Origin: an uncultured Flavobacteriales bacterium
Lineage (GTDB): Bacteria > Bacteroidota > Bacteroidia > Flavobacteriales_F > PHOS-HE28
Length of the DNA stretch: 64,000 nucleotides
Direction of reading: 5' to 3'
NCBI GenBank assembly: GCA_963706125.1
Contig: CAVPLQ010000002.1
Location: 208,254 to 272,253 of the forward strand
In this document: positions 1 to 64,000 of the stretch, piece by piece
How positions within the stretch are numbered: position 1 is the first letter of the stretch
Layout of the letters: each line of letters starts with the position of its first letter
Position numbers and translations under genes: made by a program
Notes under the pieces: model-generated
Seen by the model: only the letters and a program-made list of their open reading frames with translations
Databases searched by the model: none
Told to the model about the DNA's origin: nothing

Positions 1-15
1 CGTAATTTGGCACCC

Positions 16-1161
16 ATGGAAACCCATCGGCTGCGCAACCTCCTGCATCCGGACCAGCTCCGCGAACGGCTGGGATCCGAGGGCAAGGCACGCACCACGC
101 TCAGCTTCTACCGATACGTGCGCCTTGCCGAAGTGGAGGCCCTGCGCCACGAGCTCTATGGCGAATGGGATACCCTTGGCGTTCTCGGCCGCATTTACAT
201 CTCACAGGAGGGTATCAATGCGCAGATCAGCCTGCCCACGACGAATTTGGATGCCTTCCGTTCAGCGTTGGATGCAAGTGAAGCCTTCCGCGACATGCCT
301 TGGAAGATCGCGGTGGAAGATGACGGAAAGAGTTTCCTGAAACTGAAGATCAAGGTGCGGAACAAGATCGTGGCCGACGGCCTCGCCGACGACGCCTTCG
401 ACGTGACGAACGTGGGCGAACACCTCGATGCGGAAAGCTTCAACCGGAAGCTTGAGGAAGGCGCGCTGGTGATCGACATGCGGAACAACTATGAATGCCT
501 CATCGGCCACTTCGAAGGCGCATACCTACCGAAAGCGGATACCTTCCGCGGAGCGATCGATGAGGTGACGGAAGTGATGAAGGGCAAGGAGGAGAAGGAA
601 GTCCTGCTGTATTGCACCGGCGGCATCCGCTGCGAAAAGGCCAGCGCCTACCTGAGGCATCACGGCTTCGCGAAGGTGAACCAGTTGCACGGCGGCATCA
701 TCGACTATGCGCGGCAGATCAAAGCCCAAGGACTGGAGAGCCGCTACAAGGGACAGAACTTCGTGTTCGATGAACGCCTTGCCGAGCGCATCACTGACGA
801 TGTGGTGAGCACTTGCATGCAATGCGGTACGGCTAGCGACCGCATAAGCAACTGCCAAGAAGCCACCTGCAACATGCTGCTGGTGCAGTGCGAAAGCTGC
901 GCCGAGAAATACGCGGATTGCTGCTCACCGAGCTGCCGCGAGATCCACCTGCTGCCGATCGAAGCACAACGCACATGGCGCAAAGGCCGCAGTACCCGCA
1001 GCACCAAGACCAAAGCGATCAATGACCCCGAAGGATTGCGACAGCGTATTCACGAAGAGGAAGAAATCCTTGCGAGGAACGGAACGCTTCATCAGGACCT
1101 GACGGAGATCAGTGTGAACTTGAGAGTAAACCCATCGCAGCAAATTGCAGATGGTGAATAG
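16..1161 (+). CDS. trhO: Rhodanese-related sulfurtransferase / oxygen-dependent tRNA uridine(34) hydroxylase (TrhO/YceA family)
   Basis: SFYRY, GRIYISQEGINAQ, D(M)RNNYE, YCTGGIRCEKAS, QLHGGII, FVFDER motifs and Cys-rich C-terminus; ATG at 16 preferred over TTG at 7. Confidence 0.9.
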   Translation: METHRLRNLLHPDQLRERLGSEGKARTTLSFYRYVRLAEVEALRHELYGEWDTLGVLGRIYISQEGINAQISLPTTNLDAFRSALDASEAFRDMPWKIAVEDDGKSFLKLKIKVRNKIVADGLADDAFDVTNVGEHLDAESFNRKLEEGALVIDMRNNYECLIGHFEGAYLPKADTFRGAIDEVTEVMKGKEEKEVLLYCTGGIRCEKASAYLRHHGFAKVNQLHGGIIDYARQIKAQGLESRYKGQNFVFDERLAERITDDVVSTCMQCGTASDRISNCQEATCNMLLVQCESCAEKYADCCSPSCREIHLLPIEAQRTWRKGRSTRSTKTKAINDPEGLRQRIHEEEEILARNGTLHQDLTEISVNLRVNPSQQIADGE

Positions 1162-1246
1162 TGGATGGTGATTGGTGATCAGAAAATGCAGTTATGTGCC
1201 TACCGGATCGCCCAAATCACTGATCACCATTCACTGATCACCCACT
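1151..1246. repeat. Inverted arrays of 7-nt tandem repeats (ATGGTGA-like left arm, TCACTGA/TCACCAT right arm)
   Basis: atggtga atagtgg atggtga ttggtga ... tcactga tcaccat tcactga tcaccca read directly; arms are near reverse complements. Confidence 0.7.
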
Positions 1247-1258
1247 AAACCGCGTAAC

Positions 1259-2416
1259 ATGCCTTTCTACCACACCCTCGGAAACATCCCGCACAAGCGG
1301 CACACCATCTTCAAGAACGGCAAGGACCGCTTCTACTACGAGCAGCTTTTCGGCACCGTCGGTTTCGACGGCATGAGCACGCTGCTCTACCATACGCATC
1401 GCCCCACACAGGTGAAGGAGATCGTCAGCGCCACGGACGTCACCCCGAAGGTCGCCATCGAGAAGAACCTGCGTTGCATGCGGCTTACCGGCTTCAACGT
1501 GGCACCGGAGAACGACCACCTCAAAGCGCGCAAAACGTTGCTGTTCAATAACGATGTTTCCATGGCCCTGGCCGCACCCAAGGCCCTGAAGGTGGACTAC
1601 TTCTATAAGAACGCGGACTGCGACGAGCTGATCTTCATCCACAAGGGAAGCGGCAAGTTGCGGAGCTTGGTCGGCACACTGGAATTCAAGTACGGCGACT
1701 ACTTGGTGATCCCGCGTGGCATGATCTACACGCTGGAGTTCGACAGCGCGGACAACCGCCACTTGGTGCTGGAGAGCCACCATCCGCTCTACACGCCGAA
1801 GCGCTACCGCAACTGGTTCGGCCAGATGTTGGAAAGCAGCCCCTTCTGCGAACGCGACATCCGCCGCCCCAAGGACCTCGAGACGCACGACGAGAAGGGC
1901 GAATTCCGTGTACGGGTGAAGAAGCAGAATGTGATCCACGAGTTCATCTATGCTACGCATCCCTTCGACGTGGTGGGCTGGGACGGCTACAACTACCCCT
2001 ACGCGCTCAGCATCCACGACTTCGAGCCGATCACCGGTCGCGTTCACCAGCCGCCGCCCGTCCACCAGACCTTCGAGACGAGCGCCTTCGTGGTGTGCAG
2101 CTTCTGCCCACGCCTATACGACTACCATCCGGAAGCCATCCCTGCGCCCTACAACCACAGCAACATCGATAGCGACGAGATCCTTTACTACGTGGACGGC
2201 GATTTCATGAGCCGGAACGACATCGATGCAGGGGACATCACTCTTCACGTCGCGGGCATTCCGCACGGCCCGCAACCCGGTGCCATGGAGCGTTCCATCG
2301 GCAAGACGAAGACGGATGAACTCGCCGTTATGCTGGATACCTTTAAGCCGTTGATGGTAACGGAAGAGGCGATGAAGATCGATGATGGCAAATACTGGAA
2401 ATCCTGGCTGGAGTGA
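1259..2416 (+). CDS. hmgA: Homogentisate 1,2-dioxygenase
   Basis: HPFDVVGWDG, PPPVHQTF, PYNHSNIDSDE, GIPHGP motifs; adjacent to hppD. Confidence 0.93.
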   Translation: MPFYHTLGNIPHKRHTIFKNGKDRFYYEQLFGTVGFDGMSTLLYHTHRPTQVKEIVSATDVTPKVAIEKNLRCMRLTGFNVAPENDHLKARKTLLFNNDVSMALAAPKALKVDYFYKNADCDELIFIHKGSGKLRSLVGTLEFKYGDYLVIPRGMIYTLEFDSADNRHLVLESHHPLYTPKRYRNWFGQMLESSPFCERDIRRPKDLETHDEKGEFRVRVKKQNVIHEFIYATHPFDVVGWDGYNYPYALSIHDFEPITGRVHQPPPVHQTFETSAFVVCSFCPRLYDYHPEAIPAPYNHSNIDSDEILYYVDGDFMSRNDIDAGDITLHVAGIPHGPQPGAMERSIGKTKTDELAVMLDTFKPLMVTEEAMKIDDGKYWKSWLE

Positions 2417-2448
2417 CCCATCGCTCCAGCATAAAACATGATACGACA

Positions 2449-3588
2449 ATGAGCATAACCAGCATCACTCCCGAACTCGAGAAGATCAACCCCGCAGCGG
2501 CTGACTTCCTCCCCCTTCTTGGCACCGACTACATCGAGTTCTACGTCGGGAACGCCAAGCAGGCCGCGCACTACTACAAGACCGCCTTCGGTTTCCAGAG
2601 CCTTGCCTACGCCGGTTTGGAGACCGGCGTGAAGGACCGCACCAGCTATGTGATCGTGCAGGACAAGATCCGCCTGGTGCTCACCACACCGCTCATGAAG
2701 GACAGCCCGATAAACGACCACCTGCGCCAGCACGGCGACGGCGTGAAGGTGATCGCCCTGTGGGTGGACGATGCGCGCAAAGCCTACGAGGAGACGATCA
2801 AACGCGGCGCCGTGAGTTTCATGGAACCCACCGTGGAGAAGGACGCCGACGGCGAAGTGGTGAAGAGCGGCATCAAGCTGTACGGCGACACGGTACACAT
2901 CTTCGTGGAGCGCAAGAATTACAACGGCACTTTCCTGCCGGGCTACAAGCCTTGGATGAGCGCCTACAACCCGCTGCCCACCGGCCTGAAATACGTGGAC
3001 CACATGGTGGCGAACGTGGGCTGGAACCAGATGAACAAGTGGGTGGAGTTCTACGAGAAGGTGATGGGCTTCGCAAACCTGCTGAGCTTCGACGACAAGG
3101 ACATCAGCACGGAGTACAGCGCGTTGATGAGCAAAGTGATGAGCAACGGCAACGGCCGCATCAAGTTCCCCATCAACGAGCCGGCCAAGGGCAAGAAGCG
3201 GAGCCAGGTGGAGGAATACCTCGATTTCTACAACGGCGAAGGCGTGCAGCACATCGCGGTGGCGACGGACGACATCGTAAAAACCGTGCGCGACTTGATG
3301 AGCCGTGGCGTGGAGTTCCTCAAAGTGCCCTCCAGCTACTACGAAGGACTACTGGAACGTACGGGGCCGATCGACGAGGACCTTGGCCCGCTCAGCGAGC
3401 TCGGCATTCTCGTGGACGTGGACGACGAGGGCTACCTGCTGCAACTCTTCAGCAAACCGGTGGAAGACCGCCCCACACTGTTCTACGAGATCATCCAGCG
3501 CAAGGGCGCGAAGAGTTTCGGGAAGGGCAACTTCAAGGCGCTGTTCGAGGCGATCGAGCGGGAGCAGGAGAGCCGGGGGACGCTCTGA
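2449..3588 (+). CDS. hppD: 4-hydroxyphenylpyruvate dioxygenase
   Basis: HGDGVK, DHMVANV, KFPINEP, GVQHIA, GYLLQLF, EIIQRKG, FGKGNFKALF motifs; ATG 2449 chosen within ORF 2413..3588. Confidence 0.95.
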   Translation: MSITSITPELEKINPAAADFLPLLGTDYIEFYVGNAKQAAHYYKTAFGFQSLAYAGLETGVKDRTSYVIVQDKIRLVLTTPLMKDSPINDHLRQHGDGVKVIALWVDDARKAYEETIKRGAVSFMEPTVEKDADGEVVKSGIKLYGDTVHIFVERKNYNGTFLPGYKPWMSAYNPLPTGLKYVDHMVANVGWNQMNKWVEFYEKVMGFANLLSFDDKDISTEYSALMSKVMSNGNGRIKFPINEPAKGKKRSQVEEYLDFYNGEGVQHIAVATDDIVKTVRDLMSRGVEFLKVPSSYYEGLLERTGPIDEDLGPLSELGILVDVDDEGYLLQLFSKPVEDRPTLFYEIIQRKGAKSFGKGNFKALFEAIEREQESRGTL

Positions 3589-3611
3589 TCAAGAACGACC
3601 AGGACAACGAA

Positions 3612-3644
3612 GAAGGGCGCTCGGCAATGAGCGCCCTTCCTTTT
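3612..3644 (+). terminator. Rho-independent terminator after hppD
   Basis: gaagggcgctc-ggcaat-gagcgcccttc stem followed by cTTTT. Confidence 0.8.
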
Positions 3645-3663
3645 ACTGCATTGTTCAGTTCAA

Positions 3664-4404
3664 CTAGCGAACAACGACCTTCCTCACCCAGCGCTTTCCA
3701 CCTTCCTTGACGGTCACTGCGTACATGCCGGTCGGCAGGTCACCGAGCGATAACGGGGATCCGTCCCAGTCCCGAACGATGCAGCTTCTTCCTGCGGCAT
3801 CGGAAACCCGGAGCTCCACCCGTTCTGAAGTGGCCATTGTGATCGACGTCCCGTTCGGGCCCTGTCTAACGACCATGGGGTCCATGCCTCCGGTTTCCTC
3901 GATACCGGTGCTAAGACAGCCGGTCACAAGAAGCTCGAACTGCCCCATGGTCATCACTTCGTTGCCATTCTCCATGGTGAGCGGACCGGAAACCTCACCG
4001 TTCGTGTATTCCAGCCAATACACTCCACAGACCGAAATGAGGTAATCTTCCGGTTGTTCCATGGTGCCTCCAGCTAGATCGGTGTGCTGGAGACCCCATA
4101 CGACGGTATCTCCTATCGACCAAGTATCGGCATAGGTCCGGCAAAGATTTCCGGTATCACCCCACACACGGACCGTGTCACCTGCATGCAATTGACCCGC
4201 GAATGCGTTCAGCACCAAGATATCCATGCCATGCGCTGTCGAGGACAACTTCACCCCAAGCACGACCGCATCCGGGATCCACCATTCGGGTTGCTCATAA
4301 GGCGGATCCAACGTACCACAGAACGTTTGAGGTCCAAAGCAGGAGCATGCCGCCATTGGAAGCACCTGTGACAAGGAAAACAGGAGAATGAATATGTTCC
4401 TCAT
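3664..4404 (-). CDS. Secreted protein with Cys-Ser-Cys N-terminus (TIMP/NTR-like) and T9SS type A C-terminal sorting domain
   Basis: Signal peptide ending PMAA then CSCFGPQTFC; C-terminus LPTGMYAVTVKEGGKRWVRKVVVR typical of type A CTD. Confidence 0.75.
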   Translation of the reverse strand: MRNIFILLFSLSQVLPMAACSCFGPQTFCGTLDPPYEQPEWWIPDAVVLGVKLSSTAHGMDILVLNAFAGQLHAGDTVRVWGDTGNLCRTYADTWSIGDTVVWGLQHTDLAGGTMEQPEDYLISVCGVYWLEYTNGEVSGPLTMENGNEVMTMGQFELLVTGCLSTGIEETGGMDPMVVRQGPNGTSITMATSERVELRVSDAAGRSCIVRDWDGSPLSLGDLPTGMYAVTVKEGGKRWVRKVVVR

Positions 4405-4672
4405 GGTGGTTGTGTTGTTCAGCAGGATCAGATCGAAACCCTCACCGTGTCATGTTATGGACGATGGTAAAGCGATAAAAGCTGCCTGTGCTGTTCCGGT
4501 CCGTTCATGTAAAGATCGGGCTTCCATCGGGAGGCACCTTTCCGGTCGCTCCACCCCGGTTCACATTTACCATCGCAACATGAAAAGGATGGTGCGTGGG
4601 AACCGGTTGTGGGCGGGCTGATCTGAGCGGTGTAAAATGACGGACATGCACTTCCAGGCTGTTCCACTGGTC

Positions 4673-4680
4673 TAACTTTG
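4673..4680 (+). promoter_or_regulatory. Bacteroidota sigma70 -7 element (TAnnTTTG)
   Basis: TAACTTTG, 4 nt upstream of the ATG at 4685. Confidence 0.55.
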
Positions 4681-4684
4681 CCGA

Positions 4685-5083
4685 ATGCACAACTCCGCGT
4701 TCTTCTTGTTGCTAGCGGCAGCATTTTTCACAGAGACCGGCTGCACTAAAGACCAGCCCGATGGCGATCATGCCGCCGACATCACTTTCCGCACGGACAG
4801 CGGCTACACTTGGCTGAACGATACAGTCCCGCTTTCGGATACGCTACACATCGGCATCTCCGTTTCAAAAGGCTCTGACAACCTCCGGTCCTTCTTCGTG
4901 GATGTGGCATACGACAGCGGCCCGCGCATCCGGCAGGACAGCGCGCCTGTGGACAGTGATCCGTTCACGTTCGAGAAAACGGTGATCACGCGCGATCAGG
5001 CCGGCACTGAAAAATGGTGGTTCTCCGTGGATGAATATGACGGCGACATCACGCAACGCCCGCTGACGTTGACTGTGCAGTAG
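4685..5083 (+). CDS. Hypothetical lipoprotein
   Basis: Hydrophobic N-terminus then TG-C-TKD lipobox-like site; 132 aa, beta-rich. Confidence 0.7.
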
Positions 5084-5124
5084 GCTTGGGAGCGCTTCGG
5101 TACATTCGCCGCAGTTTCAACCCC

Positions 5125-6898
<1,774 letters not shown>

Positions 6899-6910
6899 GT
6901 GAAAAGAGGG

Positions 6911-6970
6911 CCGCGGAGGCGCAGAGATGCGGAGAAGATCTAACCGCAGAGCGCGCAGAGTTCGCGGAGC
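6911..6970. repeat. Short CGC(A/G)GAG repeat cluster downstream of aspS
   Basis: cgcggag, cgcagag, tgcggag, cgcagag, cgcagag, cgcggag units at 8-9 nt spacing in two groups. Confidence 0.55.
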
Positions 6971-7060
6971 GAGCCAACTCACCCCGCGTAGTGCCACACT
7001 GAAGTGCTAGGACTTGATCACGAACCATTGATCATGGGGTGGCATATTACCTTTCCAGCG

Positions 7061-7537
7061 ATGAACGAACAGGACGAACGCTTTCTGCGCATGGCCATTG
7101 AGGCCTCACGCGCAGGCATGGAACGCGGGGATGGCGGCCCCTTCGGCTGCGTGGTGGTGAAGGACGGGCAAGTTGTGGGCACTGGGAACAACCGTGTCAC
7201 CAGCACCAACGACCCTACCGCCCATGCCGAAGTGGTGGCGATCCGTGACGCCTGCAAGAATCTCGGCGATTTTCAACTCACCGGCTGCGTGCTCTACACC
7301 AGTTGCGAACCTTGTCCCATGTGTCTCGGCGCGATCTACTGGGCGCGGCCGGACCGCATCGTGTTCGCCGCCACGCGTACGGACGCAGCCGAGGTGGGCT
7401 TTGACGACCAGCTGATCTACGACGAGTTGCCATTGCCGATCTCCGAGCGGCGTATTCCCACCCAGCAGGCCCTGCGGAATGAGGGCGTGGACGTCTTCAA
7501 GGCATGGGCGAAGTTGGCGGACAAGGTGCGTTACTGA
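7061..7537 (+). CDS. Nucleoside deaminase (guanine deaminase GuaD-like, cytidine deaminase fold)
   Basis: GGPFG, DPTAHAE, CEPCPMCLGAIYWA Zn motifs and GFDD; ATG 7061 chosen. Confidence 0.88.
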   Translation: MNEQDERFLRMAIEASRAGMERGDGGPFGCVVVKDGQVVGTGNNRVTSTNDPTAHAEVVAIRDACKNLGDFQLTGCVLYTSCEPCPMCLGAIYWARPDRIVFAATRTDAAEVGFDDQLIYDELPLPISERRIPTQQALRNEGVDVFKAWAKLADKVRY

Positions 7538-7572
7538 CCTTCTTGGGTTTGTCGGAGTCCTGAACCGTTCGG

Positions 7573-8412
7573 ATGAACTACAGGGTGGTGCTACTTGCAG
7601 GGCTGATGGCGTTGAGCGCCTCCGTGCGCATTTTTTCCCGGTACCATCGGCGAAAATTGACACCCGCTCAACGGCGCGTGATGACCACCTATGCCACTTA
7701 CTACGGGCGCTTGGATGCCGCCTCTAAGACCAGCTTTGAGCGGATCGTGGCCGACTTCGTGAACGGGAAGGAATGGCGAGGCTCGGGCATCACCGTGATG
7801 GACGAGATGAAGGTGATGATCGGTTCATGCGCAGCACAGCTGCTCCATGGTTTTCCTGAAGTGCGTTTGCGGCATTTCAAACACATTGCCGTAACGGCCG
7901 GCCCCTATCGCTCCGAGCGGAACGGTCGGCTGCACCTCGGCGAAGTGCGCCCCGGACCGGGCGTGATCCTCATATCCTGGAGCGACTTTGTAAAAGGCTA
8001 TACCGATCCGCGGAACGCCTACAACGTCGGGCTGCATGAGTTCGCGCACGCGCTGTGGTTCGAGAACGCCATAGAGAACGGTGAAGACGATTTCCTGGAT
8101 GGCGTAATGCTGCGGAAGTGGAATGCGCAGGCCCTGACGGAGATCTCCCGGATCAACGGGGAGAACGCTCACTTCTTTCGAAAATACGCCGGTTCCAATG
8201 CTGCGGAGTTCTTCGCCGTGGCCGTGGAGTATTTCTTCGAGCAGCCCAAAGCATTCAAGGTGGCATTGCCGGAATTGTACGGCACGCTCAGCGGTTTGCT
8301 TCGGCAGGACCCTGCGGATCTTCGATCGGAGGAACTGAGCGGCACGCCTCCATTCCGGGAAGCTGGCCCGGCATCCATCAGGGCCCAATTCGTGAGACCC
8401 TGTTGGAGCTGA
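7573..8412 (+). CDS. Zinc-dependent peptidase, MtfA/M90 family
   Basis: NVGLHEFAHAL (HExxH), YAGSNAAEFFAVAVEYFFEQP; N-terminal hydrophobic segment. Confidence 0.82.
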   Translation: MNYRVVLLAGLMALSASVRIFSRYHRRKLTPAQRRVMTTYATYYGRLDAASKTSFERIVADFVNGKEWRGSGITVMDEMKVMIGSCAAQLLHGFPEVRLRHFKHIAVTAGPYRSERNGRLHLGEVRPGPGVILISWSDFVKGYTDPRNAYNVGLHEFAHALWFENAIENGEDDFLDGVMLRKWNAQALTEISRINGENAHFFRKYAGSNAAEFFAVAVEYFFEQPKAFKVALPELYGTLSGLLRQDPADLRSEELSGTPPFREAGPASIRAQFVRPCWS

Positions 8413-8421
8413 TCTCCCCCG

Positions 8422-10584
8422 CTACAACTTCACGCTCACCTTTTCCGAATAGGGTGAATCCTCTCCGTGCGGATCGACCACCTGGATGAAGTACTGGTAT
8501 TCCGCACCTTGTTTAATGAGCGTATCGTGCCAGGTTCGTTGGTCGTTCCCCAGCATCTTCACGCGGTCGAAGGTGCCGCGGTCGTTGGAGCGCATCACCA
8601 CGAACAGCACGGCCTCTCGTTGGTCATACTCCCATTCCAGGTCCACGGTCTTCTGCCCGGCATTGTAACGGGCCTTCAATTTTTTCACGGTGGGCGTTCC
8701 GACCCGGCTCATCAACCGCAGCTTGAAACTGTTGGCCATGGGGCTCCACAGGCCGTCATCGTCGCGCGCCAAAACCGCATATTCGAATCGTCCTCCGTTG
8801 CCTTTGTCCTTCTCCACATACGTCGAATACAGTTCCGTCGCTGGCTCGTAGCGCTGGATGGTGTCCCAAGCGGACTCGCCCACCGGCCTGCGCAGCAACA
8901 CTTGCAACGCTACGTCCGCACTGCTGCTGTTGGCCCATTTGATCCAGATCCCTTGCTCGTCCACCTTGTAATCCACCAGCAAAGGGGAGACGGGTGCGTG
9001 CAGGTCCGGTCGCTTCAATTTCAGCTGTTGACTGGGCTTGCTGTTGTTCTTCACCACGTCCAACGCCACCACTTGATAGTACACATCCTCGGTAATGGTA
9101 GCCATCGTGATGGTGTCCGTAAAGGTGGTGTCGCGCACCGGGTAAGGCGTGATGCGCGCGCCCACATCGGTGGCGCCGTTGCGCAGGAACACGTAGTAGC
9201 CGTACAGGTCCACTTCCTTGCCGCGCTGCCAGTTCAAGGTGACCACCCCGTTCGTGTCCACCTTTCCCGTTAGCTCCGTAGGGGCGGCGGGTGCCACGCT
9301 GTCATTGATGGCGCCCCATGCGCCTATGCTGAGCCCGGTGTTCCCCGCCGTGTCCACCGCGACCACCAAGTAGTAATTGTGCGCATGTACCACCGGGTGT
9401 TTGTCCACGAATTTGCGCGTGCTTTTCGGTAGCGGTTTTTCGTTCAGCAGAACATGCTCGTCGCCGAACTCGTTGTTGGTACGCACCACATGGAAGCCCT
9501 TTAGGTCGGGCACGGTGTCGGTGTATGCCCAGGTCACCGTAAGCTCGTTCGCCACTTCCTCGGCCACGCGCACTGTGTTGGGTGAAGGCGGTGCGGTGGC
9601 ATCACGCGCCATGGCCTTTACGGTGTTGCTTGCCGGGCTTTCCATGCCGAAGGACGTGATGCCGACGACGCGGTAGGTCTGCGGCAAGTACATCCGGTCC
9701 ACACTGTCCGTGTAGGTAATGGAGTTCATGGTGCTGGGCAATTCCGCGTTGGTGAATGCGATAAAGGGCAGCTTGTTGCGCCGGGTGAACGTCCTGCCGC
9801 CGTCCGAGGAGCGCTCGACCCAGTAGGCCGTAAAAAGCTGATCGTGTTTCGCACGGTCCCAAGAGATCGAAATGGTGCGCTCCGCCCCTTTCGCCGCACG
9901 AATTTCGGGCCGTGGTATCACTTCCGCGCTGTCGGTGGAAACGAAGGCATAAGCGGTATCGATGGGATAGTTGCCGCTCTTGCTGTCCACCGAAATGCGA
10001 TACATGTAGCTGTGACCTTTCACGATATTCTTGTCCGCCAAGCCAAGCGCGCTGCCTACGGCGGCGGGCCAGCTCAGGTCTGCGGCGAGCAGGGCCAGGC
10101 CCATGCGCTCCTTCAGTTGCGCCGCCGCTTCCACCATGTCGGGGTTGAAGCCCACGTTCTCTGGCAGCAGGGCGGAATGGATCATCTCCCCTGCCATCAA
10201 GCCGTAGTTGTCATCCGGATATTCCTCGTGGTAGGCCCGCCAGCCGGGGATGCTCAAGGGCTTCAACACTTCCTGCGTCATCGGGGTGAACTTGGCAGAG
10301 GTATCGATGGCCTCATCGGTGAGCACGCCGAGGTCCAACCGTTCCACGCGGTAGCCCAGCAGGTTGGCGTTCATCCAGCCGCCGGGCGCATCGGGCAGCC
10401 AACGTAGGCGCACTTGCGTACCATCAAAGAATGCGGACGCTTCCAGGTGGGCGAAGAAATTCTCCTTCGCCGTCCGGTACTCCTTGTCCTGCTGGATCAT
10501 TTGCAGGCTGTCCAAATGCTGGGCCGAGGCGCTCAACGGCGCCAGGCTAATGAGGGCCAGTGCCCGAATAAGCAGGTGCTTCAT
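8422..10584 (-). CDS. Exported fibronectin type III repeat protein (720 aa)
   Basis: Signal peptide (SASA/Q); several FN3-like units (W...Y/F.V.R...Y.D...Y.V.A.D..N.S); no T9SS CTD. Confidence 0.85.
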   Translation of the reverse strand: MKHLLIRALALISLAPLSASAQHLDSLQMIQQDKEYRTAKENFFAHLEASAFFDGTQVRLRWLPDAPGGWMNANLLGYRVERLDLGVLTDEAIDTSAKFTPMTQEVLKPLSIPGWRAYHEEYPDDNYGLMAGEMIHSALLPENVGFNPDMVEAAAQLKERMGLALLAADLSWPAAVGSALGLADKNIVKGHSYMYRISVDSKSGNYPIDTAYAFVSTDSAEVIPRPEIRAAKGAERTISISWDRAKHDQLFTAYWVERSSDGGRTFTRRNKLPFIAFTNAELPSTMNSITYTDSVDRMYLPQTYRVVGITSFGMESPASNTVKAMARDATAPPSPNTVRVAEEVANELTVTWAYTDTVPDLKGFHVVRTNNEFGDEHVLLNEKPLPKSTRKFVDKHPVVHAHNYYLVVAVDTAGNTGLSIGAWGAINDSVAPAAPTELTGKVDTNGVVTLNWQRGKEVDLYGYYVFLRNGATDVGARITPYPVRDTTFTDTITMATITEDVYYQVVALDVVKNNSKPSQQLKLKRPDLHAPVSPLLVDYKVDEQGIWIKWANSSSADVALQVLLRRPVGESAWDTIQRYEPATELYSTYVEKDKGNGGRFEYAVLARDDDGLWSPMANSFKLRLMSRVGTPTVKKLKARYNAGQKTVDLEWEYDQREAVLFVVMRSNDRGTFDRVKMLGNDQRTWHDTLIKQGAEYQYFIQVVDPHGEDSPYSEKVSVKL

Positions 10585-13500
10585 GGCGTAGGGTGAAGGG
10601 TTTGGTTGAACTGGTGTTCTGCGAACCGCTCACCGGGGAACGGAACCAGAACTTCACATGGTAGTTGTTGCTGTAGGTCCGCCCGAACTCATCGGGGGGC
10701 GGCATGTTGTCGCTGTGCAGCAATTGCGTCGTTTGCGGCGATACGAAGTAGGCCACGCTGCGCATGGAGACGTACCTGTTCTGCGGACCATATATCTGGA
10801 GCAGCTGCTCCAGGGTCTTCGGAATAAGGGGGGCCATCTTGGTGGTGTGCAAGGCTTCACGTGTGGCATCCCGGGCCTCCATGAAATCGCGCCAAGCCAA
10901 CCTGCCCGCCAGGAACGTGAGGTTCAAATTGCGCGGGGGAGCGCTATTGATCCCGGAGAACGGGCTGCTGCCGAACGGGCTGCTGCCACCGAACAAACCG
11001 CCGAGGCCAGCCGAGGCCCCGCCACCCAAGAACGAGGAGCCCGTGGCCGTGGACGCGCCGGGGACGAACAAGGGTAGCCCGGTCGACAAGGACGGCTGCT
11101 GCACTGTTACCAGCGTGCCGCTCATTTCCGACGCGGCCAGCGGTGGTGCCGGGTAGCTGTAGTGGTCGAACACCGGCTCATCCGGATAGTGCAAGGTCCA
11201 GAGCAACCAATATGGCGCAGGCCAGCTCGGCACGGTGAGATGGATGTATGGAGGTATGAAGCTGCCCACATCGAACGTGTAATTCCGCGTACCTGAATAG
11301 CTGAGGTAGCCGCTGTACCTGACCGACAAGTAGTGGTAATAGTCATCCGAGAAAACCGGAGCGATCCGGACGAGCGGAGCCAGCTTCCGGCTGCCACCTT
11401 TCCACACCCCGTCGATATCGAAGTCATCGAACTTCTCTTCCATTTGTCCTTTCACATCGGCCAGGTCGTTGCCGCGCGTACTTGGCCAAGTGCCGTCCAG
11501 CTCCAAGGCGGCCAGCTTTTGGTGCAGCGTGTTGAACTTGCTGGTGCGGAAAGAGAAATTGTAGAGCTCATGGTCGTACTTGCCCATCTTCACCAGATCG
11601 GTCACCGTGGCACCGCCGTTCAACGTCATGGTCTCGCCAATGGAATTGCTGAGCGTGAGCTGGGTCGAGGCATCAGCAGTAATGCCAGGCAGCACAACGT
11701 TGGTGTTGCCCACTACGTCGGCCATGTGCTCCTGCATAGTGGGTGTCCGGCGTTTGAGCAGTTGGCACTCATAGGCGGTTTCGGGCTGTAGTGCAGGCAG
11801 GTCCAAGGGAAGCACTTGCCCACCGGTGTAGTTGATGGGCATTTCCAGGGGATCGCTACCGTCCAGCGGAATGTAGCGTGCCACGAAGGTGAAGGTCTCC
11901 CCTTCCACTTCGGTCTCGAAAAGCTGCGGCATTCCCATTGTCAGCTGCACCTTGCCCTTGTTGTTGCTTTCGCCGGGCAAAAAGTAGCGCTGGGCGTGTA
12001 CGGGATAGGTATAGTCCACCCGTTCGATCTCAATGTGGTCCGGCATATCGCCCGTTCTGAAGTTCGCATCCTTCTCCTCATACCAGAGGCTTCCGGTCTC
12101 CGGGTTGATGAAATCGATGCGGCTGCCCGGCGCGATCTCGTCCTTCACCTGCACGCGGACATGGATCTGATGGTCGGTTTGCCCGTCCAGCATGTTCTCG
12201 CGTTCAAGCGCGATCAGTGCGGTATTGCCGCCTACTATTTGCGGGGTGCCGGGGATCATGCTCCCGTTGTTCAGGTTCTTCAAGGTGTAGCTGCTCATGT
12301 ACGGGTAGAAGCGGTACATGATCATCTCGCCGGTCTCCGGATCGCTGCGCTTGGGCAGCTCCAACAATTGGTTCATGGGGAATTCGAGGGCGGCTTGTGG
12401 AAGGGCGAACACGCTCACGTCATTACCCACGGGTGCCAGCTCCCTGATGAACTTGATGTCCGCCAGCGGATCGCCTTTGATCATGAACAGGCAAGGCTGC
12501 CCTTTCTCCACTTGGAAGGATGCCGAACCACTGAACCGCCCACCGAGCACCGCATAGTTCACCGTTGCCTGCCCCTTGAATCCCATGGGGTTCGGGAGAT
12601 TGCCCTTCACCAGCATGGCTGCGGAGAGGTTGATGATCGGGAACCGGAATTTCTTGAAGATCAGGTTGAGCTGCACGCCCAGTTCGCCTTCCATGCCGCA
12701 GTAGAACTGGCCCTGTGCGAACCAGCGGTTCCTGCCGGGATCGGTGATCTCGTCATAACCCCTTTCCTCATCACCGGCGCACATCAAAGCACTGTTCAGT
12801 TTGCTCAAATTCACATCGAAGCCGAGGCCCATGTAAAACTTGGCGTAAATGATGGCCAGGCTCAGGTCCACGTCCACCTCGAACGTGGCCCCGAAGGCGA
12901 AGCCTGCACCGGTCGGCAAGGAGCTTGTCGTGCCCTCATCCCTGTCCCCGTTCAACACCGCATCGGTCTCCGCTTCGGTACCCAAGCGCCCTGCAGGATC
13001 GCCATTGAGGATGTTGAGTATGCGCTGCGGGGGCGGTGGCAATTGGGCCGGGATGCCCGAATTGCCCGTCATGATGTAAGTGGTAAGCGAAAGGTTCAAC
13101 CCGGGAATGCCCACCTTCAACTCTGCCGGCGCGCCGATGCTCTTGGGTTCGCCCATTTTGAAATACCAGTGTTCCGGGTCGAAATGCACCCGTGCGTCCA
13201 CCATTTTCTTATTGGCGTCCATGCCCCCATAAATGACCTCGAAGTCCGCCCAAAGCACGAAGGACCCGTCAAAGACCTTCCCCGCAGCGTTGTTCACGTA
13301 TGCCAAGGAAACGCTTGCGGTAAGTGGTGCATTTTCCCGTTGATCGATATCCGCCAAAGCATACAGGTCCCCATTGAACTCCATGCGCGAAATGCTGCCA
13401 TTGCTGAACTCCGCGATCAACTCCACGTCCAAGTTGTAGGTGGAATGGTTGCCTTGGCAGGCCAACACCACGCCGAGGCGTAGGCCGAGGTCCGTCGCAA

Positions 13501-16500
13501 AATGCTCCCGGAAATCCAGTCCGCTGTCCGCGACAGGGTTCGTCGCGGCACCCTCCTCTTCCGGTGGTGCCGTGGCGGCCATGCCTTGGACTTGTTCGGC
13601 GCCCGGCATGGTCTGCCCCGGGACCATCTCCATGTGGTACCACAAGCCGCCGCCGAAGCCGATCAGTTCCACACCGGTGAACAGCGTGAGGCCCGGCGTG
13701 AAATAGACCTGGCCGTCGATCAACCAGTAAGGATAGTTCTGCGCCGTGTTGAAAGGAGCGGAAGGGTTGGCCCGGCTCACCCCGAAGATGGACTTCAACT
13801 TGCCCTTAATGCCCATGGGCAGTCCTACGGCCAGCTCGCCGCGGAATTCCTTCTTGGTCGCTTCGTTGATCCAACTGATGCGCCCCTCCAACGTGATGCC
13901 GTTCAGGTCAGTTTCGATCAGGATATCGTTCACGGCGACGCGATCGAATGACACGCGGTCTATCCCGCTTTCGTTCGTGTTCACGTTCACGAAGAAGGTG
14001 ATCTCCGCTGCGGCCGCCAGGCTCACGCTCTCGCTGCCGAAGGTGAGCATGGGGGTAATGGACAGGCCGGGTTTTTGGACATCGCTGAGGTCAAGACCAA
14101 TGTCGGTGATGGTGAGCGGGAAGCCGCTCATGCTCTTGTCCGGGCTGGAAACGGAGAAGCAACTGTTGCATTCGTAACCGGTCTGCGTGTCGTACACCAG
14201 GTGTTCTATGTGAATGCCGGGCATACTTAAGCCATTGCCGGAGTCGCCGCCACCTTCCCCATCGGTAATGGCTAACGTGGCGTTGAGCTCCATGTGCAAT
14301 TTGGAAGTAGCACCGAGCCGCGCGCGGATCAAGGTGTTGGGCTTCAGTTCCACCTGGGCCACCCATGCGGGGAACGTGATGCCGTCATCCACGTTCACCT
14401 CCAAGGCCAAGCCCCATTCGGTGTCACCATCACCGTCATCGTCCTCCTGGCCGAACACCGCGAGGTAGTTCAAATAGTCGTGTTCCCCGGCAATGGGCAA
14501 GCCTACTTGGCCTTTCAATCCCGCGCCGCGGAAGGTGCTCTTCCAAATATCGATGTAGAGGCTGTCCATGGAGAAGGAACAGCCGTCCAGATTGCCCTCC
14601 CCCACGTTCACCAAGTTGGTCAAGGCCACGTTCATGGTAAGGCCCAGGTCGTCGATGATGAAGTTGTTCACCGAGGCCGTGAACGGCGCATCATCGGCGC
14701 CGGTGATCTCGGCAGGCGAGGCCATGGAAAGACGCTTCAGGAAGAAGCCTTCCCACAGGTTCACCGTGCTTGCACCGCCCGTTGCGGAAGGATGGCCGTA
14801 CCCGGTGGGGAACAGTATGGTGGGTGGATTGTTCACGGAGCTCAGGTCGATCCAGGCCTCCTCGATAGTGAACACCCAGCCGGGTGCACCGGTGGCTTCA
14901 AAGGGGTCCATGGTGAACTGTGCGAGAAAGTCCCAATCCGTGCAGACCTGCACCTTGAAATCCGCGCTCACCTGGGTTGTCGTGCCCTCCTCCGTTTCGC
15001 CGGCAGGCACGATGTTGTCCCGCGAGAACTTGATGCCCGCAGCGACCTGCAAGCACTTGAAGCCGTTGCAATCCCAGTCGAAATAGGTGAGGTTCGCAAG
15101 ATCCGTGGACGCTCCGCCCTTGAAGGAGAAGGTGTTCCCGTTGAAGGGTATATCGATGTTGCTGGCCAAGTAGGCGCGGCCCTCATCGCCCAGCCCGCCG
15201 GGCGTAAAGCACATGTCGCCCACGCCGAAGCTGAGCATGGTGGGCACCTCGGTGATCTCGATGCCCGCCACCATGTCCAAGTGTGCGCGCGTCGGGGTGA
15301 ACACCATGTTGATAATGCCCAGGATCACCTGCCTGCCGCCCACCTCACGGTCCATGCCGATGGGCAAGCTCATCGGGGAGCCACTGCTGGAAAGCAGGCT
15401 CACCAAGCGATGGCCGTCGATGAGATATCCGTTCATGGACACCGCATCGCTGGAGTCGATGGAGGGGATCTGCTGAGCCCCGCTGGTAACGGTAGTGAGC
15501 GACAGCGGCGTCCAATCCTTGCGCGCGGTCACCGTGCCGGCGAACATCTCGCCCGCATCGTTCACGCGCAGGCCGGTGAACTCCACTTTGATCTTCGCTT
15601 CGTTCAGAAAATCCACGGTGATATGGCCTTCCCCGGCGAAGGTGCCGCTGCCCGAAACGGTCTCGATCTCCATGTCGAACTGGCCGACTTTCACGGTAGC
15701 GCCCATGGCCAGCACACTTCGGGTGGTCGCAGTGCTGGGTGCGAGCACCTCGCATTCGGACACGCATTCGCCGGGCTCTTCGCCCTCCTCGTCCTCGCTC
15801 GCTGTTGTTCCCCCTTCGCCGATGATGAAGCGGAACACAGGGCTGGTGTTGTAGTTGGCGGAACTTTCATTCGTGGGGTCCACCTTCCAATGCAGGCGCC
15901 AGTAGTAGGTGCCCGTATCCGTGGCGTGTACCGAAGCATCGAGCTGCTTGTACATTTCGTTGCGGAAGGTGGTGGGATCCTCTATCGCGTTCACTAGGTC
16001 GAAACCGGAACCGCCGAGCGTACCGGTAGTGTCAAAAAGGATGGTCGCGAAGTCTGACGTTCTGCTCACCTCCAGTTTCCAGCGTTCGTTCACCCACCCG
16101 TTGATGAACGTGGTACCGGCCGCGCTCCTGGCCTGGACCACATTGTAAGGCGGTAGCAGGGGATCGGGAATGTCCGCCGTATTCCAGCGGAGCTGTACAT
16201 CACCCGTGTCCACCGAGGCACCATCCGCAGGAGAAAGCGGTTGCGAAGCACCCATACCGATCTGGAAGGGTTCTTCACCGGTATCGCCGTGGTAGGTGGA
16301 ACTGCCGAGGGTGAAATCGCCTGCGGTGCGCCAGTGATACTGTTCTCCCCGTCTGAAGGAATGCCCGCTCGGCATGGTCGCATTGTTGTAGTAGGTGGCC
16401 AGGTGCTGGGCCTCGTCCTCGGTCACGGTGAAGGTCACCGAGCTCTGCCCCGCGACAGGCCCTGAAGGCCAGTTATTGTCATCGGTCCGCGTCGGATAGG

Positions 16501-17533
16501 CCCCGGCCCCATCGGAATTCAAGGTGGTGGTCCAATCGAAATGCGTGTACTCCCGATATGGCTCGAACTTCAGGATGAGCGGCACAAAATCGAAGGGGTA
16601 CGCATTACCGCCCGCGGGCCACACCGGCCTCAAAATTCCGGTGCCACCGGTACTTTCAGGGGAGTATAGGAAGGAGCACACTATGCTATGGCCTTGGTTC
16701 ACTACCGGTAATGTTCCGTCCGGCGAGAAGGCTGTTACCCGCACCGCATAGCGGAATCCGGCGTCCAATTCCAATTCATCGGGGATCTCGATCTGGGCGG
16801 GCGCCTCATCATATTCCACGGTGAAGATGTTGGGCTCGGTGGCGCTCAGCATCGCATCGTTCGCATCGCCTTCGCGGCCATCGGCGGGTTCGATCTTCAC
16901 GATCTCCAAGCGATAGTCGATCTCATGCTCGAATCCGATCGGGGGCATGTAGGTCCAAGAGATGGTAAGGATGCCGTCGGGCAGGGTGTATTCCCTGTCG
17001 CAGATATCCGTGAGCTCAGGCGGGTACAGGGTCGGAACAAAGAAGGTCACACAACCTTGGGGAACGGGTCCGGAAAGCGCATCATCGCCCGGACAGGAAA
17101 GCAGTTGTATGCATAGTTCCCATGATGGGCCGGGAAGTTGTTGATCGCTTTCGATCTGCGATGCGGAAATGCCTTCAAAACTGAACAAGTCCGCATCAAA
17201 CCCCCCACCACTGCTGAACATCGGAGCAAGTTCTTCCACTGCGAACATGTTGGGGCCTGCGGGTATGTGAAAACACGGCTGCGTGCCGACCGCATCCAGC
17301 GACCGGATCACAATGCCTGCGTCCGCATTGCGAAGCACCACGCGGGCGCGGACATCGGTTGCCGCCCCCGAATTCTCGATGTTCACGAACGCATTGGCCG
17401 TAGCGTCGGCGAGTTCCGCGTAGGTATAGGGCGGCGGGAGTGGCGTGCTGGGGCTCACCGTCATTTGGTACTGGGCAGCCGCGCCCATGGCCATGGCAAG
17501 AAATGCTGCCGAAAGAATGTGCCGTGCGTTCAT
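10547..17533 (-). CDS. Giant exported beta-rich protein (2328 aa) with TANFOR-like N-terminus; function unknown
   Basis: Signal peptide (GAAA/Q); PPPY...LP...WELC...LS...GC...PP N-terminal pattern, Ig/FN3-like domains, long amphipathic beta-strand region; ATGA overlap with upstream barrel gene. Confidence 0.8.
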   Translation of the reverse strand: MNARHILSAAFLAMAMGAAAQYQMTVSPSTPLPPPYTYAELADATANAFVNIENSGAATDVRARVVLRNADAGIVIRSLDAVGTQPCFHIPAGPNMFAVEELAPMFSSGGGFDADLFSFEGISASQIESDQQLPGPSWELCIQLLSCPGDDALSGPVPQGCVTFFVPTLYPPELTDICDREYTLPDGILTISWTYMPPIGFEHEIDYRLEIVKIEPADGREGDANDAMLSATEPNIFTVEYDEAPAQIEIPDELELDAGFRYAVRVTAFSPDGTLPVVNQGHSIVCSFLYSPESTGGTGILRPVWPAGGNAYPFDFVPLILKFEPYREYTHFDWTTTLNSDGAGAYPTRTDDNNWPSGPVAGQSSVTFTVTEDEAQHLATYYNNATMPSGHSFRRGEQYHWRTAGDFTLGSSTYHGDTGEEPFQIGMGASQPLSPADGASVDTGDVQLRWNTADIPDPLLPPYNVVQARSAAGTTFINGWVNERWKLEVSRTSDFATILFDTTGTLGGSGFDLVNAIEDPTTFRNEMYKQLDASVHATDTGTYYWRLHWKVDPTNESSANYNTSPVFRFIIGEGGTTASEDEEGEEPGECVSECEVLAPSTATTRSVLAMGATVKVGQFDMEIETVSGSGTFAGEGHITVDFLNEAKIKVEFTGLRVNDAGEMFAGTVTARKDWTPLSLTTVTSGAQQIPSIDSSDAVSMNGYLIDGHRLVSLLSSSGSPMSLPIGMDREVGGRQVILGIINMVFTPTRAHLDMVAGIEITEVPTMLSFGVGDMCFTPGGLGDEGRAYLASNIDIPFNGNTFSFKGGASTDLANLTYFDWDCNGFKCLQVAAGIKFSRDNIVPAGETEEGTTTQVSADFKVQVCTDWDFLAQFTMDPFEATGAPGWVFTIEEAWIDLSSVNNPPTILFPTGYGHPSATGGASTVNLWEGFFLKRLSMASPAEITGADDAPFTASVNNFIIDDLGLTMNVALTNLVNVGEGNLDGCSFSMDSLYIDIWKSTFRGAGLKGQVGLPIAGEHDYLNYLAVFGQEDDDGDGDTEWGLALEVNVDDGITFPAWVAQVELKPNTLIRARLGATSKLHMELNATLAITDGEGGGDSGNGLSMPGIHIEHLVYDTQTGYECNSCFSVSSPDKSMSGFPLTITDIGLDLSDVQKPGLSITPMLTFGSESVSLAAAAEITFFVNVNTNESGIDRVSFDRVAVNDILIETDLNGITLEGRISWINEATKKEFRGELAVGLPMGIKGKLKSIFGVSRANPSAPFNTAQNYPYWLIDGQVYFTPGLTLFTGVELIGFGGGLWYHMEMVPGQTMPGAEQVQGMAATAPPEEEGAATNPVADSGLDFREHFATDLGLRLGVVLACQGNHSTYNLDVELIAEFSNGSISRMEFNGDLYALADIDQRENAPLTASVSLAYVNNAAGKVFDGSFVLWADFEVIYGGMDANKKMVDARVHFDPEHWYFKMGEPKSIGAPAELKVGIPGLNLSLTTYIMTGNSGIPAQLPPPPQRILNILNGDPAGRLGTEAETDAVLNGDRDEGTTSSLPTGAGFAFGATFEVDVDLSLAIIYAKFYMGLGFDVNLSKLNSALMCAGDEERGYDEITDPGRNRWFAQGQFYCGMEGELGVQLNLIFKKFRFPIINLSAAMLVKGNLPNPMGFKGQATVNYAVLGGRFSGSASFQVEKGQPCLFMIKGDPLADIKFIRELAPVGNDVSVFALPQAALEFPMNQLLELPKRSDPETGEMIMYRFYPYMSSYTLKNLNNGSMIPGTPQIVGGNTALIALERENMLDGQTDHQIHVRVQVKDEIAPGSRIDFINPETGSLWYEEKDANFRTGDMPDHIEIERVDYTYPVHAQRYFLPGESNNKGKVQLTMGMPQLFETEVEGETFTFVARYIPLDGSDPLEMPINYTGGQVLPLDLPALQPETAYECQLLKRRTPTMQEHMADVVGNTNVVLPGITADASTQLTLSNSIGETMTLNGGATVTDLVKMGKYDHELYNFSFRTSKFNTLHQKLAALELDGTWPSTRGNDLADVKGQMEEKFDDFDIDGVWKGGSRKLAPLVRIAPVFSDDYYHYLSVRYSGYLSYSGTRNYTFDVGSFIPPYIHLTVPSWPAPYWLLWTLHYPDEPVFDHYSYPAPPLAASEMSGTLVTVQQPSLSTGLPLFVPGASTATGSSFLGGGASAGLGGLFGGSSPFGSSPFSGINSAPPRNLNLTFLAGRLAWRDFMEARDATREALHTTKMAPLIPKTLEQLLQIYGPQNRYVSMRSVAYFVSPQTTQLLHSDNMPPPDEFGRTYSNNYHVKFWFRSPVSGSQNTSSTKPFTLRHEAPAYSGTGPH

Positions 17534-19263
17534 TTTCCGGTGGTCTTTATGGTCATGCCCTTCTTCTTGGGCCGAAGGGTGAGGCTGTACGTGAGCTGCC
17601 CGCGCACCTGATACTGGCCCAGGTCCTGCGTTGTGCTCACTTTGCGCGTGTTGTAGTTGAAGGAAAGCCCGAGCGTATGGTCAGTGCCGATCTTGCGGTC
17701 CACCCCCGCCGTGGCGATCAATGAAACGCTCGGCGCGGTTTGGTCACTGCGGTTGAAATAGAAGGCGAACCGGCCGCTCACCCCCATTTTGTCGTTGAAG
17801 AAGCCCTTCCTTCCGTTCAAGGAAAGCCCGTACTTGTTGCGCTGCGCTCCGGCCAGCTCGAAGTGGGTGTAAGTGGCACGTGCGCCCAGCGTGGTGTTGC
17901 GCTCCTTCAAGCGGTGCCGGTAGCCGATGCTCCCTGTATAGGTGCTGGTCTTCTGCGCTTCCGTCCCCTGCCCCTCGTTCACGTACTGCTGAAAGCTGAT
18001 GGTGGCACTTACACTGCGCGTGTTCTTCTTGTCCACGTCGCGGAAGCGGAGACTTTGGTTGAGGGTGGCGTTGTGCGAGACCTGCGCTAAGTGGATGGTA
18101 TCGGTCTCCGCTGCGCTGAATACGCTGCGCATGTCGGCCTCGAAATTGGAATAGCTCAACATGGCGGAATAGGTCTTGCCGCTGTTGTACTGCACGCTGG
18201 CGGAGCCGATGGTGCGCCTGGTGCGGTAGCTGTTCACCTTGGCCAGGTCGTTGTGCTGGATGCCCATGGAAAGCATGGTGCGCAACTTCTGCTTGAATGC
18301 GCCGAACGCCACGGAGCCCCGGTAGTTGGCCACATCGCTCAAGAAGTAGTAGTTGCCCAGCGTCTCGAAGAGCGGGCTGATGCGGTCGTACTTCGCGCTG
18401 ATCACCATGCCGCGCAGGTTGTAGCTGAGGCCGCTCTTTATGGCCGTGCCACGCCGTGAGCGAGGATCGAGGTTGAACAGGAACGTGTCGAAGTTGTTCG
18501 CCACATCAACGCCGTCCCCGGTGCGGGAGCCGGGGACGGCGCCTTCATTCAGCAGGCTTAGCGCCGCATCCACTTGCAGTTGCAGGCCTTTGGCAAGCTG
18601 CATCCCCGCATCGATGCCGACCACCAGATTTTCCTTGGGCTGAACGGTGCCGTAGTAGCCTTCCTTCAGCTCCCCGACATCGAAAGCGTCCTTGGCTTGG
18701 AACAGGATCAGGTCCAGATGATCTCTTCGCGTACCGAAGCCGATGCGCGCGGCCATGGCACGGCGGTCGAACGAGGGTTCGACATACGTGCCGTCCGTGG
18801 TATCGGCGAAGACCTCCTTGCGCAACTTCCCGTACATCGCCGCGAAGCGGAACTTGCCCGGATCCAGTTCCACGCCCGCGCCAAAGAAGCGTTGGCCGCT
18901 CATGGTTAGTTCACTGAAGTGCATGCTACGGTGCCCGAGGTGCGCCTTGAACCATTTATACTTGGGACTGAGGCCATATTGGTTGAAGGGCTGCCGGAAA
19001 TCGCGTTCCTTCTCGCTGAGCACGAACGAAAAAGGGATCTGGAGCTGGTAGATGCTGAAATTGACGCGGCCACTGAGCCCCCAGGTGAACGGCACTTGCC
19101 GGGGATCCGTCCGGTCCGTGGCGTAGAAACCGGTGTATGCCGAAAGGCCGCCGCTCCATTGCACTGCGGGTCCTTGGCCCAGTTGGCCGAGGTCCTGCGC
19201 CATGCCGCACACCCCCATGAACAGGGAGCAGGATGTCGCAATATGCTTCTTCAGGGCGGGCAT
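17530..19263 (-). CDS. Uncharacterised outer-membrane beta-barrel protein (577 aa)
   Basis: Signal peptide, alternating aromatic/hydrophobic strands throughout, QPFNQYGLSPKYKW...FSELTMSG..FFGAGVEL, final strand GQLTYSL. Confidence 0.78.
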   Translation of the reverse strand: MPALKKHIATSCSLFMGVCGMAQDLGQLGQGPAVQWSGGLSAYTGFYATDRTDPRQVPFTWGLSGRVNFSIYQLQIPFSFVLSEKERDFRQPFNQYGLSPKYKWFKAHLGHRSMHFSELTMSGQRFFGAGVELDPGKFRFAAMYGKLRKEVFADTTDGTYVEPSFDRRAMAARIGFGTRRDHLDLILFQAKDAFDVGELKEGYYGTVQPKENLVVGIDAGMQLAKGLQLQVDAALSLLNEGAVPGSRTGDGVDVANNFDTFLFNLDPRSRRGTAIKSGLSYNLRGMVISAKYDRISPLFETLGNYYFLSDVANYRGSVAFGAFKQKLRTMLSMGIQHNDLAKVNSYRTRRTIGSASVQYNSGKTYSAMLSYSNFEADMRSVFSAAETDTIHLAQVSHNATLNQSLRFRDVDKKNTRSVSATISFQQYVNEGQGTEAQKTSTYTGSIGYRHRLKERNTTLGARATYTHFELAGAQRNKYGLSLNGRKGFFNDKMGVSGRFAFYFNRSDQTAPSVSLIATAGVDRKIGTDHTLGLSFNYNTRKVSTTQDLGQYQVRGQLTYSLTLRPKKKGMTIKTTGK

Positions 19264-19315
19264 GTATATCCGTCAGGTTAAAAATGCGCACACCTACGAT
19301 GGGAGCAACACGCTA

Positions 19316-19344
19316 TCGAGCAGTTGGCATAGTGGAATGAGCGA
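19316..19344 (-). promoter_or_regulatory. Candidate LytTR-binding direct repeat upstream of the barrel operon
   Basis: Minus strand TCGCTCAT and CTGCTCGA at 21-nt period, the typical LytTR box spacing; LytTR gene adjacent. Confidence 0.35.
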
Positions 19345-19477
19345 TCGGCAAAACCGATGGCACCAGCATCCAAAAAGAAGCGGCGACGCCATTGGCTCCG
19401 CCGCTCAGTTCCAAGGGATCAGCAGGGTCAACGCGAGTGCCCGGAGAGTGCTGCTGCCGGGGTGATCCGTTCAGGCT

Positions 19478-20233
19478 CTACCCACCCTGTCCCAGCGCGC
19501 TCAACAGGTCGTCTTTCTTGGCCCGTGATACGGGCACTTGCTTCGCCCCTGCCAGCACAACATACCCGCCCGAGCCGCGCACGTACTTCTCGATCTTGCC
19601 CAAGGCCACCACATGCGATTGATGGATGCGCATGAAATCCTTCGCGGGCAGTTCCTTCTCCACGTCCTTCAAGGTGCGCGAAACCAGGATGCGGCGCCCG
19701 TCGCTGAGATGCAGCTTGGTGTAGTTGTCATCGGCCTCGGCATGTACGATCAATGCCATGTCCACCATTTCCAGGCCTTCACGCGTGGGGATGGCGAGCC
19801 TGTACGATGTGCCGGGGCCGCCGGTGACTTTCCGCAACAGATCATCAATGCGGTCCATCATGCCTTCACGTTGCTTGCTCCCCACTTTGGCCACCGCAGC
19901 GATCAGTTCATCCTTATCCACGGGCTTCAACAAGTAATCCAACGCACTGTGCTTGATCGCCCGTATGGCGAACTCATCGTAGGCGGTAGTGAACACGACA
20001 TCACACTTCAAGTCCCCCAGGGCGAGCAACAGGTCGAAGGCGTTCAACACGGGCATCTCGATGTCAAGGAAAATGACATCGGGCGCGTTGTTCTGCAGGT
20101 ACTTCAGCGCCTGCGCCGGTTCATTGAACACTTGCTGCACGGCAACTTGCGGGCAGTACTGCTCCAACAACCAGCTGAGCATGTCGGTACAATGTTCCTC
20201 ATCATCTATGAGGACGGCGGTGATCTGCTCCAT
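19478..20233 (-). CDS. LytTR-family DNA-binding response regulator
   Basis: REC motifs IDDE, FLDIEMP, FTTAYDEFA, DYLLKP; LytTR motifs SRTLKDVE, FMRIHQSHVV, VPVSR. Confidence 0.93.
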   Translation of the reverse strand: MEQITAVLIDDEEHCTDMLSWLLEQYCPQVAVQQVFNEPAQALKYLQNNAPDVIFLDIEMPVLNAFDLLLALGDLKCDVVFTTAYDEFAIRAIKHSALDYLLKPVDKDELIAAVAKVGSKQREGMMDRIDDLLRKVTGGPGTSYRLAIPTREGLEMVDMALIVHAEADDNYTKLHLSDGRRILVSRTLKDVEKELPAKDFMRIHQSHVVALGKIEKYVRGSGGYVVLAGAKQVPVSRAKKDDLLSALGQGG

Positions 20234-23200
20234 TACGTGGTCGTTGTTTTATGCATGCTGATGATCACCTTGGTGCCGCAGGGCTTTTGGGCCGCGTCGT
20301 ACAGGTCGATGATCCTTACTTCCGTGTTCAAGTTGAACATGCTGCGCGCCAGTTGCATCCGGTCGCTCGTTATGCGCATGCCCATGCTTCGCTTGTGTGT
20401 TGCCGACTTGCTCTTCAACTCCGCCGATCTCTTGCGGCCCACCCCGTTGTCCTCGATCTCGAAAAGCAGGATGCCCGCGTTCCGGGAAACGCGCAGGGAC
20501 AGTTTCCCACCGCCCCCCTTGCGATGCATCAGGCCGTGCCAGATGGCGTTCTCCACATAGGGCTGCAGAAGCAACGGCGGGATCAAGACCTGTTCGATGT
20601 CATCCTCCACTTCCACGCGGGACTCGAAGGTGAAGCGGTCCTTGAAACGCAACGCTTCCATTTCCACGTAGAGCTTCAGTGCTTCCAGTTCGTCCTTCAA
20701 ACTGACCTGCTGCTTCTCCGAATTCTGCAGCACCGATCGCATGAGCCGGGAGAACTTGGTGAGGTATTCCGACGCCACGCGCGGTTCGTTGTGGACGATG
20801 TACCGATTGATGGAGTTCAATGAATTGAACAAAAAATGCGGGTTCATCTGTGCCCGCAACGCGTTCATCTCCACCTCGGCGATGCGCTTGTTCAGGTCGA
20901 TGCGCAGACGCTCCTTACCCCGCATGATGCCCAAACGCCACTGCGCAAAGGCCCCCACCACTGCGACCAACATCAGCACCACCAATAGCCTGAACCACCA
21001 GGTCTGCCAATAGGCCGGGGCGATCAGGATGTTCAGGCCCGACACTTCCGACCACTGACCATGCAGTTCCTGCTCCACCACGAACCGGTACGTGCCAGGT
21101 GGCAGGCCGGTATACACCGCCGTGCCCTCGGCCCCGGTGGGGATGGGCGGCAGGTCCAGGCCTTCCAAGCGGTGCTGCAGCAGTATCCTTCCGCGGAGGC
21201 TGGTGGAGATCGCGCCGTAATCGATGCGGAGGAAATTCTGGTCGTGCGGCAGTTCCAGGGCATGCAGCATGGCGGGCACGGTATCAGTATCCCAAAGTGT
21301 GCCGTTCACCTTAATGTCCTTGAGGAAGACGTGGGCCGGGGCGGTCAGTTCCGGGATGTTCTTCGGGTCTATGAAAAGCACCTCGCCCAGGTCATAGACC
21401 ACGGTGATCAGGCCGCTGGGGTGCTGCCGGATGTCCGCATGATGGAATTTGGCCTGCCGCAATCCCTCATGCCGGTCCAAACGGCGCACGGACAGGTCCT
21501 TGCCGCTGATGCGGTACAGCCCCGACGGGCCGGCGGCCCAAGCATCATCTTCCGCATCGATGAAAACGGAGGTGATCTTGGATGAGATCCCCTCGCGTGC
21601 CGCGAGCTGCACGGTGCCAGCACCCCCGGGGTCTTGCGCCGGGGTAATGATGATACCCTCCCCGTTGGTGGCGATCCACAAGCGGTCCCTGCCATCAATG
21701 GCCAGATCCCAGACTTTCCGCGTAGGCAACCACGTCAAGCTGTCGGCAAGGAAATGGTCGATCCGCATACGATCGGCACTGATGCGGATCAAGCCGGCAT
21801 CCTGTGCGCTCACCCAGATGCGGTGATCGCGGTCTTCCGCGATGCCCATGGGCCAGGTACCGGACAAGCGCCGGCCCTCCGGGCCTTTTCCGTCGATCCG
21901 TTCCATGAAGCCGGTACGCGGGTCCCAATGGTACAGCCCTCGGTGCTGGCTGCCGATCCATATCTCTCCCCGGTGATCTTCCAGAAAGCCCAGCTGATAC
22001 ATCCCGCCGTACCGTTGAAAAACACTTTCGTACGCCCGCTCGGCCTCCAACGTGACCGGATCCACCTTGAACAGGCCCTGGCTGGTGAATGCGATCGTGC
22101 CGTGATCACGGGTGCGCTCAATGCCCCTGATCTCAAGCTTGTGCAACTTCCGGACCTCACCGGTGCGCCGGAGCCTGAGCACTTCCGGCCGATCGAAAAT
22201 GAGCCCCCCCTCGCCCAGTGCGGTACCGATGAAGTACCGGTCGCCCAATTCCACGATCCCGTTGACGATCGGTCTGGGATTCGGATAGCCGGCCGGGTTC
22301 GCAATGGGGAGTGTCCGCAGGGTGTTCTTGGCGGGATCAAGGACCGATAATCCCAGTTCGGTGCCGATCCAGGTAACGCCGTTGCGGTCGGTCATCACCA
22401 GCGTCACCCGACCGGGCGCCAACGAATGGGGATCATCGGGGTCATGCTTGATAATGTCGGTGATGCCCTGCCCGGGCTCCAGGGTCACCACACCCTCTTC
22501 CGATGCTACGAGGTAGCGGGTCGGCGAGGCCGCGCAAATGGTCAGAAAAATGTTCTTGCTACCGTTCGTGGGCGGTTTGCCGTCAATGGTATGCACGCGC
22601 CAAACCGGGTCGCCAGGAGCAGCTTCCCAAAGCCCGCCGCCCCATGAGCAAAGCCAAACGGTCCCATGCTCGTCCTGATGAACATCGTGGAAGATCCAAT
22701 GCTCCTTGTCCCTGTATGGTCGCTCCGGCAGGTCGTGGGGCAAGTACTTGCAGGTGCGCAGGTCCAACAGCTGTATCCGGTCTTCGATCAGCACCCACGC
22801 CTTGTTGCTGTCCGTAGCTGTAGGCTTGATACGCTTGGCACCGCGGATGGTGCGGATACCGTCCTCTCCGATCACCGTCGTCCTTTTGCGGGAAGGTTCG
22901 AACAGGACCACGCCCAAGCTGTTACACCCGACAAAAATGGAGTCGCTGGTGTAACACAGGACCTCCGCCGTGGCTAAGCCGCGGGTAGGGTCTGGCGTGC
23001 CTGTAAGTTCCTCCCAGGTCAGGAATTCATCTTTCCAAGGGTCATACCGGGCCAGCTTCCCGTTCGTGGAAGAGAACCAGATATACCCGTCAGGCGCTTG
23101 CGCCATTTGGTCCACGTCATCATGGGGCAACGAGGTGCTATCCTGCGGATCGTAGTGGTATTGCTTGAACTCGTTGCCATCGAAGCGGTTCAACCCGTCC

Positions 23201-23355
23201 TCGGTGGCGATCCACATAAAACCTTGCCGGTCCTGCATCATGGAAGCGATGCTCTGGTTGCTCAGACCGTCACTGGTGCCATAGTTCGTGAAGAACTGTG
23301 CATGCAGGCACAAGCCCGCCACCAACCCGCATATTGTAAGCACGTTCCTGCACAC
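20233..23355 (-). CDS. LytS/YehU-type sensor histidine kinase with periplasmic beta-propeller and Y_Y_Y domain
   Basis: DRQGFMWIATEDGLNRFDG propeller repeats, YTGLPPGTYRF, TM WQTWWFR, ALRAQMNPHFLFNSLNSI, QPYVENAIWHG, EDNGVG. Confidence 0.92.
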   Translation of the reverse strand: MCRNVLTICGLVAGLCLHAQFFTNYGTSDGLSNQSIASMMQDRQGFMWIATEDGLNRFDGNEFKQYHYDPQDSTSLPHDDVDQMAQAPDGYIWFSSTNGKLARYDPWKDEFLTWEELTGTPDPTRGLATAEVLCYTSDSIFVGCNSLGVVLFEPSRKRTTVIGEDGIRTIRGAKRIKPTATDSNKAWVLIEDRIQLLDLRTCKYLPHDLPERPYRDKEHWIFHDVHQDEHGTVWLCSWGGGLWEAAPGDPVWRVHTIDGKPPTNGSKNIFLTICAASPTRYLVASEEGVVTLEPGQGITDIIKHDPDDPHSLAPGRVTLVMTDRNGVTWIGTELGLSVLDPAKNTLRTLPIANPAGYPNPRPIVNGIVELGDRYFIGTALGEGGLIFDRPEVLRLRRTGEVRKLHKLEIRGIERTRDHGTIAFTSQGLFKVDPVTLEAERAYESVFQRYGGMYQLGFLEDHRGEIWIGSQHRGLYHWDPRTGFMERIDGKGPEGRRLSGTWPMGIAEDRDHRIWVSAQDAGLIRISADRMRIDHFLADSLTWLPTRKVWDLAIDGRDRLWIATNGEGIIITPAQDPGGAGTVQLAAREGISSKITSVFIDAEDDAWAAGPSGLYRISGKDLSVRRLDRHEGLRQAKFHHADIRQHPSGLITVVYDLGEVLFIDPKNIPELTAPAHVFLKDIKVNGTLWDTDTVPAMLHALELPHDQNFLRIDYGAISTSLRGRILLQHRLEGLDLPPIPTGAEGTAVYTGLPPGTYRFVVEQELHGQWSEVSGLNILIAPAYWQTWWFRLLVVLMLVAVVGAFAQWRLGIMRGKERLRIDLNKRIAEVEMNALRAQMNPHFLFNSLNSINRYIVHNEPRVASEYLTKFSRLMRSVLQNSEKQQVSLKDELEALKLYVEMEALRFKDRFTFESRVEVEDDIEQVLIPPLLLQPYVENAIWHGLMHRKGGGGKLSLRVSRNAGILLFEIEDNGVGRKRSAELKSKSATHKRSMGMRITSDRMQLARSMFNLNTEVRIIDLYDAAQKPCGTKVIISMHKTTTT

Positions 23356-23615
23356 GCTGCAAGTTGGGGCATCAGCGGCAGAAGTACATCACCGATCGAG
23401 GGATGGCACGTGCTTATTGAGGCATTGGCAAGGCGGGCACCGGAAATTGTCCGGACGCAGGCCGTATTGACATTGTATTTGGTCCCTGGCAGCGTCGCGC
23501 TCCGCTCGAGATCGATCTTCCCGCCCGGTCGGTCCAACAAAAAACTGCTTTCCCGGGCGTTCGTGGTCATGCCCCCAACTTGCCGAGCTGGAAGCTCGAC
23601 GGACATTGCACAGCG

Positions 23616-23764
23616 AAAAACCCCGCTCTCGCGGGGCTTCCTTTGTTGGCCGACCAGGGCTTCCCGCATATATGCTTCGCTCCGCGCGGGATAAACTTCT
23701 CACCCCGCCCATCCAACAAAAAACCCCGCTCTCGCGGGGCTTCCTTTGTTGGCCGACCAGGGCT
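23616..23764. repeat. 46-bp direct repeat of tRNA-Gln 3' end plus terminator (23616-23661 and 23719-23764)
   Basis: aaaaaccccgctctcgcggggcttcctttgttggccgaccagggct occurs twice, 103 nt apart. Confidence 0.9.
23719..23740 (-). terminator. Terminator of tRNA-Gln (duplicated at 23616-23637)
   Basis: Minus strand gccccgc-gaga-gcggggt followed by T run. Confidence 0.75.
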
Positions 23765-23821
23765 CGAACCTGGACTCTTCTGAACCAAAATCAGACGTGT
23801 TGCCAGTTACACCATCGGCCA
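23749..23821 (-). tRNA. tRNA-Gln(TTG)
   Basis: Reverse complement folds as cloverleaf: TGGCCGA/TCGGCCA acceptor, TCTGA-TT-TTG-GT-TCAGA anticodon arm, GGTTCGAGCC T-arm; CCA not encoded. Confidence 0.95.
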
Positions 23822-23863
23822 ATACAGCTTCCAGAACCGGCTTGCGCCACCTTGAAAGCGCGG

Positions 23864-23871
23864 CAAATTTA
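23864..23871 (-). promoter_or_regulatory. -7 promoter element for tRNA-Gln
   Basis: TAAATTTG on minus strand about 43 nt upstream of the tRNA. Confidence 0.55.
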
Positions 23872-23956
23872 GAAAGTTCCACAATACAGCGGCAGTAAAA
23901 GTTACCCAGCTTACGACTTTCGGTACATTCGCCGCTTACAGAAGCCCGCCACCCCT

Positions 23957-26900
23957 ATGAACTTCAAGAAGCTGAACGTCATCACCGGATGGATAATCTT
24001 CCTGGTGGCCACCTTCACCTACCTCTCCACCATCGAGCCCACGGCGAGCTTCTGGGACTGCGGGGAATTCATCGCCACGGCCTTTAAACTGGAGGTGGGC
24101 CACCCGCCCGGAGCACCCCTGTTCATGATATTAGCCCGCGTGGCCAGTGCCTTCGTCTCCACCGAGCATGTGCCGGTGGCAGTGAACAGCCTGAGCGCTC
24201 TGGCCAGCGCCTTCACCATCCTCTTCCTCTTCTGGAGCATCACCCACATGGCCCTGCGCTTGGCCACCCGCAAAGGGGATGAGGAGCTCACCTCCGGCAA
24301 GATCATCGCCATCCTCGGCAGCGGCATCGTGGGCGCCTTGGCATACGCTTGGAGCGATTCCTTCTGGTTCAGTGCTGTGGAGGGCGAGGTCTACGGCATG
24401 TCCTCCTTCTTCACCGCAATCGTGTTCTGGGCCATTTTGAAGTGGGAAAGCGAGGCCGACAAGCCGCACAACACCCGCTGGCTGATCCTGATCGCCTACC
24501 TCATGGGCCTCAGCATCGGCGTCCACCTGCTGAACCTGCTCTGTATCCCCGCCATCGCCTTCGTCTACTACTTCAAGAAATACAATGTGACCCGCAAAGG
24601 GGTGATCTACACCTTCATCATTTCCGCCGTGATCCTCGGCGCGATCCAGGCGGTGATCATCCCGGGCATCATAAAGCTGGCCGGTAAGTTCGAGCTGCTC
24701 TTCGTGAACGACTTCGGGCTGCCCTTCAACAGCGGTAATTTCATTTATGCGGCCATCATCATCGGGCTGATCGTTTGGGGCCTCATGTGGACACAGCGCC
24801 GGGGCAAGGCCCTGCTGAACACGGTGATCCTGAGCGTGAGCGTGATCCTGCTGGGGTACAGCACTTTCGCGATGATCGTGGTGCGCAGCAACGCCAACCC
24901 GCCGATCGACGAGAACAACCCGGAGAACGTCTTCAACCTGCTGAGCTACCTGAACCGCGAACAATACGGCGACCGTCCCTTGCTGATGGGCCAGTTCTGG
25001 GGCAGCCAGATGAGCAATGTGCGCGGTGACGGCTCCCCCGTGTACACCGCCACGTACAAGGTGATGAAGGGGTCGCGCACGGAAAAGATCTTCTATGACG
25101 GCTGGATGGCTGACCACTATGTGGCGCAAAATCCCGGCACCACCATCGACAATGAATACGTGATCACCGATGCCCGAAAAGGCACCGAGCCGGAATACGA
25201 CCCCGCGACCACCATGATGTTCCCGCGGATGTACAGTTCTCAGGCCAACCACGTCCAAGCCTACAAGGATTGGAGCAACTTCAAGGGCTACCCCGTCCGC
25301 ACCACCGATCGCGAAGGCAAGCCCACCGTGATCCAGAAACCCACCCAGATGGAGAACATGCGCTTCTTCGTCAATTACCAGGTGAACTGGATGTACTGGC
25401 GGTATTTCCTCTGGAATTTCGCCGGTCGCCAGAACGACATCCAAGGCAGCGGGAACATCACCGAAGGCAACTGGTACACGGGCATCAAGGCTATCGACGC
25501 ACAGCGCTTGGGCAACCAGGACCACTTGCCGCCGAGCATGACGGAGAACAAGGCCATGAACAAGCTTTACCTGCTGCCATTCCTCTTGGGCTTGATCGGG
25601 CTGGTGTACCAGCTCACCCGCGACCTGCGCAACTGGAGCGTGGTGATGCTGCTTTTCCTCTTCACCGGTATGGCCATCGTGGTCTACCTGAACCAGTACC
25701 CGTTCCAGCCCCGCGAACGTGATTATGCCTACGTGGGCTCGTTCTATGCCTTCGCCTTCTGGATCGGCCTTGGCGTGTACGCCCTGTTCGACGCGGCACG
25801 GTCGATCAGCCCGAAGGAATTGCTGTATGGCGTTGGCGGCACATTAGGCATCGGTGTCCTGAAGTACCTCACCGAGCTCGTGGCCGGTGCGGACCATTCG
25901 ATCTCCTACTGCTTCCTCTACATCGGCATAGTGAGCGGTGCGGCCATGGGGGTGATGTACCTGATGCGCACCCTTCGGAACGACCGGGCCAGTGCCGTGG
26001 TTGCCACACTCATCGGTCTGGTGGTGCCCGTGGTGATGGTGCGTGCCGAATGGGACGACCATGACCGCAGCAACCGATACCCGGCCCGCGACCTCGCCGC
26101 CGACTACCTCAATAGCTGTGCTCCCAACGCGATCCTCTTCACCAACGGCGACAACGACACCTTCCCGCTTTGGTACGCCCAAGAGGTGGAAGGCATCCGC
26201 ACCGACGTGCGCGTGGTGAACCTGAGCCTCTTGAACACCGACTGGTACATCGACCAGATGCGCCGTAAGGCTTACGATAGCGAACCGGTGCCCTTCAACA
26301 TCGACCCCGCCAAGTACCGGCAGGGCACGCGGGACGTGGTGGCCTTGATCCCGAACGAGAAGGTGAAGGGCTATCTGGACCTCAAGCGTGCGATGGACTT
26401 CGCTACGGACGACCGCAACCTGCAGCAGATCTTCCAGCAGGGCGTGAAGGACGCCTACATCCCCACGCAGAATTTCCGCATCCCTGCGGACAGCGCCTTC
26501 GTCTTCGGACCCCAAGGCATGCTCACAGCCAAGGACACGGCCTATTTCACCGGTGACGTGCGCTGGAGCATCAAGAAGCAGTACGTGCTGAAGAACCACT
26601 TCATGATGATGGACCTGTTGGCCAACAACGATTGGAAGCGGCCTATCTATTTCGCCGTCACCACCGGCCCGGACAGCTACCTGAACCTGCAGAGCTACTT
26701 CCGTTTGGAAGGACTCACCTACCGGTTGGTGCCTGTAGCCGAAAAGTCCGCGAACCCCAACACCTACGGCGGCGTGGCCACCGACATCATGCTGGACAAC
26801 GTGATGAACAAGTTCAAATGGGGCGGCATGGACCATGAGCCGGGCGTGTATCTGGACGAGAACGTGCTTCGGATGACCACCAACCTGCGCCTGCAGATCG

Positions 26901-27331
26901 CCACGCTCGCCACCGAGCTGGCCACCGAAGGACGCAACGAGGAGGCTAAGCAAGTGCTGGACCTCGCCCAAGCGAAGATGCCCGAGCATAACGTGCCCTA
27001 CGACCGCATCATGCTCCCGATCATCGAGGCCTACTACCAAGCGGGCGATTCGGCCTCGGCGAACCGCCTCAACCAACGGCTCTTCACCATCATGGACGAG
27101 AACATGAACTGGTACCTGAGCCTTTCCCCGGAATTCGCCAACAAGGTGACCGATGACATGGGCATGGCCAAACTGGTGATGGAACGCTTGGCCCGCACCG
27201 CACAGATCAACGGGCAAAAGCCGCTGTCAGACAAGCTCAATGCACGCTCGGCGGAAGTGGACACTCTCTACCAAATGAAACTGGAGGACATTGCCACGCA
27301 AGGGATGCGCACCACCAACGCCCGGTTCTAA
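23957..27331 (+). CDS. DUF2723 / TMEM260-like multi-pass GT-C glycosyltransferase (putative protein O-mannosyltransferase)
   Basis: SFWDCGEFI, VGHPPGAP, SAVEGEVY, YLNREQYG, QPRERDYAY, FTNGDNDTFPLWY motifs; many TM helices. Confidence 0.88.
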   Translation: MNFKKLNVITGWIIFLVATFTYLSTIEPTASFWDCGEFIATAFKLEVGHPPGAPLFMILARVASAFVSTEHVPVAVNSLSALASAFTILFLFWSITHMALRLATRKGDEELTSGKIIAILGSGIVGALAYAWSDSFWFSAVEGEVYGMSSFFTAIVFWAILKWESEADKPHNTRWLILIAYLMGLSIGVHLLNLLCIPAIAFVYYFKKYNVTRKGVIYTFIISAVILGAIQAVIIPGIIKLAGKFELLFVNDFGLPFNSGNFIYAAIIIGLIVWGLMWTQRRGKALLNTVILSVSVILLGYSTFAMIVVRSNANPPIDENNPENVFNLLSYLNREQYGDRPLLMGQFWGSQMSNVRGDGSPVYTATYKVMKGSRTEKIFYDGWMADHYVAQNPGTTIDNEYVITDARKGTEPEYDPATTMMFPRMYSSQANHVQAYKDWSNFKGYPVRTTDREGKPTVIQKPTQMENMRFFVNYQVNWMYWRYFLWNFAGRQNDIQGSGNITEGNWYTGIKAIDAQRLGNQDHLPPSMTENKAMNKLYLLPFLLGLIGLVYQLTRDLRNWSVVMLLFLFTGMAIVVYLNQYPFQPRERDYAYVGSFYAFAFWIGLGVYALFDAARSISPKELLYGVGGTLGIGVLKYLTELVAGADHSISYCFLYIGIVSGAAMGVMYLMRTLRNDRASAVVATLIGLVVPVVMVRAEWDDHDRSNRYPARDLAADYLNSCAPNAILFTNGDNDTFPLWYAQEVEGIRTDVRVVNLSLLNTDWYIDQMRRKAYDSEPVPFNIDPAKYRQGTRDVVALIPNEKVKGYLDLKRAMDFATDDRNLQQIFQQGVKDAYIPTQNFRIPADSAFVFGPQGMLTAKDTAYFTGDVRWSIKKQYVLKNHFMMMDLLANNDWKRPIYFAVTTGPDSYLNLQSYFRLEGLTYRLVPVAEKSANPNTYGGVATDIMLDNVMNKFKWGGMDHEPGVYLDENVLRMTTNLRLQIATLATELATEGRNEEAKQVLDLAQAKMPEHNVPYDRIMLPIIEAYYQAGDSASANRLNQRLFTIMDENMNWYLSLSPEFANKVTDDMGMAKLVMERLARTAQINGQKPLSDKLNARSAEVDTLYQMKLEDIATQGMRTTNARF

Positions 27332-27492
27332 GAGCCTGTTCAGGATCTCTTGGGCGATGGACCACGCGTCTATTTTTCGGTCAGGCGAAGCCGGAAAAAC
27401 ATCGCGTAGCGTTGTCTACAGGATTATTTTCTGGCGAAGCATGGGCGGAAAAGAGGCCGGGGGCCGCGTTCGGAGAGGTCCTGAACAGGCTC
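27332..27492. mobile_element. 161-bp MITE with 19-bp terminal inverted repeats and TAA target duplication (IS5/IS1031-like ends)
   Basis: Left gagcctgttcaggatctct, right agaggtcctgaacaggctc (18/19 complementary); TAA at 27329-27331 and 27493-27495; no transposase. Confidence 0.85.
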
Positions 27493-27494
27493 TA

Positions 27495-28136
27495 ATGCCG
27501 CGCGGTCTGGTCCTGGGCATGCTGGCCATGCTGGACCGCCGCATTCGTTGGCGGATGCCAGCCACGGCGAAGGAGGTGTACCTCACCTTCGATGACGGGC
27601 CCGAACCCGAGGTGACGCCTTGGGTATTGGACACCTTAGCGGAGCATGGCGCTAAGGCGACTTTCTTCTGCTTGGGCAGGAATGTGCCGCGCCATCCGGA
27701 ACTGTTCAACCGTCTGCAAAGTGAAGGTCATGCTATGGGGCACCACACCTGGGACCATCCGGACGGCTGGCGGACGCCGGTGCGGGCCTATTACCGCAAT
27801 GTGCTCCGCGGTGCGGAGCAGGTCGGTGGCATCTTGTTCCGTCCGCCCTATGGTCGGATCGGCATTGGCAGGGCGCGCTCACTGGGCAAACGCTACCAAG
27901 TGGTGATGTGGGACGTGCTGGCCGGGGACTTCAGGAAGGGCATGAGCGGTGAGGCCTGCACCCGGCATGTCCTACGCCGGATAAAGCCAGGCAGTATCGT
28001 GGTGCTGCACGACAACCTCAAAAGCCAAGCCTGCTTGAGGGAAGCGCTACCCTTGATACTAGCGGGCCTGAAAGAGAAAGGCTACCGTTGCAAGACTCTG
28101 GACGAGAGGGCGGTCACGAGCCGACGACACCGGTGA
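27495..28136 (+). CDS. Polysaccharide deacetylase (CE4/NodB family)
   Basis: YLTFDDGP, KATFFCLG, GHHTWDH, FRPPYG, GSIVVLHD; ATG 27495 lies right after the MITE. Confidence 0.88.
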   Translation: MPRGLVLGMLAMLDRRIRWRMPATAKEVYLTFDDGPEPEVTPWVLDTLAEHGAKATFFCLGRNVPRHPELFNRLQSEGHAMGHHTWDHPDGWRTPVRAYYRNVLRGAEQVGGILFRPPYGRIGIGRARSLGKRYQVVMWDVLAGDFRKGMSGEACTRHVLRRIKPGSIVVLHDNLKSQACLREALPLILAGLKEKGYRCKTLDERAVTSRRHR

Positions 28137-30309
28137 CGACGTACTCCACCCGCTCGTTCTCCGCGTGCTGCAGGCCCGTGCATTCCACTCCGGGACCGCA
28201 CGGATTCACCGGCTTGTTGATGCCATAGCCCTTCACCGTAAGGCGGTCCTTCGGGATCCCCTTGGAACGCAGGTAGGTGTCGATCACCTTGGCCCGGTCC
28301 TGGGTGAGTTTCAAGGCCGGGCCTGCTGCCCGCTTGGTATTGGCATGCACGCCTACCTCGATATCGAGCGTCGGATTCACCTGCATACGGTCGGCGAGCT
28401 GGTCCAACTGCGCTTTGGCCGTAGGCGACAAAATGGTCTCATCCCCGGACCAATTAATGAACTTCAGCGGGATCGACCTACCGACCTCCATGCGTTCCAA
28501 GGCCAGTTCCTTCACCTGCCCGAGCTCGATGATGCCCTGCTTCACACCTGCCGTGTTCACCGGGACGCTCACGGTGAAATAGCCGGGCTTCTCCAGCCAA
28601 ACCTCGAACTCTTCATTGGGCTGCATCCGGAAAAGGAAATCGCCACTCGCGTCCGTGGTGCGTACCTCGTTGAAAAGGCTGCTCATGTTTACCACGGTCA
28701 CCTTCAACCCTTCCACGAAGCCGAGCTTGTCCTTGTACTTCACCGCGCCCCTCAGCCAGATACCCGCATCGGGGAGAAGATGTACGTCACGCGCCACGAT
28801 CTGGCGCTGACCGATGTTCTCCGTGCTCAAGTGGACCAGCCCGTCATAGTGACCGGCCGATCGGGCACGCACGGCGTACTCCATATTCTCCTTCACCGGG
28901 AAGGAATAACGGCCTTCTGCATCGCTTTTCGTATTCTCCACCACCGTTCCTTCATCGTTCAGTAGCGCCACCTCCGCATCGGCCACGGGTTGTGCGTTCT
29001 CATCATCGATCACCGTACCCGTGCAGAGGAAACGCTGCTCGAGGGGGTAATGCATCCGGAAGGCATAGATATCGTCGCCACCGTCGCCACCGGGCCTATC
29101 GCTGCTAAAATAGCCCGTGGCGTTGGCCTTGTCGATCACGAAAGCAAAGTCGTCCTTGGGCCCGTTCACCGGTGCGCCCACGTTCACGGAGAAGGAAAAG
29201 TCCCCATTGGGGCCGCGCTTTGCTGCGAACACGTCCAAACCTCCCAACCCCGGAAGGCCGGTGCTGGAGAAGTACAGCGTGCCGTTGTCCGCTATGAATG
29301 GAAAAAGCTCGTTCCGTGTGGTGTTCACCCCCGGGCCCAGATTACGTGGCTCGCCCCATTGCCCGCCCATGTTCTGGCACATATAGATGTCAGTGCCGCC
29401 ATATCCGCCGGGCATATCACTGACAAAGAAGAACCATTTGCCGTCCGCTGAAATGGCAGGGTGTCCCACGGAACACTCCGGATTGTTGTAAAGGAAGGGG
29501 TCCTCACCAGTGAATCCCGCCGCGTCGCGTTCCGCATGAAGAATGCTGAGGCGCTGAATGCCGTTCTTGCTGCGTGAGGCATTGGTCCGGGTATACCACA
29601 GCGAGCCGTCCGGAGCCACCACGGCGGGTCCTTCATGCATCTTTGTGTTCACATTCCCGGTCAAGAGTTGTGGTGCGATGAGGTCTCCGCCGGGTTGCCT
29701 TTCGGCCACATAAAGGTCAAGAAAGGGTTTATCGTTCCATGCGGATCGCCACTGCATGCCCACGGTGGTGTCCCGGTTGGAGGCGAAGATCACGCGGTCC
29801 TTGCCGTTCCAGATGGCGCCCATGTCGTCCAACGGCGAATTGGCCATGACACGGGTCACCGTGAAGCGGTCCATGTTCGCCGTGAACTTCTTGGCGAAAT
29901 CCAAGATGTTGCTCTTTTTTGGTTGCCCTTCAAGCTGCGCCATGTCCAGATAGCGGTCCATCCATTCCTCGGCCTGGGCATATTTCCCGTTCCCCTTCAG
30001 GGCTTGCGCATACATGTACAGGTCCAGTGGTTCGCGATTGAGGTACTTGACCACTTGGCCGTACCAGGTCTCCCCGTCCTCGGTATCGCCGAGCTTCATC
30101 GAGCAGTCAGCGAGGCGTTTGACCACGTGTTCGTTCACCGCTCCCAAGTCCGCAGCCAGCTTGTACTCCTCCTTCGCCTGGGCGTATGCCATCCGCTGGT
30201 AGAAGCGGTCCGCGATGCGTGTATGCGCCTCCGCGCTCTGGGCAAACACCGGCACTGCGGGCGCCATGAGCACGAGCAGGAAAAGGATGCGGCACAGGGG
30301 CTGTTTCAT
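28114..30309 (-). CDS. PorE-like OmpA-family protein (TPR, PD40 propeller, carboxypeptidase-regulatory-like, OmpA C-terminal)
   Basis: TPR helices, FFVSDMPGGYGGTDIY, NLGPGVNT..NE.FPF, FSSDRPGGDGGDDIY, KGYG..KPVN.C; follows a porP gene. Confidence 0.87.
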   Translation of the reverse strand: MKQPLCRILFLLVLMAPAVPVFAQSAEAHTRIADRFYQRMAYAQAKEEYKLAADLGAVNEHVVKRLADCSMKLGDTEDGETWYGQVVKYLNREPLDLYMYAQALKGNGKYAQAEEWMDRYLDMAQLEGQPKKSNILDFAKKFTANMDRFTVTRVMANSPLDDMGAIWNGKDRVIFASNRDTTVGMQWRSAWNDKPFLDLYVAERQPGGDLIAPQLLTGNVNTKMHEGPAVVAPDGSLWYTRTNASRSKNGIQRLSILHAERDAAGFTGEDPFLYNNPECSVGHPAISADGKWFFFVSDMPGGYGGTDIYMCQNMGGQWGEPRNLGPGVNTTRNELFPFIADNGTLYFSSTGLPGLGGLDVFAAKRGPNGDFSFSVNVGAPVNGPKDDFAFVIDKANATGYFSSDRPGGDGGDDIYAFRMHYPLEQRFLCTGTVIDDENAQPVADAEVALLNDEGTVVENTKSDAEGRYSFPVKENMEYAVRARSAGHYDGLVHLSTENIGQRQIVARDVHLLPDAGIWLRGAVKYKDKLGFVEGLKVTVVNMSSLFNEVRTTDASGDFLFRMQPNEEFEVWLEKPGYFTVSVPVNTAGVKQGIIELGQVKELALERMEVGRSIPLKFINWSGDETILSPTAKAQLDQLADRMQVNPTLDIEVGVHANTKRAAGPALKLTQDRAKVIDTYLRSKGIPKDRLTVKGYGINKPVNPCGPGVECTGLQHAENERVEYVVTGVVGS

Positions 30310-31236
30310 CAGAAATACCGCGGCGAAATGGTCCGTCCCTTGGTGAATTTGAAGTCGTAACCGATCATGATCTCATGGGTGCCCGCATTGTATGCGCCCA
30401 GTTTGGTGGTGGTCATGTCGAACGCATAGCCCAAGCGCAACTGCTCGTTCACCTGATACTGGGCCATAACACCGAAACCGTTCCCGTACCGGTACATGGC
30501 CCCGAACCACACGCGGTCACGCAGGAGGAAATTCGCGTTCACGTCCAAGGAAAGTGGCGCACCCTCCACGGCCCGGAGCATGATCGAGGGCTTGAACTTG
30601 AGGTCCGGATTGATGTCGAGCACATAGCCCGCCATGAGGAAATAGTGCCGGAACTCCTGACTGGTCACCACGGTGCCGTCGTCGCCGATCTTGTTCTCCA
30701 GCAACTTCGGTGCGCTGATGCCCACATAGTAGCGCGGTGCATGCCAATAGAGGCCGAAGCCGAAGTTGGGCAGTACTTTGCCGCCGATGTTCCCATTGTG
30801 CGGGTCTGTTTCCACCGTGCTCAGGGAAGCTAGATCGGCTTGGAAGAAATTGATGCCTCCGCTGAGGCCGAATGAAAGGCGCGTTTCGCCACCGGTGCGG
30901 ATGCGGTAAGCCACGTCGAGGAAAACACTGTTCTGCTTGGCCGGGCCGGCCACATCATGGATCAAATTGCCGCCCAACGCCAGTTTGCCCCCGGGCAGCG
31001 GGGAATTCACGGACAGGGTCTGCGTGGAGGGCGCACCTGTGAAGCCGACCCACTGATGCCGACTGAGGGCCATGGCGCTGAAGACGTCCGCACTGCCCGC
31101 GTAAGCCGGGTTGAAGGCCAACGAATTGAACATGTACTGGCTGTACATGGGGTCTTGCTGCGCCTTGGCCGAAGGTGCCAAGCCCAGCATGATCGAATCC
31201 AATCACCGCGAGGAATATCCGCCGTGCGCCCCTCAT
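30309..31236 (-). CDS. PorP/SprF family T9SS membrane protein, one-base frameshift near 31194 in the signal peptide
   Basis: QQDPMYSQYMFN..AFNPAYAG, RHQWVG..GAP.T, GYAFD, GTHEIM, ISPRYF; ATG 31236 overlaps upstream TGA and MRGARRIFLAVIGF joins IMLGLAPSAKA after removing one base. Confidence 0.88.
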
Positions 31237-34200
31237 CGGTTCAGGTAGATGAAGCCCTTCAGCGGATCGGAGCCGTCGCCCAGATCGAGGACATAGTAAT
31301 AAGTGCCCGTGGAGGCATCACCCGGTACCAGCGCTTTCGGCGAGCTGCCGTCCCACACGGTGCGGACGTTGTCATAGCCCGCCGCCTTGTACACCTCGCC
31401 GCCCCAGCGGTTAAAGATGACGATGTTGTTGCCGGGATAGCCCTCGATCCCCGGGATCGTGAAGTTGTCGTTGATCCCGTCACCGTTCGGAGTGAAGGAC
31501 TCGGGAACGAACACCTCGTCCTGGAACTGGCATGGCGTGTTGCCTTCGACCGTCCGCGGCGTGCAGTGGTTCGCATCATCCGCTTGGAAGGCGAATGGCT
31601 GACTGGTAAATATCGGTGCGCTGGTGAAGACGTACGGTGCTACGCTGGAAAGCGTACCCGGCCCTCCCGTAACTGCGTAGCTCATGGGCGTTCCGCCCGT
31701 TAGTTTGAAGCTCACCACATAGGTGCGGTCCTGTTCATTGCAGATGCGTTGCACATCGCTCACGGTCACGCCGTCCACAACGAGCAAGGCTACTTCACTG
31801 CTGTCCGATGGGCAACCCTGCACATCCACGGTGTACCGGAAACGGTACTGTCCTGCGTTCAAACCGGCGGCGTTCACGGTGCCACCCATCAACGCGCCGC
31901 TGCCGTCGAGGTCGGTCCACGTCCCACCGGTCTGTGCCCCACCGCTCAACAAGGGGAAAAGGGTGACCTGTTCATCGTTGCACACTTGTGCGGCACCATC
32001 ACCACCGGCATTGGCCGTCGGGTTCACAACGATGGTCACACGGGCCAAGGTATCCGCGCAATAGGCACTTCCGGTCAAGTGATAGCTGTATACACCGGCG
32101 GGATCGGTGGCAGGATCAAAGCTGTTGTCCGTGGGTGTTCCGTCCGGTGCTGTCCAATTGCCGCCGGCATCCGCATGGCCCAAGAGGACGTCCAAGATGA
32201 ATGTGGCGGATGTTGCGCAGACCGTCACCGTGGTGTCCGGACCAGGGTCCGGATAGGGCGCGATGAACATCTGGACCACGCTCTGCACCTGTCCGCAGGC
32301 AATGTCGTTCAGCGTATACGCGATCGAATAGAAAAACCCCGGTGCCAGCACGGTTGCGTTGAGGAAGTTCCCCGAGATCGCGTCCACGCCGGTCTGTTCG
32401 CTCCAAACACCTCCGGGATCGGGAGCTCCGCCCAAGGATTGGAACAGGTCATACGCCGTGAGCGCTCCACAGATGGTGTCGTTGCTTCCGGTGCCCGCAT
32501 TAAGGCCAGCGCCAACGTTCACCGTCACCGTGGCAGTGGAATCATTGCATGGCGAGGTGCCGGCCACCGTGTAGGTGAACACATAAGTGCCAATGATGCT
32601 CTGGGTTGCATCGAAAAGACTGTCCTCCAGCACCACGTTGTTGCTGTCCGTCCATACGCCTGTGCTGTCGGCTGTCGGGCCCAGTGCTGCGAAAAGGTTC
32701 ACTGCGGTATCCGTGGGGCACACGTTCAGGCTGGCATTCTGGCCAGGCTGGGGCGCTCGCACCTCTGTTACCGTGAGCCGGGCCGTGTCGTTGGCACAAG
32801 CCCCTGTACCCGTGCGGATATAGAGGAACACGCCGCTGCTGTCCTCTGCCGGGTTGTAAGTCGAGCCATGCGCTGTTGGCGGTGACCCGTCCCTACGCCA
32901 TGTCCCCCCGCTCTGCGGATTCCCGGCTAGCTGGTCCCGCATGTTGAAAGAGCCCTCGCTGGAGCAGAAGGTGTAGCTGTCATCATCCCCGGCATAAGGG
33001 GCCTGGGTCTCCGTGACGAAAACCGACGCCGAAGCATTGGAACAAGGGGTTTGTCCGACGACCGTGTACACGTAATTGCCCGGCATATCAATGGCGGGAT
33101 TATAGACCGGGCCATGCGCCACGGGCGGCGACCCGAAAGTCCAGTGGCCGGTCGTGTCCGGGCTTCCGGTAAGTCCGGTGCTCAAGTATTGCGAAGCGCC
33201 ATTTGAACAGAAACTGAGCGTTCCGTCCGTACCCGCGCTCACCGCTTGGATGATCGTCACGTTCACAACCGAAGTGTCGGCGGCGCAGTCGCCAATAGCC
33301 GGAACGACATAGTGGTAGGCACCGGACGGGTCGGTGGCAGGATCCACGGAGGAACCGGCCAATGCACCTCCGTTGCCCGGGAAATACCAGGTGCCGTTCA
33401 TGTCGTGCGGGTTACCGATCTGCAAGAACAGGTCGATGTCGTCACTGCTGGAACAGGCCGTGGTGTTCCCATCAGAACCTGCCTGTGGCCCTGTCTGGAT
33501 GGTCACCGTGAGGATCGCTGTGTCCGGTTGGCAATTGGAGGATCCGCTGAGCACATACCGGTAATGGTGTATCCCTACCCCGGCAGCTGAACAGTTCAGC
33601 ACTCCATTGATCAGTCCCACTTGGCTTTCATCACCGGTCCAGGTTCCACCCGGTTGCGGGTTTCCGGCCAAATAAGGAGTAAGGTCCACGAGCTCGCTGA
33701 GACAGAGCACGACGCTTGTGTCATTCCCGGCATCCAATTCCGGGCTGACCGTTACCGCCACCGAGGCCGTGTCCTGCGCACAAGGCCCGATGCCCGCTAC
33801 CGTATAACGGAATCGATAAACTCCCGCCGCTACGGCGCAAGCATTGAATATGCCATTGCTCAAGTGCCCGGAGGCGTTGATATCGGTCCAGGTTCCTCCG
33901 GCCTGCGGAATGCCAAGCAGACCATCTCTGAGCACCACTGCGCATTCGCTCACACACACGCTCATGGTGCCGAACAGGCCCGCATCCGGCGGGTCGATCA
34001 AGGTGATCTGTACGGTGGCCGTGGAATTGGTGCAGGGTGCCGATCCGGTCACGGTATACACATACGCACCTGCGGGATCCGTCGCGGGATCGAAGATGGG
34101 CCCGTGCGGCACGGCGGGGCCGACGGCAGGTTGGTAGGACCAGCTTCCGTTGGCGTCCGGCATTCCCCCTAATAAGCTCAACAATGCCAGGAGTTGGCTA

Positions 34201-37200
34201 TTCCTACAGATCTGCGGTGCCGTGCTGATCCCGGCCTGAGGCTTCCGGTTCACGGTAATTGACACTGTGGCGGTGTCGTTCACGCAGGGGGCGTCCCCTT
34301 CAACAATGTAGCGGTACACGTAGGTGCCTGGCGGATGGTCATGCGGCACGAAGACGGACGAAGCAAACGTTCCGGACGCATTGATCCAGTTCCCGGTGGA
34401 GTCGGCACTGGGTCCCAACAAGTTGAACATGTCCACGTCCGGGCCATCGGAGCATACGTTCACCGAGGTTGAAATACCGGCACTGGGTTTCTTGTTCTGA
34501 ATGATGGTGGCTTGCGCGGTGGCCGTGGCACACGGGGACTGGCCCTGAACGGTGTATGTGAACACATGCACCCCGGGCCCGTAATAATCCGCTTGATAGA
34601 TCTCGCTTTCAGTGATACCGTTCAAGGTCCACGTCCCCCCGGGGTCCGGGTTTCCGTTCAGTGCACCGCTAAGCACAAAGATCGTATTCGGCGGCGCACA
34701 AATAAACGTGACCTTGTTGCTGCCCGCGTTCGGAGCTTGGTTCACCGCCACGGTGACGTTCGCCGTGGCATTGGCACAGCCTGTGCCTCCACCTCCGGTG
34801 ACCGTGTACGTATAGGTTCCGGCAAGATCCCCGTTCGGGTTCGGGTTGAAATTGCTCCCATGGCTGAGGCCATTGTACATCCATGTCCCACCGGGCTCCG
34901 GATTGCCGGTCAAGGAGGGGAACATCGGAGTGATCCCGCTTGTGGAACAGAGGATCAAATTCCCGTCACCGCCGGCTATGGGGGCCGCCGTCACAATGAA
35001 AGTGAGGGCGGAATGCCGCGGCCCGCAAGGCGAGTTGGGCGCACCTGGTACGATGTACCTGAAACTGAACGTTCCGGGTGTGTTCGGGATGAAGACCGGG
35101 TTGTGCGGGGCCTGCCCAGGTAGCGTTACCCACGAACCGTTCTGGTCAGGACTGCCGCCGAGGCTGTCCACCATCACGATCGGGATGTTCGATTGGCAGA
35201 CATAGATGGTCCTGCTTGTGCCCGGGTCCGGTGGCGTGATCACCGACACGGTCACCTTGCTGCTATCATCGGCACAAGGCGGCTCGCCGCTCACATGGTA
35301 GGTGTACACGCCGGGACTGTTGATGCCGGGTTGGAAAGTGCCGCTAAAATAGGCTTGTGAAGGTGCCGGTCCCGTCCATGTACCGGTCTGGTCATGCGGT
35401 CCACCGAGCAGGTTCACCAATTGCATGGCCGCACCGTCCAAGCAGAAAGCCAAACTGGTATCGCGCCCGGCTTCGGGCGGATCGGTCTCGAAAACAGTGA
35501 CCGTACCCTCGGCCACACCACATGGAAGAACCCCCGTGACGCGATAGGTGTAGGTCCCCGGTTGGCTCAGTCCGGGCGTGTAATAACCGCTTGGGAATAC
35601 CACCATGCCCGGATCGAACCAAGTTCCTCCCGTTGAAGCGCCGGTCAACAGGCCAAAGAGCGGAAAACCCGTTGCATTACCGCAGACCGTGATGGCGTTG
35701 GCACCACCGGCATTGGGTACCGTATTGACATTCACGGTAAGCGACCGCGTCTTGTCCCCACAGGGGGAAGTGCCCGCCACGGTATACAGATAGACCCCGG
35801 GGAGATCCAGACCCGGCACGAAAATATTGGTATGGCCCATCCCGTCCGGGTCCACCCAAGTTCCGTTAAGGTCCGGCGTGCCTCCCAATAATCCGGTCAT
35901 ATTGAAAGAAGGGCCGTTTTCACACACGGTGGTCACGGCGGAGTTGCCTGCGTTGGGAGTAGGGGTCTCGCTCACGTGTACCACGGCCACGGCCGCGCTG
36001 CATGGAGCAGTACCGCTCACGGTATAGGTGTAGTCGCCGGGATCGAAGGTGCTGGGCACATAGGTGCCACCGAAGACCTCATTGCCCGGTGCTGGTTTAC
36101 GCCACGTCCCGCCCCCATCAGCCGGACTGATATAGGAGAATAGGCCTGCCGACGACCCGTCCGAACAGAAGGTCACAAACCCTTCATGGCCAGCATTCGG
36201 GCCGGCGATCACGTTCACCGTGACCGTGGCTGAATCCGAATTGCATCCCAATGCACCCGTAAGCCTGTACCTGAAATGATAAGCGCCGACACCTTGTCCG
36301 TTCGCATTGAAGTACTGCCCGGTAACCTGGCCCGTGGCGTCCAGGTCCACCCACACACCACCGGGTTGCGGCGATCCCCCCAGACCGGTGAAGAGGTTCA
36401 CCTGGGTCTCGGTGTTGCACACGTTCTTCGTGCCATTGTTACCGGCATCCAGCAAGGGAACGATGGTCACGCGCACCGTTGCGGTATCCGCCATGCAAAG
36501 CCCGCTCGCTGGAACGATATATCTGAAATCATAATTCCCCGGAGGGAGTTGCGTGGGTGTTCCCGGATTGAAGAAGTGGGTGCTGAGCCGGCCCGTTACG
36601 GTGACCTCGCTCCATGTGCCGTTCATGTCCGGCGTTCCGCCAAGTCCATCGAATAGGTCCACTGTGTTCTGGCCGGAACAGATGGTCAACGTGCCGTTGG
36701 TCCCGGCATTGGGAGCCTGGGTCACGGTCACCGTGACCGTCGCGCTATCGGGACCGCAGGGCGCCGTGCCCGTCACTTTGTATGTGTACGCGAACGTGCC
36801 TGCGGCGGAGGGGATGAACACGCCATTGCTGGACGTACCGCCCGGTCCGGTCCACATACCACCGGCATCAGGGGTGCCGCCCAAGCTATTGAAGATGTTG
36901 ACCGGGTCATCAGTGCTGCACAACGGCAAGGGGGCGTCCGTGCCGGCGACAGGCCTGCGGTGCTGGGTCACGGTCACCACGGCGGAGGCATTGGCACATG
37001 GGCTGATGCCTGTCACGGTGTAGGTGTAGCCACCTTGCACCGCACCGGGGCCGGGAACATAGGCGCCATTATTGTTCTGGTTGTTCGGGTCTTTCCACGT
37101 GCCTCCTGCGTCCGGGTTGCCGCCGAGCAAGGCGAACAGGTCCACGGGAGCATCATCGCTGCACACCACCGTTGCACCATTGGTCCCGGCTTTAGGTGCA

Positions 37201-39461
37201 GTGGCCACGTTCACCGTCACCTTGCTGGTATCGTTCGGGCAAGGCGTTAGGCCGGTCACCACGTAGCGGTAAACCCCTGGAGGCGTGACGCCCGGCGTGA
37301 ACGTCGCAGGCACGGTCGCATTGGCCGCGTTTCTCCATGTTCCCCCCGGATCAGGCGGACCGCCGAGGATCGTGGCCATGTTGAAAGGCGGATTGGTGCT
37401 GCACTGCGGAGTGGTCGCATCCACACCCGCGTTGGGTGCCTGGTTCTCCACGACTTGGACAGTGGCGCTCACATTGGGGCAAGGTGTGGTCCCGGTAACG
37501 GTATAGGTGTACGTTCCGGCCGGATGTGCCGCGTTCGAGGGCTGGTAGTTGCCACCGGCCAATACCCCGCCCGGCGGTGTGGGCTTCGTCCACGATCCGC
37601 CCGTGTTCGGCGTTCCGCCCAAGTGGGTGAAGAGATTGTCGTTAGGGCTGGTGCTGCACAAGGTCACGGAGCCGTTGCTTCCAGCATTCGCAGCAGGGAC
37701 CACAGTAACGGTGACCTTCGCGGTGGCGTCCACACATGGCGAGGTGCCCGTCACGCGGTAGGTGTAATCACCGGACGGGCTCGTAGCGGGATTGAACGTG
37801 CCGGAAGGCACCGGGCTTCCCCCCGGACCCGTCCAAGTGCCGCCCACGTCGGGGTTGCCCTTCAACCGGGGGAACAACGCGAATGTGCCTTCGCTGCTGC
37901 ATACGCTGAACGTGCTGTCGAGCCCAGCATTCGGCGCCTGTATCACCGATACGTTCACCGTGGACGTGGCCGGTAAGCATGGTGACAGGCCTGTGACCGT
38001 ATAGGTGTACGTGCCTGGCGGGGTGGTGCCCGGAACAAAATTACCGGACGGGAATGGCAGGTTGTCCGGGCCTTTCCAAGTTCCCGTGGTTGCTGGTGTT
38101 CCCCCAAGCTGTGAACGGAGTAAAAAGGAGGCGTCATTGGAGCATTTCACCACGCTCACACTGGTGCCGGCATTGGGCGCAGTGCGCACGGTAACGTTAA
38201 CGGTGGCGACCGCAGGGTCACATGGCGCTTGCCCGGCAACGTGGTAGGCGTAAGCTCCGCCCGGATCGGTGCTTGGCTGGAACTGGCCGGAGTGGGCACC
38301 ATCAGGACCGCTCCATGTGCCACCGACATCAGGCGTTCCGCCCAATGAATCGATCAGGTTGAAAACAGCTCCGTCGCTACACACGGTGACCGATCGGTCC
38401 GAACCCGCATTGGGCGCGGTGCGCACCGTGATCGTGAGCGCGGCGCTGGCATCGGAACAGGGTCCGGTGCCGGTCACCGTATAGGTGTACGGCCCCGGTG
38501 CCGAGGTGCCGGGAGTGAACGTGTCGCTACCACCGGGTGACCAGGTACCTCCCGGGGCTGGCGTGCCCCCCAATTGGGAACGCATGCTGAACGGGGCATC
38601 ATCGCTGCACACCGTGATGCTGCGGCTGGTGCCTGCATTGGGTGCCGTCACCACCGTAACCACCACGTTCGCGGAGGCATTGGGGCAGGGAGGTGCGCCG
38701 TTCACCGTGTACACGTACGTGCCCGCAACGGAAGTTCCCGGTGTGAAGATGTTGCTGACCGGGTTTCCCGACAAGGTCCAAGCACCGCCGCCGTCAGGGG
38801 ATCCATTGAGGCGGGTGAAGAGGTCGACCGCCGGGCCATTGCTACAGGTGTTCAAGGTGCCGGAAGTACCGGCATTGGGCAGCGAGTTTACCGTTACCAC
38901 CACGTTCGCGGAGGCGTTCGGGCAGGGGGGTGTGCCCGTCACCGTATAGGTATACGTGCCCGGTGGCGAAGTACCCGGAGTGAACGTGTTGCTGACCGGA
39001 TTTCCCAAGAACTTCCAAGACCCTCCCGGTTGCGGCGAATCGCCAAGACGGGTGAACAGATCGACCGGGGGACCATTGATGCATGTGGTGAGCGTGCCCG
39101 GCGTTCCCGCTGAAGGAAGGGCATGGACCGTAACTGTAACGGTCGCACTTGAAAGTCCGACAGTGTAGGTGAAGACCCCGGGTGTGTCCGTTGCTGGATC
39201 GAAAGTCCCGGGATGGGCCGCTGGCCCGCTCCATGTACCACCCGCATCGGGTGTCCCGTTCAAGCTGTCGATCAACTGGACCGCGGCGCCGTTACTGCAC
39301 AGGGTAGCGCTGCCATTGGTCCCGGGGTCCGCCGCCCCAAGGATTTCCACGGTGGAAATTCCGTTCAAGGTCCGAACCTCGGCGCATGCCGGGATGTGCA
39401 TAGCCATGGCCAGCGAAAACAGCACTGGCAAGAGATTCAGAAGAGGCCTGTTCGCGGTCAT
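31233..39461 (-). CDS. Large Cys-containing repeat adhesin (about 31 x 80-aa units) with gliding-motility-associated type B CTD
   Basis: Repeats AG.......C......L...LGG.P..GG.W...F.P.....G.Y.Y.V.G..PC; C-terminus FTPNGDGIND...IFNRWG...WDG...GTYYY...GFIYLNR; ATG 39461 gives a signal peptide. Confidence 0.9.
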   Translation of the reverse strand: MTANRPLLNLLPVLFSLAMAMHIPACAEVRTLNGISTVEILGAADPGTNGSATLCSNGAAVQLIDSLNGTPDAGGTWSGPAAHPGTFDPATDTPGVFTYTVGLSSATVTVTVHALPSAGTPGTLTTCINGPPVDLFTRLGDSPQPGGSWKFLGNPVSNTFTPGTSPPGTYTYTVTGTPPCPNASANVVVTVNSLPNAGTSGTLNTCSNGPAVDLFTRLNGSPDGGGAWTLSGNPVSNIFTPGTSVAGTYVYTVNGAPPCPNASANVVVTVVTAPNAGTSRSITVCSDDAPFSMRSQLGGTPAPGGTWSPGGSDTFTPGTSAPGPYTYTVTGTGPCSDASAALTITVRTAPNAGSDRSVTVCSDGAVFNLIDSLGGTPDVGGTWSGPDGAHSGQFQPSTDPGGAYAYHVAGQAPCDPAVATVNVTVRTAPNAGTSVSVVKCSNDASFLLRSQLGGTPATTGTWKGPDNLPFPSGNFVPGTTPPGTYTYTVTGLSPCLPATSTVNVSVIQAPNAGLDSTFSVCSSEGTFALFPRLKGNPDVGGTWTGPGGSPVPSGTFNPATSPSGDYTYRVTGTSPCVDATAKVTVTVVPAANAGSNGSVTLCSTSPNDNLFTHLGGTPNTGGSWTKPTPPGGVLAGGNYQPSNAAHPAGTYTYTVTGTTPCPNVSATVQVVENQAPNAGVDATTPQCSTNPPFNMATILGGPPDPGGTWRNAANATVPATFTPGVTPPGVYRYVVTGLTPCPNDTSKVTVNVATAPKAGTNGATVVCSDDAPVDLFALLGGNPDAGGTWKDPNNQNNNGAYVPGPGAVQGGYTYTVTGISPCANASAVVTVTQHRRPVAGTDAPLPLCSTDDPVNIFNSLGGTPDAGGMWTGPGGTSSNGVFIPSAAGTFAYTYKVTGTAPCGPDSATVTVTVTQAPNAGTNGTLTICSGQNTVDLFDGLGGTPDMNGTWSEVTVTGRLSTHFFNPGTPTQLPPGNYDFRYIVPASGLCMADTATVRVTIVPLLDAGNNGTKNVCNTETQVNLFTGLGGSPQPGGVWVDLDATGQVTGQYFNANGQGVGAYHFRYRLTGALGCNSDSATVTVNVIAGPNAGHEGFVTFCSDGSSAGLFSYISPADGGGTWRKPAPGNEVFGGTYVPSTFDPGDYTYTVSGTAPCSAAVAVVHVSETPTPNAGNSAVTTVCENGPSFNMTGLLGGTPDLNGTWVDPDGMGHTNIFVPGLDLPGVYLYTVAGTSPCGDKTRSLTVNVNTVPNAGGANAITVCGNATGFPLFGLLTGASTGGTWFDPGMVVFPSGYYTPGLSQPGTYTYRVTGVLPCGVAEGTVTVFETDPPEAGRDTSLAFCLDGAAMQLVNLLGGPHDQTGTWTGPAPSQAYFSGTFQPGINSPGVYTYHVSGEPPCADDSSKVTVSVITPPDPGTSRTIYVCQSNIPIVMVDSLGGSPDQNGSWVTLPGQAPHNPVFIPNTPGTFSFRYIVPGAPNSPCGPRHSALTFIVTAAPIAGGDGNLILCSTSGITPMFPSLTGNPEPGGTWMYNGLSHGSNFNPNPNGDLAGTYTYTVTGGGGTGCANATANVTVAVNQAPNAGSNKVTFICAPPNTIFVLSGALNGNPDPGGTWTLNGITESEIYQADYYGPGVHVFTYTVQGQSPCATATAQATIIQNKKPSAGISTSVNVCSDGPDVDMFNLLGPSADSTGNWINASGTFASSVFVPHDHPPGTYVYRYIVEGDAPCVNDTATVSITVNRKPQAGISTAPQICRNSQLLALLSLLGGMPDANGSWSYQPAVGPAVPHGPIFDPATDPAGAYVYTVTGSAPCTNSTATVQITLIDPPDAGLFGTMSVCVSECAVVLRDGLLGIPQAGGTWTDINASGHLSNGIFNACAVAAGVYRFRYTVAGIGPCAQDTASVAVTVSPELDAGNDTSVVLCLSELVDLTPYLAGNPQPGGTWTGDESQVGLINGVLNCSAAGVGIHHYRYVLSGSSNCQPDTAILTVTIQTGPQAGSDGNTTACSSSDDIDLFLQIGNPHDMNGTWYFPGNGGALAGSSVDPATDPSGAYHYVVPAIGDCAADTSVVNVTIIQAVSAGTDGTLSFCSNGASQYLSTGLTGSPDTTGHWTFGSPPVAHGPVYNPAIDMPGNYVYTVVGQTPCSNASASVFVTETQAPYAGDDDSYTFCSSEGSFNMRDQLAGNPQSGGTWRRDGSPPTAHGSTYNPAEDSSGVFLYIRTGTGACANDTARLTVTEVRAPQPGQNASLNVCPTDTAVNLFAALGPTADSTGVWTDSNNVVLEDSLFDATQSIIGTYVFTYTVAGTSPCNDSTATVTVNVGAGLNAGTGSNDTICGALTAYDLFQSLGGAPDPGGVWSEQTGVDAISGNFLNATVLAPGFFYSIAYTLNDIACGQVQSVVQMFIAPYPDPGPDTTVTVCATSATFILDVLLGHADAGGNWTAPDGTPTDNSFDPATDPAGVYSYHLTGSAYCADTLARVTIVVNPTANAGGDGAAQVCNDEQVTLFPLLSGGAQTGGTWTDLDGSGALMGGTVNAAGLNAGQYRFRYTVDVQGCPSDSSEVALLVVDGVTVSDVQRICNEQDRTYVVSFKLTGGTPMSYAVTGGPGTLSSVAPYVFTSAPIFTSQPFAFQADDANHCTPRTVEGNTPCQFQDEVFVPESFTPNGDGINDNFTIPGIEGYPGNNIVIFNRWGGEVYKAAGYDNVRTVWDGSSPKALVPGDASTGTYYYVLDLGDGSDPLKGFIYLNR

Positions 39462-39629
39462 CGCATACCCGGCGACCGGAGGTTTTCCGGGCACTTTATG
39501 GTGCCGCAAGATAGAGAAACCGCAACGATCACGGGCCATACGCAAGCGGTGACACCCACTAATGCCGACCAAGTCACTTCCCTGCTCGACGTATCGCACG
39601 ATTAACCGGACCTATCCCGCTTTGGAGAC

Positions 39630-40568
39630 TTAGGGCGTGGGAGCCAAGGCTTTTTCGGCATTCGGCGCTGGTGGTTCCTTCCCAAATGTCACCGCGAGCA
39701 TGACCTCATGCGTGCCTGAAGTGTAATTCCGAAGTCCTGTAGTGGTCAGGTCATAGCTGTAGCCGAATTGGAATGTTTTCTTCAACCAATATCCGACCAT
39801 GAGGCTGATGGCGTCCTCGGTCCTGTATGTGGCGCCGATCCAGACCATGTCCCGGTACCTCAAGGTGGCGGTGAGGTCGATCTTCGGCGGGACCGGGTCC
39901 ACGTATTTCAGCAGAAAGGACGGCTCCAGCTTCAGGTCCTCACCGATCGGGATGCGATAGCCGCCCATGGCATAATAATGGGCCGCCAACTGGCTCAGGC
40001 TTTGGTCATTTTCATCGTAGAACCACACTTGGTTCCTCAGCAATTGCGGCGCGGTCGCCCCGAACCACCATTTTTCATGGTGCAGGTATACACCGAAGGT
40101 GGCGTCGGGCATCAGTGAACCGCGCAATTGATCGTCCATTAAAGGTTCGTCGGCATCGTGGAACTGGATCTTCGAGCCATCGATCAAGTACTGGAGCATG
40201 CCGAAGGAAAGGCCCATGCCGAGCTTGATCTTGTCATTGATCTTCAGGTGATAGGCATAGCTGATCTGCATGCCGGTGCGCCGTGATGGCCCTACGTTGT
40301 CCGTGAAGACATAGCCGCCCAGTCCCATGTTGCTGCCCAAGGGCGTGGTTGCGCTGAGGACGAAGGTGCGCGGGGCGTCCTGAATGCCCACCCATTGGTT
40401 GCGGTGAGCGCTTCGGATCTCGAACCAAGGCCGGCTGCCTGCCACAGCGGGGTCGTACAGATAATCTTGGCTGTTGTACTGGCTGAACTGCGGTAACTGC
40501 TGTGCCCGCAAGGCCTGCAGGGACGATCCGGCGATCAGGAGAAGGAGGAGGTGTCGCATGGTGTCCAT
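39630..40568 (-). CDS. PorP/SprF family T9SS membrane protein
   Basis: QQLPQFSQY...DPAVAG, RNQWVG..DAPRT, GYSYD, GTHEVM. Confidence 0.9.
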   Translation of the reverse strand: MDTMRHLLLLLIAGSSLQALRAQQLPQFSQYNSQDYLYDPAVAGSRPWFEIRSAHRNQWVGIQDAPRTFVLSATTPLGSNMGLGGYVFTDNVGPSRRTGMQISYAYHLKINDKIKLGMGLSFGMLQYLIDGSKIQFHDADEPLMDDQLRGSLMPDATFGVYLHHEKWWFGATAPQLLRNQVWFYDENDQSLSQLAAHYYAMGGYRIPIGEDLKLEPSFLLKYVDPVPPKIDLTATLRYRDMVWIGATYRTEDAISLMVGYWLKKTFQFGYSYDLTTTGLRNYTSGTHEVMLAVTFGKEPPAPNAEKALAPTP

Positions 40569-40571
40569 GGG

Positions 40572-43500
40572 TTATCGGATCACAGTGAGCGGTCCGGTGA
40601 GCGCATCCGGGAAGCGCGGGTCGTGCAGTTCGATCACGTAGTAGTACGTGCCCATCGGAACGGTCTTCCCATCGTACTTGCCGTCCCACGGCACGGCATA
40701 GCCCACGCTTCGGAACAGAGGTTCGCCCCATCGGCTGAACACTTGGACATCGAGGTCCGGGAACAGCATGGCGAAGTCCAGCACCCAGGTGTCGTTGTGC
40801 CCATCGCCGTTGGGCGTAAAGCCGCTGGGGACCTTCACTTCGGGAACGACCGTCACCAGCACCGAGTCGAGGCTGACACAGCCGTCCGGACCCACAACGG
40901 TGAGGATGAACCATGTGGTGCTGCTGACCGTGGCAGTGGGGTTCGGCATGTCGGGATGGTCCAACAAGGTGTCCGGTTGCCACGCGAACGTGCTTCCCGG
41001 AGGTCCGGAAGGCGATCCGCCCAACTCCGTGGTGCCTTGCACATAGATGACCCGGTCGTCGCCCGCATCAGCGATCGGCGTGGGCAGCACCGTGATCACT
41101 ACCGTATCGGCATCAGAACAGACTCCGTCCGCGACGTTAAGTACGAATGTGTACGTGCCGTCGGAAAGCGCTCCAAGGTCAATGACCGGGTCCGTTCCAA
41201 TGGTCCTTCCTTGGGCGTCGGACCATTCGTAGGTGCTTGCACCCTGGCTGGCGGAAGCGTCCAATATGATCAGCACATCCGAGCATTCCACGCGGTCCGG
41301 CCCGGCATCGGCCACTACCGAGTTCAGCGCTCCGACCACGATGGTGCTGGTGATCTGGCAATCGTTGAGGTCCGTCACCGTCACCTCATAGGTCCCGGGC
41401 AGCACCGCATTGAGGTCCTCATCGCTGAAAGTGAACCCATCGGGGCCGAACCATTCGACCGTGTAGCCCGGAACACCGCCAGTGATCGAAATGGAGATCG
41501 CACCATCGCTCGCCGTATTGCAGCTTGCCGATATAACGGTGTCCGTGAACAAGGTCAACGCCGGCGGCTGCGTGATGCTATAGCTGACGGTGGTATCGCA
41601 GCCCACGGCATCCGTGATGGTAACGGACCAGTTGTCCGGGCACAGTTGACTTACCGAGGCCGTGCCTTGCCCGGTGCCGGGTTCGGGGGTCCAGGCATAG
41701 GTGAGGTTGCCCACGCCACCTGAAACGGCCAGGTCGATGCTGCCATCGCATGCGCCGTTGCAGAACACTTGCTGCACCGTGGCCACGGGCGTGATCGGCA
41801 TGAACGGGGCGATGGTGAAGGCGTACGTGGTATCGCATCCCGCGCCGTCGGAGATCGTCACCGTCCAATTCCCGGGGCATAACCCGCTCACCTGCTCGGT
41901 GCCTTGGCCGGTCGGGTTGCCCGGCTGCCAATTGTAGGCGTACCCGGACCCTGTTCCACCGGTGGGCGCCACCGCCGCGCTACCATCGCAGGGGCCGTTG
42001 CAGCTTTCGCCAAGGAAGGTGAGGTTCGCTTCGATCGGCGCACCTGTCGCCACGGTGAACGGTGTCGTCACCGAACAGCCGTGCGCGTCCATGACCGTCA
42101 CGATGTGATCGCCCCCACAGAGCCCGAACACATCCTGCACGTCCTGATCGAGCACACCACCATCGGGACCCGTCCAAGTGATCGAATAAGGTGACACGCC
42201 CCCGGCGACATCCACATGGGCCGTGGCCACGCAATCGTTAAAGCAGACGTTGTCCGTGTGCGTCAGGTCCACCGTGAGGACCGGCGGATCGGTGAGCGTG
42301 AGCGTGAAGGTGGTATCGCAACCGTGCGTGTCGGTGAAGGTCACGCTCCACGCGTCCGCACAGAGGCCGGTCACTGTGTTGGTGCCCTGCCCCATATCCG
42401 GCTCCGGCGACCATTGATAGGTCAAGGTGCCAGTGCCGCCTTGGCCCATCACGGTGATGCTGCCGTCGCACGCACCGTTGCAGGTAATGGGCACCACCAC
42501 GGCCGTGGCGGTGATCGGCTGAGGCGAAAGGATCAGCACGTCCTGGGTGATCGAGCATCCCGCCAGATCGGTGATCGTCACGGAATACGTGCCTGCGCAC
42601 AGGTCGACCACATGCGGGGTGCCTTGCGCTGTGCCCGAGCCCAACACCCAATCGTACTCATAGCCACCGGCCCCGCCCGTGGGACCGACCGTGGCCGTGC
42701 CGTCGCAGTCGCCTGCGCAGGTCACCGGCGTGGTGCTGAGATTGGCCACGATGGGGTCCGGCGCGATCACGTTCGCGGTGTCGATGGTGGTGCATCCCAA
42801 GCCATTCGTCACCTGCACGAAATACGTTCCCGCGCAGAGATCGGAAAGCGTGTTGCCCGGCTCGTTCAGATCGGTCCCTCCGGCATTGAACCAAGCGATG
42901 CTGCAGTTCGGCTCGGTGCAATCAAAGGTCGCCGTTACCTCGCCGTCGCAATAGTCCGGGCAGGTGAGGTTGAAGTCGGTAGTGGTCACCACCTCCCCGC
43001 CCACATCGCTCACGGGCACGGGCGTTTCCACCATGCATCCGTGGGCATCCACCACGCGCACCAAATACAATCCCGCGCACAAGTCGGTGATGGTGCTGTC
43101 CGTGCCGATGGGCGCTCCGCTTTGCAGCCATGTGATCACATAAGGGGCTGTTCCGCCTGCGGGGATCACCGATGCCGTTCCGTTGCAGATGCTACATGTG
43201 CTCAAGGTCGAACTCGCGACCGCCGTGAGCGGAGCAGGCTCGGTGATGGTGAAGGTGAGGGTGGTATCGCAGCCGTTGAGGTCCGCCACCGTCACCGACC
43301 AATCACCCGGGCAGAGATCGAACGCGCCATTGCTTCCGGGACCGTTCGGAGGCATTGGGGACCATACGTAGGAGTAGAAGCCGTTCCCGCCGGAAGGGGA
43401 AAGCACGATGCTACCGTCGCAGGCCCCGTTGCAGGAGACTTGCGTCATTTGGGCATTGACCGTCAATGGCTGCGGCGCGGTGATCAATAGGCTCACCACG

Positions 43501-46500
43501 GTATCGCATCCGGTGGAATCCGCGATGGTCACAGTATATACGCCAGGGCAGAGACCGGTGGCGTGGGGCGTGTTCTGCCCACCGGGCGGCGGCGGGTTCC
43601 ACGTGTAGGTATAAGGTGCGTTCCCGCCAGTGGGCCCCACCGTGGCCGTTCCATCACAGAGGTCATGGCAGCTCACGGGCGTGGTGGAAAGGTTGGGTAT
43701 GATCACTTGGGAAGGCACCACATAAGCCGTGTCGATGGTCGTGCATCCGCTGCCGTTCAGCACTTGCACGAGGTAGGCCCCCGAGCACAAGCCGGACAAC
43801 GTGTCCTGACCTTGGGCCAACTGGTTACCGGACATGTCGAGCCAGGTAACGGTGCATGCGGCATCGGAACAGTTGTAGGACACGCTCACCTCACCGTCAC
43901 AGGAATTGGCGCACAGGGTCTGCCCGTCGATCGCGGTGATCGTTTCCCCGTTGGCATCGGGCACCACCACGGTCTGCATCGCGGAGCAGCCATGCGCATC
44001 CGTCACGGTGGCCACATAGATACCGGCGCACAGGTCCGTCAACGTTTGTCCGGAACCGATCGCCGCACCGCCTTGGGTCCATTGAATGTCGAACGTGCCG
44101 GAACCGCCGGTCACCATCATCGTGGCCGTGCCATCACAGACCGTGCAATTGCTCTCCGTACTAGACCCGGACAGCGTCAACGGCTGGGGATCGGTCAGGG
44201 TGAAGCTGAGAATGGTATCGCAGCCGTTGGCATCGGCCACGGTCACGGACCATGTTCCCGGACAAAGCCCGCTGGCCGTGCCCGTTCCCTGCCCGAAGGG
44301 AGGAGCCGGAGACCACGTGTAGCCGAGCGCGCCGGTGCCGCCTTGCGCATCCACAGTGATGGCCCCGTCGCACTGGCCGGGGCATGAGATATCGGTCACG
44401 GTCGCATCCAAGGTAATGGGAGACGGAGCGGTGATGAGCACGCTGAAGGTGGCATCGCAGCCGCCTTGGTCATGCACGAAAATGTCGTAGCTGCCCGGGC
44501 ATAATCCCGTGACATGGGGCGCATTCGGGCCTCCCCCGGGCAGCGGGCTCCAGGCATAATCGAAGGGTCCCACACCACCGACAACGCCGATGGTGGCCGT
44601 TCCGTCGCACAGGTTGGCGCAACTGGCCGGGGTGCTGCTGATGTTGGCCGTCAGCGGTGCCGGTTCGGTGACAAAAGCCGTATCGATGCTGATACAACCG
44701 TTGCCGTTGGTCACGATCGCAAGGTAGCTGCCTGCGCATAGCCCGGTGATCGTGCCGCTCTGGCCCAGGTCATTCCCTTGCAGGTCCAGCCAGTTCAGTT
44801 CGCAAGGTGCGACACTGCAGTTGTAGGCCACGGAGACCGTTCCGTCGCAGACGTTCGGGCAGCTCGTGACCCCATCGGTCATGGTGAGCACCTCGCCGTC
44901 ATCATCGGCCACGGCAACCACCAGTTGCACGGAACATCCGGAAGCATCCGTGATCACGACCGGGTAGACACCACCGCACAGGTCGATCCGGAGGCTGTCT
45001 GTGGTGGTGATGTTCAGCGGCGGTCCCCAGAAGAAGGAGTACGGCGCGTTCCCGCCGGATACATGCAGTTGCACAGCACCGTCACAGACGCCGCAATGGC
45101 TGGGGGTCACATCAGCACTCGCAACGATCGGCAAGGGTTCGGTAAGGGTGAAGGTGACCGTAGTGTCGCAACCATTGGCATCCGCGATCGCCACGGTCCA
45201 ATCACCGGCGCAGAGTTGGCCCACGTGTGCGGTCCCCTGTCCTTGTGGTGGCTCCGGCGTCCATGTGTAGGTGGATCCGCCGGTACCGCCCTGTGTGTCG
45301 AGGTCGATGGCCCCGGTGCATTCCCCGCCACAATCGATGGGCGTGACCGAGGCGTTGGGATCGATCGGTGCCGGGGCGGTGATGGTGAAGTTCAAAGTGG
45401 TGTCACATCCGTCGGCATCGCTCACGATCACTTGGTAATTCCCCGAGCAGAGTCCCGTGGCCAGAGTGTCGCCCTGTCCGTTTGCAGGCTCGGGGATCCA
45501 GAAATACGTGTAAGGCAAGGCACCGCCGGTGGTGGCCATTACCGTGGCCGAGCCATCGCATGTGTTCGAGCAAGTCGCAGGTGAAAGGCTGAGCACGGGC
45601 TCGATCGGCACAAACGCCTGCACCGTGAACGCCACCGTGGTGTCACAGCCGTTCCCGTCGGTGATGGTGACGGTATAATTCACGCCGACGCACAGCCCCG
45701 TAACGGCGTTGGTGCCTTGCCCGGTGCCCGGGTCCGGCACCCACACATAGCCGAACGTTCCGCTTCCCCCGGTGGGGGCTGCGTCGGCCTCACCGGTGCA
45801 GGTCCCGGCGCAGTTTTCAGCTCGCAAGGTCAGGTTGGGCTGGATGGGCGGGGGCGCGAGGATGTTGAATGTGATCGTGGTGTCGCAACCCGCTTGGTCC
45901 GTTACGGTAACGGAGGCGGGACCTTGGCACAGTCCAGTGACATGGTCCGTGCCTTGCCCAGTGGCCGGTTCCGGCGTCCATTGATAGCCGAAGACCCCGG
46001 CACCTCCGGAGGCCGTCACCGTGGCCTCGCCGGTGCATTCATTCCAGCAAAGCCCGTCCACGGTGGTCACGCTTACTACGATGGGTGAATTGGGCAGTAT
46101 AGTAAAGCACCACGTGGTGTCACAGCCCGCACCGTCGGTCACCGTCACGCACCAATCGCCGGCGCAAAGACCGCTGACCGAGTTCGTGCCCGCACCCACC
46201 GGTGGCGCTGGCGACCAAGTGTAGGTGAACGTTCCGTTCCCGCCGGTGGGCGAAACGGTGGCGGTACCATCGCAAGGACCGTTGCAACTTTCATTGGTGA
46301 ACACGCCGTGCGGGTCGATCGCATCGGGCGATCCCACCGTGAAGACCAACGTGGTATCACAGCCGGCCTGATCGCCGATGGTCACCGTCCAAATGCCGGG
46401 GCATAGGCCGTCGACCGATCCAGTGCCTTGGCCGGTACCGGGCTCAGGCAGCCATGTCCAGATATAGGGTTCCACCCCGCCGGTGGCCGTCACGTCGATC

Positions 46501-49500
46501 GCTCCGTCGCAGGTGTTCGCACAACTGGCAGGCGTCACCGTTCCCGAGGCCACGATCCCCGAAGGCCTTGAAATGGTGAACTGCACCGTGGTGTCGCAGC
46601 CTGCCGCGTCGGTGATGGTGACCGCGTAGTCACCGGGGCAGAGCTCACTTGCGGTGGAAGTGCCTTGGCCTGTGCCGGGGTCCGGGACCCAGAAGTAGGT
46701 GTAGCCCGGAGTGCCTCCGGAAACGTTCAGCACCGCGCTGCCGTCACAAGCTGTGCCGCACGAGGCATCCAAGACCTGCAGGTCCGGCACGATCGGCGAT
46801 GGCGCATCGATGGTGAAGGCGATCAGCGTATCACATCCGGCCGCATTGGAGATGGTCACGGTGTTCGGCCCGGGGCAAAGGCCGGTGACGTTCGCTGTGC
46901 CTTGTCCTGTTCCAGGCTCGGGCACCCAATTGAAGGTCAAGCCGGTGAGGTCGCCGGTCAAAGTGGCGGTGCCATCGCAGGTGTTCGCACAGTTCGCAGG
47001 TGTGAAAGCCAGGCTCACATCAATGGCGGGCGGCTGTGAGATGGTGAAGTGGAGCGTGGTGTCGCATCCTCCGCTGGAAACGACCACTTGGTATTCACCG
47101 GGGCATAGATCCACGGCTGAAGCCCCCGTGCCGGCCGATGGCGGTGCCCACACATAGCTGAACGGTCCCGTTCCTCCGGTGGCGACCAGCACGATGGAGC
47201 CGTCGCAATCGCCGGAGCAGCTCGCGTCGGTCACTGTGGATGCCACTTGGATGGGCGGCGGTGCCGTGATGGAGAACGCGATCGTGGTATCACAGCCCAA
47301 GGAGTCCGTAACGGTGAATGTTCCGGGGCCTTCGCAAAGACCGGTCGCGTTCAAGCTGCCCTGTCCACCGACAGGTTCCGGCGCCCACAGATAGGTGTAC
47401 GGTGGGGCACCTCCGGATACCACGCCCGTCGCGGTGCCGTCACAAACGTTCGCGCAACTGATCGGTGTGGTCTGGACGGTGGCCACGATGGAGACCGCTG
47501 GCAGAATGGTGAAATTCTGCACCAGCTCACATCCATGGGCATCCGTGATCGTAACGCTCCATGCGCCCGCACAGAGCTGGGAGGCCGCGGGGCTGCCCTG
47601 CCCTTGTGGTGGCGCGGGCGTCCATACATAGGTATAGTCCGGCGTGCCACCGGCCACCACCACCGTGGCGGTCCCGTCGCAAGTGGTTCCGCAGGTGACG
47701 TTCGTTTGGCTCGCGGTCGCCGTCAAGGGCAATGGCTCCGTTATGGTGAATTGCACGGTGGTATCGCAACCATTGTCATCCGTGATGATCACGCTCCAAT
47801 CCCCGGCGCACAGGCCGGTCGCTGAGGCGGTTCCATCACCTGCGGGGCTGCCCGGCTGCCAGTCGTAGGCGAGCACCCCGGTACCGCCCGTGGCCGGGGC
47901 GGTGGCGGTACCGTCGCACGCACCGGCGCAGCTCACATCCGTCTGCGATGCGTTGGGAACGATGGGAGGTGGCGATGCGATGGTGAATTGTACCGTGGTA
48001 TCACAACCGGCATCATCGGTGATGGTGACGCTCCAGTTACCGGGGCAGAGCTGGGAGGCCATCGCCGTGTTCTGGCCTGCCGGTGGTTCCGGCGTCCAGA
48101 GGTAATCGTACGTCGGTGTCCCTCCCGCCGGGGCCACGGTGGCCGTGCCGTCGCAACTGTTGGCGCAGGTAGCATCGGTGCTGGAGGGGTTGGGCACGAT
48201 GGCCGGTGGTGCATCGATGGTGATCGCCACCACGGTGTCACAGCCCGTACCGATGTCCACGATGGTCACCTCGTACACACCCTCACAAAGTCCCGTGGCC
48301 GTGGCGCTGTTCTGCCCTCCGCCCGGCTCCGGCGACCAACTGTACCCGAACGAGCCCGCACTCCCCGTCGGTGCGACGGTCGCGGTGCCGTCGCAAGCAT
48401 TGCCGCAGGTGGCGTCCACATGGGTGGCGTTGGGCACGATCGGCGGTGGTTGGTCGATGGTGAACAGCAGCGTGGTGTCGCAACCGTTCGCATCGCTGAT
48501 CGTGACCGTATAATCACCTGCGCAAAGGCCGGTCACTGCGGAGCTGCCATCGCCCGCTGGTGTTCCAGGGTTCCAATCATACGTGAAGCTGCCCGTGCCA
48601 CCCACCGGGGCCACCTGTGCAGTACCGTCGCAAGCGTTAGCACAATTCACGTCCGTGGTGGTCAGGTTCGGCTGGATGGGCTGAATGGGGAAATTGAAGG
48701 TGGTGTCGAAGGCGCAGCCATTGGCGTCCGTGACATGCAACGTGTTGTTTCCCGGGCACAGCTGGTTGAAGCTCGCCCCGGTCCCGGCACCATTGTTCCA
48801 TGAATAATCGTACCCCGGCACGCCACCTACTGCGAATGCGGAGGAAGACCCGTTGCAGACACCGGCACAGGTGGGGGGTTGGGTCGCTGCGAAGATCACG
48901 CTCAACAACGCGGGATCGGTGACCTGCACGGTGGTCGCACAGCTCACGCCCTGCCCTTGGTCCGTTACGATGACGATCTGATTGCCTGGACAGACATTGT
49001 TCCATGTGGCCGTCGCAGGCCCTCCGATCCAACTGTAGATGAACGGGCCAATGCCGCCCGTCACCGTGACCCGCACGGAACCGTTGCACACGCCATGGCA
49101 GCTCACACCGAATCCGTTGTAGTTACTGAGCAGCTGGGCATCGATGGTGAAGGGGGTCTGGCCCACGCCGGTGGCGCATACGTTCACGGCACGCAGATCA
49201 TCCTGCTGTCCGGAACCCGCGTTCCATTCCACGGGGCCTCCACCGACCAACAACCTGGAACTGCCCGGGGCCACGGCATCCCGCCCGCTGCCCCGGCTGA
49301 ACTCCTGAGCGAGCAATACCACGGAACTGCCGGCCATCAGCTTCGCACCCCTGTCGGCGATATTCAGCTTGCCCGACTTCAGCATATTACCGTTCGTCAC
49401 CAGCGTCCCCGACCGCAACTCCAGATCGGCACGATCGCCGAGGACCAGGTCGCTCCGCATGGACCACGTGCCACCGCCAGTGAAGCGCAGGTCGCCGCCC

Positions 49501-49928
49501 AAGGGAATGCCGTGCAGGTCTAGCTGCGCCACATCCCTTTCCGCCGATAATTCCACGGTGGCCGTACTTGCCCATGTCACGCTGCCGCGCAGGACGAGAT
49601 CCCCTCCCACGCGCATCCGGTCATTTCCGCCTTGCAGGACGACGCCGCCCCGCGTACCGTCCACCAACAAACTGCGCACATCGGCGTCCTTGTCCATCAA
49701 CACCGTGGTCTCCCCGGTCACCGGCGCGATCACTACTTCATCATTGCCACGCGGCACGTTCTCCCCACCTTGGCCGTTGGCCGTAAGAGACCAGTGCGCA
49801 CGGTCGTTCCACTTGCCGCTTCCGCCCACCCAGTGCCGCTCTTGTTGCGCCCATGTGGTGCCGGAGAAGAGGATGCCGCACAGCAGTGCGAACAAGGCGG
49901 GCGTCAAAGATCGCCGGGGGTTGCTCAT
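40572..49928 (-). CDS. SprB-repeat adhesin-like protein (about 3100 aa) with type B CTD
   Basis: About 30 or more units C...CDG.A.V...GG...Y.Y.W.........GLC.G.Y.VTITD..GC; C-terminus FTPNGDGHND...FSRWG...WDG...GTYYY; start MSNPRR overlaps upstream stop (ATGA). Confidence 0.9.
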   Translation of the reverse strand: MSNPRRSLTPALFALLCGILFSGTTWAQQERHWVGGSGKWNDRAHWSLTANGQGGENVPRGNDEVVIAPVTGETTVLMDKDADVRSLLVDGTRGGVVLQGGNDRMRVGGDLVLRGSVTWASTATVELSAERDVAQLDLHGIPLGGDLRFTGGGTWSMRSDLVLGDRADLELRSGTLVTNGNMLKSGKLNIADRGAKLMAGSSVVLLAQEFSRGSGRDAVAPGSSRLLVGGGPVEWNAGSGQQDDLRAVNVCATGVGQTPFTIDAQLLSNYNGFGVSCHGVCNGSVRVTVTGGIGPFIYSWIGGPATATWNNVCPGNQIVIVTDQGQGVSCATTVQVTDPALLSVIFAATQPPTCAGVCNGSSSAFAVGGVPGYDYSWNNGAGTGASFNQLCPGNNTLHVTDANGCAFDTTFNFPIQPIQPNLTTTDVNCANACDGTAQVAPVGGTGSFTYDWNPGTPAGDGSSAVTGLCAGDYTVTISDANGCDTTLLFTIDQPPPIVPNATHVDATCGNACDGTATVAPTGSAGSFGYSWSPEPGGGQNSATATGLCEGVYEVTIVDIGTGCDTVVAITIDAPPAIVPNPSSTDATCANSCDGTATVAPAGGTPTYDYLWTPEPPAGQNTAMASQLCPGNWSVTITDDAGCDTTVQFTIASPPPIVPNASQTDVSCAGACDGTATAPATGGTGVLAYDWQPGSPAGDGTASATGLCAGDWSVIITDDNGCDTTVQFTITEPLPLTATASQTNVTCGTTCDGTATVVVAGGTPDYTYVWTPAPPQGQGSPAASQLCAGAWSVTITDAHGCELVQNFTILPAVSIVATVQTTPISCANVCDGTATGVVSGGAPPYTYLWAPEPVGGQGSLNATGLCEGPGTFTVTDSLGCDTTIAFSITAPPPIQVASTVTDASCSGDCDGSIVLVATGGTGPFSYVWAPPSAGTGASAVDLCPGEYQVVVSSGGCDTTLHFTISQPPAIDVSLAFTPANCANTCDGTATLTGDLTGLTFNWVPEPGTGQGTANVTGLCPGPNTVTISNAAGCDTLIAFTIDAPSPIVPDLQVLDASCGTACDGSAVLNVSGGTPGYTYFWVPDPGTGQGTSTASELCPGDYAVTITDAAGCDTTVQFTISRPSGIVASGTVTPASCANTCDGAIDVTATGGVEPYIWTWLPEPGTGQGTGSVDGLCPGIWTVTIGDQAGCDTTLVFTVGSPDAIDPHGVFTNESCNGPCDGTATVSPTGGNGTFTYTWSPAPPVGAGTNSVSGLCAGDWCVTVTDGAGCDTTWCFTILPNSPIVVSVTTVDGLCWNECTGEATVTASGGAGVFGYQWTPEPATGQGTDHVTGLCQGPASVTVTDQAGCDTTITFNILAPPPIQPNLTLRAENCAGTCTGEADAAPTGGSGTFGYVWVPDPGTGQGTNAVTGLCVGVNYTVTITDGNGCDTTVAFTVQAFVPIEPVLSLSPATCSNTCDGSATVMATTGGALPYTYFWIPEPANGQGDTLATGLCSGNYQVIVSDADGCDTTLNFTITAPAPIDPNASVTPIDCGGECTGAIDLDTQGGTGGSTYTWTPEPPQGQGTAHVGQLCAGDWTVAIADANGCDTTVTFTLTEPLPIVASADVTPSHCGVCDGAVQLHVSGGNAPYSFFWGPPLNITTTDSLRIDLCGGVYPVVITDASGCSVQLVVAVADDDGEVLTMTDGVTSCPNVCDGTVSVAYNCSVAPCELNWLDLQGNDLGQSGTITGLCAGSYLAIVTNGNGCISIDTAFVTEPAPLTANISSTPASCANLCDGTATIGVVGGVGPFDYAWSPLPGGGPNAPHVTGLCPGSYDIFVHDQGGCDATFSVLITAPSPITLDATVTDISCPGQCDGAITVDAQGGTGALGYTWSPAPPFGQGTGTASGLCPGTWSVTVADANGCDTILSFTLTDPQPLTLSGSSTESNCTVCDGTATMMVTGGSGTFDIQWTQGGAAIGSGQTLTDLCAGIYVATVTDAHGCSAMQTVVVPDANGETITAIDGQTLCANSCDGEVSVSYNCSDAACTVTWLDMSGNQLAQGQDTLSGLCSGAYLVQVLNGSGCTTIDTAYVVPSQVIIPNLSTTPVSCHDLCDGTATVGPTGGNAPYTYTWNPPPPGGQNTPHATGLCPGVYTVTIADSTGCDTVVSLLITAPQPLTVNAQMTQVSCNGACDGSIVLSPSGGNGFYSYVWSPMPPNGPGSNGAFDLCPGDWSVTVADLNGCDTTLTFTITEPAPLTAVASSTLSTCSICNGTASVIPAGGTAPYVITWLQSGAPIGTDSTITDLCAGLYLVRVVDAHGCMVETPVPVSDVGGEVVTTTDFNLTCPDYCDGEVTATFDCTEPNCSIAWFNAGGTDLNEPGNTLSDLCAGTYFVQVTNGLGCTTIDTANVIAPDPIVANLSTTPVTCAGDCDGTATVGPTGGAGGYEYDWVLGSGTAQGTPHVVDLCAGTYSVTITDLAGCSITQDVLILSPQPITATAVVVPITCNGACDGSITVMGQGGTGTLTYQWSPEPDMGQGTNTVTGLCADAWSVTFTDTHGCDTTFTLTLTDPPVLTVDLTHTDNVCFNDCVATAHVDVAGGVSPYSITWTGPDGGVLDQDVQDVFGLCGGDHIVTVMDAHGCSVTTPFTVATGAPIEANLTFLGESCNGPCDGSAAVAPTGGTGSGYAYNWQPGNPTGQGTEQVSGLCPGNWTVTISDGAGCDTTYAFTIAPFMPITPVATVQQVFCNGACDGSIDLAVSGGVGNLTYAWTPEPGTGQGTASVSQLCPDNWSVTITDAVGCDTTVSYSITQPPALTLFTDTVISASCNTASDGAISISITGGVPGYTVEWFGPDGFTFSDEDLNAVLPGTYEVTVTDLNDCQITSTIVVGALNSVVADAGPDRVECSDVLIILDASASQGASTYEWSDAQGRTIGTDPVIDLGALSDGTYTFVLNVADGVCSDADTVVITVLPTPIADAGDDRVIYVQGTTELGGSPSGPPGSTFAWQPDTLLDHPDMPNPTATVSSTTWFILTVVGPDGCVSLDSVLVTVVPEVKVPSGFTPNGDGHNDTWVLDFAMLFPDLDVQVFSRWGEPLFRSVGYAVPWDGKYDGKTVPMGTYYYVIELHDPRFPDALTGPLTVIR

Positions 49929-50860
49929 TCGAAGATGGGGCATCGTACGATCGCTTTGCTTGGGTCCATGGGCGCACAGGGATAGATCCCGAGGATGAGC
50001 TCGTGGGTGTTCGCACCGCCCACGCGCAACCTGCTCGTGGTGATGTCATAGCTGTACCCGAGCGTGAAGAATTTCAGGAAGGGCAACTTGATCATGAAGG
50101 CCACGGCGTCCTGGTTCCTGTAGGTGACCCCCAGACCCACTTTACGGCGGTATTCCATCATCACATTGATGTCCATCGCCAAGGGCGAACCGGGCGAGAG
50201 CTTGAACAGGCCGCTGGGGACCGCGCTGAAGTTCTTGTTCAGCCGAAAGCGATGGCCAAGGCTCGCGATGTAATTCCGCGTGAGCCGCGTTTCCACACCG
50301 ATCCCCTTCACTTTGTTGCCTAATGCCTGCTGGACGGAGAGCCCGGCCCAAGTGGACTTGCCATATAACCAGATCCCCGGCGTGACGTCCGGATAGACGA
50401 ACACGCTGCCGTTATTCGCCAGTGCGGGATCGCTGTTATCATCAGCGAACACATCGCCCAAGGACAACTTCTCCTGCCTCAGGCCGGCGAAAAAGCCCAA
50501 GGACATGTAGAAGTCCTGCTTCATCTGGATGTGGTAGGCGTATGCCAACTGGAAGGAGGTGTACCCGAGCGGCCCCGTATGGTCGGCCTCCACGAAGGTC
50601 CCGATACCATGGCGATTGGCGTGGAAGGACCGTCGCTTGGACTTGATGGTACCGGCCACCGTGGCCCATCCCGTGACGGGCGCACCGGGAAAGCCCACCC
50701 ATTGCTGGCGATAGCCCAAGCGCACATCGATGCAGTCCTTGCTGCCGGCCACGGCGGGGTTGATGGCGAACATGTTGAACACGTTCTGCGTGTACTGCGC
50801 CGTCTGCTGTGCCCATGCCGGGGTGCAGGCAAGCAGGAGAAGGGGGACGAGGATGCGCAT
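49925..50860 (-). CDS. PorP/SprF family T9SS membrane protein
   Basis: QQTAQYTQ...INPAVAG, YRQQWVG..GAP.T, GYSYD, THEL, C-terminal CPIF. Confidence 0.9.
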   Translation of the reverse strand: MRILVPLLLLACTPAWAQQTAQYTQNVFNMFAINPAVAGSKDCIDVRLGYRQQWVGFPGAPVTGWATVAGTIKSKRRSFHANRHGIGTFVEADHTGPLGYTSFQLAYAYHIQMKQDFYMSLGFFAGLRQEKLSLGDVFADDNSDPALANNGSVFVYPDVTPGIWLYGKSTWAGLSVQQALGNKVKGIGVETRLTRNYIASLGHRFRLNKNFSAVPSGLFKLSPGSPLAMDINVMMEYRRKVGLGVTYRNQDAVAFMIKLPFLKFFTLGYSYDITTSRLRVGGANTHELILGIYPCAPMDPSKAIVRCPIFE

Positions 50861-51852
50861 CAGCGAACGATGGTGACGTAACCGGTGTAAGGGTCGGACT
50901 TGCCCCTGATGTCATTGACCTGAATATGCCAGTAATAGGTGGCCGTGGGCAGCCCCGCCCCGTCAAAGGGCTCGCGGTAGCCGACGCTGTGGTAGACGCG
51001 CTGGCCCCAGCGGTCATAAACGCTCACGTCGGCTTGGGGATAGTCGCGGATACCAAGTATGGTCCACGTATCATTGATGCCGTCGCCGTTCGGGGTGAAG
51101 GTGTTCACCGGATCGACGAGCCGCTTCACATCGACGGTAACGACATCCTCGTAGGTGCAACCGTCGATCACGGTGGTCACGGTGTAGATGGTCGTCTCGC
51201 TCGGCTGTGCCACGGGGTTGGCCACGGTGTTGCCGCTCAGTCCGGAGGTGGGGCTCCATTCATACGTGGTGCCGCCCGTGGCATTGAGCTGCGTGCTGGC
51301 ACCTGCCGCGATGGAGACATTCGGCCCGGCATCGAAATCCACGTTGACGATATCGGCGCCGGGCCCGCTCACCGAAACGTTGAAGTCGCACTGGGAGGCG
51401 AACATCGCACCGTTGTTCCGCATGCCGCTCACCACCACCCAATACTGCGTGAGGGGTTGGAGTGCCAGCGAAGTGGTCATTGTGAAGGCCACCGAATCGA
51501 ATGCGCAGGGCGGGACCGCTTGGAAACTGGCCGGTGTGCAGCTACCGTCGCCGCTCAGTATCACCGCGCTCAGCTCGTTGTCATAGCCCGCCACAACGTT
51601 GCAATCGATGCCGTCCACGGTGACGGAGACGGCACCGCCCACACTGTTGGTGGTAAAACTGTACCACACCGGGCTACCGCCGGGCTGGCAGAAGGTCGGG
51701 ATGGTGCTATTGGCCCCGGTATTGGTGCCGGCCATGGCCTGCTGCGCGCACAGGTCCACCGCGCCGGAACACTCGCTGTTGGCAGGCTGTGCCAAGAGGC
51801 GTCCGGCGACGATGAGCAGCAGGGCCGTAACGACAGGACGAAGATCGGGCAT
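50860..51852 (-). CDS. Small type B CTD (gliding-motility-associated) protein
   Basis: Signal peptide, QPANSEC Cys-rich domain, Y.WSPT.GLS, NTFTPNGDGIND...YDRWG...TYYW...GYVTIVR. Confidence 0.87.
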   Translation of the reverse strand: MPDLRPVVTALLLIVAGRLLAQPANSECSGAVDLCAQQAMAGTNTGANSTIPTFCQPGGSPVWYSFTTNSVGGAVSVTVDGIDCNVVAGYDNELSAVILSGDGSCTPASFQAVPPCAFDSVAFTMTTSLALQPLTQYWVVVSGMRNNGAMFASQCDFNVSVSGPGADIVNVDFDAGPNVSIAAGASTQLNATGGTTYEWSPTSGLSGNTVANPVAQPSETTIYTVTTVIDGCTYEDVVTVDVKRLVDPVNTFTPNGDGINDTWTILGIRDYPQADVSVYDRWGQRVYHSVGYREPFDGAGLPTATYYWHIQVNDIRGKSDPYTGYVTIVR

Positions 51853-52176
51853 GGGCACGTTGCGGGTTGCGCCGAAGGTAGGTTGGTGCTCCACCCGTGT
51901 TCCGAGCACAGGCCGCAGTTTCACACACGCCCCTGTTAGACGACGAAGGAACCGATCTCGGAGGATCAGAGTCCCCGCTCCGCATTGAAGCTACGCGACC
52001 CACACCGGGGGATGGAGAGCGAGACCCATTCCGCACCGCTGAAGGCGCGGGCCAGCACAATGACCTGGCCAACGTGGTACGCATAATGCGCTAGTTGCCG
52101 GTGCAACGCGTCAAGTACCGTGTAGTATGTGAAGAGCTTCATGAGCTCCCGTTTCAGCTTTCCGGTTTCAAAAAAG

Positions 52177-52248
52177 TAGCCTCACCAGGAATCGAACCTG
52201 GATCTAGAGTTTAGGAAACTCCTATTCTATCCGTTGAACTATGAGGCT
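52177..52248 (-). tRNA. tRNA-Arg(CCT)
   Basis: AGCCTCA/TGAGGCT acceptor, GGAGT-TT-CCT-AA-ACTCT anticodon arm, CCAGGTTCGATTCCTGG T-arm. Confidence 0.95.
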
Positions 52249-52538
52249 GGAAGGAACGCCCGTTGCGAGCAGCGGACGCACCCTGAACGAAGGCGCGAAA
52301 ATAGTCCTTGATCGACGCTCGTTGGTAACCGAGGCCCCTTCATGGAACTATGAGGGACCAGCCGCCTCTGCATGGCGGTCCGCTGCCATGTCCGCAGATC
52401 CCGAGGTGGCTGGAAAGAAGGCGGATGTCTGCGCGGGGAAGGCCAACATGCCGATCGTGAAAGCAGACGATCGGTTTGTGAAGGCAGACAACCCACTCCG
52501 GCGCTCGGGATTTCCCAAGTGCCGGGGTGGGGGGCTAG

Positions 52539-52607
52539 CCGGGACTGCGGGTCAAGCCCGCAGTGACGGCACTTGACCGGGACTGCCGGTCAGGCCCGCT
52601 GTGACGG
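52539..52607. repeat. Two tandem REP-like hairpins (31 nt, period 38)
   Basis: ccgggactgcgggtcaagcccgcagtgacgg and ccgggactgccggtcaggcccgctgtgacgg. Confidence 0.75.
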
Positions 52608-52741
52608 ATCGAAGCGGTGGGCGATCGGCAGATCCGTGAGGTTCTCGCAACGCCAAGCGCCGGGGTGGGGCAAAGGAGGCGTGAAGCCGCCTGCCACAAT
52701 AAATACGGAACCATTTTCATGTGCTACACGTAAAGCACTGC

Positions 52742-53452
52742 ATGTGCTCCTCAAAATATATTATGCTCCCGGTCCTTTACATGCTCGCCATAGGAACGGT
52801 TTCAGCCCAAGGGAAAGGGAAGGTGATGGTCCTTATGCAAAGGGATGGTCCCACCGGTCCTGTGGACACGGTCAAATTGGTCCGAAGTGCCCTCAAGCTG
52901 AACCCCATACTTTTTCTGCGCGGGGAGGTCCCGCTTTATTATGAGCGCGTCCTGTCCCCTCGCGTGAGCTTGGAACTGGCCGTGGGCCTTACAAGCAGGA
53001 ATTCCATGGACCTGCCCCGTTCACATGAGCCCGCGGATGAGTTCAGCGCTGGCACTAAGGTGCTCACCCGGGCTTCGTATCACGCCGGCCTGCGCTACTA
53101 CCTCACCAAGGACATGGAGCCCCAAGGCTTTTATTTCCAAGGCGAGTTCGCCTACTTGGAACATGCCAAGGACATCTCCATGAAGGACGAACAGGGCCGA
53201 TCGACCGATGTGGCCCTGCGCGATGAAAGCCGGTTCAAGGACGGGCGGCTCTACTTCGGCTACCAGCGCTTGGCATCCACCAACAATTTCCTCTTGGACA
53301 CCTACTTTGGAGCCGGTCTTCGGTCAAGTGCGCTCAACAGTGTGCATGAACGGCTGGACCTTGAGGAGAACAAGTGGTCCTATGCGCAAGAGAAGATCCG
53401 CGATCAGGTGGCGGCCTTCTACTTCGGCGTGAAGATGGGCTATGGCTTTTGA
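52742..53452 (+). CDS. Small outer-membrane beta-barrel protein (DUF3575-like)
   Basis: Signal peptide, ALKLNP...YYERV, GLRYY, DTYFGAG, terminal GVKMGYGF; start uncertain (52742 or 52763). Confidence 0.72.
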   Translation: MCSSKYIMLPVLYMLAIGTVSAQGKGKVMVLMQRDGPTGPVDTVKLVRSALKLNPILFLRGEVPLYYERVLSPRVSLELAVGLTSRNSMDLPRSHEPADEFSAGTKVLTRASYHAGLRYYLTKDMEPQGFYFQGEFAYLEHAKDISMKDEQGRSTDVALRDESRFKDGRLYFGYQRLASTNNFLLDTYFGAGLRSSALNSVHERLDLEENKWSYAQEKIRDQVAAFYFGVKMGYGF

Positions 53453-53769
53453 CCGCGGTCCAAGTCGCCGGAAGTATCCATTGATCCCGCTGGCACCTCC
53501 CGCTCCCGCAGATCTCCGCCCCGGAGACCCGGCGTCACCGGAACATCTTGCTCAGGCGTCCGATAGGTATCGGACCGCTAGAAGGATCCTGCGTGAATGG
53601 CGGCCACGGCATCGCGAAGCTCGCATCTACTACACCGTGGAAGATCGGTACCACCGCCTACCTTCCCGCTGAACAAAGTTCATCTCTTCCATCGCCACAG
53701 GCAACGTTGAAGGCCCATATTCCATCAATCCATTCAGACGCCGCGCATAAGCACCCCCAACAGCCTACC

Positions 53770-54117
53770 ATGATCGCCAAGGAAGCTCTTATGCGCACCA
53801 GTTATGCCGCCTTCAATGCGCGCGACATCGCCACGGCCCTCAAGGTCGTGGGGCCGGACGTGGAGTGGCCGGACCAATTGAGAGGGATGACCCTGCACGG
53901 TCCGGAAGCCGTGGGTGAATATTGGCGGCGGCAATGGGCCGTGATGGACCCCCAGTTCGAGATGAAGCATTTCGAACTGGACGCGAACGGGCACTTGGTG
54001 GTCACGCTTGTGCAGACGGTCCGCGGACTGAACGGAACCGCCATCTCCCAAGGGCTGGTGCGGCATCTCTTCGAATTCGAGAACGGACTGGTGAGGCGCA
54101 TGTGGGTGCTGCTCTAG
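53770..54117 (+). CDS. SnoaL/NTF2-like family protein
   Basis: YAAFNARD, PDVEWP, HGPEAVGEYW, VRHLFEFENGLVRRM. Confidence 0.8.
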   Translation: MIAKEALMRTSYAAFNARDIATALKVVGPDVEWPDQLRGMTLHGPEAVGEYWRRQWAVMDPQFEMKHFELDANGHLVVTLVQTVRGLNGTAISQGLVRHLFEFENGLVRRMWVLL

Positions 54118-54179
54118 GCCAGCGCACCGCGCTCCGCAGGGCCCACAAAGAAGGAGTGCGCCCGATCCGACCAAACGGC

Positions 54180-54187
54180 TACTTTTG
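54180..54187 (+). promoter_or_regulatory. -7 promoter element upstream of large T9SS gene
   Basis: TACTTTTG about 56 nt before ATG 54244. Confidence 0.45.
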
Positions 54188-54243
54188 TGAACTTGGGCAA
54201 GTGTCGCCCAATTAGATCCGGACATTCCCAACCCCCTTTCTGC

Positions 54244-57200
54244 ATGAAGAAGTTTTTTACCCTGCGTTCAATTGCTAAGAGTTCTGCTGCGGCCCTTAGT
54301 CTCTGCATGCTCGGCACTGCACCACTCGCGGTGAATGCTCAGCTGAATGTGGCCGCGACCAGTACTGCGTACACCATCAATTTCGGAGCGACGCTGGCTG
54401 GTGTACAGAATGGTGCATTCACTGGTGCTGGATTCCAAGCTACGCCTACTTCCGGACAATTGGATTCTGATGCATGGGCGTTGACAGGATGGGTCTGACG
54501 GCGCTTTGGCATTTGGAGGGACCAACACGGCTGGCGACTACGCCCGTGGAGCGTCTGCGGTGGCAGTTGGTACAGGTGGTATGTACAACTTTTCTGCATC
54601 TCCGATAACCGCCCCTTCACTTGGCTTTCAGCCCGGAGGATCGGACTGGGCGCCGGGCACAATTACGTTGAGGGTTCAGAACACCACCGGTGCCGACATC
54701 ACCTCTTTCGACGTAGCATACAAGTTGTACGTGAGGAATGATCAGCCACGAGCGAATTCGTTCAACTTTTCGTACTCCTCGGATAATTCCACCTACACCT
54801 CAGTCAGTGCATTGGATTATTCCTCGGCTGCGGCCCTAGACGCGCTCGGGTTCGTGCTGAACAACAGGTCAACGACGATCACGGGTCTAAGCATCGCGAA
54901 CAACGCCTATTTCTATATCCGTTGGTCTGGAGCGGATGTTTCTGGCTCCGGGAGCCGTGATGAATTCGCGTTGGATGATATTGTTGTTACGGGCTATGCA
55001 CCACCTGCAACTCCCACGATCACCTCGTTCTCATCCTCGAACGGCTGCGTTGGTTCATCGCTCACGATCAACGGCACCAATTTGTCGGGAGCCTCAGTGG
55101 TGACCATTGGTGGGACAGCGGCAACGATCACGGGCAATACGGCTACTACCGTCACGGTAACAGTGGGAAGCGGTACGACAGGTGTGGTTGTCGTCACGTG
55201 TACTGCAGGTGTGGTTTCGAGTTCCGGGGGGTGGGCAATTTTACTGTCGTTCAACCTCCTACAACCGCCACGGTGGGAGGTGCACAGACGATCTGCGCAT
55301 CGGGTATCACAATGAGTCTAGGAGGCAACACGCCTACGGATGGCACAGGAGCATGGAGCGTAGTGAGCGGCGGCACGGGCACCTTCAGTGCTATCCGGTA
55401 GCGGCAGTTCTACGTTCACCCATCTCACTGGAGCCGGTCCTGTTGTGGTTCGTTGGACGATCAGCAATGCACCCTGCACGGCCTCGACCGCGGATGTCAG
55501 TAAATTACGATCACACCTGCGGTAACACCGAGCGTGGCCATCGCTATTACCTCGGGCACCAACCCGACCTGCCCTGGAGCGAGCGTCACCTTTACGGCAA
55601 CGCCTACGAACGGCGGCAAACTCCCACCTACCAGTGGACCAAGAACGGCACCAACATTTCCGGCGAAACGAGCGTGGCCTACACCGGCACTGCGGATACG
55701 GACTTCGTGAACGGCGATCTGATCCGTGTGGTGATGACCTCCACGGAGACATGTGCATCGCCCACCACGGCAACATCATCACCGATCACCATGACGGTTG
55801 CGGCATCGGTGACACCGAAGCGTGACCATCGCCATCACTTCGGGCTCCAACCCGACTTGCCCTGGAGCTAGTATCACCTTTACCGCAACGCCCACGAACG
55901 GTGGTACGCCCACCTACCAGTGGACCAACAACGGTACGAACATCTCAGGCGAAACAAGTGTGACCTACACTGGCATAGCTGACACGGACTTTGTGAACGG
56001 CGATCTGATCCGTGTGGTGATGACCTCCACAAATCCATGTGCGTCGCCCACCACAGCAACATCGTCACCGATCACCATGACGGTTGCCGGGACTGTGACC
56101 CGCGAGCTCGTGGCTATCGCCATCACTTCGGGCACCAACCCGACCTGCTCCGGCGGCAGCATCACCTTTACAGCAACACCCACGAACGGTGGTACACCCA
56201 CCTATCAGTGGACCAACAACGGCACCAACATCTCCGGTGAAACGAGCGTGACCTACACCGGCACTGCGGATACGGACTTTGTGAATGGCGACCGATCCGT
56301 GTGGTGATGACCTCCACGAACCCATGTGCATCGCCTACCACAGCAACATCGTCACCGATCACCATGACAGTTACTGCGTTGGTGACGCCGAGCGTGGCTA
56401 TCGCTATTACTTCAGGCACCAACCCGACCTGCTCCGGCGGCAGCATCACCTTTACAGCAACACCCACGAACGGTGGTACACCCACCTACCAGTGGACCAA
56501 CAACGGCACGAACATCTCCGGTGAAACGAGCGTGACCTACACCGGCACTGCGGATACTGACTTCGTGAACGGCGATCTGATCCGTGCTGGTAATGACGTC
56601 CACGGCCACCTGTGCATCGCCCACCACTGCAACATCATCACCGATCACCATGACGGTTACCGCGTTGGTGACACCGAGCGTGGCCATCGCTATTACCTCG
56701 GGCACCAACCCGACCTGCCCTGGAGCGAGCGTCACCTTTACAGCAACACCCACGAACGGTGGTACACCCACCTACCAGTGGACCAACAACGGCACTAACA
56801 TCTCCGGTGAAACGAGCGTGACCTACACCGGTACTGCGGATACGGACTTCGTGAACGGCGATCTCTTGATCCGTGTGGAAATGTCGTCCACGGCCACCTG
56901 TGCATCGCCCACCACTGCAACATCATCACCGATCACCATGACGGTGAACGCCTTGGTAACACCGAGCGTTGCCATCGCTATCACTTCGGGCACCAACCCG
57001 GCTTGTTCTGGCGGCAGCGTCACCTTTACGGCAACGCCCACGAACGGTGGTACACCCACCTACCAGTGGACCAAGAACGGCACCAACATCTCTGGTGCAA
57101 CGAGCGTGACCTACACCGGTACTGCGGATACGGACTTCATTGATGGCGATCTGATCCGTGTGGTAATGACCTCCACGGCCGCATGCGCATCGCCCACCAC

Positions 57201-60200
57201 GGCAACATCATCGCCGATCACCATGACTGTAGGTGTCACAGCTCCTGTGGCTGCGGCTGCGAGCGGTGTGAGTTCGGCCGGTTTCACGGCGAACTGGGGG
57301 CATCGGCCGGCGCGACGGATTATCGTTTGGATGTGTACACCAAGACCACGGTCACGTTGGCCCGGACCTCTTCATCTCCGAATACGTGGAGGGCAACAGC
57401 AATAACAAGTACATCGAGATCTACAATGGCACCGGCGCTTCGGTGGACTTGAGCGACTATGAGTTGCAGATCTTTGTCAATGGGGCGAGTTCAGCGCTTC
57501 AACTACCGATTCGATCAGTCGGCACCTTGGCGAATAGTGCGACCATCGTATATCAGAACAGCAGCGCATCGTCATACGGCGGAGCAGCGACGTCCGAGAG
57601 TTCAGGGTGAACTTCAATGGCGACGATGCCGTCGGCTTGTACAAAGTATCGACCACCAGCTATGTGGACATTTTCGGCGAGATCGGCAATGACCCAGGAT
57701 CGGGAGCAATGGAGCGGAGGAGGAAATACCACGCAGAACGAGACCTTGGTGCGCAAGGCCAATGTGACCGGCGGTGTTACGGTGAACCCAACAGGTTTCG
57801 GATTCCCGACGTTTGCAAGTGAGTGGACGAGCTACACCATGAGGATGTGAGCCATCTGGGCGCACACACCTTCAATGCGCTCATGCTCAACTACGTGACC
57901 GGATACAACGATCTCACCGTTGCCGGGCACTTTCCCAGTGGTGACCGGATTATCGCCGGCCACCACCTACTATTATGTGGTGCGCGCTGTAGCCGGTGCG
58001 TGTACCTCGGCGGACAGCAATGAGATCACAGTGATGACCACTCCGGCACTATTACAGCCGCGCGAACGGCAACGTGACGGACAAGATCTGGAGAATACCA
58101 CCGGCGGTGCCGCCGGAGCCGCGGTTTGGACCAGCGGATCCAGCATGGTGGTGCAAGCCGGAAATACGGTGACCAACACCGCCAATGTGAGCCTGAACGC
58201 CGTGACGGTGGATGCCACCGGCACATTGGTGCTGAATGCCACCACCAGTTTCAATGTCCACGGTGATGCCGACTTCAGCGGCACCTCTCACCGCCAACGA
58301 CAACAGCACCTTGGCGATGCTCGGCACCGGCGGCGTGGTGCTCACCAGCACCAACACCTTGGACCTCTTCAACCTCACCGCGGACGTGCCGAGCGACCTG
58401 CTCACCGATGCCACCATCGAGGACAACAGCACCTTGGCGTTGCTCGGAACCGGCGGTGTGGTGCTCACCAGCACCAACACCTTGGACCTCTTCAACCTCA
58501 CCGCGGACGTGCCGAGCGACCTGCTCACCGATGCCACCATCGAGAATCCGGGGGACGCTTTCCCTGCAAGATGGCGATTTCGAGGTGGACCCACTGGGCT
58601 CTTTAACGCTCACCAGCACCGCGACCGGCACGGGCCGTTTGGATTCCGTGGCCGCCACCGCCAGCTACACCGGCAACATGACCGTGCAGCGCTACATCCC
58701 GGCAGGGGCCACCAACTGGCGTTTCTTAGGCAGTGCCGTGGCCGGCCCAACGGTGAACAACTGGCAGGACGACTTCATCACGGCGGGCTACCCCGGTTCG
58801 CAGCATCCCAACTTCGACGACCCCGTGGGCAGCGGCATCCTGTGGCCCAGCATCCGCTACTACGATGAGACCGACACCTATGCCGATGCCGATACCGGTA
58901 TCGTGGGCGTCACGAGCAACACCCAGGCACTCACCGTGGGCCAAGGCTTTCTGGCTTGGAGCGGTGACAACTTCAACACCACCGCAGCCTTCACCGTGGA
59001 CGTGACCGGTACGCCCACCATCGCCAGCACGGCCATCACCCTGCCCATGAGCTATTCCACCTCAGGCACCAACAGTGAAGACGGCTGGAACTTAGTGAGC
59101 AACCCGTTGCCCAGCGCCATCGCGTTCGACTCCATCAGCCGCGGCAGTGACGTGCCCGACCAGTATTGGATCTTCGATCCCGTTTCAGGCACGCACAAGA
59201 CCTATTCCGCCGGCGTCGGCCAAGATGGCGCCAATGGCAAGATCCAGAGCAGCCAAGCCTTCTGGCTGAAGGCGAACGGCACCAACGTCACCACCACGGT
59301 GAGCGAGGCCGACAAGGTGAGCGACCTCACCGGTGGCGTGTTCGGCGGAAGCCAGCAGGCCGTGCGGCCCATCCTGCGCCTCACCGTGGCCAGTGCCATC
59401 AACGCCTTCAGCGATGAGGCCACCTTCGTCTTTGACCAAGGCACCCCGGGCATCGATGCCGTGGACGCGCCCAAGTTCAGCTTCCGCACCATCGGCGCAC
59501 CGCAAGTGGCTGCACAAGCTGCCAGCGGCGAGAAACTGGCCATCAACTTCTTCGGCGCCTACACCACGGACATCAGCATCCCGGTGATGGTGGACGTGGA
59601 CGTGACCGGCACCTACACCATCAGTGCAGGGATCACCGGCATGCAGGATCTCAGCTGCCTGAGCTTGGAGGACCTTGCGACCGGCACCATCACCCCGCTC
59701 ACCGACGGCGCCAGCTACAGTTTCACGGCCAACGCCGACGATAACGTGGACAGCCCGCGCTTCATCCTGCATGGTACAGCACCCTTGCCGTTCTATGCCG
59801 AGAACGCGACCTGTGCCAACACGCCCAACGGTACCGCCACGGTGGTGGTGGCCAACGGGCCGGTGGACATCATTTGGGCGGACGCTTTTGGCAATATCCT
59901 TTTGACCCAGAACGGAGTTGAGAACGGTGTGGCCATCAACAACGAACTCGGCGCGGGCAACTACACCGTGCGCGTCTCCCCCATCGGGGCCTGCGGCGAG
60001 GTCTATTCGGACTTCAGCATTGAGGCGCCAGCAGCGATCGAAGGCAGCGAGACCGCCAGCACCGCCACCTCCTGCCCCAACGGCACCGACGGTTCCGTCA
60101 ATATTGAAGCGACCGGCGGCACCGGCGAACTGGGCTACATCTGGAATGATGGCACCATCGGCACCACCTTCAACGGGGCGGCCGGCGAGCACCAGGTCAC

Positions 60201-60756
60201 CATCACCGATGAAACCGGATGCGCCACCACGGAGAGTTACACGGTACCTGCGGGCGAAGGCGCCATCGCGGGCTTCACCAACGGGCAGGCCGTGGAGGAC
60301 CAGCCGGTGGTCTTCACCAACACCAGCACCAGCAGTGACGCTTGGACCTGGGACTTCGGTGACGGAAACTCCAGCACAGAAATGGACCCCGTACACATCT
60401 ATGCGGAGCCCGGCACCTACACGGTGACACTCACCGCCGAGGACGGCAACTGCACGGACGTCATCACCCAGGAGGTCACCGTGGACATGGCCACGGCCAT
60501 TGCCCCAGTGAGCACCACCGCCACGCTGAACGTCTACGCCACGCAACAGCAGTTGGTGATCGACCATCCCTTCGGGAATGCACCGGTGGACGTGACCGTG
60601 TTCGATGCCACGGGACGCCTTGCGATGGGCCGTGAGCACATCGTGACGCCGGAACGCATCACGTTGTCCGACCGCGAACTGGGCACCGGCGTCTGGTTCG
60701 TGCGCGTGAAGAGCGGCAAGACCGAACGCACCTTCCGCGTGCCGCTGATCCGTTGA
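54244..60756 (+). CDS. Large multidomain T9SS type A substrate (IPT/Ig repeats, lamin-tail domain, FN3, SprB-like, PKD, CTD) broken by many frameshifts; assembly error or pseudogene
   Basis: MKKFF signal peptide; successive ORF fragments join across frames (EGNSNNKYIEIYNGTG LTD motif, GLSPATTYYYVVRA FN3); intact 3' part TVQRYIP...GWNLVSNP...WDFGDG...GVWFVRV..RVPLIR. Confidence 0.75.
55520..57232 (+). repeat. Six near-identical ~285-bp (95-aa Ig-like) intragenic tandem repeats
   Basis: Unit VTPSVAIAITSGTNPTC.G.S.TFTATPTNGGTPTYQWT.NGTNISGETSVTYTGTADTDFVNGDLIRVVMTST..CASPTTATSSPITMTV starts near 55520, 55805, 56090, 56376, 56662, 56950. Confidence 0.88.
58299..58544 (+). repeat. 123-bp tandem duplication (41 aa) in the large T9SS gene
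   Basis: gacaacagcaccttggcg...gatgccaccatcgag at 58299-58421 and 58422-58544, few substitutions. Confidence 0.85.
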
Positions 60757-60777
60757 TCATATTCTTCTTTCCCATGG

Positions 60778-60807
60778 AAAGGGCTGCCTCTCGGGGCGGC
60801 CCTTTTT
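60778..60807 (+). terminator. Rho-independent terminator
   Basis: aaagggctgcc-tctcgg-ggcggcccttt then T run. Confidence 0.8.
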
Positions 60808-61103
60808 GTTACCGCAGATCGAAGTGAAGGAAAAACCGCAGAGCACGCAGGACCTGTTCCGCCATAGCGGAATGGCGCAGATGAAGGGCCGGAATGCCGT
60901 CGTTCTGCATTTCGTTGCGCTCGTTGCGTGCGTCGCGGTCCCCCCGTCGCGGCAAGGATCTTGGGAGCCAGCCCCCATCTGCGGAAATCTGCGGTCAGCA
61001 CCTTCAGCGGCAGGGATCTCATCAGTGTGACAGCCCTCATCCGCCATACCGAAAAACCTTCCTATTGTTGCCGATCCTTTCAAGCCATTAACCATTCACC
61101 TTC

Positions 61104-62918
61104 ATGAAGATCCGCTCCCATTCGCTGCTTTCCGCCCTGGTGCTCAGCGCGTCGCTTGCCCTGACACCGGCATCCGCCCAAGAGTGGCATCCCGTAGGCA
61201 CCGGTACCGCTACCAACGGTGCCAATGGTGTACCCTGTCCGTTCGGTGATATCTACGCCGGCCAACGTGCCCAGTACATCTACCTCGCCTCAGAGCTTTC
61301 CGCCGCAGGTCTCACGGCCGGAGACGCCATCGTGCGTTTGCGGTGGGTGGTCACGGCGTTGAACGGCTCGGGCATGCACGAGAATTATACACTGCGTATC
61401 GGAAGCACCACGGCCACTTCGCTCAGCGCCTTCCTGGGCACGCCCACCGGTGCCGTCACCACGCCGAAGGATCACCAGCCGGTCCTAGGCAACAACGACT
61501 TCACGCTCAACACGCCGTTTATCTGGAACGGCACCAGCAACCTGTTAGTGGAGGTCACCCATTTCAGCCCCACCTATGGAACAGCCTCGGCCAACGCATC
61601 GGTCGCTTTCACCAGTACCGCACCGGTAAAGCGAAGCTATTCCCTGCTGGACGACCTGCTATACACCGCCGGCCAATTGGAACCGCTATCCGGTGAAACG
61701 CTGAACTCCACCGCCCTGCCCAATATCGTGCTGGGCGTGGCCGAGGTTTGCACACCGCTCACCGCTACGGGACTTTCCGTTTGCGTGAGCGATACCGTTC
61801 CTGCCGGCTCGGGTGTTTCCGTGGAAGGCTGCACCGAAGCGCTCGGTGGAAGGTTTACGGCGGTGTACAACTTCCCGGGAACCAACCTCGAATGCACCGG
61901 GGCTGAATACGTGCTTCGCGCTTCCATCACCCTGCCCCCGTTGCCCGACGGCGCCGTAGTGCAGGCAGGCCGCCTCATCCTCACCAACGTGCAAGCACCG
62001 GACCCGGTGTGGATGAGCGACCTCTTCATCAACCTCACCGGCAGCATTGCAGGAGAGATCCAGTTGATGCCGAACCATGAGCAGTATTCCGGGACGGTAC
62101 CCGAACTGATCGTTCCCATGACGGGACCCTACGAAACCGGCGTGGCGCAACTCCAAACCAAAAGCACCTACGGTACAGGCTACATCGGCTCGGCACGTGT
62201 TGAGTTCGACTATCTCCTGCCCACTCCCTTCTGGTACGATGCGCCCAACGGTGGCAACATGTTAGCCTATGGCAATTCCACACTGGATCCCGTAGCTGAA
62301 GGGTTAGCCAGCACGGATGCTCCAGATGTTACCACACTGTATGTGGATTGCGGGGTCTCCTCCACCGTCTGCAACAGCGGCGGTCGCACACCGGTGGACT
62401 TCACGGTGTTGGCCGAGCCCCTACCAAGCTTTATCGCGGATACTGCCGAAGTGGTCGCGGGGATCGCCACGACCTTTTCCTACACCGGCAGCACCGCCAC
62501 GAGCTATCTCTGGGACTTCGGCGATGGCAATACCAGCACCGCCATGGACCCCACACAGGTTTGGGCCGTGCCCGGCACTTACACCGTCCTCCTCACGGTG
62601 GACAACGGTGCCTGCGAAGCCACGTTCAGCATGGACGTGACGGTGGACGTGAACACCGGCATGAGCGCCGTTGATGGACTTGAGGACATGAACGTGTTCG
62701 CCACCGCTGCATCGATCATCATCGAGCATGGCTTCGGCACGGCGCCTGTGCGCGTGGAGGTGCTCGATGCCCTGGGCCGCACGGTGATCGACCGCGATAA
62801 CATCCGGATCTCCGGGCGGATCAGCCTGCCTACGGAGGAGTTGAGCACTGGCGTGTGGTTCGTACGCGTGAATAGAGGCGATGCTCAGCGTACGTTCCGC
62901 GTGCCGCTGGTGCATTGA
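61104..62918 (+). CDS. T9SS type A substrate with Ig-like and PKD domains (604 aa)
   Basis: Signal peptide (ASA/Q), RAQYIYLASEL, WYDAPNGG, YLWDFGDG, CTD LSTGVWFVRV...RTFRVPLVH. Confidence 0.85.
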   Translation: MKIRSHSLLSALVLSASLALTPASAQEWHPVGTGTATNGANGVPCPFGDIYAGQRAQYIYLASELSAAGLTAGDAIVRLRWVVTALNGSGMHENYTLRIGSTTATSLSAFLGTPTGAVTTPKDHQPVLGNNDFTLNTPFIWNGTSNLLVEVTHFSPTYGTASANASVAFTSTAPVKRSYSLLDDLLYTAGQLEPLSGETLNSTALPNIVLGVAEVCTPLTATGLSVCVSDTVPAGSGVSVEGCTEALGGRFTAVYNFPGTNLECTGAEYVLRASITLPPLPDGAVVQAGRLILTNVQAPDPVWMSDLFINLTGSIAGEIQLMPNHEQYSGTVPELIVPMTGPYETGVAQLQTKSTYGTGYIGSARVEFDYLLPTPFWYDAPNGGNMLAYGNSTLDPVAEGLASTDAPDVTTLYVDCGVSSTVCNSGGRTPVDFTVLAEPLPSFIADTAEVVAGIATTFSYTGSTATSYLWDFGDGNTSTAMDPTQVWAVPGTYTVLLTVDNGACEATFSMDVTVDVNTGMSAVDGLEDMNVFATAASIIIEHGFGTAPVRVEVLDALGRTVIDRDNIRISGRISLPTEELSTGVWFVRVNRGDAQRTFRVPLVH

Positions 62919-62939
62919 TCTTGTTGAGGCATTCCGCTG

Positions 62940-62968
62940 AAAGGGCTGCCTCTTGGGGCGGCCCTTTT
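62940..62968 (+). terminator. Rho-independent terminator, near-identical to that at 60778
   Basis: aaagggctgcc-tcttgg-ggcggccctttt. Confidence 0.8.
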
Positions 62969-63076
62969 GGGTTTACCGCAGATCGAAGTGAAGGGATAAT
63001 CCGCAGATCGCGCAGATAGCCGCAGATGAAGGGCCGGAGGTACCGGTCAAGTGGTTAACCACAACGAACGCAACGG

Positions 63077-63111
63077 CCTCAACCCCGGCCCCTTCTCCCG
63101 GGGAGAAGGGG
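63077..63111. repeat. REP-like palindrome
   Basis: cctcaaccccggccccttctcccggggagaagggg; stem ccccttctcc/ggagaagggg. Confidence 0.7.
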
Positions 63112-63267
63112 TGACTGAACTTGCTTGTTCAGCGCGGCTTTCTTGTTCGGTGGTATTTGCTGGGCGGCCTCAATACGGCCTTGATCGCTAATACGCTTTG
63201 GCGCTACAACGCCTGACCACGGGTCAAGGCCCGGGCAGGCGGAGAACCAACAACTGACAACTAAACC

Positions 63268-64000
63268 TCACCTCACCTCACTCCCCGAAGGTACCTCCTC
63301 CGAAGGCTGCACAAAGCGCAATCGCCCCTCAGAGTCCTCCGCCATCAGCACCATGCCTTGGCTTTCCACACCGCGCATTTTGCGGGGTTCGAGGTTGCAG
63401 AGCAGGAGCACTTGTTTTCCGGGCAGTTGTTCGGGCGTAATGTGCTGCGCAATGCCGCTGACGATGGTGCGCGGCTCCGCTTCGCCGATGTCGATGGCGA
63501 GTTTTAGGAGCTTATCCGCCTTGGGCACCCGCTCCGCCGCTGTGATGGTGCCGATGCGCAGATCAAGCTTGGTAAATTCGTCGAAGGTGATCGTCGGCTT
63601 GGCGGTTTTGGGCGCAGCGGCGGCTTTCGGTTCTTCGGGCTTTTGGTCCATGGGCGCGTTGGCTTTCAGGCGTTCCACTTCGGCGGCGATCTCCGCGTCG
63701 GTGATGGGTTTGAAGAGGTGCTCCGGCTTGCCGAGCTGCGCGCCCGGAACGACGAGACCATCACGGAGCGCATCGGACCACTTGAGGCCGCCGAGGCCGA
63801 GCATGGTGCGCAGCTTTTGTGCGGTAAAGGGCAGGAACGGCTCCAGCACTACGCTGAGCGCGGCGGAGATCCGCAAGCCGTTGAAGAGCACGGTGCGCAC
63901 GCGGTCCGGGTCGGTCTTCTCCAGCTTCCACGGCTCGGTGTCCGTGAGGTATTTGTTGCCTAAGCGCGCGGCGTTCATGGCCGTCGCCAGCGCATCGCGG
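63268..64000 (-). CDS. metG: Methionine--tRNA ligase, 3' part (continues beyond window)
   Basis: GNKYL..TEPWKL, PFLPFTA anticodon-binding region; C-terminal tRNA-binding OB fold FTKLDLRIG...ADKLL...RTIVSGIA...NLEPRKMRGVESQGMVL. Confidence 0.93.
   Translation of the reverse strand, partial: RDALATAMNAARLGNKYLTDTEPWKLEKTDPDRVRTVLFNGLRISAALSVVLEPFLPFTAQKLRTMLGLGGLKWSDALRDGLVVPGAQLGKPEHLFKPITDAEIAAEVERLKANAPMDQKPEEPKAAAAPKTAKPTITFDEFTKLDLRIGTITAAERVPKADKLLKLAIDIGEAEPRTIVSGIAQHITPEQLPGKQVLLLCNLEPRKMRGVESQGMVLMAEDSEGRLRFVQPSEEVPSGSEVR

What the first reader, a model, noticed from the sequence alone, without database searches (positions are those of the whole stretch)
8422..23355. Candidate T9SS-independent export or surface-assembly module: beta-barrel + 2328-aa TANFOR-like protein + FN3 protein beside a dedicated two-component system
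Seen: five co-oriented genes; kinase/LytTR and barrel/giant protein have overlapping stop-start codons, and the giant gene overlaps the FN3 gene by 38 nt. All three structural genes have signal peptides but none has the type A or B CTD that the window's other large secreted proteins carry. Recalled, not verified: similar barrel/FN3/TANFOR gene clusters recur in Bacteroidota and I know of no established function. Inference: the barrel is a private translocon or anchor (usher- or two-partner-like) for the giant protein, the FN3 protein is a chaperone or scaffold, and expression responds to a periplasmic ligand via the propeller kinase.
Basis: partly seen in the sequence, partly recalled or inferred. 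Interest (0 to 1): 0.82.

Follow-up and report, generated by a model that had tools for sequence, protein, structure and literature searches.

The report
Barrel, TANFOR-like giant, FN3 operon
A three-gene operon found across Bacteroidota pairs an unannotated, probable outer-membrane barrel with a giant protein carrying a TANFOR-type N-terminal domain and a fibronectin-III protein, and it may be the unknown route that puts TANFOR proteins, some of them toxins, on or outside the cell.

Summary
Five co-oriented minus-strand genes lie at the stated coordinates, with the stated overlaps and no T9SS C-terminal domain.

The conserved unit is three genes, not five.
- In 80 related loci from several Bacteroidota orders, the giant gene directly follows the barrel gene in 75 of 77 testable loci.
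- An FN3 gene follows the giant in 54 of 57.
- The kinase plus LytTR pair is present in only 4 of 66.

P0004 itself does not match the TANFOR model. Its N-terminal 290 residues belong to a family in which 24 of 32 members do. Behind that domain, the giant bodies are unrelated.

In a 401-genome sample, 66 of 67 genomes with this N-domain also have the barrel family. Three genomes encode N-domain and barrel as one protein. Relatives not adjacent to a barrel carry C-terminal deaminase or DNase toxin domains.

Best reading (0.55): the barrel is the dedicated outer-membrane docking, export or anchor partner of the N-domain, working like two-partner secretion but built from unrelated parts. The FN3 protein is a conserved accessory.

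Two things are not shown. T9SS independence is untested, because every barrel-positive genome also has SprA.

I found no paper describing this linkage.

The parts
20233..23355 (-). Sensor histidine kinase, 1040 aa: signal peptide, periplasmic Reg_prop propeller repeats, one membrane span, LytS/YehU-type His_kinase domain.
   Evidence: PF07494 4.7e-23; PF06580 7.8e-25. 34% identical over the C-terminal 600 aa to the kinase of the paralogous module.
19478..20233 (-). Response regulator with LytTR DNA-binding domain, 251 aa. Its start overlaps the kinase stop by 1 nt (TAATG).
   Evidence: (PF00072 4.5e-18; PF04397 2.9e-17). 40% identical to the regulator of the paralogous module.
19264..19477 (-). 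214-nt intergenic region. It holds a terminator-like hairpin (19379-19405, followed by a T-run on the minus strand) just after the regulator gene. The presumed regulated promoter of the barrel operon would lie downstream of it.
   Evidence: 13-nt arms, 85% complementary. No convincing LytTR-type direct repeats were found. The promoter is inferred, not shown.
17530..19263 (-). 577-aa member of a large unannotated Bacteroidota family; probable outer-membrane beta-barrel.
   Evidence: No Pfam, NCBIfam or PDB match.

Family size: 3634 representatives of 50%-identity clusters at E<=1e-3.

Barrel-like sequence features:
- 20 of 33 aligned members end in F, in a Y-x-Y-x-F type motif.
- 15 strictly alternating amphipathic segments, against 4.3 +/- 1.8 in shuffles.
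- No helix predicted by a crude method, and no Cys in the mature protein.

The ESM Atlas holds a model of a 58%-identical homologue with pTM 0.76. I could not see that fold.
16664..17533 (-). N-terminal module of the giant (residues 1-290): signal peptide, a divergent TANFOR-like domain and an FN3-like domain. This is the only part shared by all barrel-linked giants.
   Evidence: Alignment A2: invariant P134, C141, C161, W193, Y262.

24 of 32 members hit TIGR02542. P0004 aligns with the paralogous giant at 2e-11 over residues 1-289.

fn3 Pfam hits lie at about residues 190-360 in relatives.
10547..16663 (-). Body of the 2328-aa giant. It is acidic (pI 4.5) with 20 Cys, no repeats, no known domain, no toxin domain and no T9SS C-terminal domain. 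It is conserved end to end among orthologues.
   Evidence: hhalign of this body type against the paralogous type gives a best probability of 1.4%.
8422..10584 (-). 720-aa secreted protein of about six FN3-like domains, the first with an insertion. Its start overlaps the giant's end by 38 nt. It is the last gene of the operon.
   Evidence: Present after the giant in 54 of 57 loci. 30% identical over its full length to the FN3 proteins of the distant fused-barrel variants.

Best explanation
The core is a three-gene, Bacteroidota-wide operon. It works as a dedicated outer-membrane partner system for proteins that begin with a TANFOR-type N-terminal module.

Proposed steps:
1. All three products cross the inner membrane by Sec. 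This is inferred from signal peptides read by eye.
2. The 577-aa protein is inserted into the outer membrane as a large beta-barrel. This is inferred from the C-terminal aromatic motif and the alternating hydrophobic pattern.
3. The conserved N-terminal 290 residues of the giant dock to that barrel. This is inferred from synteny, start/stop coupling, genome co-occurrence and natural fusions.
4. The barrel exports the variable body or holds it at the cell surface. This follows from analogy with two-partner secretion, and from relatives that end in nuclease or deaminase toxin domains, which presumably must leave the cell to act.
5. The FN3 protein is a conserved machinery accessory. It could be a periplasmic chaperone or adaptor, or a surface partner. 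Its role is inferred only.

In this genome and a few relatives, a propeller-sensor kinase and a LytTR regulator encoded just upstream probably switch the operon on in response to a periplasmic ligand. This add-on is specific to a few lineages.

The P0004-type giant is not a polymorphic toxin. Its cargo function is unknown, and an adhesin or surface structure is most likely.
For: Synteny:
- The giant gene follows the barrel gene in 75 of 77 loci with enough downstream DNA. The commonest spacing is the ATGA overlap.
- An FN3 gene follows in 54 of 57.
- The loci span Flavobacteriales, Cytophagales, Chitinophagales, Sphingobacteriales and Bacteroidales (record titles).

Modularity:
- The N-domain is shared (A2; 24 of 32 hit TANFOR).
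- The bodies of the two giant types are unrelated (hhalign 1.4%).
- The C-termini share nothing (A4, 12% mean column identity).

Co-occurrence in 401 sampled genomes:
- 66 of 67 genomes with a near-full N-domain hit also have a barrel-family hit. The background rate is 101 of 401.
- Of 98 N-domain hits, 53 lie directly downstream of a barrel, 27 within 20 kb on the same strand, 0 on the opposite strand, and 18 elsewhere.

Fusions: three genomes encode N-domain plus barrel in one 947-1031-aa ORF. An N-domain giant follows in all three, and an FN3 protein follows in two of them; in the third the fetched stretch ended before any could be seen.

Need for export: 2 of 7 N-domain proteins that do not directly follow a barrel gene (some orphan, some within about 10 kb of one) carry C-terminal XOO_2897-like deaminase or colicin/pyocin DNase domains. 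Four are followed by ORFs of 150-164 aa. This matches the polymorphic-toxin class of PMC7073777 (sections 6 and 9 read).

No T9SS signal: 0 of 50 giant C-termini hit any Pfam family.

Whole-module duplication: the genome has a second kinase-regulator-barrel-giant-FN3 set.
Against: - No structure exists.
- Nothing shows that the giant leaves the periplasm.
- Every barrel-positive genome in the sample also has the T9SS translocon domain SprA_N. The only T9SS-less family sampled (0 of 87) lacks the barrel. T9SS involvement therefore remains possible.
- The fused N-domain sits at the barrel's N-terminus. From general knowledge of outer-membrane proteins, that end normally faces the periplasm, so the N-domain may be a periplasmic dock rather than a secreted signal.
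- Co-occurrence counts are not phylogenetically independent.
- P0004 itself fails the TANFOR model.
- The barrel profile has no detectable relation to Omp85/TpsB, ushers or PorP/SprF.
Confidence: 0.55

Rival explanations
1. The giant is exported by the T9SS, as Jana et al. proposed for TANFOR proteins. The barrel is not a translocon. It is a cognate outer-membrane adaptor or anchor, playing the role PorP/SprF plays for SprB-type cargo or PorV plays for type A cargo.
For: - All 101 barrel-positive genomes of the 401 sampled have SprA_N. The T9SS-less family has neither barrel (0 of 87) nor N-domain (0 of 87).
- The window is rich in T9SS type B cargo and PorP/SprF genes.
- PMC7073777 (section 9 read) reports SprB and C-terminal-domain enrichment near TANFOR genes.
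Against: - No type A or B C-terminal domain in P0003-P0005 or in 0 of 50 giant C-termini.
- The conserved element is N-terminal, whereas T9SS signals are C-terminal.
- hhalign of the barrel family against the window's PorP/SprF proteins gives 0.4%.
- T9SS is near-universal outside one family (312 of 314 genomes outside f25), so the co-occurrence carries little information.
Confidence: 0.2
2. The three proteins form an envelope-internal structure. The giant stays in the periplasm, tethered by its N-domain to the periplasmic face of the barrel. It would act as an outer-membrane tether, an envelope scaffold or a TamB-like bridge, with the FN3 protein as a spacer.
For: - In the fusions the N-domain is N-terminal to the barrel. 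From general knowledge, that position is usually periplasmic.
- The barrel-adjacent giants have conserved, non-toxic bodies.
Against: - Relatives with the same N-domain end in DNase or deaminase toxins with immunity-like neighbours. Those make sense only outside the producer.
- Giant bodies are unrelated between types, which is odd for a housekeeping scaffold.
- The distribution is patchy (64 of 180 genera).
- No AsmA/TamB signature was found.
Confidence: 0.12
3. The barrel is a solute or nutrient channel. The giant and the FN3 protein are surface binding or processing partners, so the operon is a Sus-like uptake locus induced through the propeller kinase.
For: Reg_prop sensors are used by Bacteroidota glycan-sensing systems (general knowledge). 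The kinase/regulator pair sits beside both modules in this genome.
Against: - No enzyme, carbohydrate-binding or SusC/SusD signature in any of the three proteins.
- The two-component system is absent from most loci.
- Fusion of the N-domain to the barrel and toxin-bearing relatives do not fit uptake.
Confidence: 0.05

Closest known systems
TANFOR-domain polymorphic toxins of Bacteroidetes (Jana, Salomon, Bosis 2020, PMC7073777; abstract, sections 6 and 9 and term searches read)
   Same: Sec signal followed by an N-terminal TANFOR-type domain on very large proteins. An Fn3-domain gene is enriched nearby. T9SS cargo genes lie in the neighbourhood. Relatives found here carry C-terminal DNase or deaminase domains with small downstream ORFs.
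   Different: P0004 does not reach the TIGR02542 model. It has a conserved, non-toxic C-terminus and no immunity-like gene.

The paper's main text has no occurrence of 'barrel' or 'porin' and proposes T9SS export. The upstream barrel family and its near-obligate linkage are not described there.
Two-partner secretion / contact-dependent inhibition (TpsB-TpsA, CdiB-CdiA-CdiI); recalled knowledge
   Same: Gene order is barrel then giant exoprotein. A conserved N-terminal recognition module sits on otherwise variable giants. Some family members end in polymorphic toxins followed by small immunity-like ORFs.
   Different: There is no Omp85/ShlB barrel, no POTRA and no Haemagg_act TPS domain. The barrel is about 550 residues with no separate periplasmic domain detected. 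A third conserved FN3 protein is present. The system is found in Bacteroidota.
Chaperone-usher pathway; recalled knowledge
   Same: A large outer-membrane barrel plus a secreted protein made of Ig-like/FN3-like sandwiches that could act by strand complementation. The substrate's N-module is itself a beta-sandwich.
   Different: No Usher (PF00577) or PapD-like chaperone hits. The substrate is one giant chain, not polymerising subunits.
T9SS type B cargo with cognate PorP/SprF proteins (SprB/SprF type), present in this same window
   Same: A giant surface protein is paired with a dedicated small outer-membrane protein gene, and several such pairs sit side by side.
   Different: In those pairs the signal is a C-terminal CHU_C domain and the partner is a 300-aa PorP/SprF protein encoded downstream. 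Here the signal-like module is N-terminal, and the partner is a 577-aa unrelated protein encoded upstream (0.4%).
N-terminal retention modules of giant adhesins plugged in an outer-membrane pore (LapA/LapE type); recalled knowledge
   Same: The idea that a folded N-terminal module stays at the pore and anchors a giant surface protein.
   Different: That system uses type I secretion and a TolC-like pore. No homology was tested or expected.

Membership tests
TANFOR domain-containing proteins (NCBIfam TIGR02542) | Match to TIGR02542 at or above its 67-bit cut-off, near the N-terminus | tested here: not met
   P0004: no hit at E<=0.01. The own-genome scan gives only E=5.2, in the paralogous giant.

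The aligned N-domain family is TANFOR: 24 of 32 members hit at E<=0.01, best 9.5e-39. P0004 is therefore a divergent relative by transitive homology (2e-11 to the paralog).
TANFOR-class polymorphic toxins (PMC7073777) | Variable C-terminal toxin domain followed by an immunity gene | tested here: not met
   No Pfam family in P0004. 0 of 50 barrel-adjacent giants have any Pfam hit in their last 350 aa. The C-terminus is conserved in orthologues. The next gene is the FN3 protein.

The feature is met by 2 of 7 relatives that do not directly follow a barrel gene.
Outer-membrane beta-barrel proteins (generic) | Signal peptide, C-terminal aromatic beta-signal, amphipathic strands along the chain | tested here: met
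   Signal peptide seen by eye. 20 of 33 family members end in F; the paralog ends in ..VDIRF; P0003 itself has a 14-residue basic tail after the last strand. 15 strict alternating segments against 4.3 +/- 1.8 in 500 shuffles, maximum 9. These are sequence features only.
Outer-membrane beta-barrel proteins (generic) | Closed barrel in a three-dimensional model or structure | not testable with these tools
A home-made mean-field coupling analysis was dominated by artefacts. The Atlas model of a 58% homologue has pTM 0.76, but its fold is not shown.
Two-partner secretion (type Vb) | Omp85-family TpsB with POTRA domains, and a TPS (Haemagg_act) domain on the substrate | tested here: not met
   No such Pfam hits in P0003 or P0004, nor in 33 barrel family members at E<=1.
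T9SS cargo | Type A (Por_Secre_tail) or type B (CHU_C / TIGR04131) C-terminal domain | tested here: not met
   The same searches find CHU_C in three other proteins of the window.
PorP/SprF family | Match to PF11751 | tested here: not met
   No Pfam hit. hhalign of the barrel profile against the window's three PorP/SprF proteins gives probability 0.4%.
LytS/LytTR-type two-component system with propeller sensor | Reg_prop repeats plus His_kinase PF06580 in the kinase; receiver plus LytTR in the regulator; adjacent genes | tested here: met
   overlapping TAATG junction.

The most novel reading that the evidence does not exclude
The barrel family is the translocon of a previously unrecognised, phylum-wide outer-membrane secretion pathway of Bacteroidota. 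It would be a counterpart of two-partner secretion built from unrelated parts: barrel, TANFOR-type N-terminal docking module and FN3 accessory. It would export both giant surface proteins and TANFOR-class polymorphic toxins without the T9SS. Toxin genes elsewhere in the genome would be served in trans.
Probability: 0.3. Interest if true: 0.9.

Novelty: new variant of a known kind. Interest (0 to 1): 0.74.

Why it matters
[quoted passage not shown] This analysis gives a concrete, testable candidate for that route.

The candidate is an unannotated outer-membrane protein family with thousands of 50%-identity clusters. It is encoded directly upstream of TANFOR-type giants, co-occurs with them genome by genome, and is even fused to their N-domain.

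If confirmed, three things follow:
- A secretion or display pathway would be added to a phylum that is important in soil, water, wastewater and gut.
- The recurrent Fn3 enrichment near TANFOR genes would be explained.
- Two large 'hypothetical' families would gain a name.

If the barrel turns out to be only a T9SS adaptor, it would still define a new class of cargo recognition through an N-terminal module.

Tried and rejected
**Structure**
- Complex prediction (barrel plus N-domain) was not available.
- No fold search was therefore possible.
- A mean-field direct-coupling analysis on 349 barrel sequences (effective number 252) was dominated by gap and block artefacts. It gave only weak hairpin ladders in the C-terminal half. 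I count it as inconclusive.

**Known families for the barrel**
- Pfam and NCBIfam on P0003 gave nothing.
- Pfam on all 33 aligned members at E<=1 gave noise only.
- A PDB profile search gave 0 hits at E<=10.
- DUF5723, suggested by an automatic Atlas cluster name, does not hit the barrel loci in the genome.
- hhalign against PorP/SprF gave 0.4%.

**Known families for the giant and the FN3 protein**
- Pfam at E<=10 on four P0004-type giants gave nothing real.
- PDB profile searches gave nothing significant: giants best E 0.49, N-domain best E 0.046, FN3 protein best E 0.41.

**T9SS independence by phyletic pattern**: not decidable, because all barrel-positive genomes have SprA_N.

**LytTR binding sites**: no convincing direct repeats in the regulator-barrel intergenic regions of five loci.

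**Expression**: no RNA holder was listed for window 16500-20300.

**Literature**: a whole-word search for 'TANFOR' found 9 papers, and only PMC7073777 deals with the proteins. Two further searches found nothing on a dedicated barrel.

**Rejected idea**: the kinase and regulator as part of the conserved machine (4 of 66 loci).


Full report
**What is in the window**

Five minus-strand ORFs occupy 8422-23355:
- A 1040-aa kinase with Reg_prop propeller repeats and a PF06580 His_kinase domain.
- A 251-aa receiver-LytTR regulator.
- A 577-aa protein and a 2328-aa protein, neither with any Pfam or NCBIfam match.
- A 720-aa protein with weak fn3 matches.

- TAATG between kinase and regulator.
- ATGA between the 577-aa gene and the giant.
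- A 38-nt overlap between the giant and the FN3 gene.

Each of the three structural proteins starts with a typical signal peptide ending in A-Q. I judged this by eye; no predictor was available.

None has a type A or type B T9SS C-terminal domain. Three other proteins of the window have CHU_C domains, and three PorP/SprF genes sit beside them.

A 214-nt gap with a terminator-like hairpin (19379-19405) separates the regulator gene from the 577-aa gene. The two-component genes and the three structural genes are therefore probably separate transcription units.

**A second copy in the same genome**

About 67 kb away on the same contig lies a paralogous set in the same order:
- Kinase, 34% identical.
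- LytTR regulator, 40%.
- Barrel candidate, 36%.
- A 1912-aa giant that resembles P0004 only in its first 290 residues (27%, E 2e-11).
- An FN3 protein.

That FN3 gene is frameshifted in this assembly.

**The three-gene core is conserved; the two-component system is not**

A profile of the 577-aa family found at least 578 confirmed loci in one-genome-per-species contigs.

In the 80 best loci:
- A giant gene starts right after the barrel gene in 75 of 77 loci with at least 600 nt downstream. One miss is a split barrel ORF. The other is a contig with only 611 nt downstream.
- The most frequent spacing is the same 4-nt overlap.
- An FN3 gene follows in 54 of 57 loci with at least 9 kb downstream.
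- Both kinase and LytTR regulator lie upstream on the same strand in only 4 of 66 loci with at least 5 kb upstream. One of the two is present in 2 more loci.

By their record titles the loci come from Flavobacteriales, Cytophagales, Chitinophagales, Sphingobacteriales and Bacteroidales.

Clustering all flanking ORFs found no further family shared by most loci. The only other recurrent group was receiver-domain regulators, in 43 of 81 loci.

**The barrel candidate**

The family is large: 3634 representatives of 50%-identity clusters at E<=1e-3 and 1792 at E<=1e-30.

It is unnamed. All 120 listed hits are 'hypothetical' or unnamed, and none has a Pfam domain.

Sequence features fit a BAM-inserted outer-membrane barrel:
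- 20 of 33 aligned members end in F after an alternating aromatic motif.
- The paralog ends in ..VDIRF.
- The mature P0003 has no Cys and is basic.
- A crude propensity method calls no helix.
- A strict rule finds 15 alternating amphipathic segments between residues 72 and 563, against 4.3 +/- 1.8 (maximum 9) in 500 column shuffles. By eye there are about 24-28 such segments.

The ESM Atlas holds a model of a 58%-identical homologue with pTM 0.76 and pLDDT 0.78. Its only structural neighbours are in-family hypotheticals.

I could not see or make a model, so the fold remains an inference.

**The giant**

P0004 orthologues are 36-48% identical over their whole length, including the C-terminus. 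This clade is therefore not polymorphic at its end. No Pfam, NCBIfam or PDB relative was found.

The N-terminal 290 residues align across all barrel-linked giants (A2), with invariant P134, C141, C161, W193 and Y262.
- 24 of 32 of these N-domains hit the TANFOR model TIGR02542 at E<=0.01. P0004 itself does not.
- The second half of the module is FN3-like: there are fn3 hits at about residues 190-360 in relatives and weak FN3-type PDB hits.

Behind the module the bodies are unrelated. hhalign of the P0004 type against the paralogous type gives 1.4%.

The last 350 residues of 50 giants share nothing and hit no Pfam family.

A conserved N-terminal module on unrelated bodies is what a trafficking or docking domain looks like.

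**Linkage of N-domain and barrel beyond adjacency**

In 401 sampled Bacteroidota genomes:
- The barrel profile hits 101 at E<=1e-10.
- The N-domain profile hits 76 at E<=1e-8.
- TIGR02542 hits only 6 at E<=1e-4. All 6 are barrel-positive.

From the listed places, there are 98 near-full N-domain hits in 67 genomes:
- 53 lie directly downstream of a barrel hit.
- 27 lie within 20 kb on the same strand.
- None lies nearby on the opposite strand.
- 18 lie elsewhere.
- 66 of the 67 genomes have a barrel-family hit.

These counts are not phylogenetically independent.

Three genomes of one family encode N-domain and barrel in a single 947-1031-aa ORF. An N-domain giant with a P0004-type body follows in all three, and an FN3 protein 30% identical to P0005 follows in two of them (L093, L094); in the third the fetched stretch ended before one could be seen.

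In another family a 960-1015-aa N-domain protein is encoded directly upstream of a 650-693-aa barrel.

Fusion and rearranged-but-adjacent variants argue for a physical partnership.

**Link to the published toxin class**

The only paper on these proteins that my searches found is Jana, Salomon and Bosis 2020. I read its abstract, sections 6 and 9, and term searches. It reports:
- The TANFOR domain as the N-terminal domain of polymorphic toxins.
- Fn3, SprB and C-terminal-domain enrichment nearby.
- A hypothesis of T9SS export.

Its main text never mentions a barrel or porin.

Of seven N-domain proteins that do not directly follow a barrel gene, two end in recognised toxin domains: an XOO_2897-like deaminase, and a colicin/pyocin DNase at 3.9e-41. 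Four are followed by ORFs of 150-164 aa. Both toxin-bearing proteins lie in genomes that carry the barrel operon elsewhere.

This genome has only the two barrel-adjacent giants.

A T. forsythia TANFOR protein appears in a vesicle proteome table (passage seen). That is weak support for an envelope or surface location.

**Reading**

The best-supported mechanism is a dedicated outer-membrane partner system. The barrel recognises the TANFOR-type N-module and exports or anchors the body. The FN3 protein is at least as conserved as the barrel across variants, which suggests it is a machinery accessory rather than cargo.

The system works like two-partner secretion or contact-dependent inhibition. 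It fails every membership test for that family, for ushers and for PorP/SprF.

The main rival is T9SS export with the barrel as adaptor. It cannot be excluded, because all 101 barrel-positive genomes have SprA_N and the one T9SS-less family (0 of 87) lacks the system.

The two-component system is a local regulatory add-on. It is conserved with both modules in this genome and in a few related metagenome-assembled genomes.

The Atlas could not read new sequences.

**Novelty**

The proteins belong to a known class (TANFOR). The barrel family, its near-obligate linkage, the fusions and the three-gene architecture are not in the literature I could search.

I rate this a new variant of a known kind. 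I put the chance at 0.3 that it is a categorically new secretion pathway.

Noticed in passing
L005 (G000:C2:281000-300999), ORFs 3845-17174 on the minus strand: A complete paralogous module (kinase, LytTR regulator, barrel, 1912-aa giant, FN3 protein) lies about 67 kb from the first one on the same contig. Its FN3 gene is frameshifted near L005 5154-5176 relative to orthologues of about 520 aa. This is either a pseudogene or an assembly error.
   Followed up: yes
L092 12636-15479, L093 9242-12337, L094 6924-9788 (all minus strand): Natural fusion proteins of 947-1031 aa carry the TANFOR-like N-domain at the N-terminus and the barrel at the C-terminus. Each is followed by a separate N-domain giant.
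   Followed up: yes
window 23615-23821: tRNA-Gln (23748-23821, minus strand) lies upstream of the kinase gene. Its 3' end plus the following terminator hairpin, about 45 nt, is repeated about 100 nt further on (23615-23665). It looks like an attachment-site-type duplication or an integration scar.
   Followed up: partly
window 28114-51924: A run of T9SS type B cargo genes with cognate PorP/SprF genes:
- 2788-aa CHU_C protein (31233-39599).
- 3123-aa protein with 21 SprB repeats plus CHU_C (40572-49943).
- 354-aa CHU_C protein (50860-51924).
- PorP/SprF genes at 30309-31202, 39630-40568 and 49925-50860.
- An OmpA/PD40/CarboxypepD_reg protein (28114-30309).

This matches the published enrichment of SprB and C-terminal-domain genes near TANFOR genes.
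   Followed up: partly
window 23957-27331 (+): A 1124-aa protein with an N-terminal TMEM260-like protein O-mannosyltransferase domain (6.6e-75), divergently oriented from the kinase gene.
   Followed up: no
L086 2015-4744, L089 660-3134, L090 1158-3395, L091 1177-3573: More distant relatives of the barrel family, 745-909 aa long. They have the barrel part at the C-terminus, ending in an aromatic motif, and an N-terminal extension of 200-400 aa. Neither Pfam, NCBIfam nor the N-domain profile matches that extension. They are common in other Bacteroidota families.
   Followed up: partly
L100 827-12707 (+): Two TANFOR-type proteins stand in tandem: one of 1023 aa followed by a 160-aa ORF, and one of 1726 aa ending in a colicin/pyocin DNase domain. 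A truncated 336-aa barrel fragment follows (profile positions 7-292).
   Followed up: partly
window 18960-19000 (barrel residues about 89-104) compared with the PorP/SprF N-termini at 31140-31200: The invariant barrel motif (R-Q-P-F-N-Q-[FY]-G-x-S-P-x-Y-K-W) looks superficially like the N-terminal Q-x-F-x-Q-x-x-F-N-x-x-x-x-N-P-x-Y motif of PorP/SprF proteins. The overall profile comparison is negative (0.4%). It may be chance or a shared short binding motif.
   Followed up: partly
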